Shown: positions 1 through 64,000 of the stretch, piece by piece
Numbering within the stretch: the stretch's first letter is position 1
How the letters are laid out: each line of letters opens with the position of its first letter
DNA from: Flammeovirgaceae bacterium BBD 1991-12
Lineage (GTDB): Bacteria > Bacteroidota > Bacteroidia > Cytophagales > Cyclobacteriaceae
NCBI GenBank assembly: GCA_001657315.1
Contig: LYSV01000022.1
Location: 1,309 to 65,308, forward strand
Direction of reading: 5' to 3'
DNA length: 64,000 nucleotides
The notes under the pieces: model-generated
The model's database searches: none
What the model saw: the letters and a program-made list of their open reading frames with translations, nothing else
What the model was told of the DNA's origin: nothing
Program-made: the position numbers and the translations under genes

Positions 1-119
1 TATTTTGCTTATCTACAGATATCCGGAGGGGGTGGCTGATCTCAACAGAACGTAGAAGTTCATACTGCTGGCCAAAAGCATTCTGTCCCAAAAAAAGGAT
101 CAGAAGAATTATCCAGCTA

Positions 120-890
120 CTACTTCTCAAAGGTGAGTAGCTCAAGCTCTTTACCATTGTATCGTGCATAGGTAGAGTAATTCACCCACTCGCCAAGGTT
201 AATATACCGGCTGTTTTCAGTGATCTCAATATCCAGCGGAAGGTGCCGGTGGCCAAAAATGTAATAATCATGATGCTGCCGGCGTTCCTGCTCCCTGCAG
301 TATTGCAGCAGATACTCATCATCACCTTTGAAGTCATCCTTACCGTTTTTGACGCTGCTGATCCTGCTGTGTTTACTCCAGTAATTGGCAATGCCTATGC
401 CCAGGTTAGGGTGCAGCCGGGCGAAAAGCCACTGACAAAGTGGATTCCTGAATATCCTTTTCAGCACCTTGTACATACGGTCGCCCGGGCCCAGCCCGTC
501 ACCATGCCCCACCATTAACCTTTGATCCCCTACCATCAGGAGTTGCTCACTACGGTAAATGGGTATATCCAGCTCTTTGGTGAAGTAGTCAAACATCCAC
601 ATGTCGTGGTTTCCAGTGAAAAAGACAACGGGAATACCGGCATCCGTCAATTCGGCAAGCTTACCCTGCAGGCGGATGAAGCCTCTGGGAATGGCCCTTT
701 TGTATTCAAACCAAAAGTCGAATATATCACCTACCAGGTAGATGGAATGAGCATCCTGCTTTACGGTATCCAGCCAGCGAACGATCTTTTTCTCCCGCTC
801 CAGGCTTGCCTCTCTACTGGGTACACCCAAATGAAAATCTGATGCGAAATAAATGCATTGATTATTCAGAGATTCGATCTTTGGAAGCAT
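120..890 (-). CDS. lpxH: UDP-2,3-diacylglucosamine diphosphatase (LpxH-like metallophosphoesterase)
   Basis: 256-aa ORF with calcineurin-like phosphoesterase motifs (SDFHLG, GDIFDFW, GNHDMW, GHGD) in the LpxH arrangement. Confidence 0.8.
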   Translation of the reverse strand: MLPKIESLNNQCIYFASDFHLGVPSREASLEREKKIVRWLDTVKQDAHSIYLVGDIFDFWFEYKRAIPRGFIRLQGKLAELTDAGIPVVFFTGNHDMWMFDYFTKELDIPIYRSEQLLMVGDQRLMVGHGDGLGPGDRMYKVLKRIFRNPLCQWLFARLHPNLGIGIANYWSKHSRISSVKNGKDDFKGDDEYLLQYCREQERRQHHDYYIFGHRHLPLDIEITENSRYINLGEWVNYSTYARYNGKELELLTFEK

Positions 891-953
891 ACAGCAAAAG
901 GCATAAAAAAATCAGGCACATGAATGTACCTGATTTAATGTATAGTTTAAATC

Positions 954-3029
954 TTAATTCTCTTTATCTATATCGGCAGTTTCCTGTTCAGGAGCTTCAT
1001 TTCCTTCATTGGGATTGGAAGAAGCCTTGGGTTTTGGGGCTGCCTTTTCTTTTTCAGGGGCTTCCTTAGGAGCCTCCTTTTCTTTAGTCTGTCCATTGGT
1101 AAATGCCTCATATGAGGTTTGGTGCGTGAAAGGCCGCTTGCCGATCAGTCTTTCAAGGTCTGTCTGGAATATGATCTCTTTCTCAAGCAGCTCCTTCGCT
1201 ACCACTTCAAGCTCCTCTCCGTGTTTGCTCAACAGAGTCTTCGTTCTGTCATAGGCATTGTCTATCAGTTTCCTCACCTCTGCATCGATGGTTTCTGCTG
1301 TAGCCTCGGAATAAGGCTTGGTGAAACTATAGTCTGACTGTTTTGAATCATAGTAAGACAGATTTCCGATCTTTTCATTCATACCATACACCGTGACGAT
1401 GCTGTACGCCATTTTGGTCACTCGCTCCAGGTCACTCAGGGCACCGGTAGATATCTTTCCGAAGGTCAGCTCTTCTGCAGCACGGCCACCCAGCGCCATG
1501 CACATCTCGTCAACCAGTTGCTCTGTTTGATACAGGAACTGCTCCTTGGGCAAATATTGAGCGTAACCCAGGGCTGCGACACCTCTGGGCACAATACTTA
1601 CCTTCACCAGGGGATCAGCATGTTCCAGGAACCACCCGGCTACGGCATGACCTGCTTCATGATAGGCAACGATCCTTTTTTCTTCCGGGGAAATGATCTT
1701 GTTTTTCTTTTCCAAACCACCGATCACGCGGTCAATGGCATCCTGGAAGTCCTGCATGTCTACTGCAGTTTTATCCCTTCGGGCTGCGATAAGGGCAGCC
1801 TCGTTACACACGTTGGCAATCTCCGCTCCTGCAAAGCCTGGAGTTTGTGCGGCCAGCTTCTTCGGGTCAACATCCTTCGCCATTTTTAATGGTTTCAGAT
1901 GTACCTTGAAAATGGCCTCACGGCCCACAATATCCGGTTTGTCAATGCTGATCTGCCTGTCAAAACGTCCGGGGCGCATCAGGGCTGAATCCAGCACGTC
2001 CGGTCGGTTGGTAGCAGCGAGAATGATCACACCGGAGTCGGTAGAGAAACCGTCCATCTCTACCAGCAGTGAGTTCAGTGTGTTCTCACGCTCATCGTTT
2101 GAGCCAGGCATCTGTCCTCTCCCTCTGGACCGGCCGATCGCGTCAATTTCGTCGATAAATACAATACAAGGCGCCTTTTCCTTGGCCTGTTTGAACAGGT
2201 CCCTCACCCGGGCGGCACCCACGCCTACAAACATTTCCACAAAGTCAGAACCGGAAAGGGTGAAGAAAGGTACTGCTGCCTCACCGGCAACAGCCTTTGC
2301 CAGCAACGTCTTGCCGGTACCCGGAGGGCCTACCAGCAGCGCTCCTTTAGGTATTTTACCCCCGAGCTTGGTAAATTTGCCCGGGTTCTTCAGGAAGTCA
2401 ACGATCTCCTTTACCTCTTCCTTGGCTTCATCCAGGCCGGCTACATTTCCGAAGGTGATCTTTACCTTGTTCTCTGCATCGAACAGAGCTGCCCTTGACT
2501 TTCCAATGTTGAATATTTGTCCTCCAGGGCCTGCTCCCCCCGTCATTCGACGCATCAGGAACCAGAACCCGAACAGAATAAGGGCTAAAATCACCCATTG
2601 CCAGACTATGCTCAGATAGTCCGCTCTTTCCTCAAATTTTATCTCTATTCGCTGGTCTTTTGGCAGGTTTTCGTTCCATTCGTCAAAGTCGTTTTCGAAC
2701 TTCGCCAACTCTCCGAACTTGCAAATAAAATGTGGTCCTGAACCCACTCCGAAAACATTGTTGGACTCCAGTTCTGACCTGTATTTTGCGTTGTCAAGGG
2801 CTTCCTGCTTTAGCGTTATCTCCGCATAGCTCTGATTTCTTATAACGACTATTCTTTGTACGTCATTGCTCAGGATCATACTCTCCAATCTGTTGCTGGA
2901 CACAACAGGAAGGGAATTTGCTCCATTGAAGTATGTTACACCGAATATCAGCGCGATCAGAATGGCAATGATCCATATCTGATAGTTCGGCTTCGGTGAC
3001 TTCGGTATTATTTTTTTCTTATCTGGCAT
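954..3029 (-). CDS. ftsH: ATP-dependent zinc metalloprotease FtsH
   Basis: 691 aa with two N-terminal TM segments, AAA+ Walker A (GPPGTGKT), Walker B (IVFIDEIDA) and the zinc motif HEAGHA. The C-terminal tail is K/E/P-rich. Confidence 0.97.
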
Positions 3030-3084
3030 CTTCCTCTCTGATTAATCTCTTAATTAACGGCTCTCAATATTTAATGTTCCTCCA

Positions 3085-3462
3085 TCAAGGAGTTTCTTCG
3101 TAGGAATAGATTAGCGCATCACCCCAAAGGGTTTCCAATGCATAAAACTCTCTTTTTTCTTGTCTGAAGATATGCGCTACAACATTTACATAATCTATTA
3201 GCATCCACTCCTTGTTATCCTTACCCTCCTGATGCCATGGGTTTTCATTTAATTCTTTAATTACCTGTTCATCTACTGATTCTGCGATGGCATCTATCTG
3301 TGTGTCAGAATTACCGGTGCATAGAACAAAAAAATCCGCAACTGCATTTTTGACATTTCTCAAGTCCATTAAAACTATTTCGGAAGCTTTTTTCTCCTGC
3401 ATACCCCTCACAACTGCCTGACTTAACTTTTCGGAAGGTGTCAAAGTGCTATTTACATCCAT
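3085..3462 (-). CDS. rsfS: ribosome silencing factor RsfS (iojap family)
   Basis: 125 aa. Size and motifs (DYFVLCTG-like FFVLCTGNS, VVAHIF) are typical of RsfS. It is adjacent to ftsH, as is common in Bacteroidota. Confidence 0.85.
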   Translation of the reverse strand: MDVNSTLTPSEKLSQAVVRGMQEKKASEIVLMDLRNVKNAVADFFVLCTGNSDTQIDAIAESVDEQVIKELNENPWHQEGKDNKEWMLIDYVNVVAHIFRQEKREFYALETLWGDALIYSYEETP

Positions 3463-3503
3463 TCAGTATATTTGGTTGTATCAATCAAAACTACAAAAAA
3501 TAG

Positions 3504-4259
3504 TTGTATAAAATTCTTGCCAAAACTTTAATTCTGGGAAAAAAGGTCGTTTTCCTGCCAACTTGTCATTCTACCAACACTGCCACCTCCGAACTTCTGA
3601 AAACCTCATCATTGATAGAGGGCACGTTGGTGATCACCAATGATCAGACGGCCGGACAGGGGCAGAGGGGGAACCAATGGGAATCTCAGTCCGGTAAAAA
3701 TCTGACCTTTTCCATTGTGCTGAGGCCCGGCTTTGTTTCAGTAGAGAAGCAGTTCAGTCTTACGATGTGCGTGGCACTGGGTATAACGGATTACCTCAAT
3801 CAGATAACACGGGGATTCCTTGTAAAATGGCCGAACGATATTTACTATAAAAACAGGAAAGTGTGTGGGATATTGATCCAGAACAGCCTGAAAGGGAATA
3901 TGATAGCCAATGCTGTAGTGGGCATTGGCCTTAATGTTAACCAGGTCTCTTTTGGCTATCCCCGGGCAGTTTCACTGAAAAATATTATAGAAAAGGAACT
4001 GGACCTCACAGAAACTCTGGAAGGAATATGTGAGCATATTGAAAAACGATACCTGCAGCTTAAGCTTGGGGAAGGACAGAACCTCAAACGACAGTACCTT
4101 AACAATCTGCTGGGTTTCGGTGAACACCGTGTTTACTCCGATGGTACTGATTTTTCGGGATATATAACGGATGTCCATGAAAATGGCAAACTGGAGATAG
4201 AACGGCACGACGGTGCCAGGTTGTATGGCTTTAAGGAAGTGGAGTTTGTTTTTGACTAG
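3504..4259 (+). CDS. birA: biotin--[acetyl-CoA-carboxylase] ligase (group I, no HTH domain)
   Basis: 251 aa with a TTG start in the track. It has the BPL_LplA_LipB catalytic core (GQGQRGNQW, KWPNDIY, GIGLNVN). Confidence 0.8.
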   Translation: MYKILAKTLILGKKVVFLPTCHSTNTATSELLKTSSLIEGTLVITNDQTAGQGQRGNQWESQSGKNLTFSIVLRPGFVSVEKQFSLTMCVALGITDYLNQITRGFLVKWPNDIYYKNRKVCGILIQNSLKGNMIANAVVGIGLNVNQVSFGYPRAVSLKNIIEKELDLTETLEGICEHIEKRYLQLKLGEGQNLKRQYLNNLLGFGEHRVYSDGTDFSGYITDVHENGKLEIERHDGARLYGFKEVEFVFD

Positions 4260-4574
4260 CAACTGGTTACTGGATGCTGGTCTCTTGTCTCTGGCAGGTA
4301 AATCCTTTTTTTCAAAAAGCAAGCGGTATCGATGAGATATGCAATGCCGGTAGTGCCGATATAGATTGTATAACAACTCTGAACATTGGTCATAACTGCA
4401 TTTGTATTCTCAACACTACCTTGATCCAACCACCAGTAACCAGCTACCAGCAGCCAGTACCAAGACACAAACCAGCAATAAGCCATTCATGGAAGGAATT
4501 ACTACCTTACTCATTCATCTTTTGGAATAGCGCGTCACTTGGTCCAATTTCGTTAACCTTAACAACCAGGCTTT

Positions 4575-7500
4575 ATGATACGATCGATACAGAAGGGAAT
4601 ACTTTTTTCCCTGCTCATTGCTTCCTTTCCACTTTTCAGTCAAACCATCGATATGGAAATGCTCAAGGGTATGAAACCCAGAAGCATTGGCCCTGCCGGG
4701 ATGAGCGGTAGGGTGACGGCCATAGATGTGGTGCATGACAACCCTGATATAATGTATGTAGGTACTGCTTCGGGTGGTCTGTGGAAATCGGAAAGTGGCG
4801 GTGTGGCGTGGGAACCTGTTTTTGACAAGGTGAAAGTGATGTCCATAGGTGCGGTGGCTATTCAGCAAAGTAATCCGGATGTGGTATGGGCCGGGACCGG
4901 AGAGGGCAACCCACGGAACAGCCTGAACGGAGGCTACGGCATATACAGAAGCCTGGATGGTGGTAAAACATGGGACCTGATGGGACTTGAAAAGACCCGC
5001 AATATTCACCGTATTGTGATCCATAAAGATAACCCCGATATTGTATACGTTGGAGCGATAGGCTCACCATGGGGTGAGCACCCTGAACGAGGGGTTTTCA
5101 GAACGATTGACGGTGGTAAGACCTGGGAAAAAGTACTGTATGTAAATGAAAAAACTGGTGCGGCAGATCTTGTAATTGACCCTGCCAATCCGAATAAGCT
5201 GTTCGCAGCCATGTGGGAGCACCGCAGAAAACCGTGGACATTCCATTCCGGTGGGCCGGGCTCAGGGCTGTATATCACCGTAGACGGTGGGGAAAACTGG
5301 AAGAAGATAACCGATGAGGATGGCTTGCCAAAAGGAGATCTGGGTAGAATGGGCATTGCGGTAGCCAGAAGCAATCCAAAACGAGTGTATGCTCTGGTGG
5401 AGTCCAAAAAAAATGCACTGTATCGATCGGATGATGGTGGCTACAAATGGAAGAAGGTGAGCGACAAGGCGAATGAGATCGGTAACCGTCCGTTCTACTA
5501 TTCTGAGATCTATGTAGATCCGAAAAATGAGAACAGGATCTATTCGTTGTTTACCTATGTCAATGTAAGCGAGGACGCAGGCAAGTCCTTTACACAGCTT
5601 ATGGATGCCTATGGCACCAGCCATGGGGTCCATCCGGATCATCATGCGTGGTGGATCCATCCTGAAGACCCTGGATTTATGATTGAAGGTAACGATGGCG
5701 GTCTTAATATCACACATGACAGAGGCAAGACATGGCGGTTTGTGGAAAATCTGCCACTCGCCCAGTTTTATCATATTAATGTGGATATGGAATATCCCTA
5801 CAACGTTTATGGGGGTATGCAGGACAATGGCTCATGGGCCGGGCCCGCGTATATATGGAAGTCGCAGGGCATCCGGAATTCCTACTGGCAGGAGATTTCC
5901 TTTGGCGACGGATTTGATGTAATACCCGATCCGGATAATTCCAGGTATGGATACTCCATGTCTCAGCAGGGATTTGTGGTACGGTATGACCGTGTGACAG
6001 GCCACACGAGGATCGTGCGCCCTACCCATCCTGATGCTGATATGCGGCTGAGATTTAACTGGAATGCGGCTATTGCACAGGATCCGTTTGATAACTCAAC
6101 GGTCTATTTCGGCAGCCAGTTTGTCCACAAAAGTACGGATAAGGGTGCTACATGGACCGTCATATCGCCGGATCTTACCACTAACGATCCTGAAAAGCAA
6201 AAACAGCATGAGAGCGGAGGCCTGACCATGGATGCAACGGGGGCGGAAAACAATACCACTATTCTGGCGATTACTCCAAGCCCTGTAGAGAAAGGACTAC
6301 TATGGGCAGGTACGGATGACGGATACATTCAGATCACAAGGGATGGAGGCGATAGCTGGACCAATGTAACGTCAAATATTCCCGGTATGCCTGAGGCCGG
6401 GTGGGTGGCCCAGATCAAAGCTTCCACCTACAACGCCGGCGAGGCCTTTGCCGTGGTCAATAACTACAGGAATTTTGACTTTAAACCCTATCTGTTCCAT
6501 ACACGGGATTATGGAAAAACATGGAACAGCCTGGTCAGGGAAGATCAGGTATGGACCTACACCCTTGCTTTTGTACAGGACCCTGTTGAGCCCAACCTCA
6601 TGTTTCTGGGGTCAGAAGGAGGGCTGTACGTGAGCATAGATGCCGGACGCAACTGGACACAGTGGACCAATGAATATCCCATGGTTTCTACTATGGATCT
6701 GATAATTCATCCGAGGGAGCATGATCTGGTGATCGGTACTTTTGGCCGGGCTGCCTATGTAATGGATGACATCCGGCCTCTGAGGGCTATGGCCAAAGAG
6801 GGCTCTGCTGTTCTCAGCCAGCGTGTAAAAATATTTGAACCGGCTGATGCTTACATCACTCTGAATCAGGAGGCAGCGGGTACACGGTTTGCAGGTAATG
6901 CCATCTACAGTGGACAGAACAAACGCCGGGGTGCCATGATCTCATACGTTGTGAACAAACCGGAGGAAAAAGAGAAGGTGGAAGATACTCCCAAAGAAGA
7001 ACCGAAAAAGGGCAGGAAAAGGAGTAGGAGCAAGGAACCGGAAAAGAAGCCGGAACCAGAGCAGCAGCAAACTGAAGATACAGTCAAGGTCAGCTATGAC
7101 TCACTTACCCTGGAGGTTTTCAACGGTAATGGAGAGCTTATCCGCACGTTGAAAAGAAAAGCCCCTAAAGAAAAAGGCCTGCAGAGGATGTACTGGAGCC
7201 TTAACGAGAAGGGAGTAAGAGGAGCCAGCCGGAGAAAACCCCGAAAAAATGCATCCGAACCAGGAGGTGTGACGGTCCTTCCCGGAAAATATGGACTAAG
7301 ACTTAAATTTGGTGATCAGACTGACTCCACGACGATCAGCGTTCGATACGATCCCCGGGTAGATATGCAGGGTTCTGTATTAACGGCAAAACGGACCATG
7401 CTCAAAAGGATCGAAAAAAGCCGGGGAGTAACAGCAGAAGCGATGCTCAGATTGGTTGAATCCAAAGAGCTTGTAGAGGATTACACCAAAAAGATGAAAG

Positions 7501-7859
7501 AGAAAGACAAGGATGGCTTCAAGGACCTTATTGACAGGAGCAAAGTGGTGAAGGATTCCATTGAGTCACTGATGATCCCTTTTGTTGGTGAAGATAACAG
7601 CAAAAAACAGGGAATTGTCCGGTCTCCGGTTCCCTCGGTCTCCAGCCGGTTTGGCACCGCCAGTTATTATGTAGGGTCTGCCCTGGACCGACCTGGCACC
7701 ACGGAGGAAAGGCTGGTTCAGCAAGCCGAGGAAAAGCTGGCTGAGGCCATAGATAAGGTGAACCGGTTCTATGCCGAAGACTGGCCCGCGTACCGGCAGG
7801 AAATAGAAAAGGCGGATCTTTCTCCGTTCAAGAATTATGAACCTTTACAAAACAAGTAA
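4575..7859 (+). CDS. secreted sortilin/VPS10-like BNR (Asp-box) repeat protein
   Basis: 1094 aa with a signal peptide and many S-x-D-x-G-x-T-W Asp-box repeats (SLDGGKTW, TIDGGKTW, TVDGGENW, STDKGATW, TRDGGDSW). It contains an internal K/E/P-rich linker. It is a paralog of 43083-46232. Confidence 0.8.
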   Translation: MIRSIQKGILFSLLIASFPLFSQTIDMEMLKGMKPRSIGPAGMSGRVTAIDVVHDNPDIMYVGTASGGLWKSESGGVAWEPVFDKVKVMSIGAVAIQQSNPDVVWAGTGEGNPRNSLNGGYGIYRSLDGGKTWDLMGLEKTRNIHRIVIHKDNPDIVYVGAIGSPWGEHPERGVFRTIDGGKTWEKVLYVNEKTGAADLVIDPANPNKLFAAMWEHRRKPWTFHSGGPGSGLYITVDGGENWKKITDEDGLPKGDLGRMGIAVARSNPKRVYALVESKKNALYRSDDGGYKWKKVSDKANEIGNRPFYYSEIYVDPKNENRIYSLFTYVNVSEDAGKSFTQLMDAYGTSHGVHPDHHAWWIHPEDPGFMIEGNDGGLNITHDRGKTWRFVENLPLAQFYHINVDMEYPYNVYGGMQDNGSWAGPAYIWKSQGIRNSYWQEISFGDGFDVIPDPDNSRYGYSMSQQGFVVRYDRVTGHTRIVRPTHPDADMRLRFNWNAAIAQDPFDNSTVYFGSQFVHKSTDKGATWTVISPDLTTNDPEKQKQHESGGLTMDATGAENNTTILAITPSPVEKGLLWAGTDDGYIQITRDGGDSWTNVTSNIPGMPEAGWVAQIKASTYNAGEAFAVVNNYRNFDFKPYLFHTRDYGKTWNSLVREDQVWTYTLAFVQDPVEPNLMFLGSEGGLYVSIDAGRNWTQWTNEYPMVSTMDLIIHPREHDLVIGTFGRAAYVMDDIRPLRAMAKEGSAVLSQRVKIFEPADAYITLNQEAAGTRFAGNAIYSGQNKRRGAMISYVVNKPEEKEKVEDTPKEEPKKGRKRSRSKEPEKKPEPEQQQTEDTVKVSYDSLTLEVFNGNGELIRTLKRKAPKEKGLQRMYWSLNEKGVRGASRRKPRKNASEPGGVTVLPGKYGLRLKFGDQTDSTTISVRYDPRVDMQGSVLTAKRTMLKRIEKSRGVTAEAMLRLVESKELVEDYTKKMKEKDKDGFKDLIDRSKVVKDSIESLMIPFVGEDNSKKQGIVRSPVPSVSSRFGTASYYVGSALDRPGTTEERLVQQAEEKLAEAIDKVNRFYAEDWPAYRQEIEKADLSPFKNYEPLQNK

Positions 7860-7863
7860 TATC

Positions 7864-9861
7864 ATGGGAGCAAATTATATATCCACCCTTATCCATGGTC
7901 TGTGCCAACACCGACCATCCGGAAAACGAGGTTATGACCGTATCTGTTTTCGAACGCTGCTGCTTGGAGCAATATTCCTGGCCTTGACCAATGCAGCAGA
8001 CGCTCAGGATCAGGATTCCATCTTTATAAGGCAACACTATGAAAAAATGGAATACAAGATCCCCATGAGGGATGGTATTCACCTGCATACCACAGTGTAT
8101 TCGCCCAAAGACAAGAGTAAAAAATATCCGATCCTCATGCAGCGAACTCCCTACAGTTCCAGACCTTACGGAGAGGGGCAGATGCGCAATCGCATAGGAC
8201 CGTCGCCTTATCTTATGCGTGATATGTATATTGTTGTTTATCAGGACGTTCGGGGCAGATGGATGTCGGAAGGTGATTATGACAATATGAGGCCGCATGT
8301 TCCGGGTAACAAGCCCAAAAACAAAAAAGACATCGATGAGAGCTCAGACACTTTCGATACCATTGAATGGCTCCTGAAAAACATTGATAATCACAACGGC
8401 AAGGTAGGACAATGGGGCATATCCTATCCCGGGTTTTACACGGCTGCGGCTCTGCCTGAAGCACATCCTGCACTCACAGCCTCTTCACCACAGGCACCCA
8501 TTGCTGATTTCTTTTTTGATGATTTCCACCACATGGGTGCCTTTTTGCAAAGCTACCTGGCAGCTTACCCTGTTTTCGGCCATCAGTCAGAGCCTACGGC
8601 TGAGAGCTGGTACAATGATAAGTGGGATGCACTGAGGAAATATGCCAACACCAGGGATGGATATACATACGGGCTGGAGCTGGGGCCCCTGAAAAATGTG
8701 ACGGAGAAGATCTTTCCGGATAATTTCTTCTGGCAGCAGACTGTCGAACATCCCAATTACGATGAATTCTGGCAAAAAAGAAGCATTCTGCCTCACTTGT
8801 CCGGAATTGACCATGCCGTAATGACAGTAGGCGGTTGGTTTGATGCGGAAGACCTGTACGGGCCTCTGAATATTTACAAAACCGTGGAAAAGAATAATCC
8901 CAAGGCCCGTAATACGATCGTCATGGGCCCATGGAGTCATGGTGACTGGGCTGGTGAAAGAGGGTACCAGGCCGTCAATCATATCTATTTTGGGGACAGT
9001 ATATCCACCTTTTATCAGCGGAACATTGAAAGACCTTTTTTCAATTATCACCTGAAAGGTGAAGGTAGCCTGGACCTGCCGGAGGCCTGGATGTTTGATA
9101 CAGGCATTAATGAATGGAAGAAATTTGATGTCTGGCCGCCTCAGAACATTGACCCGGTAAAGCTTCGCTTTGCTGAAGGAGGCAGACTGCTGATCAATGA
9201 AGAGGCAGACACTGAAGTGGCCTTTTCCTATGTGAGTGATCCTGCAAAGCCGGTGCCTTATGTATCGGAGACCCAGGGGGTGACTTTTACTCCCAGGAGG
9301 TTTATGACCGATGATCAGCGCCATGCCAGTAAACGACCGGATGTACTGACCTTCCAGACCGGTCCGTTAAAGGAAGATATCACACTGGCCGGAGAGATCG
9401 TGGCCCGTTTGAAGGTGGCTCTTTCCAGCACAGATGCCGACTTTATCGTCAAGCTTATTGACGTAAACGGACCGGATGCCCAATCTACACGGGCGACTCC
9501 TGATCATGTACTGATGCCCGGGTATCAGCAACTTGTGCGCCATGAGGTGTTTCGCGGACGGTTCAGGAATAGCTTTGCAGAACCTGAGCCATTCAAACCG
9601 GGAGAGATCGAAGAGGTGAATTTTCCCTTGCAGGACATCCTGCACACCTTTAAGAAAGGGCACAGGATCATGATCCAGATCCACAGCACATGGTTCCCCT
9701 ATATCGACAGGAACCCTCAGAAATATGTGGACAATATCTATAAGGCAGAGGCTGAAGACTTTATTAAAGCAGAGATCAGGGTATACGGTAGCTCAGTGAT
9801 CGAGATCGGGGAGGATCAATCCATGAATATACCTATACCATTGGAGGTGTATGGGAAATAA
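7864..9861 (+). CDS. CocE/NonD family hydrolase (Xaa-Pro dipeptidyl-peptidase-like, peptidase S15)
   Basis: The track ORF starts at 7837, overlapping the upstream gene. The ATG at 7864 leaves a signal-peptide-like N-terminus. The sequence has the alpha/beta-hydrolase nucleophile elbow GISYPG and a C-terminal PepX_C-like region. Confidence 0.8.
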   Translation: MGANYISTLIHGLCQHRPSGKRGYDRICFRTLLLGAIFLALTNAADAQDQDSIFIRQHYEKMEYKIPMRDGIHLHTTVYSPKDKSKKYPILMQRTPYSSRPYGEGQMRNRIGPSPYLMRDMYIVVYQDVRGRWMSEGDYDNMRPHVPGNKPKNKKDIDESSDTFDTIEWLLKNIDNHNGKVGQWGISYPGFYTAAALPEAHPALTASSPQAPIADFFFDDFHHMGAFLQSYLAAYPVFGHQSEPTAESWYNDKWDALRKYANTRDGYTYGLELGPLKNVTEKIFPDNFFWQQTVEHPNYDEFWQKRSILPHLSGIDHAVMTVGGWFDAEDLYGPLNIYKTVEKNNPKARNTIVMGPWSHGDWAGERGYQAVNHIYFGDSISTFYQRNIERPFFNYHLKGEGSLDLPEAWMFDTGINEWKKFDVWPPQNIDPVKLRFAEGGRLLINEEADTEVAFSYVSDPAKPVPYVSETQGVTFTPRRFMTDDQRHASKRPDVLTFQTGPLKEDITLAGEIVARLKVALSSTDADFIVKLIDVNGPDAQSTRATPDHVLMPGYQQLVRHEVFRGRFRNSFAEPEPFKPGEIEEVNFPLQDILHTFKKGHRIMIQIHSTWFPYIDRNPQKYVDNIYKAEAEDFIKAEIRVYGSSVIEIGEDQSMNIPIPLEVYGK

Positions 9862-9928
9862 TTCAGGTGCTTTTGATGCTACTGTTGTTTTAAGATCTGG
9901 AGGTAGTGACGCTACCTGCATAGCTATC

Positions 9929-9943
9929 AGTGGTGCCACGACT
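9929..9943. repeat. solitary copy of the 15-bp terminal repeat AGTGGTGCCACGACT of the MITE-like family
   Basis: An exact 15-mer shared with the ends of the elements at 25294-25487 and 47110-47211. It is intergenic, and no partner end was seen nearby. Confidence 0.4.
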
Positions 9944-10003
9944 CTCAACGAGATTTATGTAAACGAAGTCATGAACGTAAAAAGAGTATAATTTTATCAG
10001 TCC

Positions 10004-10711
10004 ATGAGTTTTTTAAAAGCTGAATGGAGAAAGCTGGCAATAGCCAACTACGAAATACAACCCTCCCTGTTGAAAAAATATATTCCGCCGGGAACGGAGC
10101 ATGACCTTTGGAATGATACCTGCTATGTAAGCCTGGTCGGCTTCATGTTCCTGAATACAAGGCTGATGGGTGTGCCTGTACCCTTCCACAGAAACTTTGA
10201 AGAGGTAAATCTGAGATTCTATGTGCGTCACAGGCACGATGGTGAGTGGAAACGGGGAGTGGTATTCATCAGGGAGATCGTTCCGCGACCGGCACTGACC
10301 CTGGTGGCGAACACCATTTACCGTGAGCACTATCAAACGATGAAAATGTCCCATTCATGGCAGGAGCTGGAGGACCACAGAATTGTACAATACAACTGGG
10401 GACCGAAAGGGGATGATCATTCTTTCCTTGTCAAAGCAGCCCTTGAACCTGAAATGGTTAAAAAGGATTCAGAGGCTGAGTTCATAACAGAGCACTACTG
10501 GGGTTACACAAAGGCGGGGAACGGTTCAACCTTTGAGTATGAGGTGACACATCCCCGGTGGAGTGCCTATGAGGTGCTCGATTACCGGATCAATGTAGAT
10601 TTTGGTGCGCTCTATGGCGAAGAATTCGCGGAATTAACGGACCAGAAGCCAAAATCGGTGATGCTGGCCGAGGGGTCCGGAATAACGGTTGAAAACAAAA
10701 GGAGAGTTTAA
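10004..10711 (+). CDS. DUF2071 (YqjF-like) family protein
   Basis: 235 aa. The N-terminal pattern FLKAEWRKLAIANYEI...SLVGFMF...FEEVNLRFYVR is typical of DUF2071. Confidence 0.7.
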   Translation: MSFLKAEWRKLAIANYEIQPSLLKKYIPPGTEHDLWNDTCYVSLVGFMFLNTRLMGVPVPFHRNFEEVNLRFYVRHRHDGEWKRGVVFIREIVPRPALTLVANTIYREHYQTMKMSHSWQELEDHRIVQYNWGPKGDDHSFLVKAALEPEMVKKDSEAEFITEHYWGYTKAGNGSTFEYEVTHPRWSAYEVLDYRINVDFGALYGEEFAELTDQKPKSVMLAEGSGITVENKRRV

Positions 10712-10761
10712 TCCGGATGTGACACTAATCTGTGTTTTTGGTCATGAGCCTTCTTCATAGC

Positions 10762-11268
10762 CTATTCAGAGAGCAGGATCAGATGTTCCTGCCAGTCTGA
10801 CGGGATCTCGTTTTTACTGTAGATCCTGAGCTTCCCAGACCGACTGTCCGCAGATGACTGTTTCAGGGATTCATTGAGGAATTCGGTCTTCAGTTTATAC
10901 ATTGATCCTGTAGCAGGGTCTATGATCAGAAGCCCTATCAGACCACCAAATACCAGATTGCCAAAGTACCATCCGTCAAGTCCAAAATGTACAGGTACAA
11001 CTTTATCATCGTAACCGTCCATTGAAAACTTTACAGAGTAGCCGGCCTTCCTGAAATAACCTGCGCCGGATTTTAAACTGACCGTTGCCGGGGTGGTCCC
11101 GACATAGACTTCCTTACCTTTGATATCTGTTACTGAAATTGTCGCCTCAGTGGGTGTACTCCTTATAATCAGAGGATATGTATTTTTACTCACGATACTT
11201 GCACATCCGGTAAAAAGGACAACAGCGACCATAAGGGACAGGGTCGTAATTTTTAGTTTCATATTCAA
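10762..11268 (-). CDS. PEGA-domain lipoprotein
   Basis: 168 aa with a lipoprotein signal (LFTGC lipobox) and a PEGA-like beta domain (ATISVTD..VGTTPATVSL). Confidence 0.65.
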   Translation of the reverse strand: MNMKLKITTLSLMVAVVLFTGCASIVSKNTYPLIIRSTPTEATISVTDIKGKEVYVGTTPATVSLKSGAGYFRKAGYSVKFSMDGYDDKVVPVHFGLDGWYFGNLVFGGLIGLLIIDPATGSMYKLKTEFLNESLKQSSADSRSGKLRIYSKNEIPSDWQEHLILLSE

Positions 11269-11523
11269 TAATCGGGTTTTAATAGATTTAAATGCCTACT
11301 CCTGTTTAAGGTCTTTTTTCGGCTTATTCCGACCTGCTCAGCATTCTCCGTGAATTAACCCATGACCATTGGACAGAGATTGTGATCGTAGCTAAAATAG
11401 TGATCAAAAGATATTTATGCTACCGGAAGGTCACTAAACATTGGCTGAGGCAAAAAATAAAAGATAACGTGACCAGTTCATTCCTTTTTATAAATTTGAG
11501 TTGGGTTAAACTATGGTGCTGTA

Positions 11524-12081
11524 TTGAACAAGACGGATTTCAAGACACTCTTTCTGGATAACTTTCAACTGCTCACGCAAAAGGCTTTCTACATTGTCAG
11601 AAACAATGAAGCCGCGGAAGACATTGTTCAGGATGTATTTTACAGGTTTTGGCAAAAACGAGATGAGCTTACAGTTAACAGCCCCAAAGCCTACCTGATG
11701 CGATCGGTGATCAATACCTGCCTTAATTATCTTGACAAACATAAACGGATGGTACTTACTCCCCATGAGGAGCTACCTGCCAGGATGAAGAATGATACCG
11801 CCGAGACCATTGCGTTCAACGAGCTGAACACCAGGCTCAGGGCTGCACTTGAGAAATTATCGCCTCAGCGTCAGGTGATCTTTTCCCTGAGCCTTTATGA
11901 GGGACTGTCCAATCAGGACATCGCGGATCAGATGGGATTGCAGAAGAAAACGGTGGATAATCAGCTGGGTACGGCCCTCAGACAACTGCGCGAGGAACTG
12001 GCCGGCTATGTAGACCTCCTGATAGACCTCTCACTGCTGGCGATCATTTTTTTTATTTTTTTTCTTCTTGGCCTGGGATAA
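11524..12081 (+). CDS. ECF-type RNA polymerase sigma-70 factor
   Basis: 185 aa (TTG start in the track) with region 2 (DIVQDVFYRFW) and region 4 (LSNQDIADQMGLQKKTVDNQL). A FecR gene follows it. Confidence 0.85.
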   Translation: MNKTDFKTLFLDNFQLLTQKAFYIVRNNEAAEDIVQDVFYRFWQKRDELTVNSPKAYLMRSVINTCLNYLDKHKRMVLTPHEELPARMKNDTAETIAFNELNTRLRAALEKLSPQRQVIFSLSLYEGLSNQDIADQMGLQKKTVDNQLGTALRQLREELAGYVDLLIDLSLLAIIFFIFFLLGLG

Positions 12082-12128
12082 ATGAGGGCCTTCCCTGTCT
12101 ATAGTTTGAATCCATTGACAGATAAAAA

Positions 12129-13106
12129 ATGAAACAGGGAAGAACATATGAGCTAATTGGCAAGGAACTGAAGGGCGAGGCGTCGTCCACGGAGATCCGC
12201 ATACTCTCTGACTGGAAGGAGAAGGATACAACCAACGCCAGACTTTACCATCAGGTAAGCAGTGTGTGGGAAAAGTACAGACTTATCAGTATGGAGGTAA
12301 AAGTGGATGTCCTGACTGCATGGGACAGGTTGGAGCGAAAGATAGAGACTGAGGTCAGTGATACCCGGCAGAATAATATCTTCAGGTGGTCATGGAAGGT
12401 TGCGGCCAGTATTCTCATGGTTTCTTTATTTGCCTTTCTGCTGTACCAGGTCTGGGATGATGTTGATGAGCATCAACTTACCACAACCGAATTCCGGAGT
12501 GATCCCCTGATCCTCGATGATGGTTCCACAGTGTGGTTGAGTCGCAACAGCACGCTTTACTATCCTGAGATATTTGACACAGATACCCGGGTGGTAAGGC
12601 TGAGCGGAGAAGCTTATTTTGAAATAAAACCGAACAAAAACAAACCTTTTATTGTCCAGTCAGACCACGGAACCGAAGCTTTGGTGGTAGGTACAGCATT
12701 CAACTACTTCACGAGCTCAGATTCATCGCTGCTGTCCGTAACAGAGGGGGTGGTCCGGTTTACTGCAGATGACTCAGAAATTGTTCTTCAGGCAAATGAA
12801 GAAGGTATCTTTAACAACGATCATCTGGAAAAAAGGCCAACAACAGATCTCAATCTATTGGCGTGGAAAACAGGTATTCTTCAGTTTGACAGAACTCCGC
12901 TGCATGAGGTTGTTGCCATACTGGCGGATCATTATGATGTTGACATTGTTTTGGAGGTTCAGCAGCAGGAATGGTGCAAACTTATCTCCTATCATGACAA
13001 TCAGGAGCTGTCCGATGTGTTGAATGTGGTCACATCTGTTCTGGGGCTGGAATGGAAGCAGCAGGCGGATGGCAGGTACATCCTTCGCGGAACGGGCTGT
13101 CAGTAA
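12129..13106 (+). CDS. FecR family anti-sigma / transmembrane sensor
   Basis: 325 aa with a central TM segment and a FecR domain (LDDGSTVWLSRNSTL, GEAYFEI). It lies between an ECF sigma gene and a TonB-dependent receptor gene. Confidence 0.85.
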   Translation: MKQGRTYELIGKELKGEASSTEIRILSDWKEKDTTNARLYHQVSSVWEKYRLISMEVKVDVLTAWDRLERKIETEVSDTRQNNIFRWSWKVAASILMVSLFAFLLYQVWDDVDEHQLTTTEFRSDPLILDDGSTVWLSRNSTLYYPEIFDTDTRVVRLSGEAYFEIKPNKNKPFIVQSDHGTEALVVGTAFNYFTSSDSSLLSVTEGVVRFTADDSEIVLQANEEGIFNNDHLEKRPTTDLNLLAWKTGILQFDRTPLHEVVAILADHYDVDIVLEVQQQEWCKLISYHDNQELSDVLNVVTSVLGLEWKQQADGRYILRGTGCQ

Positions 13107-13140
13107 CTTTTCAAAGACCACATTCTTTAAACAACAGGTT

Positions 13141-15759
13141 ATGAAACTCAGGCAACTTATTTTTTTATGGGTCATGTCCGGTATTGGAGGTGTCGTAAAT
13201 GCTCAGCAGGTACTTGAAACGAAAATACAACTTGAAAGGTCAGATGGCTCAAGACTGCAATTCCTAAAGGAGATTGAAAGCCAGGCTGGTGTCATCTTTT
13301 CATACAACCCGGAGACTGTCGATGTGGATTCCAGCGTGGAGGTGAAAATTCGCAGGGGTACACTTAAAGTAATATTGGAGCAGATATTTTCTGATCAACC
13401 CGTTTCTTTTATGACACATGGTACCAGGGTACTGATCATTCGCGGCAAGCGATCAAAGACGGGGAAAAGGACTATCAACGGATATGTAAGGGACATGGAT
13501 ACAGGCGAGGTACTGATAGGGGCCACAATCAGTGCCAGGCCCGTTGATGCCTCTGGCCAGGGGTTTGGAGTCGCTGCCAATATTTATGGATTTTATTCAC
13601 TCTCACTTCCGGAAGGAGCCTACAGGCTGGTCATCACCTATGTCGGATATGAGGCTGTTGAAAGGGAACTGCATATTGATGAAAACCAGAGGCTTGATTT
13701 CGATCTGAAGGAGTCCTTTACAGAGTTGAAGGAGGTGGTGGTAGAATCCACGGCATACGAAGAGGAGGAAGATAGTAACTATGCCTCTAATGATATGGGT
13801 AAAAATACGCTGGGGATCAAAACCATACGGGAAATGCCTGCCCTCTTCGGGGAGGTGGATGTAGTGAAGGCGCTACAACTGCTACCCGGAGTGCAGGTGC
13901 AGGGAGAAGGATCTACCAACTTTTTTGTGCGTGGTGGTAATTCAGATCAGAACCTGGTGCTTTTGGATGAAGCCACCGTATACAATGCTTCTCACCTCAT
14001 GGGTTTCTTTTCGATATTCAATCCGGACGCCCTTAATTATATGAAATTTTACCGCGGGCATATTCCGGCAGCGCATGGTGGACGGCTTTCTTCTCTCCTG
14101 GATATTCGAATGAAGGAAGGTAACAACAAAAAAATGCAGGTGTCGGGTGGTGTAGGCGTTACCTCTGCCCGTTTTACAGTGGAGGGCCCCATAGCCCGTG
14201 AAAAGAGCTCCTTTATGCTGTCCGGAAGACGTACCTATCTCGATCAGTTCCTGAGGTTTTCCGGGGATGACCTGACGAAACAAACCAGGATATATTTCTA
14301 TGATCTTAATGCGAAACTTAACTACAGGATCGATGATCGCAATAAAATATTTTTGTCGGGATACTTCGGACGTGATCTTAACAAGATCCTCGTGTTGCAA
14401 TATGTCATAGATTGGGGCAACACTACCGGTACGTTGCGTTGGAATCATATATTCAATGACAGGCTTTTTTCCAATACTACACTGGTATATAGTAAGTATG
14501 ATTATCTGATCGATCTGTCTGACGAAAATACTCCGTTTAACTGGAGGTCGGAAGTGGAGGATATTACTTTTAAACAGGATTTCGATTTTTTTCTCCATCC
14601 CGACTATCTTCTGTCATTTGGGCTACAATCCACTTTTCACCGGTTTATACCAGGGGAGTCGAAGGAAGATCCCAATTCCGGTGTTCCCCGGAAAAGAGCG
14701 CTGGAAAGCGCTGCGTATTTCAGCGCAGATCATGAAATTACCGAACGCCTGTCCCTCAACTATGGCTTGCGCTATTCATTGTATCAGCTTTTTGGAGAGA
14801 CTACCCTGTTTGAGTATGACGATGCATACAACATTACGAGTGAGCGTCAAACTCAAGGTGATGATATTTATCAGACCTATGGCGGATTTGAGCCTCGTAT
14901 AAGCGCACGCCATCTTTTGGGAGGGAATAATTCCATTAAAATGAGCTACAACCGCAACCGGCAGTACATGCAACTGCTGTCCAATTTGTCATTGGGATTT
15001 AATGTTTTTGATATCTGGTATCCTTCCAGCAACCGTATCAGGCCACAGATAGCAGATCATTTCAGCATGGGATATTTTCAGAACCTGAAAAACAACAAAT
15101 ACGAGCTTTCTGCAGAATTGTACTATAAAAAGCTCCACAACCAGGTGGATTATGCCGATCATTCGGTCCTTATTATGAATCGTGAATTGGAGGCTCAGCT
15201 GAGAACAGGAGATGGGGAGGCCTATGGAATGGAACTAATGTTCAGGAAGAACGGGCGCCTGAATGGATGGCTGAGCTACACATATTCACGGGCATTGCGT
15301 CAGATCGAAGGAATAAATGATTCACGTGAATATCCGGCGCTCTATGATCAGCCGCATGCTTTTTCTGTGGTGGGGAACTACCGTCTTACACCACGATGGA
15401 CCCTTTCCGTTAACTGGAATTATGCCTCAGGAAGACCGGTGAGCCTGCCAGATGAATCGTATCGCTTTGAGCAATACATAGTACCCGTCTATGGCAGCAA
15501 GAACAATGAAAGAATGCCTGGTTATCATCGCCTTGACGTATCGTTCACGTTGTTTCCAAAGGAAAAGCCTGGCAGGAAAAATGAAAGCAGCTGGAACTTT
15601 GGTGTTTACAATCTTTATGCCCGCCGCAATGCAGCCTCCGTTTTCGTGTCCGCCGAGCTGGAGGATATTGACCTGGTGAAAGACCCGGACCGCCCGGCTT
15701 TTCACAGACTTTCACTCTTTGGCATTATTCCCAGTATTGCTTACAATTTCAAATTTTAG
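13141..15759 (+). CDS. TonB-dependent receptor with N-terminal signalling/STN-like and carboxypeptidase-regulatory-like domains
   Basis: The ATG at 13141 (MKLRQLIFLWV..) gives a signal peptide. The sequence has the plug motifs (DVVKALQLLPGVQ, FFVRGG, NLVLLDEATVYN) and ends in F (AYNFKF) on the terminal beta strand. Confidence 0.9.
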   Translation: MKLRQLIFLWVMSGIGGVVNAQQVLETKIQLERSDGSRLQFLKEIESQAGVIFSYNPETVDVDSSVEVKIRRGTLKVILEQIFSDQPVSFMTHGTRVLIIRGKRSKTGKRTINGYVRDMDTGEVLIGATISARPVDASGQGFGVAANIYGFYSLSLPEGAYRLVITYVGYEAVERELHIDENQRLDFDLKESFTELKEVVVESTAYEEEEDSNYASNDMGKNTLGIKTIREMPALFGEVDVVKALQLLPGVQVQGEGSTNFFVRGGNSDQNLVLLDEATVYNASHLMGFFSIFNPDALNYMKFYRGHIPAAHGGRLSSLLDIRMKEGNNKKMQVSGGVGVTSARFTVEGPIAREKSSFMLSGRRTYLDQFLRFSGDDLTKQTRIYFYDLNAKLNYRIDDRNKIFLSGYFGRDLNKILVLQYVIDWGNTTGTLRWNHIFNDRLFSNTTLVYSKYDYLIDLSDENTPFNWRSEVEDITFKQDFDFFLHPDYLLSFGLQSTFHRFIPGESKEDPNSGVPRKRALESAAYFSADHEITERLSLNYGLRYSLYQLFGETTLFEYDDAYNITSERQTQGDDIYQTYGGFEPRISARHLLGGNNSIKMSYNRNRQYMQLLSNLSLGFNVFDIWYPSSNRIRPQIADHFSMGYFQNLKNNKYELSAELYYKKLHNQVDYADHSVLIMNRELEAQLRTGDGEAYGMELMFRKNGRLNGWLSYTYSRALRQIEGINDSREYPALYDQPHAFSVVGNYRLTPRWTLSVNWNYASGRPVSLPDESYRFEQYIVPVYGSKNNERMPGYHRLDVSFTLFPKEKPGRKNESSWNFGVYNLYARRNAASVFVSAELEDIDLVKDPDRPAFHRLSLFGIIPSIAYNFKF

Positions 15760-15763
15760 TAGT

Positions 15764-16648
15764 ATGAAAAAAACAATATATCTCTGCATATTGCTGCTGA
15801 CCTCCTGTATTGATACGATCGAATGGGAGGGCCAAAATGAAGCATCGGGAACTTTGGTGGTGGACGGAGCTATAACCACAGATACCACGGCTCATACCAT
15901 CCGCCTGACCAGGAGCCAGCCCGTCATTCAGGATTCTGCACCGGATCCTGTCACCGGCGCTGATGTAACACTTGCTACCGACAGAGTGACCCATGTCCTG
16001 AGCGAGACTGAACCAGGGATCTATCAGACCGATTCTTCGGTATTTGGTGTAACAGGGAGCACCTATCATTTACGCATTGCGGTAGAAAATGAGGTCTATG
16101 AGGCATTTGCTGAAATGGTACCTTTGGGAATGTCGCCGGAGCCGGTGGAGATCAGAAAGAATACTTTTAAACCCCCCAACCTGCCTGAGAGGGAGGTCAT
16201 GGAATTTATCTATCCTCCCAATTTTGGTTCCGTAAGACCGGCGCGCTACCGCATTATGGTCCGGCTTCCTGAAAATGTGGATGATCTGGTAGCGGCGGGA
16301 TATGATGTACCCCGCTGGCTTCTTAATCAGCTGGAAAAGGATAGCTTTATAGTTTCGGATTCTACCTACTACCTGCATCCAGGCCTTGAACCGCCAGCCA
16401 TATTTGCCTATGGAGAAACCAATGAATCACGGTTGTCCGTTCCCGGTACGCGGATCATCGAAGAATACTACTCCATGACGGATGAACATTATGAATATGT
16501 TCGTTCGGTGCTGTCCGAATCGGAGTGGCGGGGTCTGGGGCCTTTTGGGTATATTCCGGGAAATGCAGTAGGAAACATCAGCAATGGAGCATTTGGATAT
16601 TTTTCTGCCTCTCAGGTGGTCAGGTTGGACCAGGTCCCTGAGCCTTAG
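15764..16648 (+). CDS. DUF4249-like lipoprotein partnered with the TonB-dependent receptor
   Basis: The ATG at 15764 (MKKTIYLCILLLTSC) gives a lipobox. The position and size match the DUF4249 partners of this receptor class. There is a second such pair at 26453-29676. Confidence 0.7.
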   Translation: MKKTIYLCILLLTSCIDTIEWEGQNEASGTLVVDGAITTDTTAHTIRLTRSQPVIQDSAPDPVTGADVTLATDRVTHVLSETEPGIYQTDSSVFGVTGSTYHLRIAVENEVYEAFAEMVPLGMSPEPVEIRKNTFKPPNLPEREVMEFIYPPNFGSVRPARYRIMVRLPENVDDLVAAGYDVPRWLLNQLEKDSFIVSDSTYYLHPGLEPPAIFAYGETNESRLSVPGTRIIEEYYSMTDEHYEYVRSVLSESEWRGLGPFGYIPGNAVGNISNGAFGYFSASQVVRLDQVPEP

Positions 16649-16782
16649 GTTCTAAACGGATGGATGTTCGCTGATAAGCCATCCGTCAGCATGAGTTGGG
16701 AATACGATCATCGCTTTACACCCGGGCCCAGGGTCAAAACAATCGCTGCTTTCACCTGTTGTATACATCTAAACCATAAACC

Positions 16783-17340
16783 TTGTCCTCCCAGGTCCGG
16801 CATATTACCCCGAAGGTGTCTGTTGAAAAACAAATAGTTGGTTTGCTTCAGGCAAAAGACAAAAGAGCCATTCACCTGGTCTTTGAACATTATTCCGTTA
16901 TGCTAATGAATGTTATCCTGAGGATAGTCCGGGACGAATCCCTGGCACAGGATGTGCTTCAGGAGGCATTGCTGAAAGTATGGAAAAACGGACAGTCCTA
17001 TAATGCGGAAAAAGGAAGTCTGTTTACATGGCTTACCAGGATATGCCGGAATGCTGCGATCGACAAGACCCGGACCAAAGATTTCCGGCTGACCGAGAGA
17101 TCCAAAACATCCGTTGATCTCGTAAGTATACTGGAGGTGAGTGAGACAGAAGGGGAACTGGAGCATTTGCATATGCGACAGCTGGTGGATCAACTGCCGC
17201 CAATTCAAAGGAATTTGATAGATTTGGCTTATTTTCAGGGATATACACAAAAGGAAATAGCAGAGAGGCTTAGGATGCCACTCGGAACGGTAAAGACCAG
17301 AATAAGGCTGGCCCTTAAACATTTGAGATCAGTTATTTAA
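16783..17340 (+). CDS. ECF sigma factor (SigK-like)
   Basis: 185 aa (TTG start in the track, so the start is uncertain) with region 2 (DVLQEALLKVW) and region 4 (YTQKEIAERLRMPLGTVKTRIR). Confidence 0.85.
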   Translation: MSSQVRHITPKVSVEKQIVGLLQAKDKRAIHLVFEHYSVMLMNVILRIVRDESLAQDVLQEALLKVWKNGQSYNAEKGSLFTWLTRICRNAAIDKTRTKDFRLTERSKTSVDLVSILEVSETEGELEHLHMRQLVDQLPPIQRNLIDLAYFQGYTQKEIAERLRMPLGTVKTRIRLALKHLRSVI

Positions 17341-17341
17341 G

Positions 17342-18160
17342 TTGGATACCAAAGAATACATAGAGTCGGGGGTGCTGGAAGCGTACTGGATGGGAGAGCT
17401 CGGTGAAGAGGAGATGGTGGCTGTAGATCGCTTGGCAGAAGCCAACGAAGAGATCAGGGAGGAGCTGGAACGGTTAAGAAAAACCATCACCAGGTATGCC
17501 CAAACCACGGGTAAACGGCCGGATCCTGCGGTCTTGTCTCACGTTTTTATGGATATCGAGGAGGACAGTGCGCCTGACAGAGCACAAAAAGTTCAGAAAG
17601 GGAGAGGATCATTCGGCGTTTCCAAACCCTTCCCCGTCTGGTCGATAGCTGCTTCTTTTTTATTGCTGGTAAGTATCGGGTTCAATTTTTATTTCCTTTC
17701 TGAACTTCAGCAGAGCCGTGAGGAGGTGCAGGCCATGACACAGGAAAAAGATCTGCTGGCTGATCAGGTGAAAACTACGGGAGAACAACTGGACTACGAA
17801 AGGCTGAGAATAGCCCATTTTCTTAATGAGGATAATATCCACATACGTATGGATGGTTCCGAATTGTCCCCCCGGTCGTTTGCCAATGTATTCTGGAATA
17901 AAAAAACCAATGCTGTGTTCATTAGCGTGGATAATCTCCCGGAGCCTCCACACGGACATCAGTATCAGTTATGGGCGATCAAGGTTGGTCACGAGGACCC
18001 TGTTGATGCAGGTATTTTTGATCACAATGAGCTTGTACAGGAGTTGAAAGTGATCCGTGGAGATGTGACTGCCTTTGCTGTTACGCTGGAAAAGGAAGGA
18101 GGCACGCAACAGGCCAGCGTTGAAAAAACGTTTGTGAAAGGTTTTTTGAAAAAAAGCTGA
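17342..18160 (+). CDS. anti-sigma factor, RskA-like (anti-sigma-K)
   Basis: 272 aa, starting 1 nt after the sigma gene stop. It has an N-terminal anti-sigma helix region, one TM segment and a C-terminal RskA-type domain (YQLWAI...AFAVTLEKEGG). Confidence 0.75.
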   Translation: MDTKEYIESGVLEAYWMGELGEEEMVAVDRLAEANEEIREELERLRKTITRYAQTTGKRPDPAVLSHVFMDIEEDSAPDRAQKVQKGRGSFGVSKPFPVWSIAASFLLLVSIGFNFYFLSELQQSREEVQAMTQEKDLLADQVKTTGEQLDYERLRIAHFLNEDNIHIRMDGSELSPRSFANVFWNKKTNAVFISVDNLPEPPHGHQYQLWAIKVGHEDPVDAGIFDHNELVQELKVIRGDVTAFAVTLEKEGGTQQASVEKTFVKGFLKKS

Positions 18161-18235
18161 CCTCAAAAATCCAACCCACCCTGTGAGGTCGTAGTTAGGA
18201 TGTATTTGATCATTAATTACAAAACATTCTAACAA

Positions 18236-18736
18236 ATGAAAACTCAAAAAATGAAAGTTGTCCTATGGGGAGCAGTCCTGGTGGTATTGGCTTTTAGCTC
18301 GTCAGTGAAATCTCAATCAAAAGATATTGTGGACCTCGCAGCAGGCAATGAAGACCTGGAAACACTGGTAGCCGCTGTAAAAGCAGGGGGATTGGTGGAA
18401 ACATTGAAAGGGAAAGGTCCCTTCACTGTATTTGCCCCGACCGATGAGGCCTTTGCGGCGCTTCCTGACGGAACGCTGGAATCGTTGCTGAAACCGGAAA
18501 ATAAGGATCAACTGGTAGCCATACTCACTTATCATGTTGTTTCCGGCAAGGTGATGTCAAAAGATCTTACCAACGGCCAAAAGGCTGCCACTGTACAGGG
18601 AGAGAATGTAAAGGTTTCCATTGGAAGCGCTGGTGTAAAGATTGATGATGCCAAAGTGGTTGCTGCTGATGTAAAAGCCAAAAACGGCGTGGTCCATGTC
18701 ATTGACAAAGTGATCCTGCCACCTTCGATGAAGTAA
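18236..18736 (+). CDS. secreted fasciclin (FAS1) domain protein
   Basis: 166 aa with a signal peptide and FAS1 motifs ([29 protein letters not shown]). Confidence 0.9.
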
Positions 18737-18760
18737 GGCTTTTTGTCAATTTGGTGGAAT

Positions 18761-18790
18761 AGCCCTTCGAATTACCGGAGGGCTTTTTTG
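18761..18790 (+). terminator. rho-independent terminator after the fasciclin gene
   Basis: An 8-bp stem AGCCCTTC / GGAGGGCT with an 8-nt loop, followed by TTTTTT. Confidence 0.6.
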
Positions 18791-18845
18791 TTGGTTCCAA
18801 AGAGACAAAATCCACTCGTGAGATTTAGATTTGTTAAAAAGCCGT

Positions 18846-19760
18846 ATGGACTATCACAGGATCCTAACCGATATACAAGCCGACGTTTTACCATTGATCA
18901 ATAAGGGCAAGGTAGCCGATTACATTCCTCAGTTGGCGAAGGTAGACCCTTCCAGGTTTGGTATTCACCTGCATATGCTCGATGGGCAGTCCTTTGCTGT
19001 CGGACATTCTGAAGAGCAGTTTTCAATACAAAGTATTTCCAAGGTGCTTATGCTGTGTATGGCGGTAGGTAAGCTTGGCCAGAAAGTTTACAGGAGAGTG
19101 GATGTGGAGCCATCCGGAGATCCTTTCAATTCATTGGTACAACTGGAGTATGAACAGGGTATTCCGCGCAATCCGTTTATTAATGCCGGAGCTCTCGTGA
19201 TCACGGATATGCTCATGGATGCTTTTGACCATCCGAAACAGGACTTTCTTGACTTTGTGCGGGCCATTAGTGGTCATTCTGATATTCAGTGCAATCCGGA
19301 AGTAGCCTTATCGGAGAAGAGATGTGGGTTTAAAAATGCTGCTATTGTGAATCTGATGAAATCCTTTGGCAACATCAGGAATGATGTAGAGCAGGTGCTT
19401 GACCTCTATTACGATTTTTGTTCCGTAGAGATGAGCTGCCGGCAACTGGCACATGCTTTTTGCCTCATTGCCAATCATGGAAGAGGCATAGCAGATGACC
19501 GAAAATATCTCACGGAGAGCCAGTTCAAAAGGATAACCGCCATCATGATGACCTGTGGGTTCTATGACGAGGCAGGCGAATTTGCCTTTCGGGTGGGCTT
19601 GCCCGGCAAAAGTGGTGTAGGTGGAGGGATTGTTGCCCTTCTGCCGCAAAAATTCAGTATTGCCGTATGGAGCCCGGGGTTGAATGCGAAAGGTAATTCA
19701 TTGGCCGGCATGAAGGCGTTGGAAATTTTTACCACAAAAACGGAATGGTCTGTTTTTTAG
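18846..19760 (+). CDS. glsA: glutaminase A
   Basis: Serine beta-lactamase-like glutaminase motifs (SIQSISKV, NPFINAGA, GKSGVGGGI). The ATG at 18846 is preferred over the TTG at 18831. Confidence 0.9.
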   Translation: MDYHRILTDIQADVLPLINKGKVADYIPQLAKVDPSRFGIHLHMLDGQSFAVGHSEEQFSIQSISKVLMLCMAVGKLGQKVYRRVDVEPSGDPFNSLVQLEYEQGIPRNPFINAGALVITDMLMDAFDHPKQDFLDFVRAISGHSDIQCNPEVALSEKRCGFKNAAIVNLMKSFGNIRNDVEQVLDLYYDFCSVEMSCRQLAHAFCLIANHGRGIADDRKYLTESQFKRITAIMMTCGFYDEAGEFAFRVGLPGKSGVGGGIVALLPQKFSIAVWSPGLNAKGNSLAGMKALEIFTTKTEWSVF

Positions 19761-19863
19761 AGTTTTACAAAAGGATAGTGACGATACACCTAATTATATA
19801 AACACTTTCCCGGTTACACAACTACGGGAAAATGGTATATAACCGTAAATAAACCCATTATCC

Positions 19864-21006
19864 ATGACGATGAGTAAAGCTGCCTTTACGGGCTTGCTAT
19901 GTTCTTTTTTGGCTGCCGGTGCGGCGGGGCAGATTAGCTTTGTTTCAAACGACAACTATACCGGTGACTGGTTAGATGATAATTCGTGGGCGCCTCAGAA
20001 CCCATCTCACCCTACCAGTTCATCCGCTGACGCCATAGCTATCAATGGTTATATCACCAGGCAGGGTGATCTTACTGTCAACAATGCTAATCCTGTAATA
20101 ACCGTAGTTGATACCCTGATAATTACAGGAAATGCAATATTAGGTTCAGGAGCACGCTTAAATGTGCCGGCCAATGGTCTTCTTATAGTAACCGGAGACC
20201 TTACTACTCAGGGGGCCTTTAATCTGGGGAATTCGGGACGGGTGGTTGTAGGTGGGAATGTGAGCGTTACTAATGGCAGTATCACCAACAATCAGGATTT
20301 TTATGTGTTTGGGTCTACCTCTACTTCAGGTGGTGGTGGAATAGATGGATGCTTTCCATGGGTGGCCTGTGATCCGGCTGCCAACCTCGGCGATGAAAAT
20401 GATTTGAGGACCAATGATCCCTCTCTTAGAACCTTTTTAGAAACTCTGAATGTACTTCCTGTGGAGTTGATCTTTTTCGAGGCAAGCACAGAAAAAGAGA
20501 CAATAGCTTTAAAATGGGCAACCGCAAGTGAGCTGAATAATGATTATTTCGAAATACAGCGATCAGGCAACGGGATAGATTTTGAGAAGATCGGAATGGT
20601 AGAAGGCAATGGCACTATTCATCTTACGATTCATTACAGTTTTGAGGACAGATCCCCGCTGAACGGCGTGAATTATTACCGTTTAAAGCAACATGATTTT
20701 GATGGAGCCTTTGAATACAGCCATATCGTCAGGGATTTTTTTGATATCAGGCAGGCTGAGCTGAAGGTTTATCCCAATCCCGCACGGGAAAATCTTCAAA
20801 TCTCCCTTGACGACAGGTTCATCAACACGACCGTACAGTTAAAATTATATGACAGCAAAGGTATGGTGGCGATGGAAAGAGAGTTCGTGCCATCCTCCTC
20901 TATGTCCATGATAGGATTGGAAAATGTGAAAGTTCCCGGCATTTATGTGCTCCATGTTCGCAACGGACGATTTGAAGAGTTTGGTCAGGTGGCCGTTGCA
21001 AGATAA
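19864..21006 (+). CDS. secreted protein with T9SS C-terminal sorting domain
   Basis: 380 aa with a signal peptide and a C-terminal ~80-aa Por/T9SS-type sorting domain (LKVYPNPARENLQI ... YVLHVRNG). Confidence 0.75.
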   Translation: MTMSKAAFTGLLCSFLAAGAAGQISFVSNDNYTGDWLDDNSWAPQNPSHPTSSSADAIAINGYITRQGDLTVNNANPVITVVDTLIITGNAILGSGARLNVPANGLLIVTGDLTTQGAFNLGNSGRVVVGGNVSVTNGSITNNQDFYVFGSTSTSGGGGIDGCFPWVACDPAANLGDENDLRTNDPSLRTFLETLNVLPVELIFFEASTEKETIALKWATASELNNDYFEIQRSGNGIDFEKIGMVEGNGTIHLTIHYSFEDRSPLNGVNYYRLKQHDFDGAFEYSHIVRDFFDIRQAELKVYPNPARENLQISLDDRFINTTVQLKLYDSKGMVAMEREFVPSSSMSMIGLENVKVPGIYVLHVRNGRFEEFGQVAVAR

Positions 21007-21024
21007 TGCCGGATCATCCTGTTT

Positions 21025-21900
21025 TTATACGTCAGATCTTTCGCACTGCTCTTCCTTTGTCTCAAACTCGATCGTTACATGGTCTACCTTTTGGTCCCGT
21101 AGCAGTTGTTTGATCGCAGTTTTCATTGTGCCCAGCTCTTCCAATGTCTTGTCTTTATGCACCACAAGATGGATGGTGAAGATGTTGTATTCCCCATCCA
21201 TTGTCCACAGGTGGCAGTCATGAACATCTTCCACTTCCGGTAATTCCATGATCCTTTGTTTGAGATCCCTGATCTCAATATCTTCAGGCGTAGCCTGCAG
21301 GATGATCCTGAAGCTTTTTCTCAGGCTTGTGAATACATTAAAAAGAATAAATCCGGAGATCAAAAGAGATAATATCGGATCAATTACCGGCACGTCATAG
21401 AAGTACATTACAACAGCTCCGATGAGCACCGCCACCCAGCCCAGTACATCTTCCAAAAGGTGGAGGTAAATCACACGTTCATTGATCGAATGCCCTTTTT
21501 TCAGTTTTAGCACCGCCACGCCATTCATGATCACTCCCAGAATGGCCAGCCCTATCATACCCTGGGCATCGGGATTTGGTGGATCCAGAAGGCGGGGAAG
21601 AGTATGGTAAATAATAAATACGGAGCCTATGAGTAGGATAACGGCATTGATAATCGCCCCCAATAGTGAAAAACGCCGGTAGCCGTAGGAAAAATTTTTA
21701 TCTCGGCCCCGTGCGGAAAGTTTTTGGAAGTACCATGCCAGCCCCAGACTCAGGCTATCGCCCAGATCATGCAGGGCATCGGAGATGATCGCCATACTAT
21801 TGGTGAGCAGCCCTCCGATAACCTCGATGACCGTAAAGGTCAGATTGATAAGAAATGCCAACCTGATATTGCCAGTATTATGATGGTGGTCGTGTCCCAT
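21025..21900 (-). CDS. cation diffusion facilitator (CDF) family metal efflux transporter
   Basis: 291 aa with an N-terminal His-rich stretch (GHDHHHN), six TM segments, CDF signature residues (HDLGDS, HLLEDVLGW) and a C-terminal cytoplasmic domain. Confidence 0.9.
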   Translation of the reverse strand: MGHDHHHNTGNIRLAFLINLTFTVIEVIGGLLTNSMAIISDALHDLGDSLSLGLAWYFQKLSARGRDKNFSYGYRRFSLLGAIINAVILLIGSVFIIYHTLPRLLDPPNPDAQGMIGLAILGVIMNGVAVLKLKKGHSINERVIYLHLLEDVLGWVAVLIGAVVMYFYDVPVIDPILSLLISGFILFNVFTSLRKSFRIILQATPEDIEIRDLKQRIMELPEVEDVHDCHLWTMDGEYNIFTIHLVVHKDKTLEELGTMKTAIKQLLRDQKVDHVTIEFETKEEQCERSDV

Positions 21901-22045
21901 GATCTCTGTACTAAGCCGGAGTAGCCGAAGCCTAAAACTAATGGTTTCTGTTCTAATTCCTTTAGAAGTGATATAGGAGATATGGTATTAAGCCGGTCAA
22001 GGTTTTTCCAATAAGTTACCTGCCTGCCGGAACGTTAGTGCAGGC

Positions 22046-22148
22046 AACTTCCAACTTCCATCTTCCAACTTCCAACTTCCAACTTCCATCTTCCAAACCT
22101 CCAACCTCCAACCTCCAACTTCCAACTTCCATCTTCCAACTTCCAACC
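22046..22148. repeat. heptanucleotide tandem repeat (AACTTCC and variants ATCTTCC/AACCTCC), about 14.5 units
   Basis: Read directly from the sequence: aacttcc aacttcc atcttcc aacttcc aacttcc aacttcc atcttcc aaacctcc aacctcc aacctcc aacttcc aacttcc atcttcc aacttcc aacc. It lies between the divergent CDF and BNR genes. Confidence 0.9.
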
Positions 22149-22216
22149 CCCAGCTTCTAATCACGATATTTACCGGTTTTGCCAGAGACACCATATATTT
22201 GTCAAAAAACGTGTTC

Positions 22217-23557
22217 ATGAGATTTTACCTGTCAGTATTCGCTATCTACGCTTCGGCCTTTTCCGGCTATTCGCAGTTTAAAAATATAGTGCTCGATGTT
22301 CAAAAGGATGGTGAGCGCGCTCCTGCCGAGCCGAGCATAGCGATAAGTCTGAAGGATCGTGATAATATTGTGGGAGCCGCCATTCTGGATAAGGTATATG
22401 TAACCAAAGACGGCGGAGACACATGGTCTGCCAGCAGGCTTGAATCTTCAATGGGAGTGTGGGGCGACCCGGTGGTGATCTCCGATAAAAAAGGTGATTT
22501 TTACTACTTCCATCTTTCGGATCCTACGGGTCGTAACTGGGATAGTGAAGAGATCCTGGACAGGATTGTCTGTCAGAAATCTACCGATGGTGGGGAAACG
22601 TGGAGCGACGGTGCCTCAATTGGGCTTAATCATCCGAAGGATCAGGATAAGGAATGGGCAGTGATCGATCCCAATTCAAACAACATTTACGTAGCATGGA
22701 CCCAGTTTGATGATTATGGCTCCAAAGATCCCGGATGCCAGAGTAACATTCTGCTGTCAAATTCCTCAGGCGGGAAGAAATGGTCAGATCCCATCCGTCT
22801 GAATCAGTTTTCAGGAGACTGTGTGGATGATGACCAGACCACGGAAGGCGCTATGCCGGCTGTAGGTCCCCAGGGCTATTTGTACGTAGTATGGTCCTGG
22901 AATGAAAAGATATACCTCGACCGCTCGTATGACAAAGGCAAAACATGGCTGAGTAACGACATAGAAATAGACGAACAACCCGGAGGATGGTCCTTTTCAA
23001 TACCGGGGATCAACCGGACCAACGGAATGCCGGTGCTGCTGGCAGATAATAGTCCCACGCAATACCGGGGCATGCTCTACCTGAGCTGGGCAGATCAGCG
23101 TAATGGTGAGGACAACACAGATATCTGGTTTATGCGGTCCGCCAATGGGGGTGACCTGTGGTCAGGAGCTACCCGCGTAAATGACGACGATTCCGGCCGG
23201 CATCAGTTCCTGAGCTGGATGGCGCAGGATGCCACCACCGGCTATCTGTACATCCTCTTCTATGACCGGCGCGCCTATGATGACAATCAAACAGATGTAT
23301 ACCTGGCTTATTCCAATAACGGAGGCAGTTCCTTTGAGAATGTTAAGATCAGTGAATCGCCGTTTGTCCCCAGCGAAGAGCACTTTTTTGGCGACTACAC
23401 CAATATTGCAGCACATGAAGGCAGAATAGTGGCCATCTGGACCCGGATGGACGACGGTAAAACCTCGATCATAGCCTCGGTCATTGAGGATGAAGCGCTC
23501 TTTGGAGAAAGAGAAGAAAAAGGCAGGAAAAAGAAGAAAGGCAAGAAAAAAAGCTGA
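22217..23557 (+). CDS. BNR/Asp-box repeat protein (sialidase-fold, exo-alpha-sialidase-like)
   Basis: The ATG at 22217 gives a signal peptide. Asp-box motifs are present (TKDGGDTW, STDGGETW, SYDKGKTW, SANGGDLW, SNNGGSSF). The C-terminal tail is poly-Lys. Confidence 0.75.
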   Translation: MRFYLSVFAIYASAFSGYSQFKNIVLDVQKDGERAPAEPSIAISLKDRDNIVGAAILDKVYVTKDGGDTWSASRLESSMGVWGDPVVISDKKGDFYYFHLSDPTGRNWDSEEILDRIVCQKSTDGGETWSDGASIGLNHPKDQDKEWAVIDPNSNNIYVAWTQFDDYGSKDPGCQSNILLSNSSGGKKWSDPIRLNQFSGDCVDDDQTTEGAMPAVGPQGYLYVVWSWNEKIYLDRSYDKGKTWLSNDIEIDEQPGGWSFSIPGINRTNGMPVLLADNSPTQYRGMLYLSWADQRNGEDNTDIWFMRSANGGDLWSGATRVNDDDSGRHQFLSWMAQDATTGYLYILFYDRRAYDDNQTDVYLAYSNNGGSSFENVKISESPFVPSEEHFFGDYTNIAAHEGRIVAIWTRMDDGKTSIIASVIEDEALFGEREEKGRKKKKGKKKS

Positions 23558-23568
23558 TCCCGTTCAGG

Positions 23569-25254
<1,686 letters not shown>

Positions 25255-25293
25255 TTACCGGAGTAAGCACATCTCAGAACTGTTGAAGCCCGG

Positions 25294-25487
25294 AGTCGTG
25301 GCACCACTCCCTGCCTGTGGCCGGCAGGCTCACGTTCACATTCGCTGAATCCTGTGGGGCCACCGGACTCTGCGAGGAATCCTGCGGATCCACTGGACCC
25401 CGTGGGGAGCCCGGTGGACCATTTTCATTTTAGGGTAATGAAGTACTTTTTATTTTTTATTGTCCGGATAGCAGTGGTGCCACGACT
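25294..25487. repeat. MITE-like element A (194 bp) with perfect 15-bp terminal inverted repeats
   Basis: It starts with AGTCGTGGCACCACT and ends with AGTGGTGCCACGACT. It shares a ~60-bp core with element B at 47110-47211. It is intergenic and non-coding. Confidence 0.6.
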
Positions 25488-25521
25488 GTTGCCGCATTCG
25501 CCCTGATCCAGAGGCCGGCTT

Positions 25522-26364
25522 TTAGTTTTCAGCCTTTTGAAATTCGTCAAGGCAGGCCAGTACTGCTACGGCCAGTTCATATTCCGTGGAAACGAGGATG
25601 AAGTCTTCCTCAAGTGCGCAAAAATCTATGAAAGCATCAATTTTTTCTGGTTGCAATCCGGTCATCTCCGTTATCCACTCAGGGTTGTATTTACTCCTCA
25701 GCAGCTTGTCCCGTTTTACCAGGTCCTGATACTTCTGGTCAGCCTTACCCTTTCTCGACTTTTTTTTGAGCCAGTTGGTGATGATCCCTCTTTTTGCAAA
25801 TGTTGGCCCAAACGTGATATCGTCCATTCCTGCGTCATGGGGATTGTACCATCCCTTGCCCCATGTTACCTCCTTTTGTGATATTGCCTCCTGTGCTTCG
25901 GCCAATCCGGTGATTTCCATTGGTTTTTCTTCTTCTACCTGTGTTTCAACCAGCGCCTTTTTCAGCGCATACTCATCTTTGAAGGCAAAAACTTCAATGG
26001 GTTGAAGTGTAGTCACTCTGGTCTGCATTTGGATCACTACTGTGTCGGCGCCGTGGTGTGTGGTTTTTTCATTCCATGGTATCACATATTCAAAGAAACC
26101 AATCGCTGAAATGATCAGTGAATCAGGTATCGTTATGGATACTTCAAAAAAACCATTTTCATCCGCCACCACACCGGTACTGTCAGATTTCTTTAGGATA
26201 TGAGCATATGGCACTGGCTGGCCGGTGCCTGCTTCTGTGATCCGGGCCTTTACGAGGACATCGGGGGTACTCTGTGCGAGGCAGGTGGTGGCACCCCATA
26301 AAAGAATGTACAGAAAACAGGATAGAACAAGGCTTTTTTTCGGGTGAGTTAATGTCGGGGACAT
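25522..26364 (-). CDS. carboxypeptidase-regulatory-like domain protein (secreted)
   Basis: 280 aa with a signal peptide and an N-terminal CarboxypepD_reg-like beta sandwich (ARITEAGTGQPVPYAHI..ADENGFFEVSI). Confidence 0.7.
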   Translation of the reverse strand: MSPTLTHPKKSLVLSCFLYILLWGATTCLAQSTPDVLVKARITEAGTGQPVPYAHILKKSDSTGVVADENGFFEVSITIPDSLIISAIGFFEYVIPWNEKTTHHGADTVVIQMQTRVTTLQPIEVFAFKDEYALKKALVETQVEEEKPMEITGLAEAQEAISQKEVTWGKGWYNPHDAGMDDITFGPTFAKRGIITNWLKKKSRKGKADQKYQDLVKRDKLLRSKYNPEWITEMTGLQPEKIDAFIDFCALEEDFILVSTEYELAVAVLACLDEFQKAEN

Positions 26365-26452
26365 ATTTATTTAACGGTTGATCTCATCGGACGTTATTCT
26401 GGAGCTGTCTTCTCCAATGACCGAATACTAAGGCATAATAACCAATTTATAA

Positions 26453-27319
26453 TTAATAATCTATTTCCAGCATTGTAATCTGGTAAGCTCCGAAAACACC
26501 AAATCCATTTTCCACATTGCTGAAGATGGGTGAAGGTTCAACAAATGGATTATCGGGATTGTGCAAACTCAATGTACGATGATATTCGTAGTAATTCTCA
26601 TCCGTGGTGAGCAGGTATAGGACCAGGCCTGAAAGAGGCTGGAGAAAGGTTGTGCCCCGCACCGTGATCACTTCATTTTCCCTCGATCTGTCTGAATAGA
26701 TAAAAAGCTCATCGACAGGGAAATAAAAAATCTCGGTTTGATATCCGTTGTCAAATTCAATTTTAAGCTCAGCCTGTATGCGGTAAAAATTCGGCTGGTT
26801 AAGCACATCCTGCCATTTTACATTGATTTCAATGACCTCTTCCGTATTAAAATCCCGTGTTTGAGTAATGGTATCCACAATCACTTCCCTGACAGTGGCT
26901 ATGCCTGTAGGTACTGTGCAGGAGGCAGTGGCTGACAATCCATCAGGAGCTATGGCATCAATGGTATAGGTTTTACCTGCTTCTATCTTAAAATTTGTCG
27001 TATCACCAAAATAATAACCATCCTCATTATATGTCAACGTAATTTCACTTTCCCCGTCACTGAGTGTGACCAGGGCATCGGGTATATAATCTATTGGCCG
27101 GTTTCTGTCCTGTTGGCCTATAACCGGTTTCGAACGACTTACTTCTATGCGAATAGTAGAATCACTCGGAGAAATAAAGCCGTTGATCACCATCCGTATT
27201 TCAGACCCCGGAATTTCCAGGTCTACTTCATTGTTCAATTTGTAAAAATCGGAGCAGCCGATCAATTGAACGGAAGCTGTTAGTGCACAAAAAGATAATA
27301 TTTTGATTAATTCTTTCAT
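26453..27319 (-). CDS. DUF4249-like lipoprotein
   Basis: 288 aa with a lipobox (QLIGC). It lies immediately downstream of a TonB-dependent receptor, as at 15764-16648. Confidence 0.65.
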   Translation of the reverse strand: MKELIKILSFCALTASVQLIGCSDFYKLNNEVDLEIPGSEIRMVINGFISPSDSTIRIEVSRSKPVIGQQDRNRPIDYIPDALVTLSDGESEITLTYNEDGYYFGDTTNFKIEAGKTYTIDAIAPDGLSATASCTVPTGIATVREVIVDTITQTRDFNTEEVIEINVKWQDVLNQPNFYRIQAELKIEFDNGYQTEIFYFPVDELFIYSDRSRENEVITVRGTTFLQPLSGLVLYLLTTDENYYEYHRTLSLHNPDNPFVEPSPIFSNVENGFGVFGAYQITMLEIDY

Positions 27320-29676
27320 TAAAACTCAAACTTATAGCTAATAGAAGGAATGAATGGAAATACAGTGATCCGTTTAAGTACCTTATTAGAGGCCGTGAAG
27401 TTTTCCGTGTCAACTTCGGTGATGTAAAAGAATGGGTTCTTTCGATTGTAAGCATTGTAGACACTTATTTCCCAGGTCCGCATTCCCTTTTTTCTGGCTT
27501 TGTGAAATTGTATCCCAAGGTCCAGGCGGTGATAGGGCTCAGCCCTGAAATTCCCTCTTTCCTGGTAGCCATCCACAGTGCCACCGAAATTTCCGAATTG
27601 ATACCTTCCTCTACCCGTGACATCATGGCCAGGAGCCGAGTAGTTGGCTACTGGTAAGGTCAGCGCCTGACCAGTACCGTAAATGAATGTGCCGGACAAG
27701 GTAATGTTTTTGTTCGGCTTATAGATCCCTACTACGGATAGATCATGGCGCCTGTCGTAGCGAGCAAAAAATTCTTTACCAAAGTTGAGCGAGTCGAATC
27801 GTAGTTTAGTCCAGGAAAGTGTATACCCTATCCATCCGGACATTTTACCGAATTTTCGCTGAAGTAAAAATTCAATACCATAGGCTTTACCTTCGCCAGT
27901 GGTGATATTGTTTTGAAAGTCCAGTTCTTCAGCACTTTCCAGCTCATCCAGTAGTAAAAAGTCTGCACCCTCCTTATAGCTTATCACATCTTCAGATGAT
28001 TTGTAATACCCTTCCAACGTGGCGGTCAGGTTGAGTTTGGGGAGGTCTTTGGCCAGGCCCATGGCCACCTGTTGAGAAGTTTGGGGTTTTACACGATCAG
28101 TAGAAGGCACCCAAAGATCCGTAGGCAAACCAATACCAGAATTGGACAGCAGGTGAATGTATTGGTTCATTATAGCGTACGATGATTTTACAGACAACTC
28201 AGGACCGATCTTCCAGGCGGCGGATATTCTTGGCTCAGGCCTGAAATAGGTAGCATCCTCATGATTAAATGCGCTAAAGCGAATACCAGCGTTGATCACT
28301 ACATTATTTGCAGGCTTGAACTCGTCTTCAATATAAGCTGCGGCTTCTATGGTATTGATAATCTCCTCCTTATTTTCAAATTCATCAAATTCATCGGCTT
28401 CCAGCACAAGGGCGCTGGGCGTAAAACGGTGATGGGTAAATATGAGTCCTGACTTTATAGAGTGCCTGGGGTTAGGCAGGTAGTCCACGTCAAATTTTCC
28501 GGTGAAATCGCGAATGCCAGACCGGTACACCAGCTTAAAATTTTCATCCTCGAATTCTTCTCTGATGTCTACTTTGAATTCATAGTTGCTGAAAATAAGG
28601 GAAGTATTGGCAAACAACCTGTTGTTAAAGAGGTGGTTCCACCGCAGGGTACCTGTTCCATTGCCCCAGCCAAGCCCTGCTCGCAGAAACTCACTGGTAT
28701 CTTCGAATCTGCTGAAAAACCGGTCTCTTCCAAAATATCCGCTTAGGTAGAGCTTGTTTTTCTTTCCAAAATCATAATTCAATTTGGTATTCAGGTCATA
28801 GAAATAGTAGCCGGCATCGGTACCTTTTGGCAGGAATGGTCTTACAAAGATATCTACGTAGGTACGTCTCCCGGAAATGAGAAAAGATGACTTTCCATTG
28901 GCCAACGGACCTTCTATCGTTACATTCGATGAGATCAGGCCTATTCCTCCTTTCCCTTTGAACTCGTCTCTGGAGCCATCTTTCATGTTCATGTCCACCA
29001 CAGAAGATAATCTTCCGCCAAATCGAGCTGGAAAACCACCCTTATAAAGCTCTACGCTTTTAAGGGCGTCGCCATTGAATACCGAGAAGAATCCAAAAAG
29101 GTGGTTGGCATTGTATACGGTAGCGTCATCGAGGATAAGTAAATTTTGATCAGGGCCACCGCCCCGTACATAGATCCCGCTGCTTCCTTCCGATCCGGAC
29201 TGTACTCCCGGTAACAGCTGCAGTGTCTTGAGCACATCTTTTTCTCCAAGAAAAGCCGGTATGTCCTGCACCTGGCTCACTGGTATTTTTACTAAACTCA
29301 TCAAAGGGGTTTCACTAATACGTTCCTGTCTTTCGGCAGAGACAACAATTGTTTCCAGCGTTGTCGTCTGCGTTATCAACTCTACATCCAATTCCTTGTC
29401 ACTGGTCAGATCAATTTCCTGAGTAACCGTTTCATAGCCCACAAATGATATGTGCACGCTGTAGGCGGCTGAAGGCAGGGTTATGGAGTAAAAACCATAA
29501 GTGTTTGTTACGGTACCCGTTTTAAGATCGGGAATATAGATGGTGACCCCTGGCAGCAATTCTTTACTGCCACTTTCGCGTATGTAACCACTTAAAGTAT
29601 GTGTATTCTGGGCATATGATACTGTGATAAAAAGGCACAGGATGCAGGGTAGGGGCCAACAATGCTTCATAGACAA
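27319..29676 (-). CDS. TonB-dependent receptor (carboxypeptidase-regulatory-like N-domain + plug + barrel)
   Basis: 785 aa with a signal peptide, plug motifs (DVLKTLQLLPGVQ, IYVRGG, NLLILDDATVYN) and a C-terminal SISYKFEF. It is a paralog of 13141-15759. Confidence 0.9.
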   Translation of the reverse strand: MSMKHCWPLPCILCLFITVSYAQNTHTLSGYIRESGSKELLPGVTIYIPDLKTGTVTNTYGFYSITLPSAAYSVHISFVGYETVTQEIDLTSDKELDVELITQTTTLETIVVSAERQERISETPLMSLVKIPVSQVQDIPAFLGEKDVLKTLQLLPGVQSGSEGSSGIYVRGGGPDQNLLILDDATVYNANHLFGFFSVFNGDALKSVELYKGGFPARFGGRLSSVVDMNMKDGSRDEFKGKGGIGLISSNVTIEGPLANGKSSFLISGRRTYVDIFVRPFLPKGTDAGYYFYDLNTKLNYDFGKKNKLYLSGYFGRDRFFSRFEDTSEFLRAGLGWGNGTGTLRWNHLFNNRLFANTSLIFSNYEFKVDIREEFEDENFKLVYRSGIRDFTGKFDVDYLPNPRHSIKSGLIFTHHRFTPSALVLEADEFDEFENKEEIINTIEAAAYIEDEFKPANNVVINAGIRFSAFNHEDATYFRPEPRISAAWKIGPELSVKSSYAIMNQYIHLLSNSGIGLPTDLWVPSTDRVKPQTSQQVAMGLAKDLPKLNLTATLEGYYKSSEDVISYKEGADFLLLDELESAEELDFQNNITTGEGKAYGIEFLLQRKFGKMSGWIGYTLSWTKLRFDSLNFGKEFFARYDRRHDLSVVGIYKPNKNITLSGTFIYGTGQALTLPVANYSAPGHDVTGRGRYQFGNFGGTVDGYQERGNFRAEPYHRLDLGIQFHKARKKGMRTWEISVYNAYNRKNPFFYITEVDTENFTASNKVLKRITVFPFIPSISYKFEF

Positions 29677-29802
29677 GTTACAGGGATTGGCTAATAAACT
29701 GAATTAGAGAAGATATAGTATATTATTTTGTGGATTTTTTCTTCTGTTTATTCAATATGCACTCTTTTTATCTATAAAGACATGTGTTATGGGAAGGATA
29801 GC

Positions 29803-30425
29803 GTTTCAATCCTTCTTACTGTGGAAAGTGCTCAGAAAGCGTTGTGTCCGGTAGGTGAGAGATCCGCCGCGTCGTTGTTTCAATCCTTCTTACTGTGGAA
29901 AGTGCTCAGAAAGAGGAAGAACATAAAGAACTATATGATCGTTCTTGGGAGTTTCAATCCTTCTTACTATGGAAAGTGCTCAGAAAGCCGGTGGTGTCAA
30001 AGGCATAATAGACCTTACCGTAATGTTTCAATCCTTCTTACTATGGAAAGTGCTCAGAAAGACAATAATTCCTCTTATTAGCCGTCCCCAAATGAACAGT
30101 TTCAATCCTTCTTACTATGGAAAGTGCTCAGAAAGGTTAATCAGGATTTTCTATGCACAATTCCGGAAAAGTTTCAATCCTTCTTACTATGGAAAGTGCT
30201 CAGAAAGCAATTGGTCATTGTATACTTTCTTAATGCGTTCATAGTTTCAATCCTTCTTACTATGGAAAGTGCTCAGAAAGGGGAATGAATACATGGTTCG
30301 TCAGCATGAGTGGAAGGTTTCAATCCTTCTTACTATGGAAAGTGCTCAGAAAGAGAACGCTTGACTGTTTCCAGGGAAATCTCTTTTTGTTTCAATCCTT
30401 CTTACTATGGAAAGTGCTCAGAAAG
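29803..30425 (-). CRISPR. CRISPR array, 9 repeats of 37 bp and 8 spacers of 35-37 bp
   Basis: The + strand repeat is GTTTCAATCCTTCTTACTATGGAAAGTGCTCAGAAAG, with starts at 29803, 29877, 29951, 30025, 30099, 30171, 30244, 30317 and 30389. The two repeats farthest from cas (29803, 29877) carry ACTGTGG instead of ACTATGG. On the minus strand the repeat ends in ATTGAAAC, which matches the cas orientation and a leader at 30426-30621. Confidence 0.97.
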
Positions 30426-30621
30426 TCGCCAAACCTCTCAATCTTCTTAAGATCAACAGGTTAGCTTGCAGGTACGTCCTCACAAACTCTTTATTGCAAC
30501 ATGTCAAGGAACGTTTATTCAGGTCGTTTTTAACAATTTTCCGAACCTGTAAAAGTCTGACTGTCAATATTCTATGTTCAAAATACAATACCTTCGTTAT
30601 AAATTTGCCCCCGGAAGCCCT
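30426..30621 (-). promoter_or_regulatory. putative CRISPR leader
   Basis: A 196-bp non-coding interval between the cas4 stop and the cas-proximal consensus repeat. The degenerate repeats are at the opposite end of the array. Confidence 0.5.
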
Positions 30622-31197
30622 CTATTTTATGCATATATTCCGGTAGGTACAAGTTAGGCATCTTTTCTTATATCGGGTGGCACGGGGATAATAATTGTCA
30701 GCAATAATTTTACCGATCTCCTTTACGGCCTCCCTTACCATTTCCTTATGATCTGCTGTCACCTCTATCTCTACTACCTTGTGCTGGCTTCTCACGTACA
30801 CCAAAAAGCCCCTTCTTACAGTACATTGAAAGTTTTCTTCTATGAGCCAGGCATAGCAATACAATTGTGTCCTGTATGTCTCATATACCTTGCCCTCATA
30901 GCGGGCAAATTTGTAGTCCAGGGGCGACATGCTCCGGTCTTCCAACGTAAGCACCTCATCTACTCTTCCCCGCAGCCCGTTGTGTGTCAGGTACTGATCT
31001 GTTCGTTTTTCTGTGGCACCTATCCTCTTTCGAAGATAATCCTTGTTCCTTTCCAGTTTTTGGTCGTGAACTTCCCTGCCTCTCATGGCCTTGTAGTCTT
31101 TTTCTTCGTACTGAGGTATGGCAAGCACATATTCGAAAAAGGTGAACCTGGGGCAGTACAGGTACTGTATGATATGGGAAGGGGTAAGGCTGATCAT
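30622..31197 (-). CDS. cas4: CRISPR-associated exonuclease Cas4 (RecB-like, 4-Cys)
   Basis: It has an N-terminal Cys (YCPRFTFFEY), a RecB nuclease core (DEVLTLED..LDYK) and a C-terminal CLTCTYRNIC cluster. The ATG at 31197 is preferred over the track start at 31251. Confidence 0.85.
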   Translation of the reverse strand: MISLTPSHIIQYLYCPRFTFFEYVLAIPQYEEKDYKAMRGREVHDQKLERNKDYLRKRIGATEKRTDQYLTHNGLRGRVDEVLTLEDRSMSPLDYKFARYEGKVYETYRTQLYCYAWLIEENFQCTVRRGFLVYVRSQHKVVEIEVTADHKEMVREAVKEIGKIIADNYYPRATRYKKRCLTCTYRNICIK

Positions 31198-31290
31198 GGT
31201 GTTAATAGTTATTGAGTCGTAAGTGGGCAATCGGCAAATAGCAATCAGCAAAGTACGTTTCTTAGTCTGTTAAACGGAATAGTGCCGTCA

Positions 31291-31581
31291 TTATAAAAAA
31301 AGCTCCCGCACCTCATCGGTGACCATATCCTTGTCGAAGGCCTGCCCCAGCAGGATGGTCTGTCGTAGCTCCTCCTGGCTCATGGGGAAGATGTAGACAG
31401 AATCTTCATCGGGATCCGTCATTTCCTCCAGTTGTAGTGCGAGGGTATCCTTGTCTGAAGGGGTAAGGGTACCCAGAAAGACAGAATACTGGACCCGGTA
31501 AATGCCACTTTGCAGACATGCTTTTGCCGCTTCCCTGCGGCGTTTATCGTCTTTTATGTCGTACATTATCCACACGATCAT
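31291..31581 (-). CDS. cas2: CRISPR-associated endoribonuclease Cas2
   Basis: 96 aa with a ferredoxin-like Cas2 pattern (IVWIMYDI..RVQYSVFLG). It overlaps the cas1 stop by 4 nt. Confidence 0.9.
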   Translation of the reverse strand: MIVWIMYDIKDDKRRREAAKACLQSGIYRVQYSVFLGTLTPSDKDTLALQLEEMTDPDEDSVYIFPMSQEELRQTILLGQAFDKDMVTDEVRELFL

Positions 31582-32570
31582 GGCTTTCCTATTAGTTCGT
31601 TCGCAAAACGGTGAGCGTCCAACTGCATGGCGTGTGCACGCGTAAGATTACGGCCGTTATGACGGATCTTGTCGCCCTCCATATATTCGTTGTACCTGCC
31701 CACCAGCAGGGACTTACCTTCGGTATTCAGGGAATATCCGTTGGTGATCCGGTCGGTATGGGCCTTATTGATCTGCTTTCCGGAAAAAAGCCGGTATACC
31801 ACACGTTCGGCATGTATACGGTACGGTTCTATGAAGTCATAGACAAAGCTCAGTTGGTTGTAGTCGTCCCGGTGCATGAAGCCGAGGTAAGGGTCCAGCC
31901 CCGCGATGATCAGCACTTTTTCCACCCTCCCATAGAGCATACCATAGGCATAGTTCAGAAATGCATTGAAAGGATCAGCAGCCGGCCGGAAGCTGCGCCC
32001 CCTGAAGCAGTACTCTTCCGAAAGCAGGGTGCTTAGTGTTTCGAAATAATATCTCCCTGCCGTACCTTCCAGCCCGCGCAGGGTGTCTGCCACGGCCTGT
32101 ACATCCTTGCCGGAGGTAGCTGCTATTTTGGAGGCCTGGCTGTCCAGCTTATCCACAGCTTTTTGTATTAAGTCTGCCCTGGTTTTTCGGTGCTTTTTCA
32201 GGTCCATCAGGAATTCCCGTTGGTTGGTGATCTTACTGGTGAGCCATTCGAGGATCCATTTCAGCCCGGTTTCGTTGAGACTGGCTTCCAGTTGGGCTTT
32301 ACGGATCTTTGTGGTGCTGCCCAGCTTGCTGTGCCATACCCTGCCGAAGGGTTGACCGTCGTATTCCACAAAGACGATGTCCACGTTGAACATCATGCCC
32401 AGCTTGATGGCATCGGTACTGAGGGCGGCCTGGGTGGCAATGAGGATGGAAGCGACCTTTTGGGCAGCAAAGAGATGTTTCTTTACTTCACCGTCCTTTT
32501 TTAAACGGACCTCGAACATCTTATCCTTTACATGAAGATAGGCGCCGGGGGTGTTCAGGTGGAGTTGCAT
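31578..32570 (-). CDS. cas1: CRISPR-associated endonuclease Cas1
   Basis: 330 aa with the Cas1 layout: an N-terminal beta domain and a C-terminal helical domain with LRGLEGTAGRYYF, NAFLNYAYGML and DPYLGFMH motifs. Confidence 0.95.
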   Translation of the reverse strand: MQLHLNTPGAYLHVKDKMFEVRLKKDGEVKKHLFAAQKVASILIATQAALSTDAIKLGMMFNVDIVFVEYDGQPFGRVWHSKLGSTTKIRKAQLEASLNETGLKWILEWLTSKITNQREFLMDLKKHRKTRADLIQKAVDKLDSQASKIAATSGKDVQAVADTLRGLEGTAGRYYFETLSTLLSEEYCFRGRSFRPAADPFNAFLNYAYGMLYGRVEKVLIIAGLDPYLGFMHRDDYNQLSFVYDFIEPYRIHAERVVYRLFSGKQINKAHTDRITNGYSLNTEGKSLLVGRYNEYMEGDKIRHNGRNLTRAHAMQLDAHRFANELIGKP

Positions 32571-32602
32571 GATCGTATACTTTTTTAGTCATAAAGTCGG
32601 TA

Positions 32603-33268
32603 TTAGGACACGCGCGCGATGACGCCGTAGCCTCTCGAAACAGATTTGCCAAGCCCGATATAGTCTGGTAGCAGGATGTTGGCAGTGAACCGGCCCGAAA
32701 AGGCAAACATTCGCTGGTCCTTGAACCGGGTTTTCGAGGGGCTCACGGTCAGTTGCACCAGCAGGCGCTGGGCAGACTCGAGGTAAATATCCAATCCTTT
32801 TAAAAAGGACAAGACATTACCGATGAGGATACGCTTGAGGTGTTGTTGTCTGCCGGGTTCGTCTGCTTTCATGTATTCCCGGTAGTTTTTCTGGTTAAGG
32901 CCCATCCAGAGGGTCTTAAAGGCATAGGTATGCAGATCCTGACCTACCTCAGGCTGCCACTGACGGCTCACAATGTTTTTGGTATGTATCGGAATGACCT
33001 CGTCGTCCAGTTTCAGTTCTCTTACTTTGGTGAACAGGCTGGCCAGCAACTCAGCGCCCTCACCGAGGCCAATAAGGCAGGGGATCTTGTCGATCACCTT
33101 GTACTGTACCAGAGGATAGCGGTACCGGAGCGAGCCGTCTTCCAGGTGGTTGTGCAGCAGGGGAGAGTGCTCTCGGAAAAGGGTGCCGAAATAGCCCCGA
33201 AGCTTATGCCCTGCTGAGGGATGGAGACTCAGCTCGGGGAAGGTGATATGGGCAATGGGAATAGTCAT
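32603..33268 (-). CDS. cas6: CRISPR-associated endoribonuclease Cas6
   Basis: A RAMP fold with AGHKLRGYFG near the N-terminus and a C-terminal glycine-rich loop (GLGKSVSRGYG). The ATG at 33268 is used here. The track TTG at 33286 would overlap the upstream stop by 4 nt. Confidence 0.8.
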   Translation of the reverse strand: MTIPIAHITFPELSLHPSAGHKLRGYFGTLFREHSPLLHNHLEDGSLRYRYPLVQYKVIDKIPCLIGLGEGAELLASLFTKVRELKLDDEVIPIHTKNIVSRQWQPEVGQDLHTYAFKTLWMGLNQKNYREYMKADEPGRQQHLKRILIGNVLSFLKGLDIYLESAQRLLVQLTVSPSKTRFKDQRMFAFSGRFTANILLPDYIGLGKSVSRGYGVIARVS

Positions 33269-33282
33269 GGGCAGTACGCTGT

Positions 33283-33939
33283 TCAATTAAAATAGTCGGC
33301 TGTACTGAGTGACCAGTCGCCCGAATAGAACAGTCCTTCCAGCGCTTCATTGATGGCCGTGAGGTCAACAGTATCCGGGTCGTACTTTTCACGGGAAGAA
33401 AGTCCCATCCATTCCCGCATTTCCATGTGCTCCGGATGTTTTTTATTGGTGATGATCTCCAGAAATTCTGCATACCCCCATGGGCCTCCCACATCTTCCG
33501 GCGGGCAGGCTCCACAGGCCTCCACGCAAAGGGGTGACCCTTTCCAGACCTGCAGGTCTTTTTTGGTGGGTTTCTGGAAAGTGATCCTATGCCACCAGTC
33601 GTCGCCGAAGTCATACCAGTACCAGAAGGGCTTTCGTTGTCCTGCCATCTCGAAGCTCTCCTGCAGCATCACATTATCTGCCGGATAGGCATCGAAGTGA
33701 CGTGCGAAGAAATTGTCATCATCATATGGTATGTTGGCCACAAAGGATGGGTCGTACTGTTTGTCCTGGAACTGGAACAAATGAGCAAACTCCCATCCCA
33801 TGGTCACCTGAATGATGAAGTGGAGTTGCAGCATGTTGATATTTTCCGGTACCAACACTCTGCGGTAAATGCTGTGGGGCATGTTCTCAAGGTTGATCTT
33901 TAGCTTGAGGGGAGGTGGGTGGAGAGGGATGGTTTTCAT
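33283..33939 (-). CDS. MM3350-like / plasmid pRiA4b ORF-3-like (PRiA4_ORF3) domain protein, function unknown
   Basis: 218 aa with the family signatures YWYDFGDDWWHRITF and CPPEDVGGPWGY. It lies between cas3 and cas6 on the same strand, with gaps of 42 bp and 15 bp or less. Confidence 0.85.
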   Translation of the reverse strand: MKTIPLHPPPLKLKINLENMPHSIYRRVLVPENINMLQLHFIIQVTMGWEFAHLFQFQDKQYDPSFVANIPYDDDNFFARHFDAYPADNVMLQESFEMAGQRKPFWYWYDFGDDWWHRITFQKPTKKDLQVWKGSPLCVEACGACPPEDVGGPWGYAEFLEIITNKKHPEHMEMREWMGLSSREKYDPDTVDLTAINEALEGLFYSGDWSLSTADYFN

Positions 33940-33981
33940 GGTTTACAAATTATTACTATCAAAAGCTAGAATTCAATTCAT

Positions 33982-36378
33982 CTAAAGAGAAATTGACGAT
34001 AACTTATCATAAACATATCCTTCATTTTTTTGAATGTTTGAACTATCATAACTATAAATTTTAAAATTTTGGTTATTGTCGTCATTACATAAATAAAATC
34101 CATTATAAGGTTCAATAGGCAACTCTAAAGAAGTTTGATTATGTGGTATCGGGACGTTTATCACATAATCATAAAATTTTGACTTTATTGTTGAAAATAA
34201 TTTTCTTCGATCAAAATGAGAAAGAGATTCATCCTCACTGATCCTGACAAACTCGCCCCATAATTCTTTGGCCTCGTTGTTCAAAGCTATGAATAGCGAT
34301 TCAGACTTTATTTCCTCTATTAATTCGAACTCTCCTACTGCTTTAAATTCCAGATTTAGCAAATGATTTAGTAACTGTTTATCTGAATGATCGGACAAAT
34401 CCTTTACTTGTTCAAAATAACTCTCTATAAGAGGAAGGTAGTTCTTCTCCTCAATAACTTCCACATTACCAATAACAAGCTCTGTTTTAATCATCAGGTC
34501 TTTCCCATAAAGCTTGCATGAAGAATTGTACTGTTCATCAATTTTATAAAGAAAAACATCACTTAAGGTGTGTTTTTCAGAATACCTATTTGCCCGTCCG
34601 GCTGCCTGAACAATAGAATCCAGAGGAGCCAATGCACGAAATATAGTGTCCACGGAGATATCTACTCCTGCTTCGATAAGTTGGGTACTTGCAATAATGT
34701 AACGTTTACCAGGGTCCCTCTTTTCGAGTTCGTTTATGATTTTCTTACGTTCATAGGGTGTTATTAATGTGGTCAAATAACGTAATTGGCTTCCATCAGA
34801 GAGCCTTTTTTTAAGTTCCCGAAAACACTTCAATGTGACTTTCTTGGTATTTAGTATAATTAAGATATCCTTTTGAGGGTTCTTTTCAGCATAAACTAAA
34901 ACCTCATCCAGAAAATCCTCCATTGGGATAGATGTATTTGTTTTATTGACAAGTCTTGTTCTATTGAAAAGCGAAAAATATTTCTGGTAATCAGGCACCA
35001 ATTCCTCAATTTCTCTATTAGGGTAAAAAATTAAAGGCTGTGTTGCTGATATCAATACAACATAGCAGTTGAGCTGTTTCGTGATTGTGAAAAATGCTTG
35101 CCGTATTGTCGGCCATAAATTATAGGGAATTTGCTGAACTTCGTCTAAAAGAATGATAGAATTGGAAAGAGAAGAGAACTTCAACAACTTACTCTTGTTA
35201 TTTGTGATTAAGCATTCCAATAATTGAACAAAAGTTGTACAAATTACTGCGCTTTGCCATGTTTCAATTAAGTATTGACTTTCATCTTCATTCCTTATTG
35301 AGTCTTCTCCCTCTTTATATTTTTGTTCGGCAAGATGATGGTGCTTCAATAACATTGTGCTATCCGGGTTATTAAAGACTTTCTCATAAACCTGATAGTT
35401 CTGGTCAATGATACTTGTAAAAGGAATGGCAATTATGATTCTCCCATCTTCTAGTCTCGCTAACGATTTAAGTTTCAGAGCTGCTCCCAGGGATGTAAGT
35501 GTTTTGCCTAATCCGGTGGGTAGAGTTATTGAATAAAATCTTTTCTCTTTGTTAAATTCCTTTTCGAGTTGGTTAAGAACAGAAAAAAAAGATTCGTTTT
35601 TGTATTGATCCAGCTTAGAACTCGGTTGATCGAATCCTTCTAAACGTCTGTATTCATTCAAACATTCGAATCCAGGAAGTGCCAGAGTTGGGAAAGAACC
35701 TTCCAATATAACATCAGCCTTGTCAGAATAAAGAAGAGTACCGAACATCCATAGAAAAAAGTAATAGGCGGATGATTTTTGCGGATCGTCCCAATCACTG
35801 AATTGTCCCAGCTCAAAGTCCAGATATTCGAAATTAGCCTCTTGTTCAAAACCACCACAATTGAACCATGCAATAAAATCGTTCCACTGAACACTAAAAT
35901 CAACCTGAGAGAGACATTCATCGATTATGTCCTGTACATCTGTGGTAGGTATCGAAGCATATTGTTTCTCTAAGTCACTTTCTTTATAGCCTATAGAAAT
36001 CTCTTCTTTAAAATCAAGAAGGTGGCCATGATGCCTTTTTACCACTGTAAAGCATACAGATGCTAAAAAGAAACTTTGCGCTTTTTCCTTGGAAAGGGAT
36101 TCGATAAATTTTTTCACAACGAAGAAAACAAACACAGCCGAAGGAAGGGCATGGTTTTTCAAAGCCGAATGTTCGGCTTGTGGATTTTTCAGATATTCTT
36201 GAAAATATGAGGTGGCTTTACCCAGATCATGAAAAACACCACAGATATATACAAGTGCCTCCTTCGTATTTTGTGAAAATCCAAAATCGGTAGTAGCGGA
36301 TTGTGCAATTTTCAAACAGTTAGAAGCAACTGCTTTTAAATGCTTAATTAAAGGAACTCCTGGGTGAGATTCAATCAT
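33982..36378 (-). CDS. cas3: CRISPR-associated helicase/nuclease Cas3 (HD domain fused to SF2 helicase)
   Basis: 798 aa with an N-terminal HD nuclease (HLKAV.., GVFHDLGK), helicase motif I (PTGLGKT), motif II (LLDEVQ) and a C-terminal helicase lobe (QAAGRANR). Confidence 0.93.
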   Translation of the reverse strand: MIESHPGVPLIKHLKAVASNCLKIAQSATTDFGFSQNTKEALVYICGVFHDLGKATSYFQEYLKNPQAEHSALKNHALPSAVFVFFVVKKFIESLSKEKAQSFFLASVCFTVVKRHHGHLLDFKEEISIGYKESDLEKQYASIPTTDVQDIIDECLSQVDFSVQWNDFIAWFNCGGFEQEANFEYLDFELGQFSDWDDPQKSSAYYFFLWMFGTLLYSDKADVILEGSFPTLALPGFECLNEYRRLEGFDQPSSKLDQYKNESFFSVLNQLEKEFNKEKRFYSITLPTGLGKTLTSLGAALKLKSLARLEDGRIIIAIPFTSIIDQNYQVYEKVFNNPDSTMLLKHHHLAEQKYKEGEDSIRNEDESQYLIETWQSAVICTTFVQLLECLITNNKSKLLKFSSLSNSIILLDEVQQIPYNLWPTIRQAFFTITKQLNCYVVLISATQPLIFYPNREIEELVPDYQKYFSLFNRTRLVNKTNTSIPMEDFLDEVLVYAEKNPQKDILIILNTKKVTLKCFRELKKRLSDGSQLRYLTTLITPYERKKIINELEKRDPGKRYIIASTQLIEAGVDISVDTIFRALAPLDSIVQAAGRANRYSEKHTLSDVFLYKIDEQYNSSCKLYGKDLMIKTELVIGNVEVIEEKNYLPLIESYFEQVKDLSDHSDKQLLNHLLNLEFKAVGEFELIEEIKSESLFIALNNEAKELWGEFVRISEDESLSHFDRRKLFSTIKSKFYDYVINVPIPHNQTSLELPIEPYNGFYLCNDDNNQNFKIYSYDSSNIQKNEGYVYDKLSSISL

Positions 36379-36381
36379 TCC

Positions 36382-37143
36382 TTACAATAGTTGAATATTT
36401 CCTTCACCTTCAACTTCATACGAAGAGTCATTTACTTTTGACATAACTGTTTTGCCTGTAGTTTCTACCAGTATTTCTCCATATCGGGTGATGATCCTGC
36501 TGTGCAGCATTTCAATGGGTAGCGTTTCTACTTGGATCTGGAGTGTTTTCATCGATTTAAAATCTACAGGAGAACTCTCCTTGTTTAAGGAGGAAAGATT
36601 AATTGCAGAATAAAAAGGGAGGAAGTCACGGCTTTCTATTTTCTCTGCCCTCTTCTCACCTACCCAAATGACATTGGCTGTAAATTGACTGAGCCCCAAA
36701 TAGGGATTGAAATGAAAGTGTGTGGTTTTAATCCGCTCAATTAATTCATTCCTTCTCGGATGCTTCCAATCGAGATAAATTCTATACAGTGGTTTTTTTA
36801 GCAGTTCATACTCAATTTGTGTCCTGTTTGTAATGTTAAAAAAGGTTTGTGGAGAGCCCGTATCCAACAAATTAAACCCTACATTGACTTTGTTGACTTT
36901 ATTCAATACACGAACACCAATCCTGGCTTTTTGAGAAGAGAAAACCTGGCGAAGAGACTCATTCCCTTCTCGTATGTTTCCTTTACTATCTTCTCTTTCA
37001 ATACCTAGAATTGCTCCTAATAATCCTGCCACGGCTGTAGGGGTAGGAATGCAATAGGACAGTGGAGAAGTCGTGACATTGAACTTTCTGAAGTGACCGT
37101 ATTCAGCTGAAATGTCAAATACAATAAACGGGCTAGAGTTCAT
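36382..37143 (-). CDS. cas5: CRISPR-associated protein Cas5 (type I-B)
   Basis: 253 aa with the N-terminal Cas5 signature (AEYGHFRKFNVTTSPLSYCIPTPTAVAGLLGAILG). Confidence 0.85.
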   Translation of the reverse strand: MNSSPFIVFDISAEYGHFRKFNVTTSPLSYCIPTPTAVAGLLGAILGIEREDSKGNIREGNESLRQVFSSQKARIGVRVLNKVNKVNVGFNLLDTGSPQTFFNITNRTQIEYELLKKPLYRIYLDWKHPRRNELIERIKTTHFHFNPYLGLSQFTANVIWVGEKRAEKIESRDFLPFYSAINLSSLNKESSPVDFKSMKTLQIQVETLPIEMLHSRIITRYGEILVETTGKTVMSKVNDSSYEVEGEGNIQLL

Positions 37144-38044
37144 TTATAAGGCCATTTTTCAACTCAACGGATTGGTCTCCATCCAGTATTTTAAGCCTGG
37201 GATCTACCTGGACTAATATGTTTTCAATTTTATCGGAATTTTCTCTTAAGGCATTCCTGATTTTTGAAATGTCCAATGCATAATCCTCAGTGCCTCTGAT
37301 TTGAAGATCATTTTTATCTGTTCTCAGTTTTAAAAGCTGTCTTAGTCCACCAATATAGAAGGGTTCCTTGTAGTTGACAATTAGCAGCAGCATAGGTACC
37401 TGTCCAAACTTGGAACGGGAGATCAAATTCTTGGTTCCATTCCATATGCCATCAATTAAAAGATCTTTGTCCTCTTCGGTCATAGAGGTGTATTGAGCCG
37501 CTTTTTCATTTATGATGCCATTAAAGCCAATTAATGCATAGGGTACTTTATATTCTATTCTAAAGGTGGCTTGTCCTTTCTTTTCGCCTGATGCAAAAGC
37601 CCCAGTGCCCTGTTCTGTTACGATATCTACCTCATGAAGTGATTTCCCCATTTGAAATTGGGTAGGACCTGTAAATGTGAATGTATCTCCCTTAATGGGT
37701 AAGATCCCACCAAACACTCTAACATCAATACAGGTTTCCAGAACTTTGTCTTTACTTTCTTTGAATATTTCAGCACGTTGCTTTCCAGAAGTCACAAAAC
37801 TTTTCCCATCTATTTCATACTTTGTTTCTCTTACAAAAATGTCTTTGCCATTAGAGCCGTTAAAACCTTTGTATTCAAACCAATAATCCCTGATAGTTCT
37901 CTTCAGTCTTACGTCTGATACCAATACCTTATTATCTTCGGTATCAAACCTGGGACGATTTTCATTCAATGGATCTCCATTGGGGTTTGCATTTTCTATT
38001 TCATAAAGAAATAGAATTTCTGATCTCGTATTGATTGTATCCAT
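37133..38044 (-). CDS. cas7: CRISPR-associated protein Cas7 (Csh2/Cas7b-type backbone subunit)
   Basis: 303 aa with an N-terminal NANPNGDPLNENRPR motif and VSDVRLKRTIRDYW, typical of the type I-B/I-C Cas7 family. Confidence 0.9.
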   Translation of the reverse strand: MDTINTRSEILFLYEIENANPNGDPLNENRPRFDTEDNKVLVSDVRLKRTIRDYWFEYKGFNGSNGKDIFVRETKYEIDGKSFVTSGKQRAEIFKESKDKVLETCIDVRVFGGILPIKGDTFTFTGPTQFQMGKSLHEVDIVTEQGTGAFASGEKKGQATFRIEYKVPYALIGFNGIINEKAAQYTSMTEEDKDLLIDGIWNGTKNLISRSKFGQVPMLLLIVNYKEPFYIGGLRQLLKLRTDKNDLQIRGTEDYALDISKIRNALRENSDKIENILVQVDPRLKILDGDQSVELKNGLINEL

Positions 38045-38049
38045 AATAT

Positions 38050-39918
38050 TTATGATTGATTCTGTGCTTTCTTCTCTGGTTTAAACTTTCTTCCTAATTC
38101 CAATCCACTCACGAAATAAAATGATATTTCCTGATTAGTCATTTTTTTGACCTCTGTAAAGTTGATACTGAAATTATCGGTTACATACTCCCTAAGTTCT
38201 TGATATTTATACACTGAAAAGTATTGGTTGAGTTTATCAAGTCCCTCCAAGAATATTTTTTGAATATCCTTTGCCGAAAGGTTTAATCCTTTCAATTTTT
38301 TTTCAAACGGAGTGTTTTTTAATTCTATGTACTGCTTGTCCAGTACTAGCCTAATTAAAACTCCAATGCTGAAAATTCCAGCAATATGATTGGCATAGAT
38401 AAATTCTTTATTTCTGTTTAAAAATGATTTGAGATTTTCTAATAACTCATGGCCTACATTTGAACTTTCTTTTTTTTCTTCTTCTGTTTCAGGAATCATA
38501 ATGGTATAATTTGGGGTAATTACAACGTTTAATTTTTCAAGGTAACGAAGGACAAGATGTGCTTTGAGGAGAATCAATGAACTATCTTCAACAAAACCAT
38601 CATCTGTCATTCTCTTATTATGGTTCTTTCTAATAACATCCATAAACCTGCTTAATAAATCTGCCCTATTAAGGTTTTGGCCCTGAAAAACCTTGTAGAT
38701 AATATCATAGAAACTGTCTTCAAAAAATTGTTTGATAAGACCAAAGCCAAATCTCAGGTCCACTTTTTCCTTTGCATTAAAATTATAGTCGGCATTTAAG
38801 TAGAGGGGGTGATTATTGATGGAATTTGGCACTTCAATGAACAAGGTTCTGAACCTGGAAGGAGGGATTTCCTCCAGCATCAACTTAATTTTGATGGCCT
38901 TTGTAGTGGGATTTTCTTCATAAAAAAGTAAATCCAGAGTGAAAAAATTTTCCAATCCTCCAATTTGCTCCATCAGGTAGTCCTCTCTTCTTTCTATGTC
39001 TTTTTTTTTCTCATCGCTACCTGCCTGATATGTCAACTCCTTAAAAAGGTTAAGCGCCTTTTTCAGATTGGCTTTGTCATCGGGTAAAATAGTCTTCGGA
39101 ATGAGAAAATATCTCTTCCCAAAGAAGCTTCTTGATAAATATTTTTGAATATAATTTTTGCCCAACTCAAATTCCAGGGCACAATCTTCGCAAATAGGGT
39201 AGTTAATCCAGTTGTTCTTCTGATTGAAAAAACCACTCACAGTTCCGGGTTTATCAACAGTGGCGTATTTAAAGGGTGAGGCGAAACCATACAATGTATC
39301 TTTTTGGAAGCCACAAATTGAACAAGTGTTGTTCTGCCCTACAGAAGTAACATTGTACTTGTTCTTCTTCCCATCTGTCCCGCTCAGGAGTATTTGTTTT
39401 TGAACGGATTTATAATCGACTAGTAAGCTTTTCCTTCCGTCGGATTCAAGAACAAGTGTAAAGGCACTTTTTTGCTGTTCTTTTTTGTCCAGCCCGGCGT
39501 GAAAAGTGGCCAGATCCTTTTGTATTTGATCTTGATTTTGCTCAAATGCATTTTTCCATTCCTTAAACAGCTTATATTCTTCGGGTATGTCCTTTGCAAT
39601 TTCCAATAATGATGGCCATTGCGTGTTGAGAAGAACCCCGAATTTCTTATCAAGATCGCCAAACTTGGTTGTGAAGGTCACATCTCCTCCTCGAGGTGAT
39701 CCCTTTCTATATCCATATCGTTGATAGTTATCAACGTTTACTTTGTCAATATCTACGTGCTTATAATGAAGTTCTTCCTCTCTTTTCTCAAAGATGATCA
39801 AAGCCATAAAACAAACATTTCCGGGAGTGATCTCCTGGACATAAAGCTGATAAGGCTTTATGTCAGTACGATTGCTTAATTCCAACTTCCCGATTTCAGT
39901 GATTGCTCTATCTTGCAC
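38050..39918 (-). CDS. cas8b: type I-B large subunit Cas8b-like protein
   Basis: 622 aa (GTG start in the track), first gene of the effector operon, upstream of cas7-cas5-cas3. It has a central Cys pair cluster (CSICGF ... CEDCA) as in TM1802/Cas8b-type large subunits. The call rests mainly on position and size. Confidence 0.7.
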   Translation of the reverse strand: MQDRAITEIGKLELSNRTDIKPYQLYVQEITPGNVCFMALIIFEKREEELHYKHVDIDKVNVDNYQRYGYRKGSPRGGDVTFTTKFGDLDKKFGVLLNTQWPSLLEIAKDIPEEYKLFKEWKNAFEQNQDQIQKDLATFHAGLDKKEQQKSAFTLVLESDGRKSLLVDYKSVQKQILLSGTDGKKNKYNVTSVGQNNTCSICGFQKDTLYGFASPFKYATVDKPGTVSGFFNQKNNWINYPICEDCALEFELGKNYIQKYLSRSFFGKRYFLIPKTILPDDKANLKKALNLFKELTYQAGSDEKKKDIERREDYLMEQIGGLENFFTLDLLFYEENPTTKAIKIKLMLEEIPPSRFRTLFIEVPNSINNHPLYLNADYNFNAKEKVDLRFGFGLIKQFFEDSFYDIIYKVFQGQNLNRADLLSRFMDVIRKNHNKRMTDDGFVEDSSLILLKAHLVLRYLEKLNVVITPNYTIMIPETEEEKKESSNVGHELLENLKSFLNRNKEFIYANHIAGIFSIGVLIRLVLDKQYIELKNTPFEKKLKGLNLSAKDIQKIFLEGLDKLNQYFSVYKYQELREYVTDNFSINFTEVKKMTNQEISFYFVSGLELGRKFKPEKKAQNQS

Positions 39919-39931
39919 TCTTTAATTTTTA

Positions 39932-39948
39932 TGTGTAATTTTTGTTTA
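39932..39948. promoter_or_regulatory. putative partial protospacer (target of the crRNA-like element) in the cas8b 5' region
   Basis: TGTGTAATTTTTGTTTA matches 16 of the 17 nt that follow the degenerate repeat at 40046-40062. It lies 14-30 nt upstream of the cas8b start codon. Confidence 0.4.
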
Positions 39949-40029
39949 CGTTTTGATAAATCAAACTTGCATTATTATATTTGATTTTCCAAATCGTTTG
40001 CTCCAGGCCCTAGCCAAAAAGAGGAAACC

Positions 40030-40081
40030 TAAAATGGATTGAAACTGTGTCATTTTTGTTTAGATGACTCCATAAAAAGAA
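40030..40081 (+). ncRNA. candidate crRNA-like regulatory RNA (degenerate repeat 3' half plus psi-spacer; CreR/CreA-like)
   Basis: TAAAATGGATTGAAAC (40030-40045) matches 14/16 of the 3' end of the CRISPR repeat in its transcribed sense. A candidate promoter on the + strand is TTTG (39952-39955), a 20-nt spacer, then TATATTTG (39976-39983). The 3' end is undefined. Confidence 0.4.
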
Positions 40082-40099
40082 GGCTTGTACAAGATTCCA

Positions 40100-40172
40100 A
40101 GCCCTGTAGCTCAATTGGATAGAGCCGACCTAACGAAAGGTCAGGTTCCGGGTTCGAATCCCGGTGAGGCTT
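40100..40172 (+). tRNA. tRNA-like element with non-canonical anticodon arm (possible tRNA pseudogene, Arg-like D arm)
   Basis: It has a canonical D arm (GCTC AATTGGATA GAGC) and T arm (CCGGG TTCGAAT CCCGG). The anticodon arm folds as GACCT/AGGTC with a 6-nt loop AACGAA, or as 4 bp with an 8-nt loop. The acceptor stem has one C-A mismatch and two G-U pairs. Confidence 0.5.
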
Positions 40173-40202
40173 TTTGAAAATTTTTATTAAGACTGTTTTA
40201 AT

Positions 40203-40487
40203 ATGTTCGAGTATGATCATAGTCGGTTAAGCTTAAACGAATTACATAAAAAAGGAATTAGAACTATCAGAGAACTTGAAGAAGTAGTTGAAGGATATTC
40301 ATTTGCTGAAGAATTTTTCTTTGAGGAACTAGGGTACAAAGTGATTCGTTTTACGGGCTTTACCAGGAATTCAAAGGCTCTTAAAATTGCATGTAAAATC
40401 GGAGTTGATGGAAAACTCATCACCCTAGACGCCCGTATACCTACAGTGGAGGAAATAATAGAGGACTTTTGTAAAAAGTGCCAATAA
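40203..40487 (+). CDS. hypothetical protein (94 aa), AT-rich
   Basis: A clean ORF with an ATG start in the AT-rich block next to the cas operon. I could not recognise a family. Confidence 0.5.
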   Translation: MFEYDHSRLSLNELHKKGIRTIRELEEVVEGYSFAEEFFFEELGYKVIRFTGFTRNSKALKIACKIGVDGKLITLDARIPTVEEIIEDFCKKCQ

Positions 40488-40535
40488 TATTTACCAAAGA
40501 TTTTCTGCCCGGTAAATAATTGATATATTTCGAGT

Positions 40536-40700
40536 ATGAAAGGTGTAAAATCTGAAAATAAACATGCCAGCTCCAACCCTTTCCTTGGTGACAAGGCCGA
40601 TGAACTTTGGGAAAAGCTGGATAAGAAGGGCAAGCCAGTCACCAAAGAGCAGCTTCTTAATGAACTAAGGGAGGCGAGATCAAAACATACCAAACTATAG
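40536..40700 (+). CDS. hypothetical small protein (54 aa)
   Basis: An ATG-to-TAG ORF translated by hand (MKGVKSENKHASSNPFLGDKADELWEKLDKKGKPVTKEQLLNELREARSKHTKL). It is below the track length cutoff. It is charged and helical-looking, and no family was recognised. Confidence 0.3.
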   Translation: MKGVKSENKHASSNPFLGDKADELWEKLDKKGKPVTKEQLLNELREARSKHTKL

Positions 40701-41172
40701 CTGGCATCCATACATACCTTTCCCATCCGTGTGCATGCTTTTTTCTTAAAATGTAAGTTCAACGAACAAAGGTTATCTTCTGTATGAATACCGATAGATC
40801 CAAACCACCTGTCACCTACTTCCACATCACCCACACCACCAACTCCATCGAATCCTTCGACGCTAAGGAATTCCGTAAAAGAATAGAAACATCCCGCAGG
40901 GAAAAGCGATCTTCCGGAAAGAAATAGCAACGCGTTTTGATAAAGAGAGAGTGAATGATTTTCTGCCACCGCTGTCACTCTGTAAGCGACCAAAGACAGG
41001 AGAGAAGTAGTGTGCTGGTGCATAAGCCTCAATTCGGGACATGCTACGGATATTATCCGGGGGGAAGCAATTGTCAAATTTCTGTTAATCAGAAAGTTAG
41101 TATATATGACGGATATTCACAACCGTCACAGGGACAATTTGATATGAAAGATATCGGGCCTGTTAAGTAGAT

Positions 41173-41952
41173 CTACCCGACCATCTTTCCCATGATCTCC
41201 TTTAGCATTTTTGCGGCCAGCGCTCCTGTGATCCCTTGCACGTCCCGCTCCGGATTATACTCTACGATGTCCGTGCCGATGATCTCCGCATCCAGACCAT
41301 GGATCAGTTCGATCACCTGCCGTGAGGTGAAGCCACCCGGCTCGTGGTGTGATACGCCGGGAGCATAGGCCGGATCAAAGCAGTCCATGTCCAGCGAAAT
41401 ATAAAGCGGGCGAGGCCACTCAGGAAGAGCCTCGAGCCGGTAATCCTTCATTTCATGTACCTCTACCCCAAACCTTTCAGCCTGTTCCTTCTGGTGTGTG
41501 GTCATGGTCCTTATCCCTGCCTGTACCAGCCGGCTGACGTGACCACCTTCCATAATTCGGGCAAAGGGACAGGCATGGGAGTACTTGTCCCCTTCAAATT
41601 CATCATAAAGATCACCATGGGCGTCAATCTGTAACAGGTCAAACGGACCATGCACCTGGTTATATGCTTTAATGATAGGGTAGGTGATGGAATGATCGCC
41701 GCCCAGTGTGATCAACCGTGCGCCGTCCCGGATATGTCTGGAGGTGATCCTTTCTGTTTCGAAATAATCGGCCGGCACAAAGTCGCCCATATCCTTCAGG
41801 TCCAGTGAATCGATGTCCAGACCGGTTTCTGTGAACGAGTTGGAGGAGTCGGAATAAAGATAGTCTCTTATCAAGGGTGGAGCCTTGCTCGCTCCTTTCA
41901 GAAATGAGGATTTTTCATCATAGCAGATGCCCTGTAGAAGAATGGTTTTCAT
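41173..41952 (-). CDS. speB: agmatinase / arginase-family ureohydrolase
   Basis: It has the Mn-binding motifs GGDHSITYP, DAHGDL and SLDMDCFDPAYAPGVSHHEPGG. The ATG at 41952 is preferred over the TTG at 41964. Confidence 0.9.
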   Translation of the reverse strand: MKTILLQGICYDEKSSFLKGASKAPPLIRDYLYSDSSNSFTETGLDIDSLDLKDMGDFVPADYFETERITSRHIRDGARLITLGGDHSITYPIIKAYNQVHGPFDLLQIDAHGDLYDEFEGDKYSHACPFARIMEGGHVSRLVQAGIRTMTTHQKEQAERFGVEVHEMKDYRLEALPEWPRPLYISLDMDCFDPAYAPGVSHHEPGGFTSRQVIELIHGLDAEIIGTDIVEYNPERDVQGITGALAAKMLKEIMGKMVG

Positions 41953-41994
41953 GGGAAGTATCAATATTTACTAGTATTCAATGTAATTATCCTG

Positions 41995-42804
41995 CTACAT
42001 TAAAGCATCAAGTTTTTTTCTGATCGCCTCATTCATGACCTGTCTGGTATGCGGGTCGTTTTCATGGAGTCTGTTCTTATAGGTCAGCAACCCCTTCTGA
42101 TCCGCAATGAAAATATTAAGCATTCCTATTATTTCTACCCATGGGCTCAGAACATGAAATTTAGAACTTATGAGTGGGACATGACTATCCGGCACGGATG
42201 CCTTAAACTCCCTTAGCTCATAAGGGAATTCGGATGAGATTACCATAAACCTGATCTGGTGGTCTTTTGCAATGGTCTCCAACATATCGAAAACCTTCCT
42301 GAAATCTGAATTTTTAGTGCTGCCCAGTAAAAACAGCGTAACTGTGCCTGTCAGGCTTTTGTCGGAGTATTCATTTCCTTCAATGTCCTTAAGTATAAAG
42401 GAAGGATAGGGTGTATTCATGATCTGCGGAGCTACACGATACAGTTGAGCGAAGATCCCGGTGTCTTTCAGATGACCGTCATAGGTGAATTCGAGATAAG
42501 CAACGGAGTGCTTTTCAACTTCAAACGAAAAGTACCCGTTATGTCGCTGATACAGGATCGGTGTGTCGTGCCTGCGTTTGATCCTGAACCCGAGCTCATT
42601 GGCATTGATCTTATGATCAAAGATCAATACATAGTAACCTTCTGTAAGCGTGTACTGAAATTCCTTTTTTTCCTGGAATTTAGAATAATAGATCCGGCCG
42701 AACTGCTGGAGTGTGTCAGGAGAATTGTTTATGAGATCCTGGGCATTGAGCTGGGTAGCAAACGTCGCCGGAAAAATCAACAGGGGGACGAAGAATTTGG
42801 TCAT
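41995..42804 (-). CDS. hypothetical secreted protein with thioredoxin-fold-like C-terminal half lacking CxxC
   Basis: The ATG at 42804 (MTKFFVPLLIFPATFATQLNAQ) gives a signal peptide. The C-terminal region resembles the TlpA/redoxin layout (FILKDIEGNEY..VTLFLLGST) but has no active-site cysteines. Confidence 0.55.
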   Translation of the reverse strand: MTKFFVPLLIFPATFATQLNAQDLINNSPDTLQQFGRIYYSKFQEKKEFQYTLTEGYYVLIFDHKINANELGFRIKRRHDTPILYQRHNGYFSFEVEKHSVAYLEFTYDGHLKDTGIFAQLYRVAPQIMNTPYPSFILKDIEGNEYSDKSLTGTVTLFLLGSTKNSDFRKVFDMLETIAKDHQIRFMVISSEFPYELREFKASVPDSHVPLISSKFHVLSPWVEIIGMLNIFIADQKGLLTYKNRLHENDPHTRQVMNEAIRKKLDALM

Positions 42805-43082
42805 GGTTTTATGGTTTACAGATGTGGTATCCCTTGTAGAGTCTTTGTCCACTCCGGTGTCCTGGTGGCATAAAAAACCCTTTGCAGTGTTGCCACAAAG
42901 CCCCGAAGACACTAAGGCGCTCAAAGTATGGTTTCATAACTTATCAGCAAAGACGTAATATTTCAGGTGATAAAATCAATAATTCATAAGATGATCAAGA
43001 ACGCTCAAACCATAAACAAACACCCATTTAAACCCAAAACAGATAACACGAAACACTCAAAACAATCAACCACCAACCAATC

Positions 43083-46000
43083 CTACATCCCCACCTTCTC
43101 TTCTTCCTTTTTCCTCCTGGGAGCAATGTACTCTATACCCTTGTCCCGTAGTATTTTGTTAAATGAAGGTATATCCTCGTTCAGGATGCGATCCACTTCC
43201 TTTTTATGGTGTTTCCATTCTTCCTGAAGGTTATCAAAAAGCTCTTTTTCTCCATGAGTCAGCGGTGGTATGCCTCCATCTATGGTTTGCATGAGCTGAT
43301 ACAACTGGATGTCCAGTTGATTTCGAAAGTTGATAATGTCCTGGAAGGTTTCCTGTTTTGGAGATATCAGTTCCTTTTCCACATCATCCACTTTTTGGTT
43401 GATCTCCTTTCCCATTTCTTCAATTTCCGTATCTCCCTGCTCACGTTCCATCATCTGTCCCACCTGCTGCCTGACCTGCTGCAGTTGTTTCAGCGATTCG
43501 TACAGTTCCTCCAGATTCTGATAGATCCCTTCCAACATATCCTGGCGGGCACTTATTTCGGTGGCAGATACTTTATCACGCGGGTCGGGGATCACTTCAA
43601 AGTTCTGAACCTGAGTATGATCTCCATAGGTAAGCTTTACAGAATAGTTTCCCGGACCTATGTGATGACCCTGCATGCCTGAGTTGGCAAAAGAAGGTAC
43701 AAAGACACCCTCAGCGGGCTCTATATTGCCACGTCTGAGATCCCACCGGGCTACATTCATCCCTTCCTTCTTTTCGATCTTGTCACGGGCATTCTCCACA
43801 TTGCTCGAAAGGGTGCGCAACACGTCTCCCTCTCCATTCGTGATCTCCAGCTTTACTTCTACACTGTCTTCTTCCACTACCTTTCGAAGGTAGTATTTAA
43901 TGCTGGCTCCGGGGAATGGATTTTTTCCTGCATTGGTAATGGGTATGTCAAACCAGGGCGCGCCGGTTTTCACTACTTTCGCCGGCTTGTACAGGAACGC
44001 TTCTGCATTTTTCATTTCATCACTCAGCTGATGCAGGGGACTGAGGTCATCCAGTATCCAGAAGGCCCGGCCAGAGGTAGCCGCCAGCAGATCATTTTTG
44101 TGCACCATGATATCCGTAACCGGCGACTTCGGCAGGTTCAGCTGAAAGGGTGACCACCTAACACCTCCGTCAAAGCTGATGTAGACACCCAATTCCGTAG
44201 CCGCATACAGTAAGTCATTCCGGGCCGGGTCTTCCCTGACTGCCCTCACAAAAGCCCGCTCTTCTATGCCGTTGACTATCAGTGTCCATGAAGTGCCGTA
44301 ATTGATACTTTTATAGATGTAGGGTTTGAAATCATTGAATTTGTATTTCATTACGGTGGCGTAGACAGTTGCCGGGTCATGTGGAGAAACCTCTATGGAA
44401 TTAATGATGCCTTCCCCCGCTGGAGTGATATTCTGCCAGCTCTTACCTCCGTCACGTGTGATGTGCAGATAACCGTCATCTGCACCGGCATAGAGTACAT
44501 TTGCATCATGTGGGGATTCCGCAAGCGCCATCAACGTATGGTAGGTTTCTCCTCCTGCAGCTTCATTGGTAATAGGGCCACCCATCAGCCCGAGTTTTGA
44601 AGTGTCATTGCGGGTAAGGTCCGGTGAAATATCCTCCCACCGCAAAGCACGGTTCATGGATTTGTGTACTACGTTGCTGCCATAGTAGATCACATTGGGA
44701 TTGTGCTTTGATACGATTACCGGTGGATTCCAGTTGTACCGGTATTTCATTTCATCGGATGGCTCTCCAAGGTCAAAAACAGGGTAGGGCTTTACCGGTT
44801 TGGACTTGCCTGTTTCCATGTTATACTCATCAATGAAACCGGTAATGTTGGAAGAGTAGATGTATTTTGGATCATCCGGATCGAAGGCAATGTGTGCTGC
44901 TTCGCCGCCCCCTACATTGGCCACCCAGTCCTTCCAGCCGATGGTCATACCATCCGTCCGGCTGGGAACAGCCAGGGTGGAATTATCCTGCTGTCCCGCA
45001 TACAGCCAGTATGGGAATCGGTTATCGGCGTTCACCCGATAAAACTGAGCCGTAGGCTGGTTTTGCTGAGTAGACCAGCTTTTGCCTCCGTTGAAGCTGA
45101 TATTAGCTCCCCCGTCGTTGGAATTGATCATATTGGCGGGATTTTCGGGATTTATCCATAGGTCATGATTATCGCCATGGGGTACGGCCACCGGTGTGAA
45201 GGTCTTGCCGCCGTCAATAGATCTCATAAAAGGAGCATTCAGCACATAAACCACATCCTGATTTTTTGGATCTGCAAATACATGCATATAGTACCACGAC
45301 CGGGTGCGAAGTACCCGTTCCTCGTTAAGCAGGATCCACTTTTCACCGGCATCATCTGATCGGTATAGTCCCCCCTCTTCTGATTCAATGATGGCAAATA
45401 TACGGTCGGGATTGGCACGGCTTACAGTGATCCCTATTTTGCCCATTAACTTTTTCGGCAGCCCCTCCGTCAGCTCCTGCCATGTGTCTCCTCCATCCGT
45501 GGTTTTCCAGATCCCGCTACCCGGACCGCCGCTTCGTATAAACCAGGGTTTCCGCTGATGGTCCCAGTAGGCGGCGTAAAGTATTCTGGGGTTATGCATG
45601 TCCATAGCCAGACTGCTGACACCACTGTTGTTGTCAACGAAATGCACCTTTTTCCATGTGGCGCCACCGTCCGTAGAGCGGTACACGCCGCGTTCGTCCG
45701 TGGGAGCATATGGACTTCCCTGGGCAGCAACATAGACCATGTCAGGATCCTTTGGGTGTACTCTTATCTCCGAGATCTGGGAAGTGCTGTCAAGGCCTGT
45801 GTGTTTCCATGTTTTGCCCGCGTCGGTCGATTTGTAGACTCCGTCTCCATGGGAGGTCATAACTCCACGGATACAGGCCTCGCCAGTTCCCACATAGATC
45901 ACGTTGGGGTCTGATTCCGATACCGTAATAGCACCTATGGAGGTTGCATTGAAAAATCCGTCGGAAATATTCTTCCAGTTAATTCCTGCATCCTTTGTTT

Positions 46001-46232
46001 TCCAAACCCCGCCTCCGACGGAGCCAAAATAGTATGTCATGGGGTCGCCGGCCACCCCTGTAGATGTGGTGGACCTTCCTCCCCGGAATGGGCCTATGTT
46101 ACGCCATGTCATGGCATTGTACAGCTTCTCATTGTAGATGACTCCAGCTTCAGCCCGGTTCTTCTTTTTTTGTGCATGCAGGGAGAAGGAAACGGATATG
46201 ATGACTGGCAGTAAGTAATGATTGATTTTCAT
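43083..46232 (-). CDS. secreted sortilin/VPS10-like BNR (Asp-box) repeat protein
   Basis: 1049 aa with a signal peptide and many Asp-boxes (TKDAGINW, STDAGKTW, STDGGATW, TTDGGDTW, SIDGGKTF, TRDGGKSW). It has the same architecture as 4575-7859. Confidence 0.85.
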   Translation of the reverse strand: MKINHYLLPVIISVSFSLHAQKKKNRAEAGVIYNEKLYNAMTWRNIGPFRGGRSTTSTGVAGDPMTYYFGSVGGGVWKTKDAGINWKNISDGFFNATSIGAITVSESDPNVIYVGTGEACIRGVMTSHGDGVYKSTDAGKTWKHTGLDSTSQISEIRVHPKDPDMVYVAAQGSPYAPTDERGVYRSTDGGATWKKVHFVDNNSGVSSLAMDMHNPRILYAAYWDHQRKPWFIRSGGPGSGIWKTTDGGDTWQELTEGLPKKLMGKIGITVSRANPDRIFAIIESEEGGLYRSDDAGEKWILLNEERVLRTRSWYYMHVFADPKNQDVVYVLNAPFMRSIDGGKTFTPVAVPHGDNHDLWINPENPANMINSNDGGANISFNGGKSWSTQQNQPTAQFYRVNADNRFPYWLYAGQQDNSTLAVPSRTDGMTIGWKDWVANVGGGEAAHIAFDPDDPKYIYSSNITGFIDEYNMETGKSKPVKPYPVFDLGEPSDEMKYRYNWNPPVIVSKHNPNVIYYGSNVVHKSMNRALRWEDISPDLTRNDTSKLGLMGGPITNEAAGGETYHTLMALAESPHDANVLYAGADDGYLHITRDGGKSWQNITPAGEGIINSIEVSPHDPATVYATVMKYKFNDFKPYIYKSINYGTSWTLIVNGIEERAFVRAVREDPARNDLLYAATELGVYISFDGGVRWSPFQLNLPKSPVTDIMVHKNDLLAATSGRAFWILDDLSPLHQLSDEMKNAEAFLYKPAKVVKTGAPWFDIPITNAGKNPFPGASIKYYLRKVVEEDSVEVKLEITNGEGDVLRTLSSNVENARDKIEKKEGMNVARWDLRRGNIEPAEGVFVPSFANSGMQGHHIGPGNYSVKLTYGDHTQVQNFEVIPDPRDKVSATEISARQDMLEGIYQNLEELYESLKQLQQVRQQVGQMMEREQGDTEIEEMGKEINQKVDDVEKELISPKQETFQDIINFRNQLDIQLYQLMQTIDGGIPPLTHGEKELFDNLQEEWKHHKKEVDRILNEDIPSFNKILRDKGIEYIAPRRKKEEEKVGM

Positions 46233-46336
46233 GATTTGAACAGTTGGTTAAGGAATTTTTAATGACTTATCCGCTTGCTGTGTAACAAACGAAGAATGAA
46301 AGCAGTCTTTTCCAAAACTCATTCAAGACCTAATCA

Positions 46337-46528
46337 ATGATAAGAAAATTCGCGATCTCCCTCGGTACCGCTCTTATAAATATCCGCTCCAATCTCCACG
46401 CTGCCTACACACTAAATACTCTGCTGATCATATCCATTGTAACGCTGCTGACCGGTGTCATTTTGGGGACCTCGCCCGCATTAAGGGCGTCTCGCCTCGA
46501 TCCTGTAGAGGCGATCCGCAAGGAGTAG
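46337..46528 (+). pseudogene. 3'-terminal remnant of an FtsX/MacB-type ABC permease gene
   Basis: The 63-aa ORF encodes only a last TM helix plus the family's characteristic C-terminus (GTSPALRASRLDPVEAIRKE). Compare the full-length genes at 59891 and 62284, which are ~790 aa. Confidence 0.6.
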
Positions 46529-46552
46529 CTCTTACCACATGATGCTCTGCCC

Positions 46553-47011
46553 CTATGCCGAGCTTAATATGTTCTCATGCTCTTCTGCAAATTTTTTGAA
46601 GGAATCGAGGTAGATCTGAGATTGCTTTTTAAAGGCACCGGGCATGAGCGTTCCCATAAGCTTCATCATAAGCCCGCTGAACCTGAACTCATTGTCCGAT
46701 ATCCATTTCGTTCTGTCCTCTCCTTCTGACCGGAACAGATTCTTTTGGATGTTCATAACCCCCTTTGTCTCGTAGGTAGCCGAAAATTCCTTCGGCAGGT
46801 CGTGGGCTGTGATCGTTTCGACCATTTCGATCTCCCGTTTGCCCATCAGATAGCGCAACCGGGTTTTGGAGCCGCTCTGCCCGGGTTTGCCGCTAATGTG
46901 CTCAATGCTTTGCAGGCCCGGCTGCCAGTGTTTGAGATAGTCCCGGTTGTCAAACAATCCGATGACCTTGTCAATCGGCTGATTGATCCTGATTTCCAGT
47001 GAGTATTTCAT
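46553..47011 (-). CDS. SRPBCC (START/AHSA1/polyketide-cyclase-like) family protein
   Basis: 152 aa. The N-terminus (IRINQPIDKVIGLFDN..) and the size are typical of SRPBCC proteins. Confidence 0.75.
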   Translation of the reverse strand: MKYSLEIRINQPIDKVIGLFDNRDYLKHWQPGLQSIEHISGKPGQSGSKTRLRYLMGKREIEMVETITAHDLPKEFSATYETKGVMNIQKNLFRSEGEDRTKWISDNEFRFSGLMMKLMGTLMPGAFKKQSQIYLDSFKKFAEEHENILSSA

Positions 47012-47109
47012 GTTGTTTTTGAGTTTTCATAATCAAGATAATAAATTATGTCAATTTAATAACTGCTCAGGATGAATCCGGTGGTGTTAACAGCTCTTGA
47101 ATTTTGAAC

Positions 47110-47211
47110 AGTCGTGGCACCACTGCTATCCGGACAATAAAAGATAAAAGTGCTTCATTACCCTAAAATGATAATGGTCCACCGGACTCCTTGAGAAGTG
47201 GTGCCACGACT
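47110..47211. repeat. MITE-like element B (102 bp), inverted relative to element A
   Basis: It has the same perfect 15-bp terminal inverted repeats (AGTCGTGGCACCACT ... AGTGGTGCCACGACT). Its core is the reverse complement of the core of 25294-25487. Confidence 0.6.
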
Positions 47212-47286
47212 AAACCCAGGCATGACATGAAACACCAGTGACACATGGGCTCCCGGCCAAAACACAAGCAGGAAACAAAAAACCAT

Positions 47287-47757
47287 CTACAGATCCATAT
47301 TGGGAATAGCTGTGCTGAATTTTACTTCTTTCAGTACAAATGAGCTCCTGATCTCACCAACATGGGGTATGGAAGCGATCTTATCCGAATAGAACTGATG
47401 ATAGGAATCCAGGTCTCGCGCGATCACCTTCAGCAGGAAGTCACGGTCCCCACCCAGCAGATAGCATTCCAGCACCTCGGGGACTTCCATAACCGCATCA
47501 TAAAACTCCTGGGTCTGTTCGAATTTACTCACCTTAAGTGACCCGGTGAGAAACACAATGATGGATGTGGTGATCTTTTGCCGGTCAACAAGGGCTACAT
47601 ATTTCGAAATCACACCGTCATTTTCCAAGCGTCTGATACGTTCGTAGATAGGTGTTTTGGTAAGGTTAAGCTTCTGGGCAATGGCATTGATATTGAGTTT
47701 TGCGTCCTGTTGCAGAAGCGCCAGGATCTTATGGTCTATGGTATCCAGATTGTTCAT
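47287..47757 (-). CDS. Lrp/AsnC family transcriptional regulator
   Basis: 156 aa with an N-terminal HTH (LDTIDHKILALLQQDAKLNINAIAQKLNLTKTPIYERIRRLE) and a C-terminal RAM/AsnC_trans_reg domain. Confidence 0.9.
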   Translation of the reverse strand: MNNLDTIDHKILALLQQDAKLNINAIAQKLNLTKTPIYERIRRLENDGVISKYVALVDRQKITTSIIVFLTGSLKVSKFEQTQEFYDAVMEVPEVLECYLLGGDRDFLLKVIARDLDSYHQFYSDKIASIPHVGEIRSSFVLKEVKFSTAIPNMDL

Positions 47758-47927
47758 GGGAAAAATTCCTGTTTTATTGGATCAGCTGAACGCAAATTAG
47801 GAAAATAGTCTAACATTTTTCATAATACAGGAATTAATACCAAATTATGATCAGATTTAAGATTATTGAACCATATCTATTAACTTTGTGGTTTCTCTTT
47901 GAAAATCAAAAAATAATTTTTTATACC

Positions 47928-49229
47928 ATGATTGAAGAAAAACTAAAGTACAAGGTCAAGGACATTTCTTTGGCTGAGTGGGGAAGAAAAGAGATCAAAC
48001 TGGCGGAAGCAGAGATGCCCGGCCTTATGGCTATCCGTGAGGAGTACAGGGATCAGCAGCCTCTCAAGGGAGCGCGTATTGCCGGTTGCCTTCACATGAC
48101 CATCCAGACTGCTGTGCTGATCGAGACGCTGGTGGAGCTGGGCGCACAGGTTACATGGTCGTCATGTAATATCTTTTCTACGCAGGATCATGCGGCCGCG
48201 GCCATTGCCGCTGCAGGTATTCCGGTTTATGCATGGAAAGGTATGACCGAAGAAGAATTTGACTGGTGTATCGAGCAGACCCTGGTCTTTGAAGATGGCC
48301 AGCCTCTGAATATGATCCTTGACGACGGCGGTGATCTTACCAACATGGTATTTGACAAGTACCCGCAATATGTGAATGGTATTAAAGGGCTTTCAGAAGA
48401 AACTACTACCGGTGTATTGCGTCTTGTGGAAAGAGAAAAGAACGGTACGCTGGTAATGCCTGCCATCAACGTGAATGATTCCGTAACCAAGTCAAAATTC
48501 GACAACAAATACGGCTGCAAGGAATCCCTTGTGGACGCTATCAGAAGAGCTACTGACGTGATGATGGCAGGTAAAGTAGCTGTTGTGGGTGGTTATGGCG
48601 ATGTAGGTAAAGGATCAGCTGCCTCCCTCAGGGGTGCAGGTGCACGGGTGATCGTTACCGAAATTGACCCTATCTGTGCGCTTCAGGCCGCCATGGATGG
48701 TTTTGAGGTCAAGAAAATGGATGATGCCGTTAAGGAGGCAGACATTGTGGTTACGGCTACCGGTAATAAGGATATTGTCGTAGGCCGTCATTTTGAAAGT
48801 ATGAAGGACAAGGCTATCGTCTGCAACATAGGTCACTTTGATAATGAGATCGACGTGGCATGGCTGAATGGCAACGCTGAAAAAGAGGAGATCAAGCCTC
48901 AGGTAGACAAATACACCCTGTCCAATGGTAGGGATGTGATCCTTCTCGCAGAGGGTAGACTGGTGAACCTTGGTTGTGCTACAGGCCATCCTTCTTTTGT
49001 GATGTCCAATTCATTCACCAATCAGACCCTGGCGCAAATAGAGCTTTGGAATAATTCGGATAACTACGAAAACAAGCTATATACACTGCCCAAGCATCTT
49101 GATGAGAAAGTGGCAGCGCTTCACCTGGGCAAAATTGGTGTGGAACTGGAAGTTCTGACGCCGGAGCAGGCACAGTATATTGGTGTAGAAGTGAATGGTC
49201 CTTTCAAGGCAGATACTTACCGGTATTAA
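47928..49229 (+). CDS. ahcY: adenosylhomocysteinase
   Basis: The ATG at 47928 ([23 protein letters not shown]) fits the canonical N-terminus. It has the NAD-binding GYGDVGKG motif and a C-terminal ADTYRY. Confidence 0.97.
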
Positions 49230-49251
49230 GGATCAGAAATATATTGAATTG

Positions 49252-49288
49252 GAAATGCCATCCAAAACAGGGTGGCATTTCTGTTTTA
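49252..49288. terminator. bidirectional rho-independent terminator between ahcY and crcB
   Basis: A ~12-bp stem, GAAATGCCATCC / GGGTGGCATTTC, with loop AAAACA and T-rich flanks. It lies between convergent genes. Confidence 0.6.
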
Positions 49289-49335
49289 TGGCGGTTTGTC
49301 TGCAAGCAGAATCCCGACTACAAAGACTGGACAGA

Positions 49336-49707
49336 CTACCTGAATATAGAATATCCTCCATAGGCTGCCAGTATCCCTGCAATGATGCTGCCTGCTACAT
49401 AGGCAAATGCAGTTACCATATCTTTTTGCTGCATTAACCCCATATTCTCAAAAGCAAAGGTGGAAAAGGTAGTGTAGCTGCCACAGATGCCTACACCCAG
49501 CAGGAGCCGGACCTCCGGACTGATGATGTTTGATTTCACAGCCGCTCCATACAGCATTCCCAAAAGAAAACTTCCAATGATATTCACGCTGAACGTGGCT
49601 AGTGGAAAGGCTCCCGAATAGTCCTTGTCAATCCACAGATAGGTGAGGTAGCGCAAAATGCTGCCTGCAAATCCTCCCAAACCCACGAGTAGTACCTGTT
49701 TTATCAT
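49336..49707 (-). CDS. crcB: fluoride ion channel CrcB/FluC
   Basis: It has four TM segments and the motifs GGFAGSILRY and GSYTTFSTF. The ATG at 49707 overlaps the stop of the upstream ORF (ATGA) and gives a typical ~123-aa length. Confidence 0.85.
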   Translation of the reverse strand: MIKQVLLVGLGGFAGSILRYLTYLWIDKDYSGAFPLATFSVNIIGSFLLGMLYGAAVKSNIISPEVRLLLGVGICGSYTTFSTFAFENMGLMQQKDMVTAFAYVAGSIIAGILAAYGGYSIFR

Positions 49708-50243
49708 TTGCCTTGTATGAATTTTTTCGGACATTTTTTTCGGAGGTATTTGATCACATCGGAGTAGCGGCTATGCTCCTGCATGCTCAGCTCGAGCTTC
49801 TTACCATCCGTAAACCGCACGTTTAACTCTTTAAAGGTACTGCCACCTGTTTTTACCTGATGTTCCGTCCATTGATTAACCTCTTTCAATGGATATGACT
49901 TCTTCGAGAAACGTAGCGGATATGCGAGGCTGATACGCTCCTGACCCACTTCTACTCTTTTGTATCCCCATATCAGCCTGGCCAGCAGACCAAGGGCCAG
50001 CGGAGCCAGTATGAGTACGATGAGATACTGGTACCACGCAGTATCACTACTGCGTAGCATATATGACAACACGTAGATTGAAACTCCCAGGCTGATCAGA
50101 ATGAAAATGCCAAGGGAAAAGAGTGTACTGATTTTTGGTTTGACAACGATCACAAAGGCCAAAGAAAAAGAAATAAAATGAAAAACGACCCCCTGACCAT
50201 GTTTACTTGTGCCTGCTTCAAAACAGTTTGGATGAGCATACAT
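49704..50243 (-). CDS. hypothetical membrane protein (N-terminal TM helices, soluble C-terminal domain)
   Basis: 179 aa with hydrophobic segments followed by a charged C-terminal domain. It appears translationally coupled to crcB. Confidence 0.55.
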   Translation of the reverse strand: MYAHPNCFEAGTSKHGQGVVFHFISFSLAFVIVVKPKISTLFSLGIFILISLGVSIYVLSYMLRSSDTAWYQYLIVLILAPLALGLLARLIWGYKRVEVGQERISLAYPLRFSKKSYPLKEVNQWTEHQVKTGGSTFKELNVRFTDGKKLELSMQEHSRYSDVIKYLRKKCPKKFIQGK

Positions 50244-50250
50244 TTATTAT

Positions 50251-50277
50251 TTAATTTGATTTGACCAATCAAATTAA
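50251..50277. promoter_or_regulatory. candidate MarR operator (perfect 11-bp inverted repeat)
   Basis: TTAATTTGATT-TGACC-AATCAAATTAA, in the 52-bp divergent intergenic region between the marR-family gene and the membrane-protein/crcB operon. Confidence 0.4.
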
Positions 50278-50295
50278 TTTTCTATTTTTAGAAAT

Positions 50296-50772
50296 ATGAA
50301 AATGAAGGAGAAGGTAGATAAACTCATGGATTTTTACCCCAGGATCTACTTTGCCTGTCATACCAGACATGTTACCGACCCGGAGACCAATGAAAAACTA
50401 ACAAGTAATCAGGTGAGCATACTGGATCATCTGGACGTTGATGAGCCGGTCAGCCTGTACGAATTGGCTACGCATATGGGTGTGACACCCTCCACCATGT
50501 CCATAACGGTCAACCGGCTTGAAAAAGCAGGATATATAGAAAGAAGAAAAAGTAAAATAGATGCACGCAAGGTGGAACTGGTACTTACGCAGAACGGAGT
50601 ACGAATAAAAAGATCCAAATCGGTACTTGATCCAGACAGGGTAGAGGCTGTTTTGAACAGGCTCAGTGAAAAAGAACGGCAGGTAGCACTGGACGGGCTG
50701 GGGTTGCTGGCATTTGCTTCTGAGATGGAAATGAAAAGCAGGAGCCTTAGTAAATCATGGAACAGAAGATAG
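50296..50772 (+). CDS. MarR family transcriptional regulator
   Basis: 158 aa with a winged HTH (LTSNQVSILDHL..VSLYELATHMGVTPSTMSITVNRLEKAGYIERR). Confidence 0.85.
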   Translation: MKMKEKVDKLMDFYPRIYFACHTRHVTDPETNEKLTSNQVSILDHLDVDEPVSLYELATHMGVTPSTMSITVNRLEKAGYIERRKSKIDARKVELVLTQNGVRIKRSKSVLDPDRVEAVLNRLSEKERQVALDGLGLLAFASEMEMKSRSLSKSWNRR

Positions 50773-50874
50773 CTCTTTTGCCATGGAAATCAGCCAGTAC
50801 AGTGCTCTGTTATGATGTGCCACGGATCGTCGGTCCTGTTTGTAAATAATTGACTTATCTAAAAGCTATGGATT

Positions 50875-51366
50875 ATGAAATGGTTATTGATCTCCGGTGG
50901 GATACTCGTCCTGCTGATCATCGTGGTTGTTGTAGTTGGCAGGTTACTTCCTTTAAAGCACAGTGTAACAGTATCGGGTAGATTTCAAACCGGGCTTGAC
51001 GACCTGTGGAAGGCAATCCGTGATTTCAACACCTATATGGAATGGAGAAGCTCGATCCGTGAACTAAATGTGATTGATGAGCTGGGCTGGATCGAAGTAG
51101 ATAAAAGAGGCCATAAGATCACTTTCGGTATAACAGAGGAGCATGCTGGTCGTAAAATGGTCGTAAAGATCATGGACAAGGACCTTCCCTTTGGAGGAGA
51201 ATGGGTCTATGAGGTCAGCGAAGGGAATGATGCCGCAGCCCTGAAGATCACGGAGAATGGAGAGATCTACAATCCGGTATTCCGGTTTGTATCGTGGTTT
51301 TTCATGGACAAAACGGCCACACTTAAAAGATACATGCAGGATCTGCAAAAACACTTAACATCATAA
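50875..51366 (+). CDS. SRPBCC family protein with N-terminal TM/signal anchor
   Basis: 163 aa with a hydrophobic N-terminus followed by an SRPBCC-like domain (LWKAIRDFNTYMEW). Confidence 0.7.
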   Translation: MKWLLISGGILVLLIIVVVVVGRLLPLKHSVTVSGRFQTGLDDLWKAIRDFNTYMEWRSSIRELNVIDELGWIEVDKRGHKITFGITEEHAGRKMVVKIMDKDLPFGGEWVYEVSEGNDAAALKITENGEIYNPVFRFVSWFFMDKTATLKRYMQDLQKHLTS

Positions 51367-51368
51367 AA

Positions 51369-51776
51369 ATGCCAGCTGGATATTCAGGAACTCCTCTTGC
51401 CAAAAAGTTGGGCATAAAAGAAGGACACAGGGTGTATCTCGTAAATGCGCCTGATTATTATTTCAACCTGTTCGATGATTTGCCTCAGATCAACTTTGTT
51501 TCCGACGAAAAGGAAACGGTTGATTTTATTCATTTTTTCTCCAAACAAAGGGAAGAACTCGAAAAGCTCTTTCCCGTATTAAAAGAAAGGCTCACCAAAA
51601 ATGGCCTTATGTGGATATCATGGCCCAAAAAGGCATCCAAAGTGCCAACCGACCTGGGTGATGGCATTGTCCGGACTACGGGGCTGTCCAATGGGTTGGT
51701 GGATGTGAAGGTATGTGCTGTGGATGAGGTGTGGTCAGGTTTGAAGTTTGTGTACAGAACAAAAGACAGAAAATGA
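51369..51776 (+). CDS. DUF3052 family protein
   Basis: 135 aa. The N-terminus AGYSGTPLAKKLGIKEGHRV is characteristic of DUF3052. Confidence 0.75.
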   Translation: MPAGYSGTPLAKKLGIKEGHRVYLVNAPDYYFNLFDDLPQINFVSDEKETVDFIHFFSKQREELEKLFPVLKERLTKNGLMWISWPKKASKVPTDLGDGIVRTTGLSNGLVDVKVCAVDEVWSGLKFVYRTKDRK

Positions 51777-52408
51777 GAGTAATGCTTTTGCTGCTGGTGA
51801 TAGCCGTAGGTTGCCAACCACGAAAAGATACCGGTTTTTCGGCATCGGAGAAACCAAAAGAAAAGGGATCCATAGAGCTGAATAGCAGTGAGAGTTTTGA
51901 TTCACTAAGCGTCACTTCTGATTTTGGAGGGCTGGGGTCGGTAAAGGCAAGGAACGTCGGAGAGTTTTTTGATCACAGGCTGAAGTTTTATAAGGTGGAC
52001 CGTCCTGATATGGACATTTGTGGTAGTCAGGTAAAGGAGCTGATGCTATACTTCATAGACTCCTCCCTGGTCAGGCTCCGGTATGATGTGGGCCATAACG
52101 TTTCCAATCAGTTACTGGACTCTCTGGGCCTGTCGAGATTCAAACCACTCGACAGTCTGAGTAAGGAGCTTCTCCGATCAAAAAAAGTATATGATAGAAT
52201 CAGGAGACGGCTGAACGGTCGGCTTGCCAACTACGAACTGGTCTGGCGTAAGGGCAACGCAGTCAACCGGTTCAGGGTCAATCGCAACATGACCGACTCA
52301 ACGGGCAGCTATTTGTTCTATACTGAGATGACCGGATACAAAAAGAAGCTTAGAGAGCTGGAGATCCATTACAATTACCTGGAGGCGACCCTGCCTGCTA
52401 CACTTTGA
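51773..52408 (+). CDS. hypothetical lipoprotein
   Basis: The ATG at 51773 overlaps the upstream stop (ATGA) and gives MRVMLLLLVIAVGC with a lipobox. Confidence 0.55.
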   Translation: MRVMLLLLVIAVGCQPRKDTGFSASEKPKEKGSIELNSSESFDSLSVTSDFGGLGSVKARNVGEFFDHRLKFYKVDRPDMDICGSQVKELMLYFIDSSLVRLRYDVGHNVSNQLLDSLGLSRFKPLDSLSKELLRSKKVYDRIRRRLNGRLANYELVWRKGNAVNRFRVNRNMTDSTGSYLFYTEMTGYKKKLRELEIHYNYLEATLPATL

Positions 52409-52481
52409 TTTTGTTATTGGTTAATGGGTTATTTGTTAATAGTTATCCAACCATTAACAGATAACCATTAACGCTTAACTA

Positions 52482-53300
52482 TTAAAAACTGTAGGTAATA
52501 CCAAGCCCATTACCCCGGGGTAGGATAGCTATGCCGTCAATTCTTTTCTGTTTTATCTTTGGGAACAGCTTCAAAACAGTTTCTGCACAGGCTATGCCGA
52601 GGGCATTGCCCAGCACGATATCCGAAAACCAGTGGGCGTTGCCGTATAATCTCGACCAGCTCACCAATACCGGTAAACTGTAAAAAAGGATTTTGGCGGG
52701 CAGGAAATTTACCCGTCGTGCCAGTATCCAGCTTGTTGCGATGGACAGCATGGCATGACCGGAGGGAAAGGAATGGTACGATGGCCCTCCGTAAGGCCTG
52801 AAAGAAAATATATCCCCATTGGTCTGTGGTCTGGCCCTTCCCACCAGGCTCTTCGCCAGTGTCTGAACGATCCCTGAGGTGGTTACCGAAGCAAAGATCA
52901 TCATACCTGTGTCACGCATCCAGTCATTGTTGACCAATACGCCGGTGCCCCAGAAAGCAATCATGAAGGGATAATTGTTTTCCGGCTGCCCGAGGAAATC
53001 ACCTACCCGTTCCATGTCATCCAGAAATGGGGTTCTGTGCTTTATAGAGAACTTATACACGGGTTTATCCAGCCACAAGGATGAGGCAGAGACCGCCAGC
53101 ACCCCTCCAAGCCTTAACCAGTCCTTCTTTTTCCACTGCAATGGTCTTGCATACGTGCCCACTACCGTCTGAAAAGTGATCACACCATCATCCAGTACTC
53201 TCTGATGTATCTTCCTTTTGGGTGATGGAGGTATTTCCTGACCGGACACAAATCCCACTACGCCCACGATCAATAAAAGAGTAAGGTAGTTTTTTTTCAT
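52482..53300 (-). CDS. PAP2 (phosphatidic acid phosphatase type 2) family phosphatase
   Basis: The ATG at 53300 gives a signal/TM N-terminus. It has the PAP2 motifs KSLVGRARP, PSGHA and SRLYGNAHWFSD. Confidence 0.8.
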   Translation of the reverse strand: MKKNYLTLLLIVGVVGFVSGQEIPPSPKRKIHQRVLDDGVITFQTVVGTYARPLQWKKKDWLRLGGVLAVSASSLWLDKPVYKFSIKHRTPFLDDMERVGDFLGQPENNYPFMIAFWGTGVLVNNDWMRDTGMMIFASVTTSGIVQTLAKSLVGRARPQTNGDIFSFRPYGGPSYHSFPSGHAMLSIATSWILARRVNFLPAKILFYSLPVLVSWSRLYGNAHWFSDIVLGNALGIACAETVLKLFPKIKQKRIDGIAILPRGNGLGITYSF

Positions 53301-53337
53301 ACCAGGCTTTCCCCTGTGAATTTTTTTAACATAAGTT

Positions 53338-55056
53338 TCAAGCCTGTACCAGATTTGGCAACTCGAGGGTAACGGTGGTCCCCTTGTTCTCCTGTGAATC
53401 AAGAACAACATTCCCTCTGAGCTTTTCAACGGTTTCCTTTACAATGTACAGTCCCAGTCCTGAGCCAGCATTGTCCTCTGTGGCTCTGTAAAACATTTTG
53501 AAGACGTTTTTAAGATGTTTTTTGGGTATGCCCTGGCCGTTGTCACTAATGAGGACCCTGGCGGTGGCGTCATCCACTTTTACTTCTACCCTGACATGCG
53601 GATCTGAATTGCCGGAATACCGAATAGCGTTGGAAATGAGATTGTTAAATACCACCTTTAGTCGTTTTTGGTCGGATTTAAAGATATGTTGCTGATCAAT
53701 TTCTATTTCTTTCACGATCGTTTTTTCCTCTGAACCATACTTCAACTGGTCAAAGATGTCGTTGATCATGGCTTCGAAGGATATTTCTTCCTGGTCCACC
53801 TCAAGCCGCGCGTTTCTGGAAAGGTCCAGGATATCCTTGATAAAATTATCCTGCTGCTCTGCGCTCTGGGCCACCATGGAAAGATATTTACGCATCATTT
53901 CTATATCCTCTTCCTTTTTGGCCAGATTTACCAGGCCCAGTACAGAAGCAATAGGGGCGCGAAGGTCATGTGAAACACTGTACACGAAATTGTCCAGCTC
54001 AATATTGGCCTTCCGCAGCTTTCTGTTGGAGATCTTGATCTTTTCTTCGGTTTTCTTTCGCATCTGGATCTCCTCGTGCAGCTCCTTCGTACGTTCCTTC
54101 ACTTTTGTCTCGAGGTTTTCATTAAACTCCGTCATTGCTTTCTGGGCTACGGTCCTTTCGTGCACCGTGGCATACAAAATAATGGTAGATATGCTTATGA
54201 TCCCAATGAAAACCTGCAACAATAGGAGAGAAGCCTCTTCAGAAGCCAAAACGAACGGTCCGTGCCCCTGAATGGTAAAATAAATGGCAATAAATGAAAC
54301 GATCAGTATACCCGATGCAGTGATCTGCAGGTTGAACCTGAAACTCAGCCAGAGAAGAAAAGGTACGATCAGGAAAGGGAAGGATCGCTGAATAGTTTCC
54401 GACAGTGGATTGTAGTTCATAACCGCAATGATCACGGCAAGTGCTGTGGTAAACACACCCCATTCAAGAGTCTGATTTCTGTTCCATTTAAATTTAAACC
54501 TGTCTGACCAGGAAATGACAAAAGGAGTGATAATGAGTATACTCACTACATTACCCACCCACCACGTGCTGACATTGCTTATAAAGTCTGCCTGATCAAT
54601 AATACCATAGATGACCAGGCCGGTAGTACCAATACCTGAGCCAATAAAGCACATGGCCAGGGCTACCAGCAAGAAGATGAAGACATGGATGGTCTTCAGA
54701 AAAGGATTTTTGCTTTTTATAAAACGAAGGGTCAGATAATAGCCAAACAGCGCTTCCAGTGTATTGCCGATGGCAATGACCACCAGTGCGGAGATCAATC
54801 CGGGAGAAAGCTCGGTTTCAACATTCAGGAATACCAGTGAGTTGGCGATCAGTGAGCCTATGGTCACAGCAGGCCAGGTCCGGTATCCCGTGAGGATGAT
54901 AAGCGCGAGCGCCAGACCGGCGGGAGGCCATAGTGGCGCAGCCTTTGATTCTGGGAAAGATAACCATAAACCGATTTGTGCCGATATGTAGTATAAAACG
55001 GCAACAATTACAATTCGTAGATCTGTACTTCTGGTGACTTGTTTTAACCTGTACAT
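53338..55056 (-). CDS. sensor histidine kinase with N-terminal MASE1 membrane domain
   Basis: It has a multi-TM MASE1-like N-terminus (APLWPPAGLALA), a coiled coil, a HisKA H-box (SVSHDLRAPI) and HATPase_c (DNGQGI, GSGLGL). The ATG at 55056 is used; the track GTG at 55089 is possible. Confidence 0.85.
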   Translation of the reverse strand: MYRLKQVTRSTDLRIVIVAVLYYISAQIGLWLSFPESKAAPLWPPAGLALALIILTGYRTWPAVTIGSLIANSLVFLNVETELSPGLISALVVIAIGNTLEALFGYYLTLRFIKSKNPFLKTIHVFIFLLVALAMCFIGSGIGTTGLVIYGIIDQADFISNVSTWWVGNVVSILIITPFVISWSDRFKFKWNRNQTLEWGVFTTALAVIIAVMNYNPLSETIQRSFPFLIVPFLLWLSFRFNLQITASGILIVSFIAIYFTIQGHGPFVLASEEASLLLLQVFIGIISISTIILYATVHERTVAQKAMTEFNENLETKVKERTKELHEEIQMRKKTEEKIKISNRKLRKANIELDNFVYSVSHDLRAPIASVLGLVNLAKKEEDIEMMRKYLSMVAQSAEQQDNFIKDILDLSRNARLEVDQEEISFEAMINDIFDQLKYGSEEKTIVKEIEIDQQHIFKSDQKRLKVVFNNLISNAIRYSGNSDPHVRVEVKVDDATARVLISDNGQGIPKKHLKNVFKMFYRATEDNAGSGLGLYIVKETVEKLRGNVVLDSQENKGTTVTLELPNLVQA

Positions 55057-55164
55057 CCGCAAAAAATTAGACCATAAGGTGCCAACCACAGTCCAAACGG
55101 GGCCTTAAGATAATCATTAATCGAGATTAATCAAGGTAATTGCCTATAAATCAATTTTATAAAA

Positions 55165-55644
55165 CTACCAAACGTAACCCCCTGAAGGTGGCGGATAATC
55201 ACCGGCCATCCGCCTGAGTAAAACGATCTCGCCCAGGTGATAGGAAATATGTGAGGCCATAGCCTGATATACATTCCATGCATTTTCATAACGTTCAGGA
55301 TAGTTTAACCGATCAATATCCTTGATTATGGTTTTGGCTTTTTCTATGTTGTTGAGGAGGGTATCCAGAGTTTCCGAAAATTCATGATCATTGGCAGGAG
55401 CCGGGTTCTGTACCCATCCATCACCGGACTTTTCCACCCGCGGAAGTTTGTTTTCAGACAAATAGTCAAGAAAGTAATCATGCCAGAAAGAAACATGTTT
55501 TATCAGCTGCCATATGGTATAGGGTGAGTTATGGATGAGTTTGCCGGCTACCTCGGGAGTAAGTCCTTCCAGGGCCTTTACAGGGCTGAGATGTGCCCGT
55601 TCGCCATTCAGGGCATTTTTGAAGGCGTTTTTTATTTCTTCCAT
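55165..55644 (-). CDS. DinB family protein
   Basis: 159 aa with a four-helix-bundle DinB_2-like pattern and conserved His positions (IWQLIKHVSFWHDY ... ASHISYHLGEI). Confidence 0.8.
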   Translation of the reverse strand: MEEIKNAFKNALNGERAHLSPVKALEGLTPEVAGKLIHNSPYTIWQLIKHVSFWHDYFLDYLSENKLPRVEKSGDGWVQNPAPANDHEFSETLDTLLNNIEKAKTIIKDIDRLNYPERYENAWNVYQAMASHISYHLGEIVLLRRMAGDYPPPSGGYVW

Positions 55645-55786
55645 ATTGAAGTGGGCTTATTTGAGACTGTGAGGAAGATGCAAGGATGAATTTTGAGTGC
55701 TTTTATTATGTCCCGGGATTATTCTGGGTCAGTGTCTCAGTACCTCTGCCGTGCGTGTTGAAAATATGTATATTTCCCAATACCTG

Positions 55787-56011
55787 CTATCCCTTAAAGA
55801 CCTTGTCTTCCAACCTTGCAATACGATCTTCCAATTTTTCCTGACGGGTGAGGAGATGATCATTCATCCTGTGGAACTGATCTATTAACTCTTTCTGGCC
55901 TTTTACTAATTCAGACAGGATCTCTGTATTTTGTGACAAGATCTCCTCCTGCCGGTCCTGCTTTCGTAGGCTCTCCGCCAGCAGTTCGACTATTTTATCT
56001 TCATTCTTCAT
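55787..56011 (-). CDS. hypothetical coiled-coil protein (74 aa)
   Basis: A clean ORF with heptad-like charged sequence. No family was recognised. Confidence 0.4.
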   Translation of the reverse strand: MKNEDKIVELLAESLRKQDRQEEILSQNTEILSELVKGQKELIDQFHRMNDHLLTRQEKLEDRIARLEDKVFKG

Positions 56012-56184
56012 AGATCAAATATACATTAAAGAGAATAAAGGGGTTTTATTTGAAACAACCTTTCCTTTTAAAATCATTTTGCTCCATACTCTCTGTAAAA
56101 AACAAGTGATTTCATTTATCAAAAGATCAAATCCATGTTTTTGGTTCAGTTATTATCTTTATTTTATAAAAATGATGAGAAAAA

Positions 56185-57504
56185 TCAAAATATAAGCCTG
56201 AAAGTAGTGCCGCGGCCAGCTTTTGATGCTACTTTAATTTTACCTCCATGTAGTTGCATGATCTGTTGAGCGAGCGCCAGGCCTATGCCTGAGCCTTCCT
56301 TTTTTGTGGTGAAAAAAGGGATAAATATCTGATCTAGTTTATCCTTGTCAATTCCTGTTCCGTTGTCAGTTATGGTGATCTCGTGCTCGTCAGGACATGC
56401 TATCAGCAATTCCGGTGAATCTGTTGTTTCCATAGCCTCTATGCCGTTTTTGATAAGATTAATGAGCACCTGATCCAGCAGGTCGCGGTCGGCCAGGACC
56501 TGTGTGTTTTTCTGAATGTTCAAATGGACCTTAACCCTTTCCAGATCCATTTTCAGGAGCTCCAGAATGCGTTCTACCTGGTTACTCACCACCACTGTTT
56601 CGAATTTGGGTGTGGGTATTTTGGTCAGTTTCCTGTAGGCCTGGATGAAAGACTGAAGTCCTGTGCCCCTGTTTTCCACAGCGTCCAGTCCGGTCCAGAG
56701 CTTTTCCACTGTTTCCGGTGTGATCGGCGATCCGTTGTTCTTACTTTTTTCTACGATCTGTTTCAGCGTTGAGCTCAATGACGTGATTGGCGTGACCGAG
56801 TTCATAATCTCATGGGTAAGCACTCTTATCAGTTTTTGCCAGGCTACCATTTCATTGGCATCCAGCTCATTTTTGATGTTTTGGAGAGACACCAGCTTGT
56901 AATACATTCCCTGAAGTCTGAACTCTGAGGCATGTATGTTGATCTGCCGGATCTCATTGTTGATCACGATCTTTACCAGCCGGTTCTGGCCGGACCGGAT
57001 CTCTCTGATGCCAGACAGTAATGAGGGATCAACCTTGTCGATCGCCTTCAGATTCAAAATGAGAGGCAGGTGCAACAGTTTTTTGGTGGCCTCGTTGACC
57101 AGATGGATCTTCTCGTTCTCGTCGAAACTAATAATGCCCACACTGACATGTTCGATCAAGGCTTCCAGGAAAATGTGCTGGACTTCTTTTTCAGAGCTGA
57201 TCTGCTCAAATTTTCTTGTGATCTGATTAAATACACTGTAAAGCTCATTGAACGAGCGGCCTCTGGCCCTTTCTGGAAACGTAGTGGTAAAGTCACTTTG
57301 TAGTAAGGCCAGTAAAAAGGCCTTGAAATCACGATTGGTACGGTCCACATACCACACGAACTCGGCAATAGCTATGAGAAGAAAAACAAAAAGATAGACA
57401 CTTCTCAGATAGTGGGCCGATACCAGAAGATAGTAGATATGAGCGGTAAGGATGGTCGCAATAACAATAATGCGGATCAGGATAAGAATTCTGAAATTTT
57501 TCAT
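56185..57504 (-). CDS. sensor histidine kinase (NtrB/AtoS-like, two TM segments)
   Basis: 439 aa with an H-box (LTHEIMNSVTPI) and HATPase_c (DNGTGI, GSGIGLALAQQI). Its start overlaps the stop of the upstream response regulator by 1 nt. Confidence 0.85.
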   Translation of the reverse strand: MKNFRILILIRIIVIATILTAHIYYLLVSAHYLRSVYLFVFLLIAIAEFVWYVDRTNRDFKAFLLALLQSDFTTTFPERARGRSFNELYSVFNQITRKFEQISSEKEVQHIFLEALIEHVSVGIISFDENEKIHLVNEATKKLLHLPLILNLKAIDKVDPSLLSGIREIRSGQNRLVKIVINNEIRQINIHASEFRLQGMYYKLVSLQNIKNELDANEMVAWQKLIRVLTHEIMNSVTPITSLSSTLKQIVEKSKNNGSPITPETVEKLWTGLDAVENRGTGLQSFIQAYRKLTKIPTPKFETVVVSNQVERILELLKMDLERVKVHLNIQKNTQVLADRDLLDQVLINLIKNGIEAMETTDSPELLIACPDEHEITITDNGTGIDKDKLDQIFIPFFTTKKEGSGIGLALAQQIMQLHGGKIKVASKAGRGTTFRLIF

Positions 57505-58874
57505 TACAGACCGTATTTTTCCATTCTTCTGTACATGGCTCCACGTGATAGCCCCAGCTCTTTGGCAGCATGACTTACATTGCCGTTGTGCTTTAGCAAG
57601 GCTTTCCTGACGGCCCAGGCTTCCAGATTTTCCAGGTTATAATTGTCAAATTCGGCTGTGCTGTGGTCTGTTGATCCTGACAGGTTGAAGTCACCGGTTT
57701 TCAGTCGGGGTCCTTCACTCATGATCACTGCCCTTTCCACGGCATGTTGCAACTCTCTGACATTACCCCGCCAGTCATAGCCATTCAGGTCATCAATTAC
57801 CTCATCGGGGATGTGCAGTTCGTCTTTCTGATACTTTTTGGAGTACAGGTTCAGAAAATGCCCGGCCAATGCTGCGATATCAGTTTTTCGGTCTCTCAGG
57901 GGCGGTAGGGTGACTTCCATCGTGTTGATCCTGTAAAACAGGTCTTCCCGGAACTCTCCCGCCTTCACCATGACCGGTAAGTCCCGGTTGGTGGCGGATA
58001 TGATCCTCACATCTGTTTGTACAGGTGTATTCGATCCTACCCGGGTTATTTTTTTCGACTGGATGGCCGTGAGCAGTTTTGACTGCTGTGCCAATGGAAG
58101 ATTTCCGATCTCGTCCAGGAACAAAGTGCCTCCGGATGCCGCTTCGAATCTACCCATCCGGTCTTCCCGGGCATCTGTAAAAGCTCCTTTTTTATGTCCG
58201 AAAAGCTCACTCTCAAAAAGATTTTCCTGAATGGCCCCGAGATCAACTGAAATGAACACCTCATTTCTGCGCAGGGAGGCCTGATGTATGGCACGGGCAG
58301 CCACCTCCTTACCGGTGCCGTTTTCACCGAGTATCAGTATATTGGCATCCGTAGGCGCTACTTTTTCAATAAACCGTGATACAGATCTCATCGCCTGTGA
58401 AGTACCGATCATTTCTGTGGACGAACCGGAAGAAGACCCGGTGAGCAGGGCCTGTCTCGATTTCAGCTTATTGATCTGTTCATGCTGCTCCGATAGACTG
58501 AAAGTAGTATTAACCGTGGCCAGAAGTCGCTCGTTCTGCCATGGTTTGGTGATAAAATCCGTTGCTCCTTCCTTCATGGCTTCTACGGCTATGTTCACAT
58601 CGCCGTAGGCAGTCATCATGATAATGCTGGTATTTGGGTTTCGGGATTTGATCTGCTTCAGAAGTTGCAGCCCTTCCTTACCTGAAGTTTCTCCCTGTGA
58701 AAAATTCATATCCAGCAGTACCACCTGATAATCTTTCTTTTTGAGATATTCTGCTGCTTTTGATGGTTGATTGACTGTATCTACAGTTTCAAAATACTCT
58801 TCCAGCAAAAGTTTCAGACTGACCAGAATATAATCGTCATCATCTATGATCAGAATGTTACCGGCTTTTTTCAT
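57504..58874 (-). CDS. sigma-54-dependent response regulator (NtrC family)
   Basis: It has a REC domain (ILIIDDD..LLDMNF), an AAA+ sigma-54 interaction domain (GENGTGKE, GAFTDA, ESELFGH) and a C-terminal Fis-type HTH. The ATG at 58874 is preferred over the GTG at 58898. Confidence 0.92.
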   Translation of the reverse strand: MKKAGNILIIDDDDYILVSLKLLLEEYFETVDTVNQPSKAAEYLKKKDYQVVLLDMNFSQGETSGKEGLQLLKQIKSRNPNTSIIMMTAYGDVNIAVEAMKEGATDFITKPWQNERLLATVNTTFSLSEQHEQINKLKSRQALLTGSSSGSSTEMIGTSQAMRSVSRFIEKVAPTDANILILGENGTGKEVAARAIHQASLRRNEVFISVDLGAIQENLFESELFGHKKGAFTDAREDRMGRFEAASGGTLFLDEIGNLPLAQQSKLLTAIQSKKITRVGSNTPVQTDVRIISATNRDLPVMVKAGEFREDLFYRINTMEVTLPPLRDRKTDIAALAGHFLNLYSKKYQKDELHIPDEVIDDLNGYDWRGNVRELQHAVERAVIMSEGPRLKTGDFNLSGSTDHSTAEFDNYNLENLEAWAVRKALLKHNGNVSHAAKELGLSRGAMYRRMEKYGL

Positions 58875-58905
58875 TTTTTTGAATTGTTCGTACTTCACCT
58901 ATAAG

Positions 58906-58940
58906 AAACCTTACTAAGCCTTTAAGGCTTAGTAAGGTTT
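58906..58940. repeat. REP-like palindrome (downstream flank of RayT gene)
   Basis: AAACCTTACTAAGCC-TTTAA-GGCTTAGTAAGGTTT, with perfect 15-bp arms. Confidence 0.7.
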
Positions 58941-58967
58941 TGAACGAGAGAAGATAAGCTGAACTTT

Positions 58968-59606
58968 CTATTCATCATCTATTAAGAACTCTTTAATGTC
59001 CTTGAAATTTTTTGATTCTTTATGAAACGCTTTAAATGCTTCTATCCCACCAAACCAATTGAGCACAGCTTTTCTGTTTAAAGACGTTGGGGCCGAGCTG
59101 ATGGTGGAGTTATATGATGAAAAACGCCATTCTGTATAATCATCAACAAACCCGTGATGGATTGGATTATTATGAACATAATGAATGACACGGGTCAGAT
59201 ATTCATCCGCTCCGATCTCTATTCGTTTAAACCGTTTTTCGAAAAGGCTGCCTTTTCTTTTTTGTTGTTTATTGAAAGCCAGTGCATAGCTCATAAAAAG
59301 TTTTCTGAACTGCTCTTCCAATAAGTTATTAACCATGTTTGTAGGTTCAACCTTACTAAGCCTCGAAGGCTTAGTAAGGCTTTTGGCTGCTGTGCTGTCG
59401 TCACAATTAATCCAAATCACGAAATGAAAATGGTTAGGCATTAAACACCACGCGAGTGTTCCGGCATATGGTGAAATGTATTTTTTCCGCTGTCTTAGGA
59501 AATAAAGGTAATTGTCATCATTCCTGTATAAGGCTTCACCATTATTACCACGGTTAAAAACGTGGTAGTATTTATCATACTCGAATTTAGCGTGGTAATG
59601 ATCCAT
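58968..59606 (-). CDS. REP-associated tyrosine transposase (RayT, IS200/IS605-like Y1 HUH enzyme)
   Basis: 212 aa with a HUH motif (PNHFHFVI), a catalytic-Tyr helix (VIHYVHNNPIHHG) and an N-terminal YHVFNRGN. It is flanked by related palindromes. Confidence 0.85.
   Translation of the reverse strand: MDHYHAKFEYDKYYHVFNRGNNGEALYRNDDNYLYFLRQRKKYISPYAGTLAWCLMPNHFHFVIWINCDDSTAAKSLTKPSRLSKVEPTNMVNNLLEEQFRKLFMSYALAFNKQQKRKGSLFEKRFKRIEIGADEYLTRVIHYVHNNPIHHGFVDDYTEWRFSSYNSTISSAPTSLNRKAVLNWFGGIEAFKAFHKESKNFKDIKEFLIDDE
59351..59379. repeat. REP-like palindrome inside the RayT coding sequence
   Basis: CCTTACTAAGCC-TCGAA-GGCTTAGTAAGG, the same arms as the flanking copies. The CDS reads through it as ..SLTKPSRLSKVEP.. 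Confidence 0.7.
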
Positions 59607-59643
59607 TGTTTTTTGCTACAGGTTAGGTGATGCTTCCTCGAAG

Positions 59644-59676
59644 AACCTCACTAAGCCTCGAAGGCTTAGTGAGGTT
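59644..59676. repeat. REP-like palindrome (upstream flank of RayT gene)
   Basis: AACCTCACTAAGCC-TCGAA-GGCTTAGTGAGGTT, with 14-bp arms. It differs from the other copies by a compensated T/C and A/G change. Confidence 0.7.
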
Positions 59677-59890
59677 GGGCCTGGGACCATGAGATTCTTC
59701 AATACGATCATAAAACTATCAATATCCATTTGAATTCTATGTCTAACTGCCCATTAATGGACACTTGAGTGTAGTATACATGGGCACTTTCTGTTTTTTC
59801 TTCAATAATTTTACTTATAAATGTTTGATTTTCAGTACTTTATACAAATGGCATTGCTTTTGACTACTATGGGATGAACACAGGAATATC

Positions 59891-62254
59891 ATGCTCTACA
59901 GTTATTTTAAAGTCATTCTCAGAAACATAAAAAAGAACAAGGTTTACACCTTTATCAATGTGACCGGTCTTTCAGTAGGCATAGCCTGTTGTTTGTTACT
60001 GACCTTGTATATCAGGCATGAGTGCAGCTATGACCGGTTCCATGTTAATGCTGACAGGATTTACCGGATAAACCTGATTGATGAGATAGAAGCAACGAGG
60101 GAAAGACACGCAGTTACGATCGCCGCTGCGGCGCCAGCCATGGTGGCGGAGTTGCCGGAGGTAAAGGCTTTTGTTCGGTTTTCCAATCCCCAGAAGGGTT
60201 TTTTAACGATGCAGGGTGAAACATTTGAATCCGAAGGCATCACCTACGTCGATTCTACACTTTTTGATGTATTTTCCTTTACCCTACTGGAAGGTAATCC
60301 TTCTGAGGCGTTTAAAAAGTCAAACTCCATCGTACTTACCAGGTCATTGGCGAAAAAGATATTTGGTGAGGAGGATGTGTTGGGAAAAAGTATCACCTAC
60401 AATCATGAAGATGATCTGCTGGTGACCGGAGTTATCGAGGATTTTCCAGCCAATTCCCAGTTGCAGTTCTCTGCGCTTATTTCCTTTACCACTCTGTCAA
60501 GCAAAAGGGTCTATTTGGGTTGGCGCGGAGGATGGGATTACTATTCCTATATTTTGCTCCAGGAAAATACCGATATCCCTGGCCTGAAGAAGAAATTTCA
60601 GCAGCTATTGGATGACAGGATGAACAGTTATGAACCACCTGAAGATGTTTACTCCGGAGATCTGGAACCACTAACGGATATACATCTCTATTCGGAAGTA
60701 TCGTATGATCTGGATACGAGGGGTAGCCTCACGGATGTCATTATCTTTTCAGGTATCGCTATTATTGTACTAATACTGGCGTGTGTCAATTTCATCAATT
60801 TAAGTACTGCACAGGTTGCCAAAAGAGTGAAGGAGATCGGAGTTCGAAAGGTGGTCGGATCCACCAGGGTGCAGTTGATCGTACAGTTTTTGCTGGAGTC
60901 TGTTGTAGTGGCTACGGTTTCTTTTTTGATCGCAATAGAGCTGGTATCCACCTTTCAGTACGATTTTGCTGCATTGCTGGGTACGAATTTTGATATTTGG
61001 GATATGTCCGGCCTGTCTATAGTTGGCCTGGGCTTTTTGACGGTTTTAATGGTAGGCGTATTATCCGGAAGTTATCCGGCCTTCTACCTCTCCTCTTTCC
61101 GTCCCGTTCGGATTTTGAAGGGGCATTTTTCCGGGGGTGGTATTTCCGGCTTTAACAGGTCTCTGCTTACTTTCCAGTTCATTATTTCCGTAGCCCTCAT
61201 CATTTGTACTCTCATCATTTACCGTCAGTTGGATTTTATCCGGAATAAGGAGCTGGGTTATCAAACGGAAAATGTGATCGTGATCCCACTGGTGAGCCAC
61301 GACGTAAGAGCCCGATTTCAGTTAATAAAGGAGAAGCTGGGTCGTTTGCCAGGAGTACTTGGTTCAGGAGCCTCGTCACAGGTACCCGGCAGGGGTTTCA
61401 CCTCCAATGGTTATCTGCCCGAAGGGGTCGAAGACTTTATGATGTTCAATGTGCTGGATGTTGATCCTGATTTTTTATCCACCCTGTCAATAGATGTACT
61501 CGAGGGGCGTAATTTTTCCAATGAATTCATTTCCGATTCCAATGCCTACCTGGTAAATCAATCGTTGGCCGAAAAGCTGGGATGGTCCGAAGCTGTGGGC
61601 AAGTTCATAGGGAGGAACGGAAAGCATGAGATTATTGGTGTGGTGGAAGACTTTCACTTTTCCACATTGCACCATCCTATTGCTCCCCTAGTACTGACAC
61701 TATACCCCTTTGAAGGATATCGCTACCTGTCCGTAAGGATAGCCGGTGCAAATGTCAGAGGCACGCTGGCCGGCATAGAAGAGCAGTGGAACCAGCTTTT
61801 CTTTCACGAGCCATTCACATTCAGGTTCCTGGATGAGAATCTCAATACTCTCTATCTCAAGGAGGAATCTTTCCGTCAACTGTTCCTTTTGTTCTCGCTG
61901 ATCGCGATCGTTATCGCTACTCTGGGGTTATATGGTCTTGTTTCGCTTACCCTGCAACAGCGGATCAAGGAAATAGGGATAAGAAAAGTTCTGGGCGCCA
62001 GTATTTCCAGCATCATCATGTTGCTATCAAGGGATTTTTTCACACGATTGTTACTGGCTAATCTGATCGCGTGGCCTCTTGCATGGTTTGGCATGTCGAA
62101 CTGGCTCAGGACCTTTAGCTATCATACAGATATATCGTGGCTGAGCTTTATCTCAGGAGCCCTGCTGTTGTTCACTCTCACGCTTATTACCATTCTGGTA
62201 CGATCATTCAGGTCTGTAAATGCCAGTCCTGTTGATTATTTAAGAAGCGAATAG
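59891..62254 (+). CDS. FtsX/MacB-like ABC transporter permease (two FtsX domains, MacB_PCD-type periplasmic domains)
   Basis: 787 aa with an N-terminal TM segment, a large extracytoplasmic domain, repeated 3-TM FtsX modules (KEIGVRKVVGS.., KEIGIRKVLGAS..) and a C-terminal SPVDYLRSE. Confidence 0.9.
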   Translation: MLYSYFKVILRNIKKNKVYTFINVTGLSVGIACCLLLTLYIRHECSYDRFHVNADRIYRINLIDEIEATRERHAVTIAAAAPAMVAELPEVKAFVRFSNPQKGFLTMQGETFESEGITYVDSTLFDVFSFTLLEGNPSEAFKKSNSIVLTRSLAKKIFGEEDVLGKSITYNHEDDLLVTGVIEDFPANSQLQFSALISFTTLSSKRVYLGWRGGWDYYSYILLQENTDIPGLKKKFQQLLDDRMNSYEPPEDVYSGDLEPLTDIHLYSEVSYDLDTRGSLTDVIIFSGIAIIVLILACVNFINLSTAQVAKRVKEIGVRKVVGSTRVQLIVQFLLESVVVATVSFLIAIELVSTFQYDFAALLGTNFDIWDMSGLSIVGLGFLTVLMVGVLSGSYPAFYLSSFRPVRILKGHFSGGGISGFNRSLLTFQFIISVALIICTLIIYRQLDFIRNKELGYQTENVIVIPLVSHDVRARFQLIKEKLGRLPGVLGSGASSQVPGRGFTSNGYLPEGVEDFMMFNVLDVDPDFLSTLSIDVLEGRNFSNEFISDSNAYLVNQSLAEKLGWSEAVGKFIGRNGKHEIIGVVEDFHFSTLHHPIAPLVLTLYPFEGYRYLSVRIAGANVRGTLAGIEEQWNQLFFHEPFTFRFLDENLNTLYLKEESFRQLFLLFSLIAIVIATLGLYGLVSLTLQQRIKEIGIRKVLGASISSIIMLLSRDFFTRLLLANLIAWPLAWFGMSNWLRTFSYHTDISWLSFISGALLLFTLTLITILVRSFRSVNASPVDYLRSE

Positions 62255-62283
62255 CTACAGACAAAAATTCACAAACCCAGAAG

Positions 62284-64000
62284 AATGCTTAACAACTATT
62301 TAAAAATATTGCTTCGACAGGCCCTCAAGCACAAAGCTTATGTCATGATTAACGTACTGGGCCTGACGACAGCCCTCGTTTGCGGAGTGTTTGGCCTTGC
62401 CTATATTCTGGATGAATTATCTTATGACAGGTTCCACACAGAAAAAGACCATATTTTCCGGCTCTACAAGCGAAATGTAAGTATCAACGACGGTACAGAA
62501 AGATTGACGGCAGAAACCTCCGGTCTGATGGGCCCTACCATAGTTCAGGACTATCCGGAGGCTACCGGCTTTGTACGTGTATTGCCATGGTTTGATCAAG
62601 TGGTGCTTTCCCACGAAGAGAACCACATAAAAATTGATAACGCTGTTTTTGCTGACAGCTCATTCCTTGACTTTTTTGACTTCAGGCTTTTGCAGGGTGA
62701 TGTGTCCACAGCCTTAACGGCCCCTTCCTCCATGGTGCTTTCGGAAAGTCTGGCCCGCAATCTGTTTGGAGATACGGACCCCGTGGGACAGGTCGTGACC
62801 GGTCTGAGTGATATTGACTACAAGGTAACAGGAGTCATCGAGGATTGCCCTAAAAATTCCCATCTGCAATACGATGCTCTCATTTCATGGACTACCACCA
62901 TACCTGGCCACGGACCACTCTCATTCAGTTTTATGAATAACTGGCTGGGGCAGGTTGTGAATACTTACCTGATGCTTATCCCAAACACTGATCTTTCGTC
63001 TCTTGAGGCGAAATTCCCGAAAATGATGAAGACATATTTTCCTGAACGCGTGGGCAGTTACTTCCTCTACCTGCAGCCATTGACCGACGTATACCTTGGG
63101 TCGACCGAAATGACATCCAGTGAACGGGGCAGAAAAGTGGGTAACATGGTCTATGTAAAAGTGTTTGGGAGCATTTGCTTTTTCATACTGCTCATAGCCA
63201 TAGTGAATTATGTAAACATAAGTACTGCCAGAGCTACAAAGCGGGCCGGTGAGGTAGGAATGCGCAAGGTGTTGGGAGCAAACAGGAAACAGCTTTTTTT
63301 TCAGTTTCTGGGGGAGGCCCTGGTCTTATGTTTTATTTCCGGCCTTGTGGCCGTATTGCTGGTGGATGTGCTTCTACCGGTCTTTAATGAGATCTCAGGA
63401 AAGACCCTGAAGCTGTCAGATCTGCTTGACGGGCAGATCATCCCTGGCATGACAGGCATTGTCCTGTTCACCGGGATAGCCGCAGGTATCTATCCGGCCA
63501 TGGTACTGGCAGCGTGGCAACCGGCACATGTACTGAAAGCTTCGGCAAAAAGCAGACTGGCAGGGAATCTTCCACGGCAGATCCTCACCGTTTTTCAATT
63601 TGTTATCACCATAGGCCTGATCGCTTCTACACTGATGGTCAACGAGCAGACCCGGTTCATGCAAAACAGGGATCTGGGTTTTGACAAGGAAAGGACCATG
63701 GTCATTACCATAAGCAGCGATATTGAGGCCAGGTATCTTACTTTTCAAAAGGAAATCGAGGAACATCCTGAAATTTTGATGAGTTCTGTCTGTCAGGGTA
63801 CGGTGGGATCCGGCAATTTCGGGACCACCGCCATTCCGGAAGGACGGGAAGATCCGCTTAGTGTTCAGATATTCAGGTCCGATGCCAATTTTATCGCTAC
63901 GATGGGCATCCAAATGAAAGAGGGGCATCCTTTCAGAAAGTATTCATCCTCTGACAGCAATTCGCTCATCATCAACGAGACATTTGCAAAATTAATGGGC
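62284..64000 (+). CDS. FtsX/MacB-like ABC transporter permease, 3' end outside window
   Basis: It is not in the ORF track because it has no stop within the window. Hand translation from the ATG at 62284 gives MLNNYLKILLRQALKHKAYVMINVLGL... with GEVGMRKVLGANRKQ, paralogous to the preceding gene. Confidence 0.85.

Follow-up and report, generated by a model that had tools for sequence, protein, structure and literature searches.

A gene of the PF07929 family (PRiA4_ORF3, or MM3350-like), lying between cas3 and cas6b of a Bacteroidota type I-B CRISPR-Cas locus, is shown by related genomes to be a recurrent and co-evolving, though dispensable, companion of cas6-cas1-cas2-cas4, and is on that ground a good candidate for a CRISPR accessory factor. 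The gene (33283-33939) is an ATG-initiated ORF of 218 aa on the minus strand of the window, as we call the whole 64,000-nt stretch of contig LYSV01000022.1 (Flammeovirgaceae bacterium BBD 1991-12) that was analysed. The surrounding locus is of type I-B by its content (cas8b, cas7, cas5, cas3, cas6b, cas1, cas2, cas4 and an array, all on the minus strand) and by matches to the subtype-specific models Cas8b/TM1802, Csh2, Cas5b, Cas3b and Cas6b. Upstream of the PF07929 gene stands the AT-rich effector module, in which cas8b (38050-39918; Cas_TM1802, E 1e-90), cas7 (37133-38044; Cas_Cas7, E 2e-59) and cas5 (36382-37143; Cas5b TIGR02592, E 1e-32) together span 36382-39918 with a GC content of 36-39%, and cas3 (33982-36378; HD and helicase domains in Pfam/NCBIfam, PADLOC Cas3b E 7e-215) is the final gene. 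Downstream follow cas6b (32603-33268; Cas6b_N and Cas6b_C, E 1e-29 to 1e-35, PADLOC Cas6b E 3e-88), cas1 (31578-32570; Pfam Cas_Cas1 E 9e-70, TIGR00287), cas2 (31291-31581; Pfam CRISPR_Cas2 E 4e-22) and cas4 (30622-31251; Pfam Cas_Cas4/PDDEXK_1, TIGR00372 E 2e-34). The CRISPR array (29803-30428; TRF period 73), read directly from the sequence, consists of nine 37-nt repeats, CTTTCTGAGCACTTTCCA(T/C)AGTAAGAAGGATTGAAAC, ending in ATTGAAAC.

PF07929 is a large family found in many phyla, and a crystal structure has been available since 2006. The original prediction had recognised the family by its two signature motifs, and the profile search bears this out: the protein matches Pfam PF07929 with E 3.5e-49 and 167.3 bits (cut-off 26.6) over profile positions 3-172 of 173. 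Both motifs occur in the translation (...FWYWYDFGDDWWHRITF... and ...ACPPEDVGGPWGY...), and in their general form, YxYDFGDxWxH and (C)PPEDxGG, they are invariant in 53 subfamily members. The subfamily alignment has 25 invariant positions, which are rich in His, Asp, Glu and Trp. The AF2 model of the protein (pLDDT 93.6, pTM 0.90) found 2I1S (MM3350) as its top Foldseek match (E 1e-13, TM 0.67/0.81) and nothing else significant in the PDB, and 2I1S was also the sole match of a profile search against PDB sequences (E 2e-35). No match with E <= 0.001 was obtained in the BFVD structural search, and the PDB searches revealed no similarity to a characterised protein by either fold or sequence. Since the fold and profile matches are to 2I1S alone, a mechanism cannot be drawn from the fold. 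Domain fusions of distant members, limited to SEC-C and DUF6398, are likewise uninformative on function. Comparison with the orthologs in loci L172 and L173 gives dN/dS of 0.08-0.13, which indicates that the gene is under purifying selection.

The gene is packed into the cas operon much as originally described, with Cas3 encoded upstream and Cas6b downstream on the same strand. The distance from the cas3 stop to the PF07929 ATG is 42 nt, as claimed. On the other side the stop codon indeed overlaps a candidate TTG start of cas6b (33286) by 4 nt; the cas6b ATG at 33268, with which both the public gene call (P0121, 221 aa) and the Cas6b_N profile begin, lies 14 nt past the stop and not 15. In every locus compared the PF07929 gene is on the same strand as the cas genes, and in most of them it starts 9-88 nt after cas3 and ends between -4 and 79 nt before cas6b. 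No terminator was predicted on the coding strand, and co-transcription with the cas genes would be predicted from the gene positions. The compositional junction noticed earlier is real and sharp: from cas8b to cas3 the GC content is 35-39% (GC3 31-37%) and in the 42-nt spacer 24%, while the PF07929 gene has 50.5% (GC3 63%) and cas6b, cas1 and cas2 have 50-54%, so that the gene sits exactly at a step from 35 to 50%.

The arrangement is not confined to the window. The order cas3-PF07929-cas6b was found in no fewer than ten independent type I-B loci of Bacteroidota, with differing flanks (L006, L008/L009, L094, L096, L103, L107, L172, L173, L175 and L110). Among them are L172 and L173, the nearest relatives of type I-B; absence of the gene from such relatives had been named beforehand as evidence against a CRISPR connection. 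Because a strong HMM match is combined with the same arrangement recurring in unrelated contigs, the observation goes well beyond chance. In addition, the gene occurs after cas1 in L100/L101, behind an I-B-type array in L105, approximately 260 bp past the array of a type II cas9-cas1-cas2 locus (L013) and, as a distant family member of 35% identity, in the order PF07929-cas1-cas2-array in Parafilimonas (L030). A metagenome scan based on PF07929 only gave 14 close relatives that were non-redundant and informative, and 8 of these were linked to CRISPR loci; among 79 distant loci with a length of at least 8 kb there was a single such case (odds ratio 104, p 2.5e-7). This census supports the possibility, raised in the original prediction, of a CRISPR-ancillary factor. 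The enrichment, of the kind sought in CRISPRicity analyses, holds for the Bacteroidota subfamily only and not for PF07929 as a whole. A genome scan with both motif patterns returned at least 590 relatives, mostly distant, which constitute a background sample rather than a census of close relatives. The neighbours of 60 distant PF07929 loci belong to 84 Pfam families; none of these recurs, and the 25 neighbour families listed include no transposase. The sampled family has no conserved PF07929 neighbourhood outside cas loci. The earlier statement that such genes usually stand next to mobile-element genes is not borne out by this sample.

The divergence of the PF07929 protein follows that of the proteins encoded downstream. 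Its pairwise identities correlate with those of Cas6b, Cas1, Cas2 and Cas4 (r 0.72-0.80, the best being Cas6b with r 0.80) and not with those of Cas3, Cas7 and Cas5 (r -0.11 to -0.27). Mantel tests gave r 0.81 (p 1e-4) against Cas6b, Cas1, Cas2 and Cas4 combined, as expected of co-evolution, and r -0.07 (p 0.67) against Cas3. Between the window and L172, the adaptation block is 83-90% identical (Cas6b 83%, Cas1 88%) and PF07929 71%, while Cas3 is only 32% identical; the window Cas3 is 68% identical to that of L010, a member of effector clade A, and L172 and L173 belong to a different effector clade from the window. At the DNA level (blastn), contiguous homology to L172/L173 begins at 33939, the PF07929 ATG, and runs through cas6b, and homology to L010 ends at 34086. 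The breakpoint of the module swap can accordingly be placed at 33940-34086 (minus strand), in the 3' end of cas3 and the 24%-GC spacer, by the blastn limits and the GC step. Taken together, the alignments show that an L010-type AT-rich effector module replaced the original one directly upstream of the window PF07929 gene, and that PF07929 was inherited with cas6b-cas1-cas2-cas4 while the effector block cas8b-cas7-cas5-cas3 was exchanged. Since the ortholog in L172/L173 is at the same place and homology is contiguous from the ATG into cas6b, the gene was already in the recipient module. It is kept down to approximately 50% identity of the adaptation module, and each of the two major clades of the module tree retains it. 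On account of this co-divergence, the recurrent slot, the selection and the enrichment, we place PF07929 in the cas6/adaptation module.

We give an even chance to the proposal that PF07929, in this Bacteroidota type I-B variant, belongs as an optional accessory to the cas6b-cas1-cas2-cas4 block, which serves crRNA processing and spacer acquisition. By position and analogy it would act on the adaptation or array side and not in interference: it may take part in the acquisition of spacers by Cas1-Cas2-Cas4, or it may couple acquisition to Cas6b. It may be an acidic, soluble enzyme or protein adaptor, with a putative site formed by the invariant residues H40, H53, D110, D113, H117, E148 and D149 of the YDFGDxWxH hairpin and the CPPEDxGG loop, and free-standing copies elsewhere in these chromosomes would use the same activity. 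A DNA-bending protein it probably is not, and an IHF-like role was set aside, as all subfamily members are acidic (pI 4.4-6.3). The more specific idea of a new acquisition-stage Cas-type protein, a metal-dependent enzyme or adaptor for Cas1-Cas2(-Cas4) integration or prespacer handling in type I-B and occasionally type II systems, seems to us unlikely. If an acquisition-stage role were true, a family that is widespread, and whose fold has been solved but is an orphan, would gain its first function; the presence of family members in DDE transposons would be explained by that activity, and the Y1/HUH proteins described below would be functional analogues of PF07929.

The main competing explanation is that a chromosomal PF07929 gene, neutral or selfish, has settled in a permissive, recombination-prone junction between effector and adaptation modules and is carried along by linkage with no role in immunity. 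We regard this as possible, though on balance rather doubtful. In its favour is the variability of the slot. Six loci were picked by way of Cas3 or Cas6b alone, with PF07929 playing no part in the choice; two of them (L172, L175) have the gene, two (L010, L176) have an IS200-like Y1/HUH protein in its place, and in two (L174, L177) cas3 is followed directly by cas6b. PF07929 is thus optional and no core gene of subtype I-B, and its absence or replacement in four of the six tempers its reading as a CRISPR factor. The 222-aa slot protein of L010 was considered as a divergent PF07929 member and rejected, being unrelated and Y1/HUH-like. Furthermore, PIN toxin-antitoxin pairs are inserted at the same intergenic junctions in L008, L096, L100, L103, L105 and L175, from which it follows that cas junctions tolerate passengers. 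Free-standing intact copies (L001, L004, L092 and L012) are nested in the tree among the cas-linked ones, two of them (L001 and L092) in the same chromosomal neighbourhood without cas genes, and the subfamily comparison found no residues specific to the cas-linked copies. Co-divergence itself could mean no more than that the gene and cas6 are physically linked on the same side of a recombination hotspot, and pRiA4_Orf3-like ORFs are known as passengers of Mutator-like transposons of the ISAzba1 group (Guerillot et al., 2014; PMC3942029). Against a passenger, on the other hand, speak the retention of the gene across so divergent modules, always co-oriented and tightly packed, the purifying selection on it, the approximately 100-fold enrichment over the rest of the family, and its presence in four independent cas1-cas2/array arrangements, including the type II locus and the 35%-identical family member. 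A passenger of the transposon kind would have a Mutator-like DDE transposase and element ends beside it; the window gene is flanked by cas genes only, Pfam annotation of the flanking genes of the locus found no transposase or recombinase, and the spacers of 42 and 14 nt are too short for element ends. If the gene is nevertheless a passenger, the cas3/cas6 junction would be a site that collects cargo, namely PF07929, Y1/HUH genes and toxin-antitoxin pairs.

That the protein is a partner of Cas6b, and not of the integrase, in processing pre-crRNA or loading crRNPs is in our opinion quite improbable. The gene does lie directly upstream of cas6b in most loci, the best identity correlation is with Cas6b, and the 4-nt stop/start overlap, present in L172 and possibly in the window, suggests translational coupling. 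Against this, no cas6 intervenes between PF07929 and cas1-cas2 in L030, the gene comes after cas1 in L100, the type II locus L013 is without Cas6, and toxin-antitoxin pairs separate PF07929 from cas6b in L008 and L175. Cas6b also functions without PF07929 in L174 and L177.

Still harder to sustain is a regulator or guard of the locus, acting as a sensor, an addiction-like gene or an anti-CRISPR counter-measure with no direct CRISPR biochemistry. Such roles are frequent for accessory genes at cas junctions, as exemplified by the toxin-antitoxin pairs and by a WYL regulator upstream of cas8b in L177, and the acidity of the protein would also suit them. Nevertheless, a Pfam search detected no HTH or other DNA-binding domain, PADLOC gave no match, the invariant His/Asp/Glu cluster looks enzymatic, and the free-standing copies have varied, non-defence neighbours. 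Occurrence in phages or mobile elements, by which a phage-encoded anti-CRISPR or anti-defence gene would be recognised, was not seen: PHROGs contained no match, and 2.9 million IMG/VR contigs yielded only 30 relatives, all at most 38% identical apart from one 71-residue fragment. Finally, the original suggestion of a hitchhiker left behind when recombination brought the AT-rich effector module and the GC-typical one together fits the position exactly at the compositional junction, but it is hardly conceivable, because the effector module was swapped in upstream of a gene that predates the swap and is intact, conserved, shared with L172/L173 of the other effector clade at the same place, homologous from its ATG into cas6b and divergent in step with the adaptation genes.

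The robust, co-evolving link of PF07929 to cas6b-cas1-cas2-cas4 offers a concrete, testable handle on the function of the family, and it adds a candidate spacer-acquisition accessory for a Bacteroidota type I-B variant that is common but little studied. In addition, the locus illustrates cleanly how effector and adaptation modules are shuffled at a defined breakpoint, which bears on CRISPR subtype classification and on the assignment of accessory genes to modules.

Previous reports are few. A literature search on PF07929, MM3350 and pRiA4 returned the transposon paper and Agrobacterium plasmid papers only, and no publication was found in which PF07929 contributes to any stage of immunity (adaptation, expression or interference). 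In the pMF1 partition paper, pRiA4b comes up solely for VirC1. The gene had been suggested to be an undescribed CRISPR-ancillary factor, and undescribed it is only in part. In the supplement of a Science paper, a "(PRiA4 ORF3)" cluster, UAS-141, is already flagged computationally as a CRISPR-linked auxiliary candidate (Altae-Tran et al., 2023; PMC10910872). The cluster is very small (N_cr/N_eff = 2/3.9 at 30% identity), has a representative gene of approximately 164 aa and a locus at IMG 3300031911, Ga0307412_10000093, 68229-68721, and is given in a supplementary figure only, with neither a function nor an analysis attached. It shares the Pfam family by name with the window protein, and linkage to type I-B cas6/adaptation genes, co-divergence and slot alternation were not found described there.

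Of the known systems, MM3350 of Methanosarcina mazei (PDB 2I1S) is the nearest in structure, with the same family and fold and with the YDFGDxW hairpin and PEDxGG loop common to both proteins. The window protein differs in some 30 additional residues that form a helical region at the C-terminus, in the Cys of its CPPED loop and in its membership of a Bacteroidota subfamily whose genes are embedded in cas operons, whereas MM3350 is a structural-genomics protein with, to our knowledge, no reported CRISPR link. In the ISAzba1-group transposons the same family stands beside a DDE transposase, in some cases together with a serine recombinase, and in the window it stands in a block with the Cas1 integrase; the transposon copies are in phyla other than that of the window (PMC3942029). 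Moreover, unlike those elements, the window locus is without transposase or recombinase and the sampled family without a recurrent mobile-element neighbour. The toxin-antitoxin inserts use the same junctions as PF07929 but at varying ones, while PF07929 is a single gene with a preferred position that tracks the module phylogeny. Cas4, Csn2 and the DnaQ-like domain fused to Cas2 are optional, subtype-specific adaptation accessories with demonstrated biochemical roles. PF07929 is not homologous to them, and the window locus already encodes Cas4; the genomic logic is nevertheless the same, that of small non-core genes that accompany cas1-cas2, co-evolve with them and are often absent from related loci.

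On its minus strand the window has a full type I-B CRISPR-Cas locus, in which an effector module of cas8b (39918-38050), cas7 (38044-37133), cas5 (37143-36382) and cas3 (36378-33982) is followed by the PF07929 ORF of 218 aa (33939-33283), an adaptation block of cas6b (33268-32603), cas1 (32570-31578), cas2 (31581-31291) and cas4 (31251-30622), and a CRISPR array (about 30428-29803) of nine 37-nt repeats with the 3' end ATTGAAAC. As originally predicted, 42 nt separate the cas3 stop from the PF07929 ATG. At the other end of the ORF, the proposed 4-nt overlap with a TTG start is present, and the cas6b ATG lies 14 nt on, not 15; this ATG is the start in the public gene call and the point where the Cas6b_N profile begins. 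The GC step proposed for the PF07929 junction is confirmed by GC and GC3 per gene: the effector genes have 35-39% GC (GC3 31-37%), the cas3-PF07929 spacer 24%, PF07929 50.5% (GC3 63%), and cas6b, cas1 and cas2 50-54%, with 45% for the entire window.

Every test places the protein in the PF07929 (PRiA4_ORF3/MM3350-like) family: the Pfam match covers the whole profile (E 3.5e-49), and both motifs proposed for the translation are there. No match was obtained in PADLOC, NCBIfam or PHROGs. An AlphaFold2 model built from 53 subfamily sequences (pLDDT 93.6, pTM 0.90) has 2I1S as its sole PDB structural match (E 1e-13), the structure of MM3350, which came from structural genomics and has no known function. 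Searching PDB sequences by profile again gave 2I1S only, and neither PDB nor BFVD yielded other significant structural matches. The subfamily has 25 invariant positions, including H40, Q44, W49, H53, Y107, Y109, D110, D113, W115, H117, K123, C145, P146, P147, E148 and D149, which in the model map to one helix and one beta-hairpin with the following loop. Judged from alignment and model, the invariant residues resemble a catalytic or ligand-binding site of a soluble protein. The members are all acidic (pI 4.4-6.3) and Trp-rich, which together with the invariant pattern makes a histone- or IHF-like DNA bender a poor fit. Purifying selection acts on the cas-linked PF07929 genes, with dN/dS values of 0.13 (L172 vs L173), 0.08 (window vs L172) and 0.12 (L096 vs L107; L numbers denote relatives' loci).

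The gene belongs to the adaptation side of the locus. In L172, identities to the window are 71% for PF07929, 83% for Cas6b, 88% for Cas1, 90% for Cas2 and 87% for Cas4, with 32% for Cas3, 32% for Cas7 and 27% for Cas5; in L010, a clade-A effector locus without PF07929, they are 51% (Cas6b), 58% (Cas1), 60% (Cas2), 62% (Cas4), 68% (Cas3), 83% (Cas7) and 70% (Cas5). Across the cas-linked loci, PF07929 identity correlates with that of Cas6b, Cas1, Cas2 and Cas4 (r 0.72-0.80), and no such correlation is seen for Cas3, Cas7 or Cas5; in Mantel tests r was 0.81 (p 1e-4) for the concatenated adaptation block and -0.07 (p 0.67) for Cas3. PF07929-bearing loci occupy both major clades of the adaptation-module tree, over which the two effector clades are scattered, implying several independent module swaps. 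In the window, DNA similarity to L172 and L173 has its start precisely at the ATG of PF07929 (33939) and extends across cas6b (75% over 1.33 kb), and similarity to L010 follows cas3 and ends at 34086. The window locus is thus a recombinant with its breakpoint in the cas3 3' end or the spacer, and PF07929 was already in the recipient cas6/adaptation module, which refutes the suggestion that it is debris of the module joining.

Several side observations concern the effector end. The 1.25 kb between the arginase gene and cas8b (39919-41172) are AT-rich (39% GC), the same composition as the imported effector module, and have no Pfam-matching ORF; a 286-aa ORF (40217-41077) appears spurious. The only recognised content is a tRNA-like gene (40099-40173, plus strand), antisense to the cas operon and about 180-255 nt upstream of the cas8b start (39918; Rfam tRNA 39 bits vs a gathering score of 29, E 2e-5). 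It recurs in L006 (4758-4830), L007 (27-99), L010 (6246-6318), L011 (574-646) and L008 (about 3943-4015), lies upstream of cas8b in 4/4 clade-A effector loci and is absent from the clade-B loci scanned. Its predicted structure has D, anticodon and T arms, and compensatory substitutions occur in the stems of the T and anticodon arms. The anticodon itself is odd and differs between loci: none could be assigned in the window, and it reads CUA in L006 and ACU in L010. The element could be an integration-site remnant or a conserved tRNA-like regulatory element moving with the effector module. In clade-A L006 (4991-6832) and L008 (4146-5987), the gene calls divide cas8b into ORFs of 469 and 139 aa, each matching Cas_TM1802, and in the window it is a single ORF of 622 aa. 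Either the short C-terminal part is a small subunit with its own gene, or a frameshift might account for the split; both are possibilities.

The linkage to cas genes recurs among relatives. The exact order cas8b-cas7-cas5-cas3-PF07929-cas6b-cas1-cas2-cas4 is found in L006 and L008/L009 (Cas3 about 56% identical), where the flanks are unrelated, as well as in L172 (closest Cas6b, 83%) and L173 (closest PF07929, 71%); L172 also has the 4-nt stop/start overlap with cas6b. In a metagenome scan seeded with the PF07929 protein alone, with loci annotated using the Cas proteins of the window and a type-agnostic array finder, 8 of the 14 close relatives (identity at least 45%) that were informative and non-redundant were CRISPR-linked. 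The gene lies between cas3 and cas6b in L094, the L095 group, L096, L103, L107 and L110, after cas1 in L100/L101, and after an I-B-type array in L105. On a Parafilimonas contig (L030, 35% identity) the next genes after it are cas1 (E 4e-88) and cas2, and then comes an array; in L013, from an Owenweeksia MAG, it is found some 260 bp past the array of a cas9-cas1-cas2 locus. In this type II array (9538-9800), the last three or four repeats are 86 nt apart, not 76, and contain within the repeat, just ahead of PF07929, a palindromic insertion, TCTCGGCTAAGCCGAGA. In a sample of 142 distant family members from many phyla (1.5 Mb, with 79 loci of 8 kb or more), L030 alone was CRISPR-linked, giving an enrichment among close vs distant homologs with an odds ratio of 104 (Fisher's exact test, p 2.5e-7). 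The immediate neighbours of 60 distant members matched 84 Pfam families, none recurrent, so the cas linkage is the sole conserved neighbourhood of the family in the sampled loci. The expectation that such genes usually lie near mobile-element genes was not upheld, as no transposase was among the 25 neighbour families listed for these members; a PF07929-type gene is known as a passenger in one Mutator-like transposon group (Guerillot et al., 2014, PMC3942029). IMG/VR has only 30 relatives, all at 38% identity or less except one 71-residue fragment.

Free-standing copies also exist. The first relative examined, a Bacteroidota MAG (L001), suggested a bystander: its 63%-identical homolog lies between Sortilin/BNR and arginase genes, followed by ABC-F, and no cas gene is close by. 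Orthologs of these three flanking genes are present in the window (79, 71 and 86% identity, respectively). L001 (1-7559) has the adjacent order Sortilin-PF07929-Arginase-ABC-F, and the window (23569-46232) has about 16 kb extra between the arginase and ABC-F genes, comprising the CRISPR-Cas locus, a TonB-dependent receptor, a DUF4249 gene and a CarboxypepD_reg-like gene; at the position of the L001 PF07929 it has a 309-aa ORF without annotation (41995-42924). In L092, PF07929 is directly upstream of the ABC-F ortholog. The L001 and L092 copies are candidate relics of a decayed cas locus. Near the start of a BNR/Sortilin-like ORF (22199-23557) and overlapping a small ORF (21997-22218), the window also has a tandem repeat of the heptamer CAACTTC (22045-22147; 14.6 copies, 89% match), which could be slippage-prone. 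In the PF07929 tree, free-standing L001, L004 (adjoining an IS1595 transposase), L092 and L012 are nested among cas-linked copies, the outgroup lineages are free-standing, and no alignment column separates the two kinds. The neighbours of free-standing copies are varied and ordinary (GntR, asparaginase, TonB receptor, ion channel, TetR, AsnC).

The junction itself is variable. Among six loci reached via Cas3 or Cas6b alone, PF07929 is present in two (L172 and L175, the latter also with a PIN toxin-antitoxin pair), the cas3-cas6b gap is empty in two (L174 and L177), and the remaining two have an unrelated small IS200-like Y1/HUH protein with the motif MPNH[FV]H (L010, 12551-13219, 222 aa; L176 of Pontibacter qinzhouensis, 7409-7978, 189 aa). 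The L176 protein is above the Pfam Y1_Tnp threshold, and the two are just distantly related to each other. Given this variability and the nested free-standing copies, PF07929 is optional in these loci and its function is probably not strictly CRISPR-dependent. Small two-gene cassettes, presumably VapBC-like toxin-antitoxin pairs, occur in L008 (10992-11589), L096 (7428-8121), L100 (6347-6962), L103 (11808-12435), L175 (7378-7992) and L105 (579-1056), with a PIN-domain protein as the second gene in those scanned. They occupy cas3/PF07929, PF07929/cas6b, cas3/cas6b, cas6b/cas1 and array/PF07929 junctions, so cas junctions in these type I-B loci are clearly permissive for cargo.

PF07929 is intact and selected, lies packed within the operon and has been passed on together with cas6b-cas1-cas2-cas4, and we give about even chances to any functional link with the adaptation module. 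The gene product would act on the acquisition or array side, because its alternative arrangements all adjoin cas1-cas2 or an array and never effector genes. Given the acidic protein and its enzyme-like invariant patch, we favour an enzyme or adaptor that would modulate Cas1-Cas2(-Cas4) integration or prespacer handling. A role specifically in acquisition is rather unlikely. The main rival, a passenger retained through linkage in a permissive junction, is less likely than not. A partnership with Cas6b is improbable, and a regulatory or guard role very improbable.

The link between PF07929, an orphan fold, and cas genes is solid and can be tested, but its weight is tempered by the dispensability of the gene, its possible passenger status and the inferred nature of the proposed mechanism. 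A literature search found no paper on the association with the type I-B cas6/adaptation module, the co-divergence or the alternation with Y1/HUH proteins; Y1 transposase-like genes have been listed with type III and Cas9 loci, not type I-B (Altae-Tran et al., 2023, PMC10910872). The supplement of the same study also lists 'UAS-141, Auxiliary' as one of 188 CRISPR-linked modules; it is labelled PRiA4 ORF3, the family name of the window gene (N_cr/N_eff = 2/3.9, cluster at 30% identity, representative about 164 aa), and is not discussed in the main text. A 30%-identity cluster taking in a large, mostly unlinked family would score below the cut-off of 0.35 used there (Altae-Tran et al., 2023, PMC10910872), which might explain the low prominence of the Bacteroidota linkage in that study. 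The window locus thus represents a type I-B variant in which an accessory gene recurs, and the family of this gene has been flagged once before as CRISPR-linked.

Follow-up and report, generated by a model that had tools for sequence, protein, structure and literature searches.

The closest described relatives of the locus analysed here are the CreR genes, degenerated mini-CRISPRs tested for types I-B, I-E and V-A, in which the 5' handle is preserved in a first degenerate repeat (psiR1) and the 3' handle part in a second (psiR2) (Liu et al. 2023, bioRxiv 10.1101/2023.03.10.532045). For class 1 systems, comparative genomics has also predicted regulatory mini-arrays: their spacers have a partial match, of at least 10 bp on the seed side, to effector-promoter sites that are flanked by a PAM. 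About 19% of bacterial I-B loci carry such mini-arrays, with an enrichment of toxin-antitoxin genes alongside (Shmakov et al. 2023, PMC10120712). In the CreTA modules of haloarchaeal type I-B systems, CreT sequesters tRNA-Arg(UCU), and in Haloarcula hispanica the target of CreA is flanked by the divergent promoters P_cas8 and P_creT. Among the defence genes supervised by crlRNAs, type I-B is represented only by "Abi-like genes possibly regulated by I-B" (bioRxiv 10.1101/2024.12.27.630466). The main accounts of crRNA-guided Cas autorepression name Pseudomonadota, Bacillota, Actinomycetota and haloarchaea.

We analysed a 64-kb stretch of DNA from Flammeovirgaceae bacterium BBD 1991-12 (64,000 nucleotides; hereafter the window). 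It carries a type I-B system with cas8b, cas7 (Csh2), cas5b, cas3, cas6b and cas1-cas2-cas4, all matched above cut-offs by NCBIfam and Pfam models. Positions 40027-40091 are a degenerated mini-CRISPR of the form psiR1-psiS-psiR2, which starts 109 nt upstream of the GTG of cas8b, in divergent orientation and with the complete I-B operon adjacent. As in CreR genes, the mini-array stands beside the effector genes and keeps the 5' handle in psiR1 and the 3' handle part in psiR2. Its parts and their surroundings are as follows.

29803-30425, minus strand: cognate CRISPR array of 9 repeats of 37 nt and 8 spacers, on the same strand as the cas genes.
32603-33286, minus strand: cas6b (Pfam Cas6b_N and Cas6b_C, E = 1e-29 to 1e-35), candidate processor of psiR1 and psiR2.
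38050-39918, minus strand: cas8b (Csh1/TM1802 family), first gene of the effector operon and putative regulated gene.
39929-39931, plus strand: TTA, a PAM-like trinucleotide that precedes the target (5' side, non-target strand).
39932-39948, plus strand: TGTGTAATTTTTGTTTA, the protospacer-like target site, 13 nt away from the GTG start codon of cas8b.
40027-40045, plus strand: psiR1, a degenerate repeat with an exact ATTGAAAC 5' handle; Cas6b is predicted to cut it after 40037.
40046-40068, plus strand: psiS, a 23-nt spacer-like putative guide whose positions 1-17 match the target except at position 6.
40069-40091, plus strand: psiR2, TCCATAAAAAGAAGG followed by CTTGTACA, matching the 3' part of the repeat at 17/23 positions.

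The repeat of the array reads CTTTCTGAGCACTTTCCATAGTAAGAAGGATTGAAAC in its transcribed sense and ends in the type I-B 3' sequence ATTGAAAC. An earlier note on this DNA had pointed to the core of psiR1 (40030-40045, plus strand, TAAAATGGATTGAAAC) as a near-copy of the repeat 3' end, and it does match at 14 of 16 positions with the handle exact. Across the whole window it is the sole match outside the array at up to 3 mismatches, and chance matches to the repeat 3' end with at most 2 mismatches are expected at 0.10 per 64-kb window. The note was right in every coordinate and sequence it gave, but it took the repeat to be solitary and ended the element at 40081; because a second degenerate repeat, psiR2, lies at 40069-40091 and is conserved in relatives, the element is a mini-array that reaches past 40081, to 40091. 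In psiR2 the TCCA...AAGG part upstream of the Cas6 site is retained and the handle part is degenerate. Two features count against reading psiS as a guide: psiR1 of the window retains only about 16-19 nt of the repeat, and psiS is some 13 nt shorter than the spacers of the array (23 vs 35-37 nt).

The first 17 nt of psiS (40046-40062, TGTGTCATTTTTGTTTA) recur upstream of cas8b at 39932-39948 (TGTGTAATTTTTGTTTA) with 16/17 identity and the mismatch at position 6, as the earlier note had observed. Shuffling with dinucleotide content preserved, a check proposed in the note, reached at least 16/17 in 0/20,000 shuffles of the 111-nt intergenic target region and at a frequency of 5e-5 when the query was shuffled. 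Apart from the array and one 7-nt tandem repeat, this is the sole direct repeat of at least 16/17 at 30-250 nt spacing in the whole window, and the pattern recurs at no second site in the window. We conclude that the repeat and the spacer-like match are real and far from chance. The GTG at 39918, which the note had used as the cas8b start, is the true start codon, since homologues begin MQDRAI at the same place.

The same design, with differing sequences, is present in 16 Bacteroidota I-B loci including the window, spanning Cytophagales, Cyclobacteriaceae and Flavobacteriia, where a divergent psi-repeat adjoins sequence that matches the cas8b upstream region. The Cas8b proteins of the 15 other loci are 52-69% identical to that of the window. 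Mesonia oceanica ISS653 and Maribacter aurantiacus are examples of organisms with the module. All related loci keep the 5' handle of psiR1, and 15 loci keep the psiR2 motif TCCA-N9-11-AAGG/ATTG (the stroke marks the Cas6 site). Over the 14 non-flipped positions within 1-16, psiS matches its own target at 218/224 positions (97.3%) and the targets of other loci at 51%; co-variation between orthologous loci, the decisive computational test and one that the earlier note had listed, is thus strong in these 16 loci.

In type I Cascade, the guide base is flipped out at every sixth position and need not pair. The note had invoked this periodicity for the single mismatch in the window, and the 16 loci bear it out: mismatches fall at guide position 6 in 12/16 loci, at 12 in 9/16 and at 18 in 11/16, and positions 1-5 and 7-11 hold one mismatch in total. 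Positions 6 or 12 account for 21 of the 27 mismatches within 1-16 (binomial P = 1.5e-14), and matching there (34%) equals background. Complementarity ends by position 16-21 in every locus (n = 16). The trinucleotide beside the target, TTA in the window as the note had reported, is TTA in 14 loci and TTG in 2, and the DNA of psiS itself is preceded by AAC, AGC, AAT or ACT in the 16 loci, not by TTA or TTG. Searches for protospacers gave no match for the array spacers of L005 and L003 in 50,697 phage records and none for one window spacer in IMG/VR, so the reading of TTA as a PAM draws on its conservation only. More distant loci (L006, L008 and L018) have re-arranged mini-arrays that still match a nearby TTA-flanked site, and L004 has a psi-repeat with a weak seed match. 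A simple handle search found none in L010, L012, L014, L015, L017, L019, L021, L023, L025 and L028-L030, whose Cas8b is distant (at most 47% identity).

Motif searches of the intergenic region gave candidate promoters on both strands.

39952-39983, plus strand: candidate mini-array promoter, with TTTG/TTGATA, a spacer and TATATTTG at 39976-39983 (motif matches).
39962-39969, minus strand: candidate cas8b -7 box CAAGTTTG of Bacteroidota type, with TTTG as the complement of 39990-39993 (motif scan).

The plus-strand boxes named in the earlier note are present in the sequence, and a sigma-70-type scan also finds a promoter there (TTGATA-17-TATATT at 39953-39981). With the candidate cas8b promoter, the target would span about +7 to +23. 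The note's placement of the target downstream of the transcription start fits the motifs of the window but not several relatives, where the target lies on -33 regions. By motif scan, a psi-sense -7 box occupies the equivalent place in L002, L005, L011, L026, L038 and L039; L005, L011, L026 and L038 also carry a perfect TATATTTG for cas8b, and there the target sits between back-to-back -7 boxes, on both -33 regions.

Matching of each guide to its own target, the mismatches at positions 6 and 12, the TTA or TTG flank and complementarity that does not exceed about 21 nt together support a guide of the CreR/crlRNA type, and the crRNA-like RNA pairing with the cas8b 5' region that the earlier note had proposed gains support from conservation and co-variation. 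We consider it very probable, on this sequence evidence, that the mini-array encodes such a guide and that Cascade binds the promoter or 5' region of cas8b and leaves the DNA uncut, so that the system represses itself. The mini-array would be transcribed on the plus strand from the promoter at about 39952-39983, divergent from cas8b. Cas6b would cut both psi-repeats 8 nt before their ends, giving an RNA of about 46 nt that consists of AUUGAAAC, psiS and UCCAUAAAAAGAAGG, and this crRNA-like RNA would be loaded into the type I-B Cascade (Cas8b-Cas7-Cas5). Cas8b would recognise the TTA adjoining 39932-39948, and guide and target would pair over about 17 nt, with positions 6 and 12 flipped out and not counted. 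Because complementarity stops at about 17 nt, the R-loop would be incomplete, Cas3 would not be licensed and the DNA would stay uncut. Bound Cascade would block RNA polymerase at the cas8b promoter or in the early transcribed region, and the effector operon would therefore repress itself until Cascade is titrated by crRNAs or inactivated.

Beyond psiR2, the plus strand carries further features in the same direction.

40099-40173, plus strand: cloverleaf derived from a tRNA-Arg, whose anticodon loop has 6 nt (AACGAA); a T-run follows.
40203-40487, plus strand: ORF1, 94 aa, with a predicted BrnT/RelE-like fold, downstream of the tRNA-like gene.
40536-40700, plus strand: ORF2, 54 aa, downstream of ORF1.

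The tRNA-like gene directly after the mini-array had escaped the earlier note. ARAGORN reports it as "tRNA-???", and its Rfam tRNA score is 39 bits. A tRNA-like gene directly follows psiR2 in 10/16 loci (the window and 9 others, at the same place); that of the window probably shares a transcript with the mini-array. The gene has a cloverleaf whose stems co-vary in a hand-made structural alignment padded with N, which was used because MAFFT mis-aligned the anticodon arm. The anticodon loop has 6 nt in the window, L003, L005, L009, L011 and L038, and 7 nt with A33 in L001, L026 and L031, neither of which is the 7-nt loop with U33 of a canonical elongator tRNA. Rfam scores are 30-50 bits or below threshold, vs 65 bits for a true tRNA-Arg. 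Arg identity positions are retained, and U33 or the loop size is lost; A20, C35, G/U36 and A37-A38 are kept. The gene is decaying or remodelled in L039 and L009 and absent in other loci. We also considered it as an attachment-site remnant but rejected this reading, since the gene is complete in length, with co-varying stems, and has its 5' end towards the island. Pairing of its loop with the 5' end of the repeat fits the window only, not L003. A scan of IMG/VR for the tRNA-like core with an odd loop returned 5 unrelated chance matches only, with no sign of a phage origin or mimic. In L002, L032, L034 and L045, psiR2 is followed by ORF1-ORF2, so that every locus with enough sequence has a co-oriented cargo directly after psiR2, either the tRNA-like gene or this pair. 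The structure model of ORF1 resembles toxins (7vd7_A at TM 0.68, BrnT), and ORF1-ORF2 is likely a toxin-antitoxin pair; a Pfam search of ORF1-3 gave nothing significant. The pair also occurs in L046, away from any cas gene.

A plus-strand RNA that is complementary to the predicted 5' UTR of cas8b near the start codon, as psiS is in the window and in loci whose site lies 3-22 nt away, could act as an ordinary antisense small RNA on the cas8b mRNA, blocking translation or triggering decay with neither Cascade nor DNA binding. An RNA-RNA duplex, however, explains neither the sixth-position mismatches, nor a conserved TTA outside the duplex, nor the conserved handle and Cas6 sites, and the cas8b mRNA of L005, L011, L026 and L038 would not contain the site at all, because the perfect cas8b -7 box lies downstream of it; we regard this explanation as highly improbable. 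The 17-nt copies might instead be operators of a protein regulator, since direct repeats in promoter regions often are, and WYL-domain regulators adjoin the module in L035 and L009; or the psi-repeats might be a functionless, decaying remnant of an old array or duplication, degenerate terminal repeats being common in arrays. Against both stands the placement of one copy always exactly at the end of the crRNA handle. Although psiS is only 51% identical from taxon to taxon, the pair co-varies, with only positions 6, 12 and 18 free and with different flanks on the two copies (TTA vs AAC), and a neutral remnant would not persist over Cas8b divergence down to 52% identity. Very little probability is thus left to an operator or a remnant.

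Less remote, though still unlikely, is that the mini-array serves as the antitoxin in a CreTA-like safeguard, instead of or besides a Cas regulator, in which Cascade at the target shuts the divergent plus-strand promoter. From that promoter the tRNA-Arg-like RNA would be expressed, together with the BrnT-like pair in the window; loss or inhibition of Cascade would free the cargo and arrest the cell. Judged by motifs, the -33 region of the psi-sense promoter adjoins the target or overlaps with it, an arrangement that resembles P_cas8/P_creT in Haloarcula hispanica, and the cargo stands in the same orientation straight after psiR2, tRNA-like in 10 loci and ORF1-ORF2 in four. The co-varying stems of the tRNA-like RNA, with Arg identity kept and U33 or loop size lost, and the toxin-like model of ORF1 point the same way; published CreT toxins act via sequestration of tRNA-Arg, and toxin-antitoxin genes are enriched beside mini-arrays. 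Guide and putative cargo would share one transcript, however, unlike the described CreTA pairs, and toxicity of the tRNA-like RNA is purely putative. Decay, remodelling or absence of the tRNA-like gene in some loci, and the occurrence of ORF1-ORF2 away from cas genes, also speak against a safeguard, and a complete type II toxin-antitoxin pair need not become toxic when it is transcribed more.

The autorepressing guide that we favour shares further features with CreR: a seed-proximal partial match next to a PAM at the effector promoter (here PAM-like, and a promoter by motif), with 16-17 nt shared with the target compared with 15 consecutive nt in the Salmonella I-E CreR, and autorepression without cleavage, as predicted here. 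It differs in its Bacteroidota host, absent from the text of Liu et al. 2023, in a mini-array divergent from a cas8b-first operon, in a psiS of about 23 nt beside 35-37-nt spacers and in the tRNA-like gene fused downstream; CreR was tested experimentally, whereas the loci here are known from sequence alone. The I-B mini-arrays of Shmakov et al. lie near cas6 and target the cas6 promoter, whereas the target here is the cas8b promoter; the main text of that study names neither Bacteroidota nor a tRNA-like partner, and its supplementary tables may contain these loci. With CreTA the loci share a type I-B Cascade that would be reprogrammed by a degenerate crRNA, a target between divergent promoters (candidates here), of which one serves cas8, and a link to tRNA-Arg, in that CreT traps tRNA-Arg(UCU) and the partner here is a tRNA-Arg-like RNA. 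No small codon-trap toxin RNA was identified here, and instead of having a repressed transcript of its own, the putative cargo would follow the guide within a single transcript. The crlRNAs and, in type II, tracr-L and scaRNA likewise use a CRISPR-derived guide of limited complementarity to let a Cas effector repress cas or neighbouring genes, as we propose for this mini-array, but their effectors, guide architectures and targets are unlike it.

The kind of guide and the class of mechanism have thus been published already, and as widespread. The main accounts of CreR, regulatory mini-arrays and crlRNAs are consistent with the earlier note's impression that no Bacteroidota type I-B case had been described. 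Neither so short a guide (23 nt) nor a fused tRNA-Arg-like gene has been described for the CreR/crlRNA class, and both raise testable questions about guide maturation and about cargo under Cascade control. The loci would extend crRNA-guided Cas autorepression (CreR/crlRNA), as a prediction, to type I-B systems of Bacteroidota. As natural evidence for the mechanism they are unusually clean: over the 16 loci, some 14 pairing positions and the TTA are kept, positions 6, 12 and 18 drift, and complementarity never reaches the length for cleavage. For these systems they predict TTA as the PAM and TCCA...AAGG/ATTG as the minimal part of the repeat recognised by Cas6b. Deleting psiS or mutating the target is a predicted native handle to switch the cas operon on.

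A function for the tRNA-like gene as a working part of the circuit, and not a passive terminator, is doubtful. It would be an RNA cargo cut from the Cascade-gated transcript by Cas6b and RNase P, and would serve as a tRNA-Arg mimic on Cascade loss. When Cascade is inhibited or lost, the tRNA-like RNA would accumulate and, for example, titrate arginyl-tRNA synthetase or stall decoding; if so, it would be a tRNA-shaped counterpart of the CreT toxins, which act through tRNA-Arg. In a milder version, the tRNA module may define the 3' end of the crRNA-like guide; engineered tRNA-gRNA arrays use tRNA modules to define guide ends.

A complete type I-B CRISPR-Cas locus lies on the minus strand of the window; it was recognized with NCBIfam and Pfam, and its nearest Cas8b relatives are from Cytophagales, Cyclobacteriaceae and Flavobacteriia:

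38050-39918, minus: cas8b/Csh1
37133-38044, minus: cas7/Csh2
36382-37143, minus: cas5b
33982-36378, minus: cas3
33283-33939, minus: PRiA4_ORF3-like gene (PF07929, E = 3.5e-49)
32603-33286, minus: cas6b
31578-32570, minus: cas1
31291-31581, minus: cas2
30622-31251, minus: cas4
29803-30425, minus: CRISPR array, nine 37-nt repeats

The true cas8b start is the GTG at 39918, because homologues start MQDRAI at the same codon. The repeat reads CTTTCTGAGCACTTTCCATAGTAAGAAGGATTGAAAC in its transcribed sense, and the two leader-distal copies (29803-29913) have ACTGTGG versus ACTATGG in the other seven. A SusC/RagA gene adjoins the array, which places the host in the Bacteroidota. Within the cas operon, the PRiA4_ORF3-like gene separates cas3 from cas6b, and tblastn found no homologue of it in any related locus fetched. 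In Flavobacteriia-type loci (L003, L004, L005, L007 and L038), Cas8b comes in two pieces, a 469-aa protein and a separate ORF of ~139 aa, which also matches Cas_TM1802. Elsewhere in the window, the 7-nt unit CAACTTC is repeated in tandem (22045-22147, 14.6 copies).

Upstream of cas8b, TAAAATGGATTGAAAC (40030-40045, plus) is identical to the repeat 3' end at 14 of 16 positions, as the earlier note had claimed; it is the sole match of such quality outside the array (0.10 expected per window with at most two mismatches). The claimed recurrence of the next 17 nt beside the cas8b start also held: they reappear at 39932-39948 with one mismatch, at position 6, and a match of 16/17 did not arise once in 20,000 dinucleotide shuffles of the intergenic region. 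Array and a 7-nt microsatellite aside, the 64 kb contain no other direct repeat as good with its copies spaced 30-250 nt apart, and the motif does not occur a third time in the window. As noted before, the upstream copy is preceded by TTA and the downstream copy by AAC, the end of the crRNA 5' handle. The degenerate repeat (psiR1) had been taken as solitary, which proved wrong: 23 nt of spacer-like guide (psiS) lead to a second one, psiR2 (TCCATAAAAAGAAGG/CTTGTACA, 40069-40091; slash, cut site), identical at 17 of 23 positions to the 3'-terminal 23 nt of the repeat. A TCCA-N9-11-AAGG/ATTG motif, its final tetranucleotide degenerate, also lies 3' of psiS in 15 related loci. The handle is kept in psiR1 and the part before the Cas6 cut in psiR2, exactly the conservation described for CreR genes (Liu et al., bioRxiv 10.1101/2023.03.10.532045). 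Cuts at the canonical site in both psi-repeats would release a 46-nt RNA (40038-40083).

For comparison, we used loci encoding Cas8b relatives from reference genomes (L001-L008), metagenomes (L009-L030) and assemblies holding individual homologues (L031-L039). A divergent psi-repeat was found in 16 non-redundant loci, including the window, and the sequence adjoining it matches a site between the psi-repeat and the cas8b start codon. The guides differ widely (window, TGTGTCATTTTTGTTTA; L002, TGAGTTATTTACTATT; L003, TATTAAATGTGTA; L005, CATATAGTTGTTTATT; L009, TATGTAACAAATTAATA; L032, CTTGTAAATTACTGTTAA), with a mean identity of 51% to one another, and co-vary with their own targets: of the 224 non-flipped positions in the range 1-16, 218 match.

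It is established from structures that type I Cascade flips out each sixth base of the guide and leaves it unpaired, from which the earlier note had argued that pairing would be effectively uninterrupted over positions 1-17. The 16 loci bear this out: mismatch counts at positions 1-18 are 0 0 0 0 0 12 0 0 1 0 0 9 2 1 0 2 6 11, so that 21 of the 27 mismatches in positions 1-16 fall at positions 6 and 12 (binomial P = 1.5e-14), which match at 34%, the background rate. Substitutions at these positions vary even among close relatives (position 6 in the CATAT group, psiS/target: A/A, G/T, T/A, C/A) and therefore reflect repeated independent events. This pattern is the footprint that selection acting through Cascade would be expected to leave. 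Immediately 5' of the target, 14 loci have TTA and two (L002 and L037) have TTG; in these two the handle is likewise changed, to ATTGAACT. Complementarity stops by position 16-21 in all 16 loci, a length that would be too short for a complete R-loop. Spacers of L003/L005, compared with 50,697 phage records, and one window spacer, compared with IMG/VR, gave no protospacer confirmation of the interference PAM.

The target had been placed just downstream of the cas8b transcription start. This is compatible with the window, in which CAAGTTTG (39969-39962) may serve as the cas8b -7 box, with the target then at about +7 to +23; on the other strand, a candidate Bacteroidota -7 box, TATATTTG (39976-39983), with TTTG or TTGATA upstream, is directed into the mini-array. 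The placement does not extend to L005, L011, L026 and L038, where cas8b has a perfect TATATTTG motif at 21-28 nt from the ATG and a psi-sense -7 box is found 10-20 nt past the target; the target therefore covers the -33 regions of two predicted back-to-back promoters. With this arrangement a purely antisense-RNA mechanism is ruled out in these four loci, because the target would not be transcribed into cas8b mRNA. The geometry is similar to that of Haloarcula CreA, the antitoxin RNA whose target lies between the divergent P_cas8 and P_creT. In distant loci (L006, L008 and L018) the parts are rearranged and the logic is kept: the mini-arrays of the Spirosomataceae loci L006 (~9150-9725) and L008 (~9530-10000) are co-oriented with cas8b and have a full-length 35-nt psiS whose TTA-flanked match lies 40-50 nt upstream of the mini-array itself, and in L018 the TTA-flanked match is on the other strand. 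Between mini-array and cas8b, L006 and L008 have a hairpin and a small ORF rich in cysteine.

A CreR/crlRNA-type guide is the best-supported reading, and the crRNA-like cas-regulating RNA first proposed draws support from the anatomy, the co-variation and the sixth-position mismatches; everything beyond the sequence anatomy we infer. The mini-array transcript would be processed by Cas6b and taken up by Cas8b-Cas7-Cas5; Cascade on the PAM-flanked partial target would block cas8b transcription, Cas3 not being recruited. The outcome would be negative feedback, lifted once Cascade is titrated or inactivated.

Judged by its sequence, the element is a Cas-regulating mini-CRISPR of a kind already known, with exceptionally clean comparative support. 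CreR was shown experimentally for I-B, I-E and V-A and recognized by visual inspection in further type I subtypes (Liu et al.); regulatory mini-arrays were predicted in ~19% of bacterial I-B loci and described near cas6 (Shmakov et al., PMC10120712); later preprints (including bioRxiv 10.1101/2024.12.27.630466) extended crlRNAs to defence-gene control and phage mimics, naming Pseudomonadota, Bacillota and Actinomycetota. The main texts of these reports mention no Bacteroidota, no cas8b-first I-B operons and no tRNA-like partner, in line with the earlier note, whose author knew of no Bacteroidota I-B case. Neither the ~23-nt guide nor the fused tRNA-Arg-like gene is described for this class in them.

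This tRNA-like element is a 75-nt cloverleaf immediately 3' of psiR2, with homologues in nine further loci (10/16 with the window) 9-22 nt past the psiR2 cut site, for example:

Window 40099-40173, plus: tRNA-like element
L001 9487-9558, minus: tRNA-like homologue
L003 9795-9868, minus: tRNA-like homologue
L005 9762-9835, minus: tRNA-like homologue

ARAGORN calls the window copy tRNA-??? with a two-base 'anticodon', and its Rfam tRNA score is 39 bits; the homologues score 30-50 bits or below threshold, versus 65 bits for a genuine tRNA-Arg of L003. When the copies were aligned by hand on their structure, 92% of cells were paired and 12 of 21 pairs had changes in both partners; the observed score was not reached by any shuffle, and slid registers collapse. 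The cloverleaf was the template to which the alignment was fitted, so these statistics lean towards it. The body resembles tRNA-Arg (GGATA D-loop with A20, loop N-C-G/U-A-A). Six loci have an anticodon loop of 6 nt (A[A/C/U]CGAA; AACGAA in the window) and three have one of 7 nt with A33; only that of L035 is canonical; position 34 drifts (ACG, CCG, UCG, CCU, ACU). An ordinary attachment-site remnant was rejected: the 5' end faces the cas genes and the genes on the far side vary by locus, so the element travels with the module. It tends to occur where the next gene is convergent and to be missing where co-directional ORFs follow the mini-array, a pattern in keeping with a possible function in terminating the transcript or forming its 3' end; the conservation of the loop hints at a more specific one. 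An IMG/VR scan found no occurrence. In L009 (~150-240 nt upstream of cas8b, minus), a CCCGA-GAAA-TCGGG hairpin replaces the T arm, with acceptor and anticodon arms retained. WYL-domain regulator genes adjoin the module in L035 (227-1159) and L009, the latter convergent to it.

Three small conserved ORFs in all lie at 40203-40927 (plus), two of which, without a Pfam match, recur elsewhere:

40203-40487, plus: ORF1
40536-40700, plus: ORF2

Mini-arrays are also directly followed by the pair in L002, L032, L034 and L045, the last a type I locus of another kind; in L046 the pair stands on its own. The structures closest to the AlphaFold model of ORF1 (pLDDT 88) are 7vd7_A (TM 0.68, E = 5e-3), which is one chain from a toxin-antitoxin complex of Salmonella, and the BrnT ribonuclease toxin. 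The fold of the model is that of a BrnT/RelE-like toxin, with ORF2 as the likely antitoxin; evidence for a type II toxin-antitoxin pair is moderate. This agrees with the enrichment of toxin-antitoxin genes beside mini-arrays (Shmakov et al.). L045 encodes an unclassified 612-aa Cas8-like protein and a Cas6 of the I-A family, and before its ORF1-ORF2 pair stands a guide-like pair, CTTGTgAATAAaAAC versus CTTGTaAATAAtAAC (2811-3000), whose mismatches are once more at positions 6 and 12.
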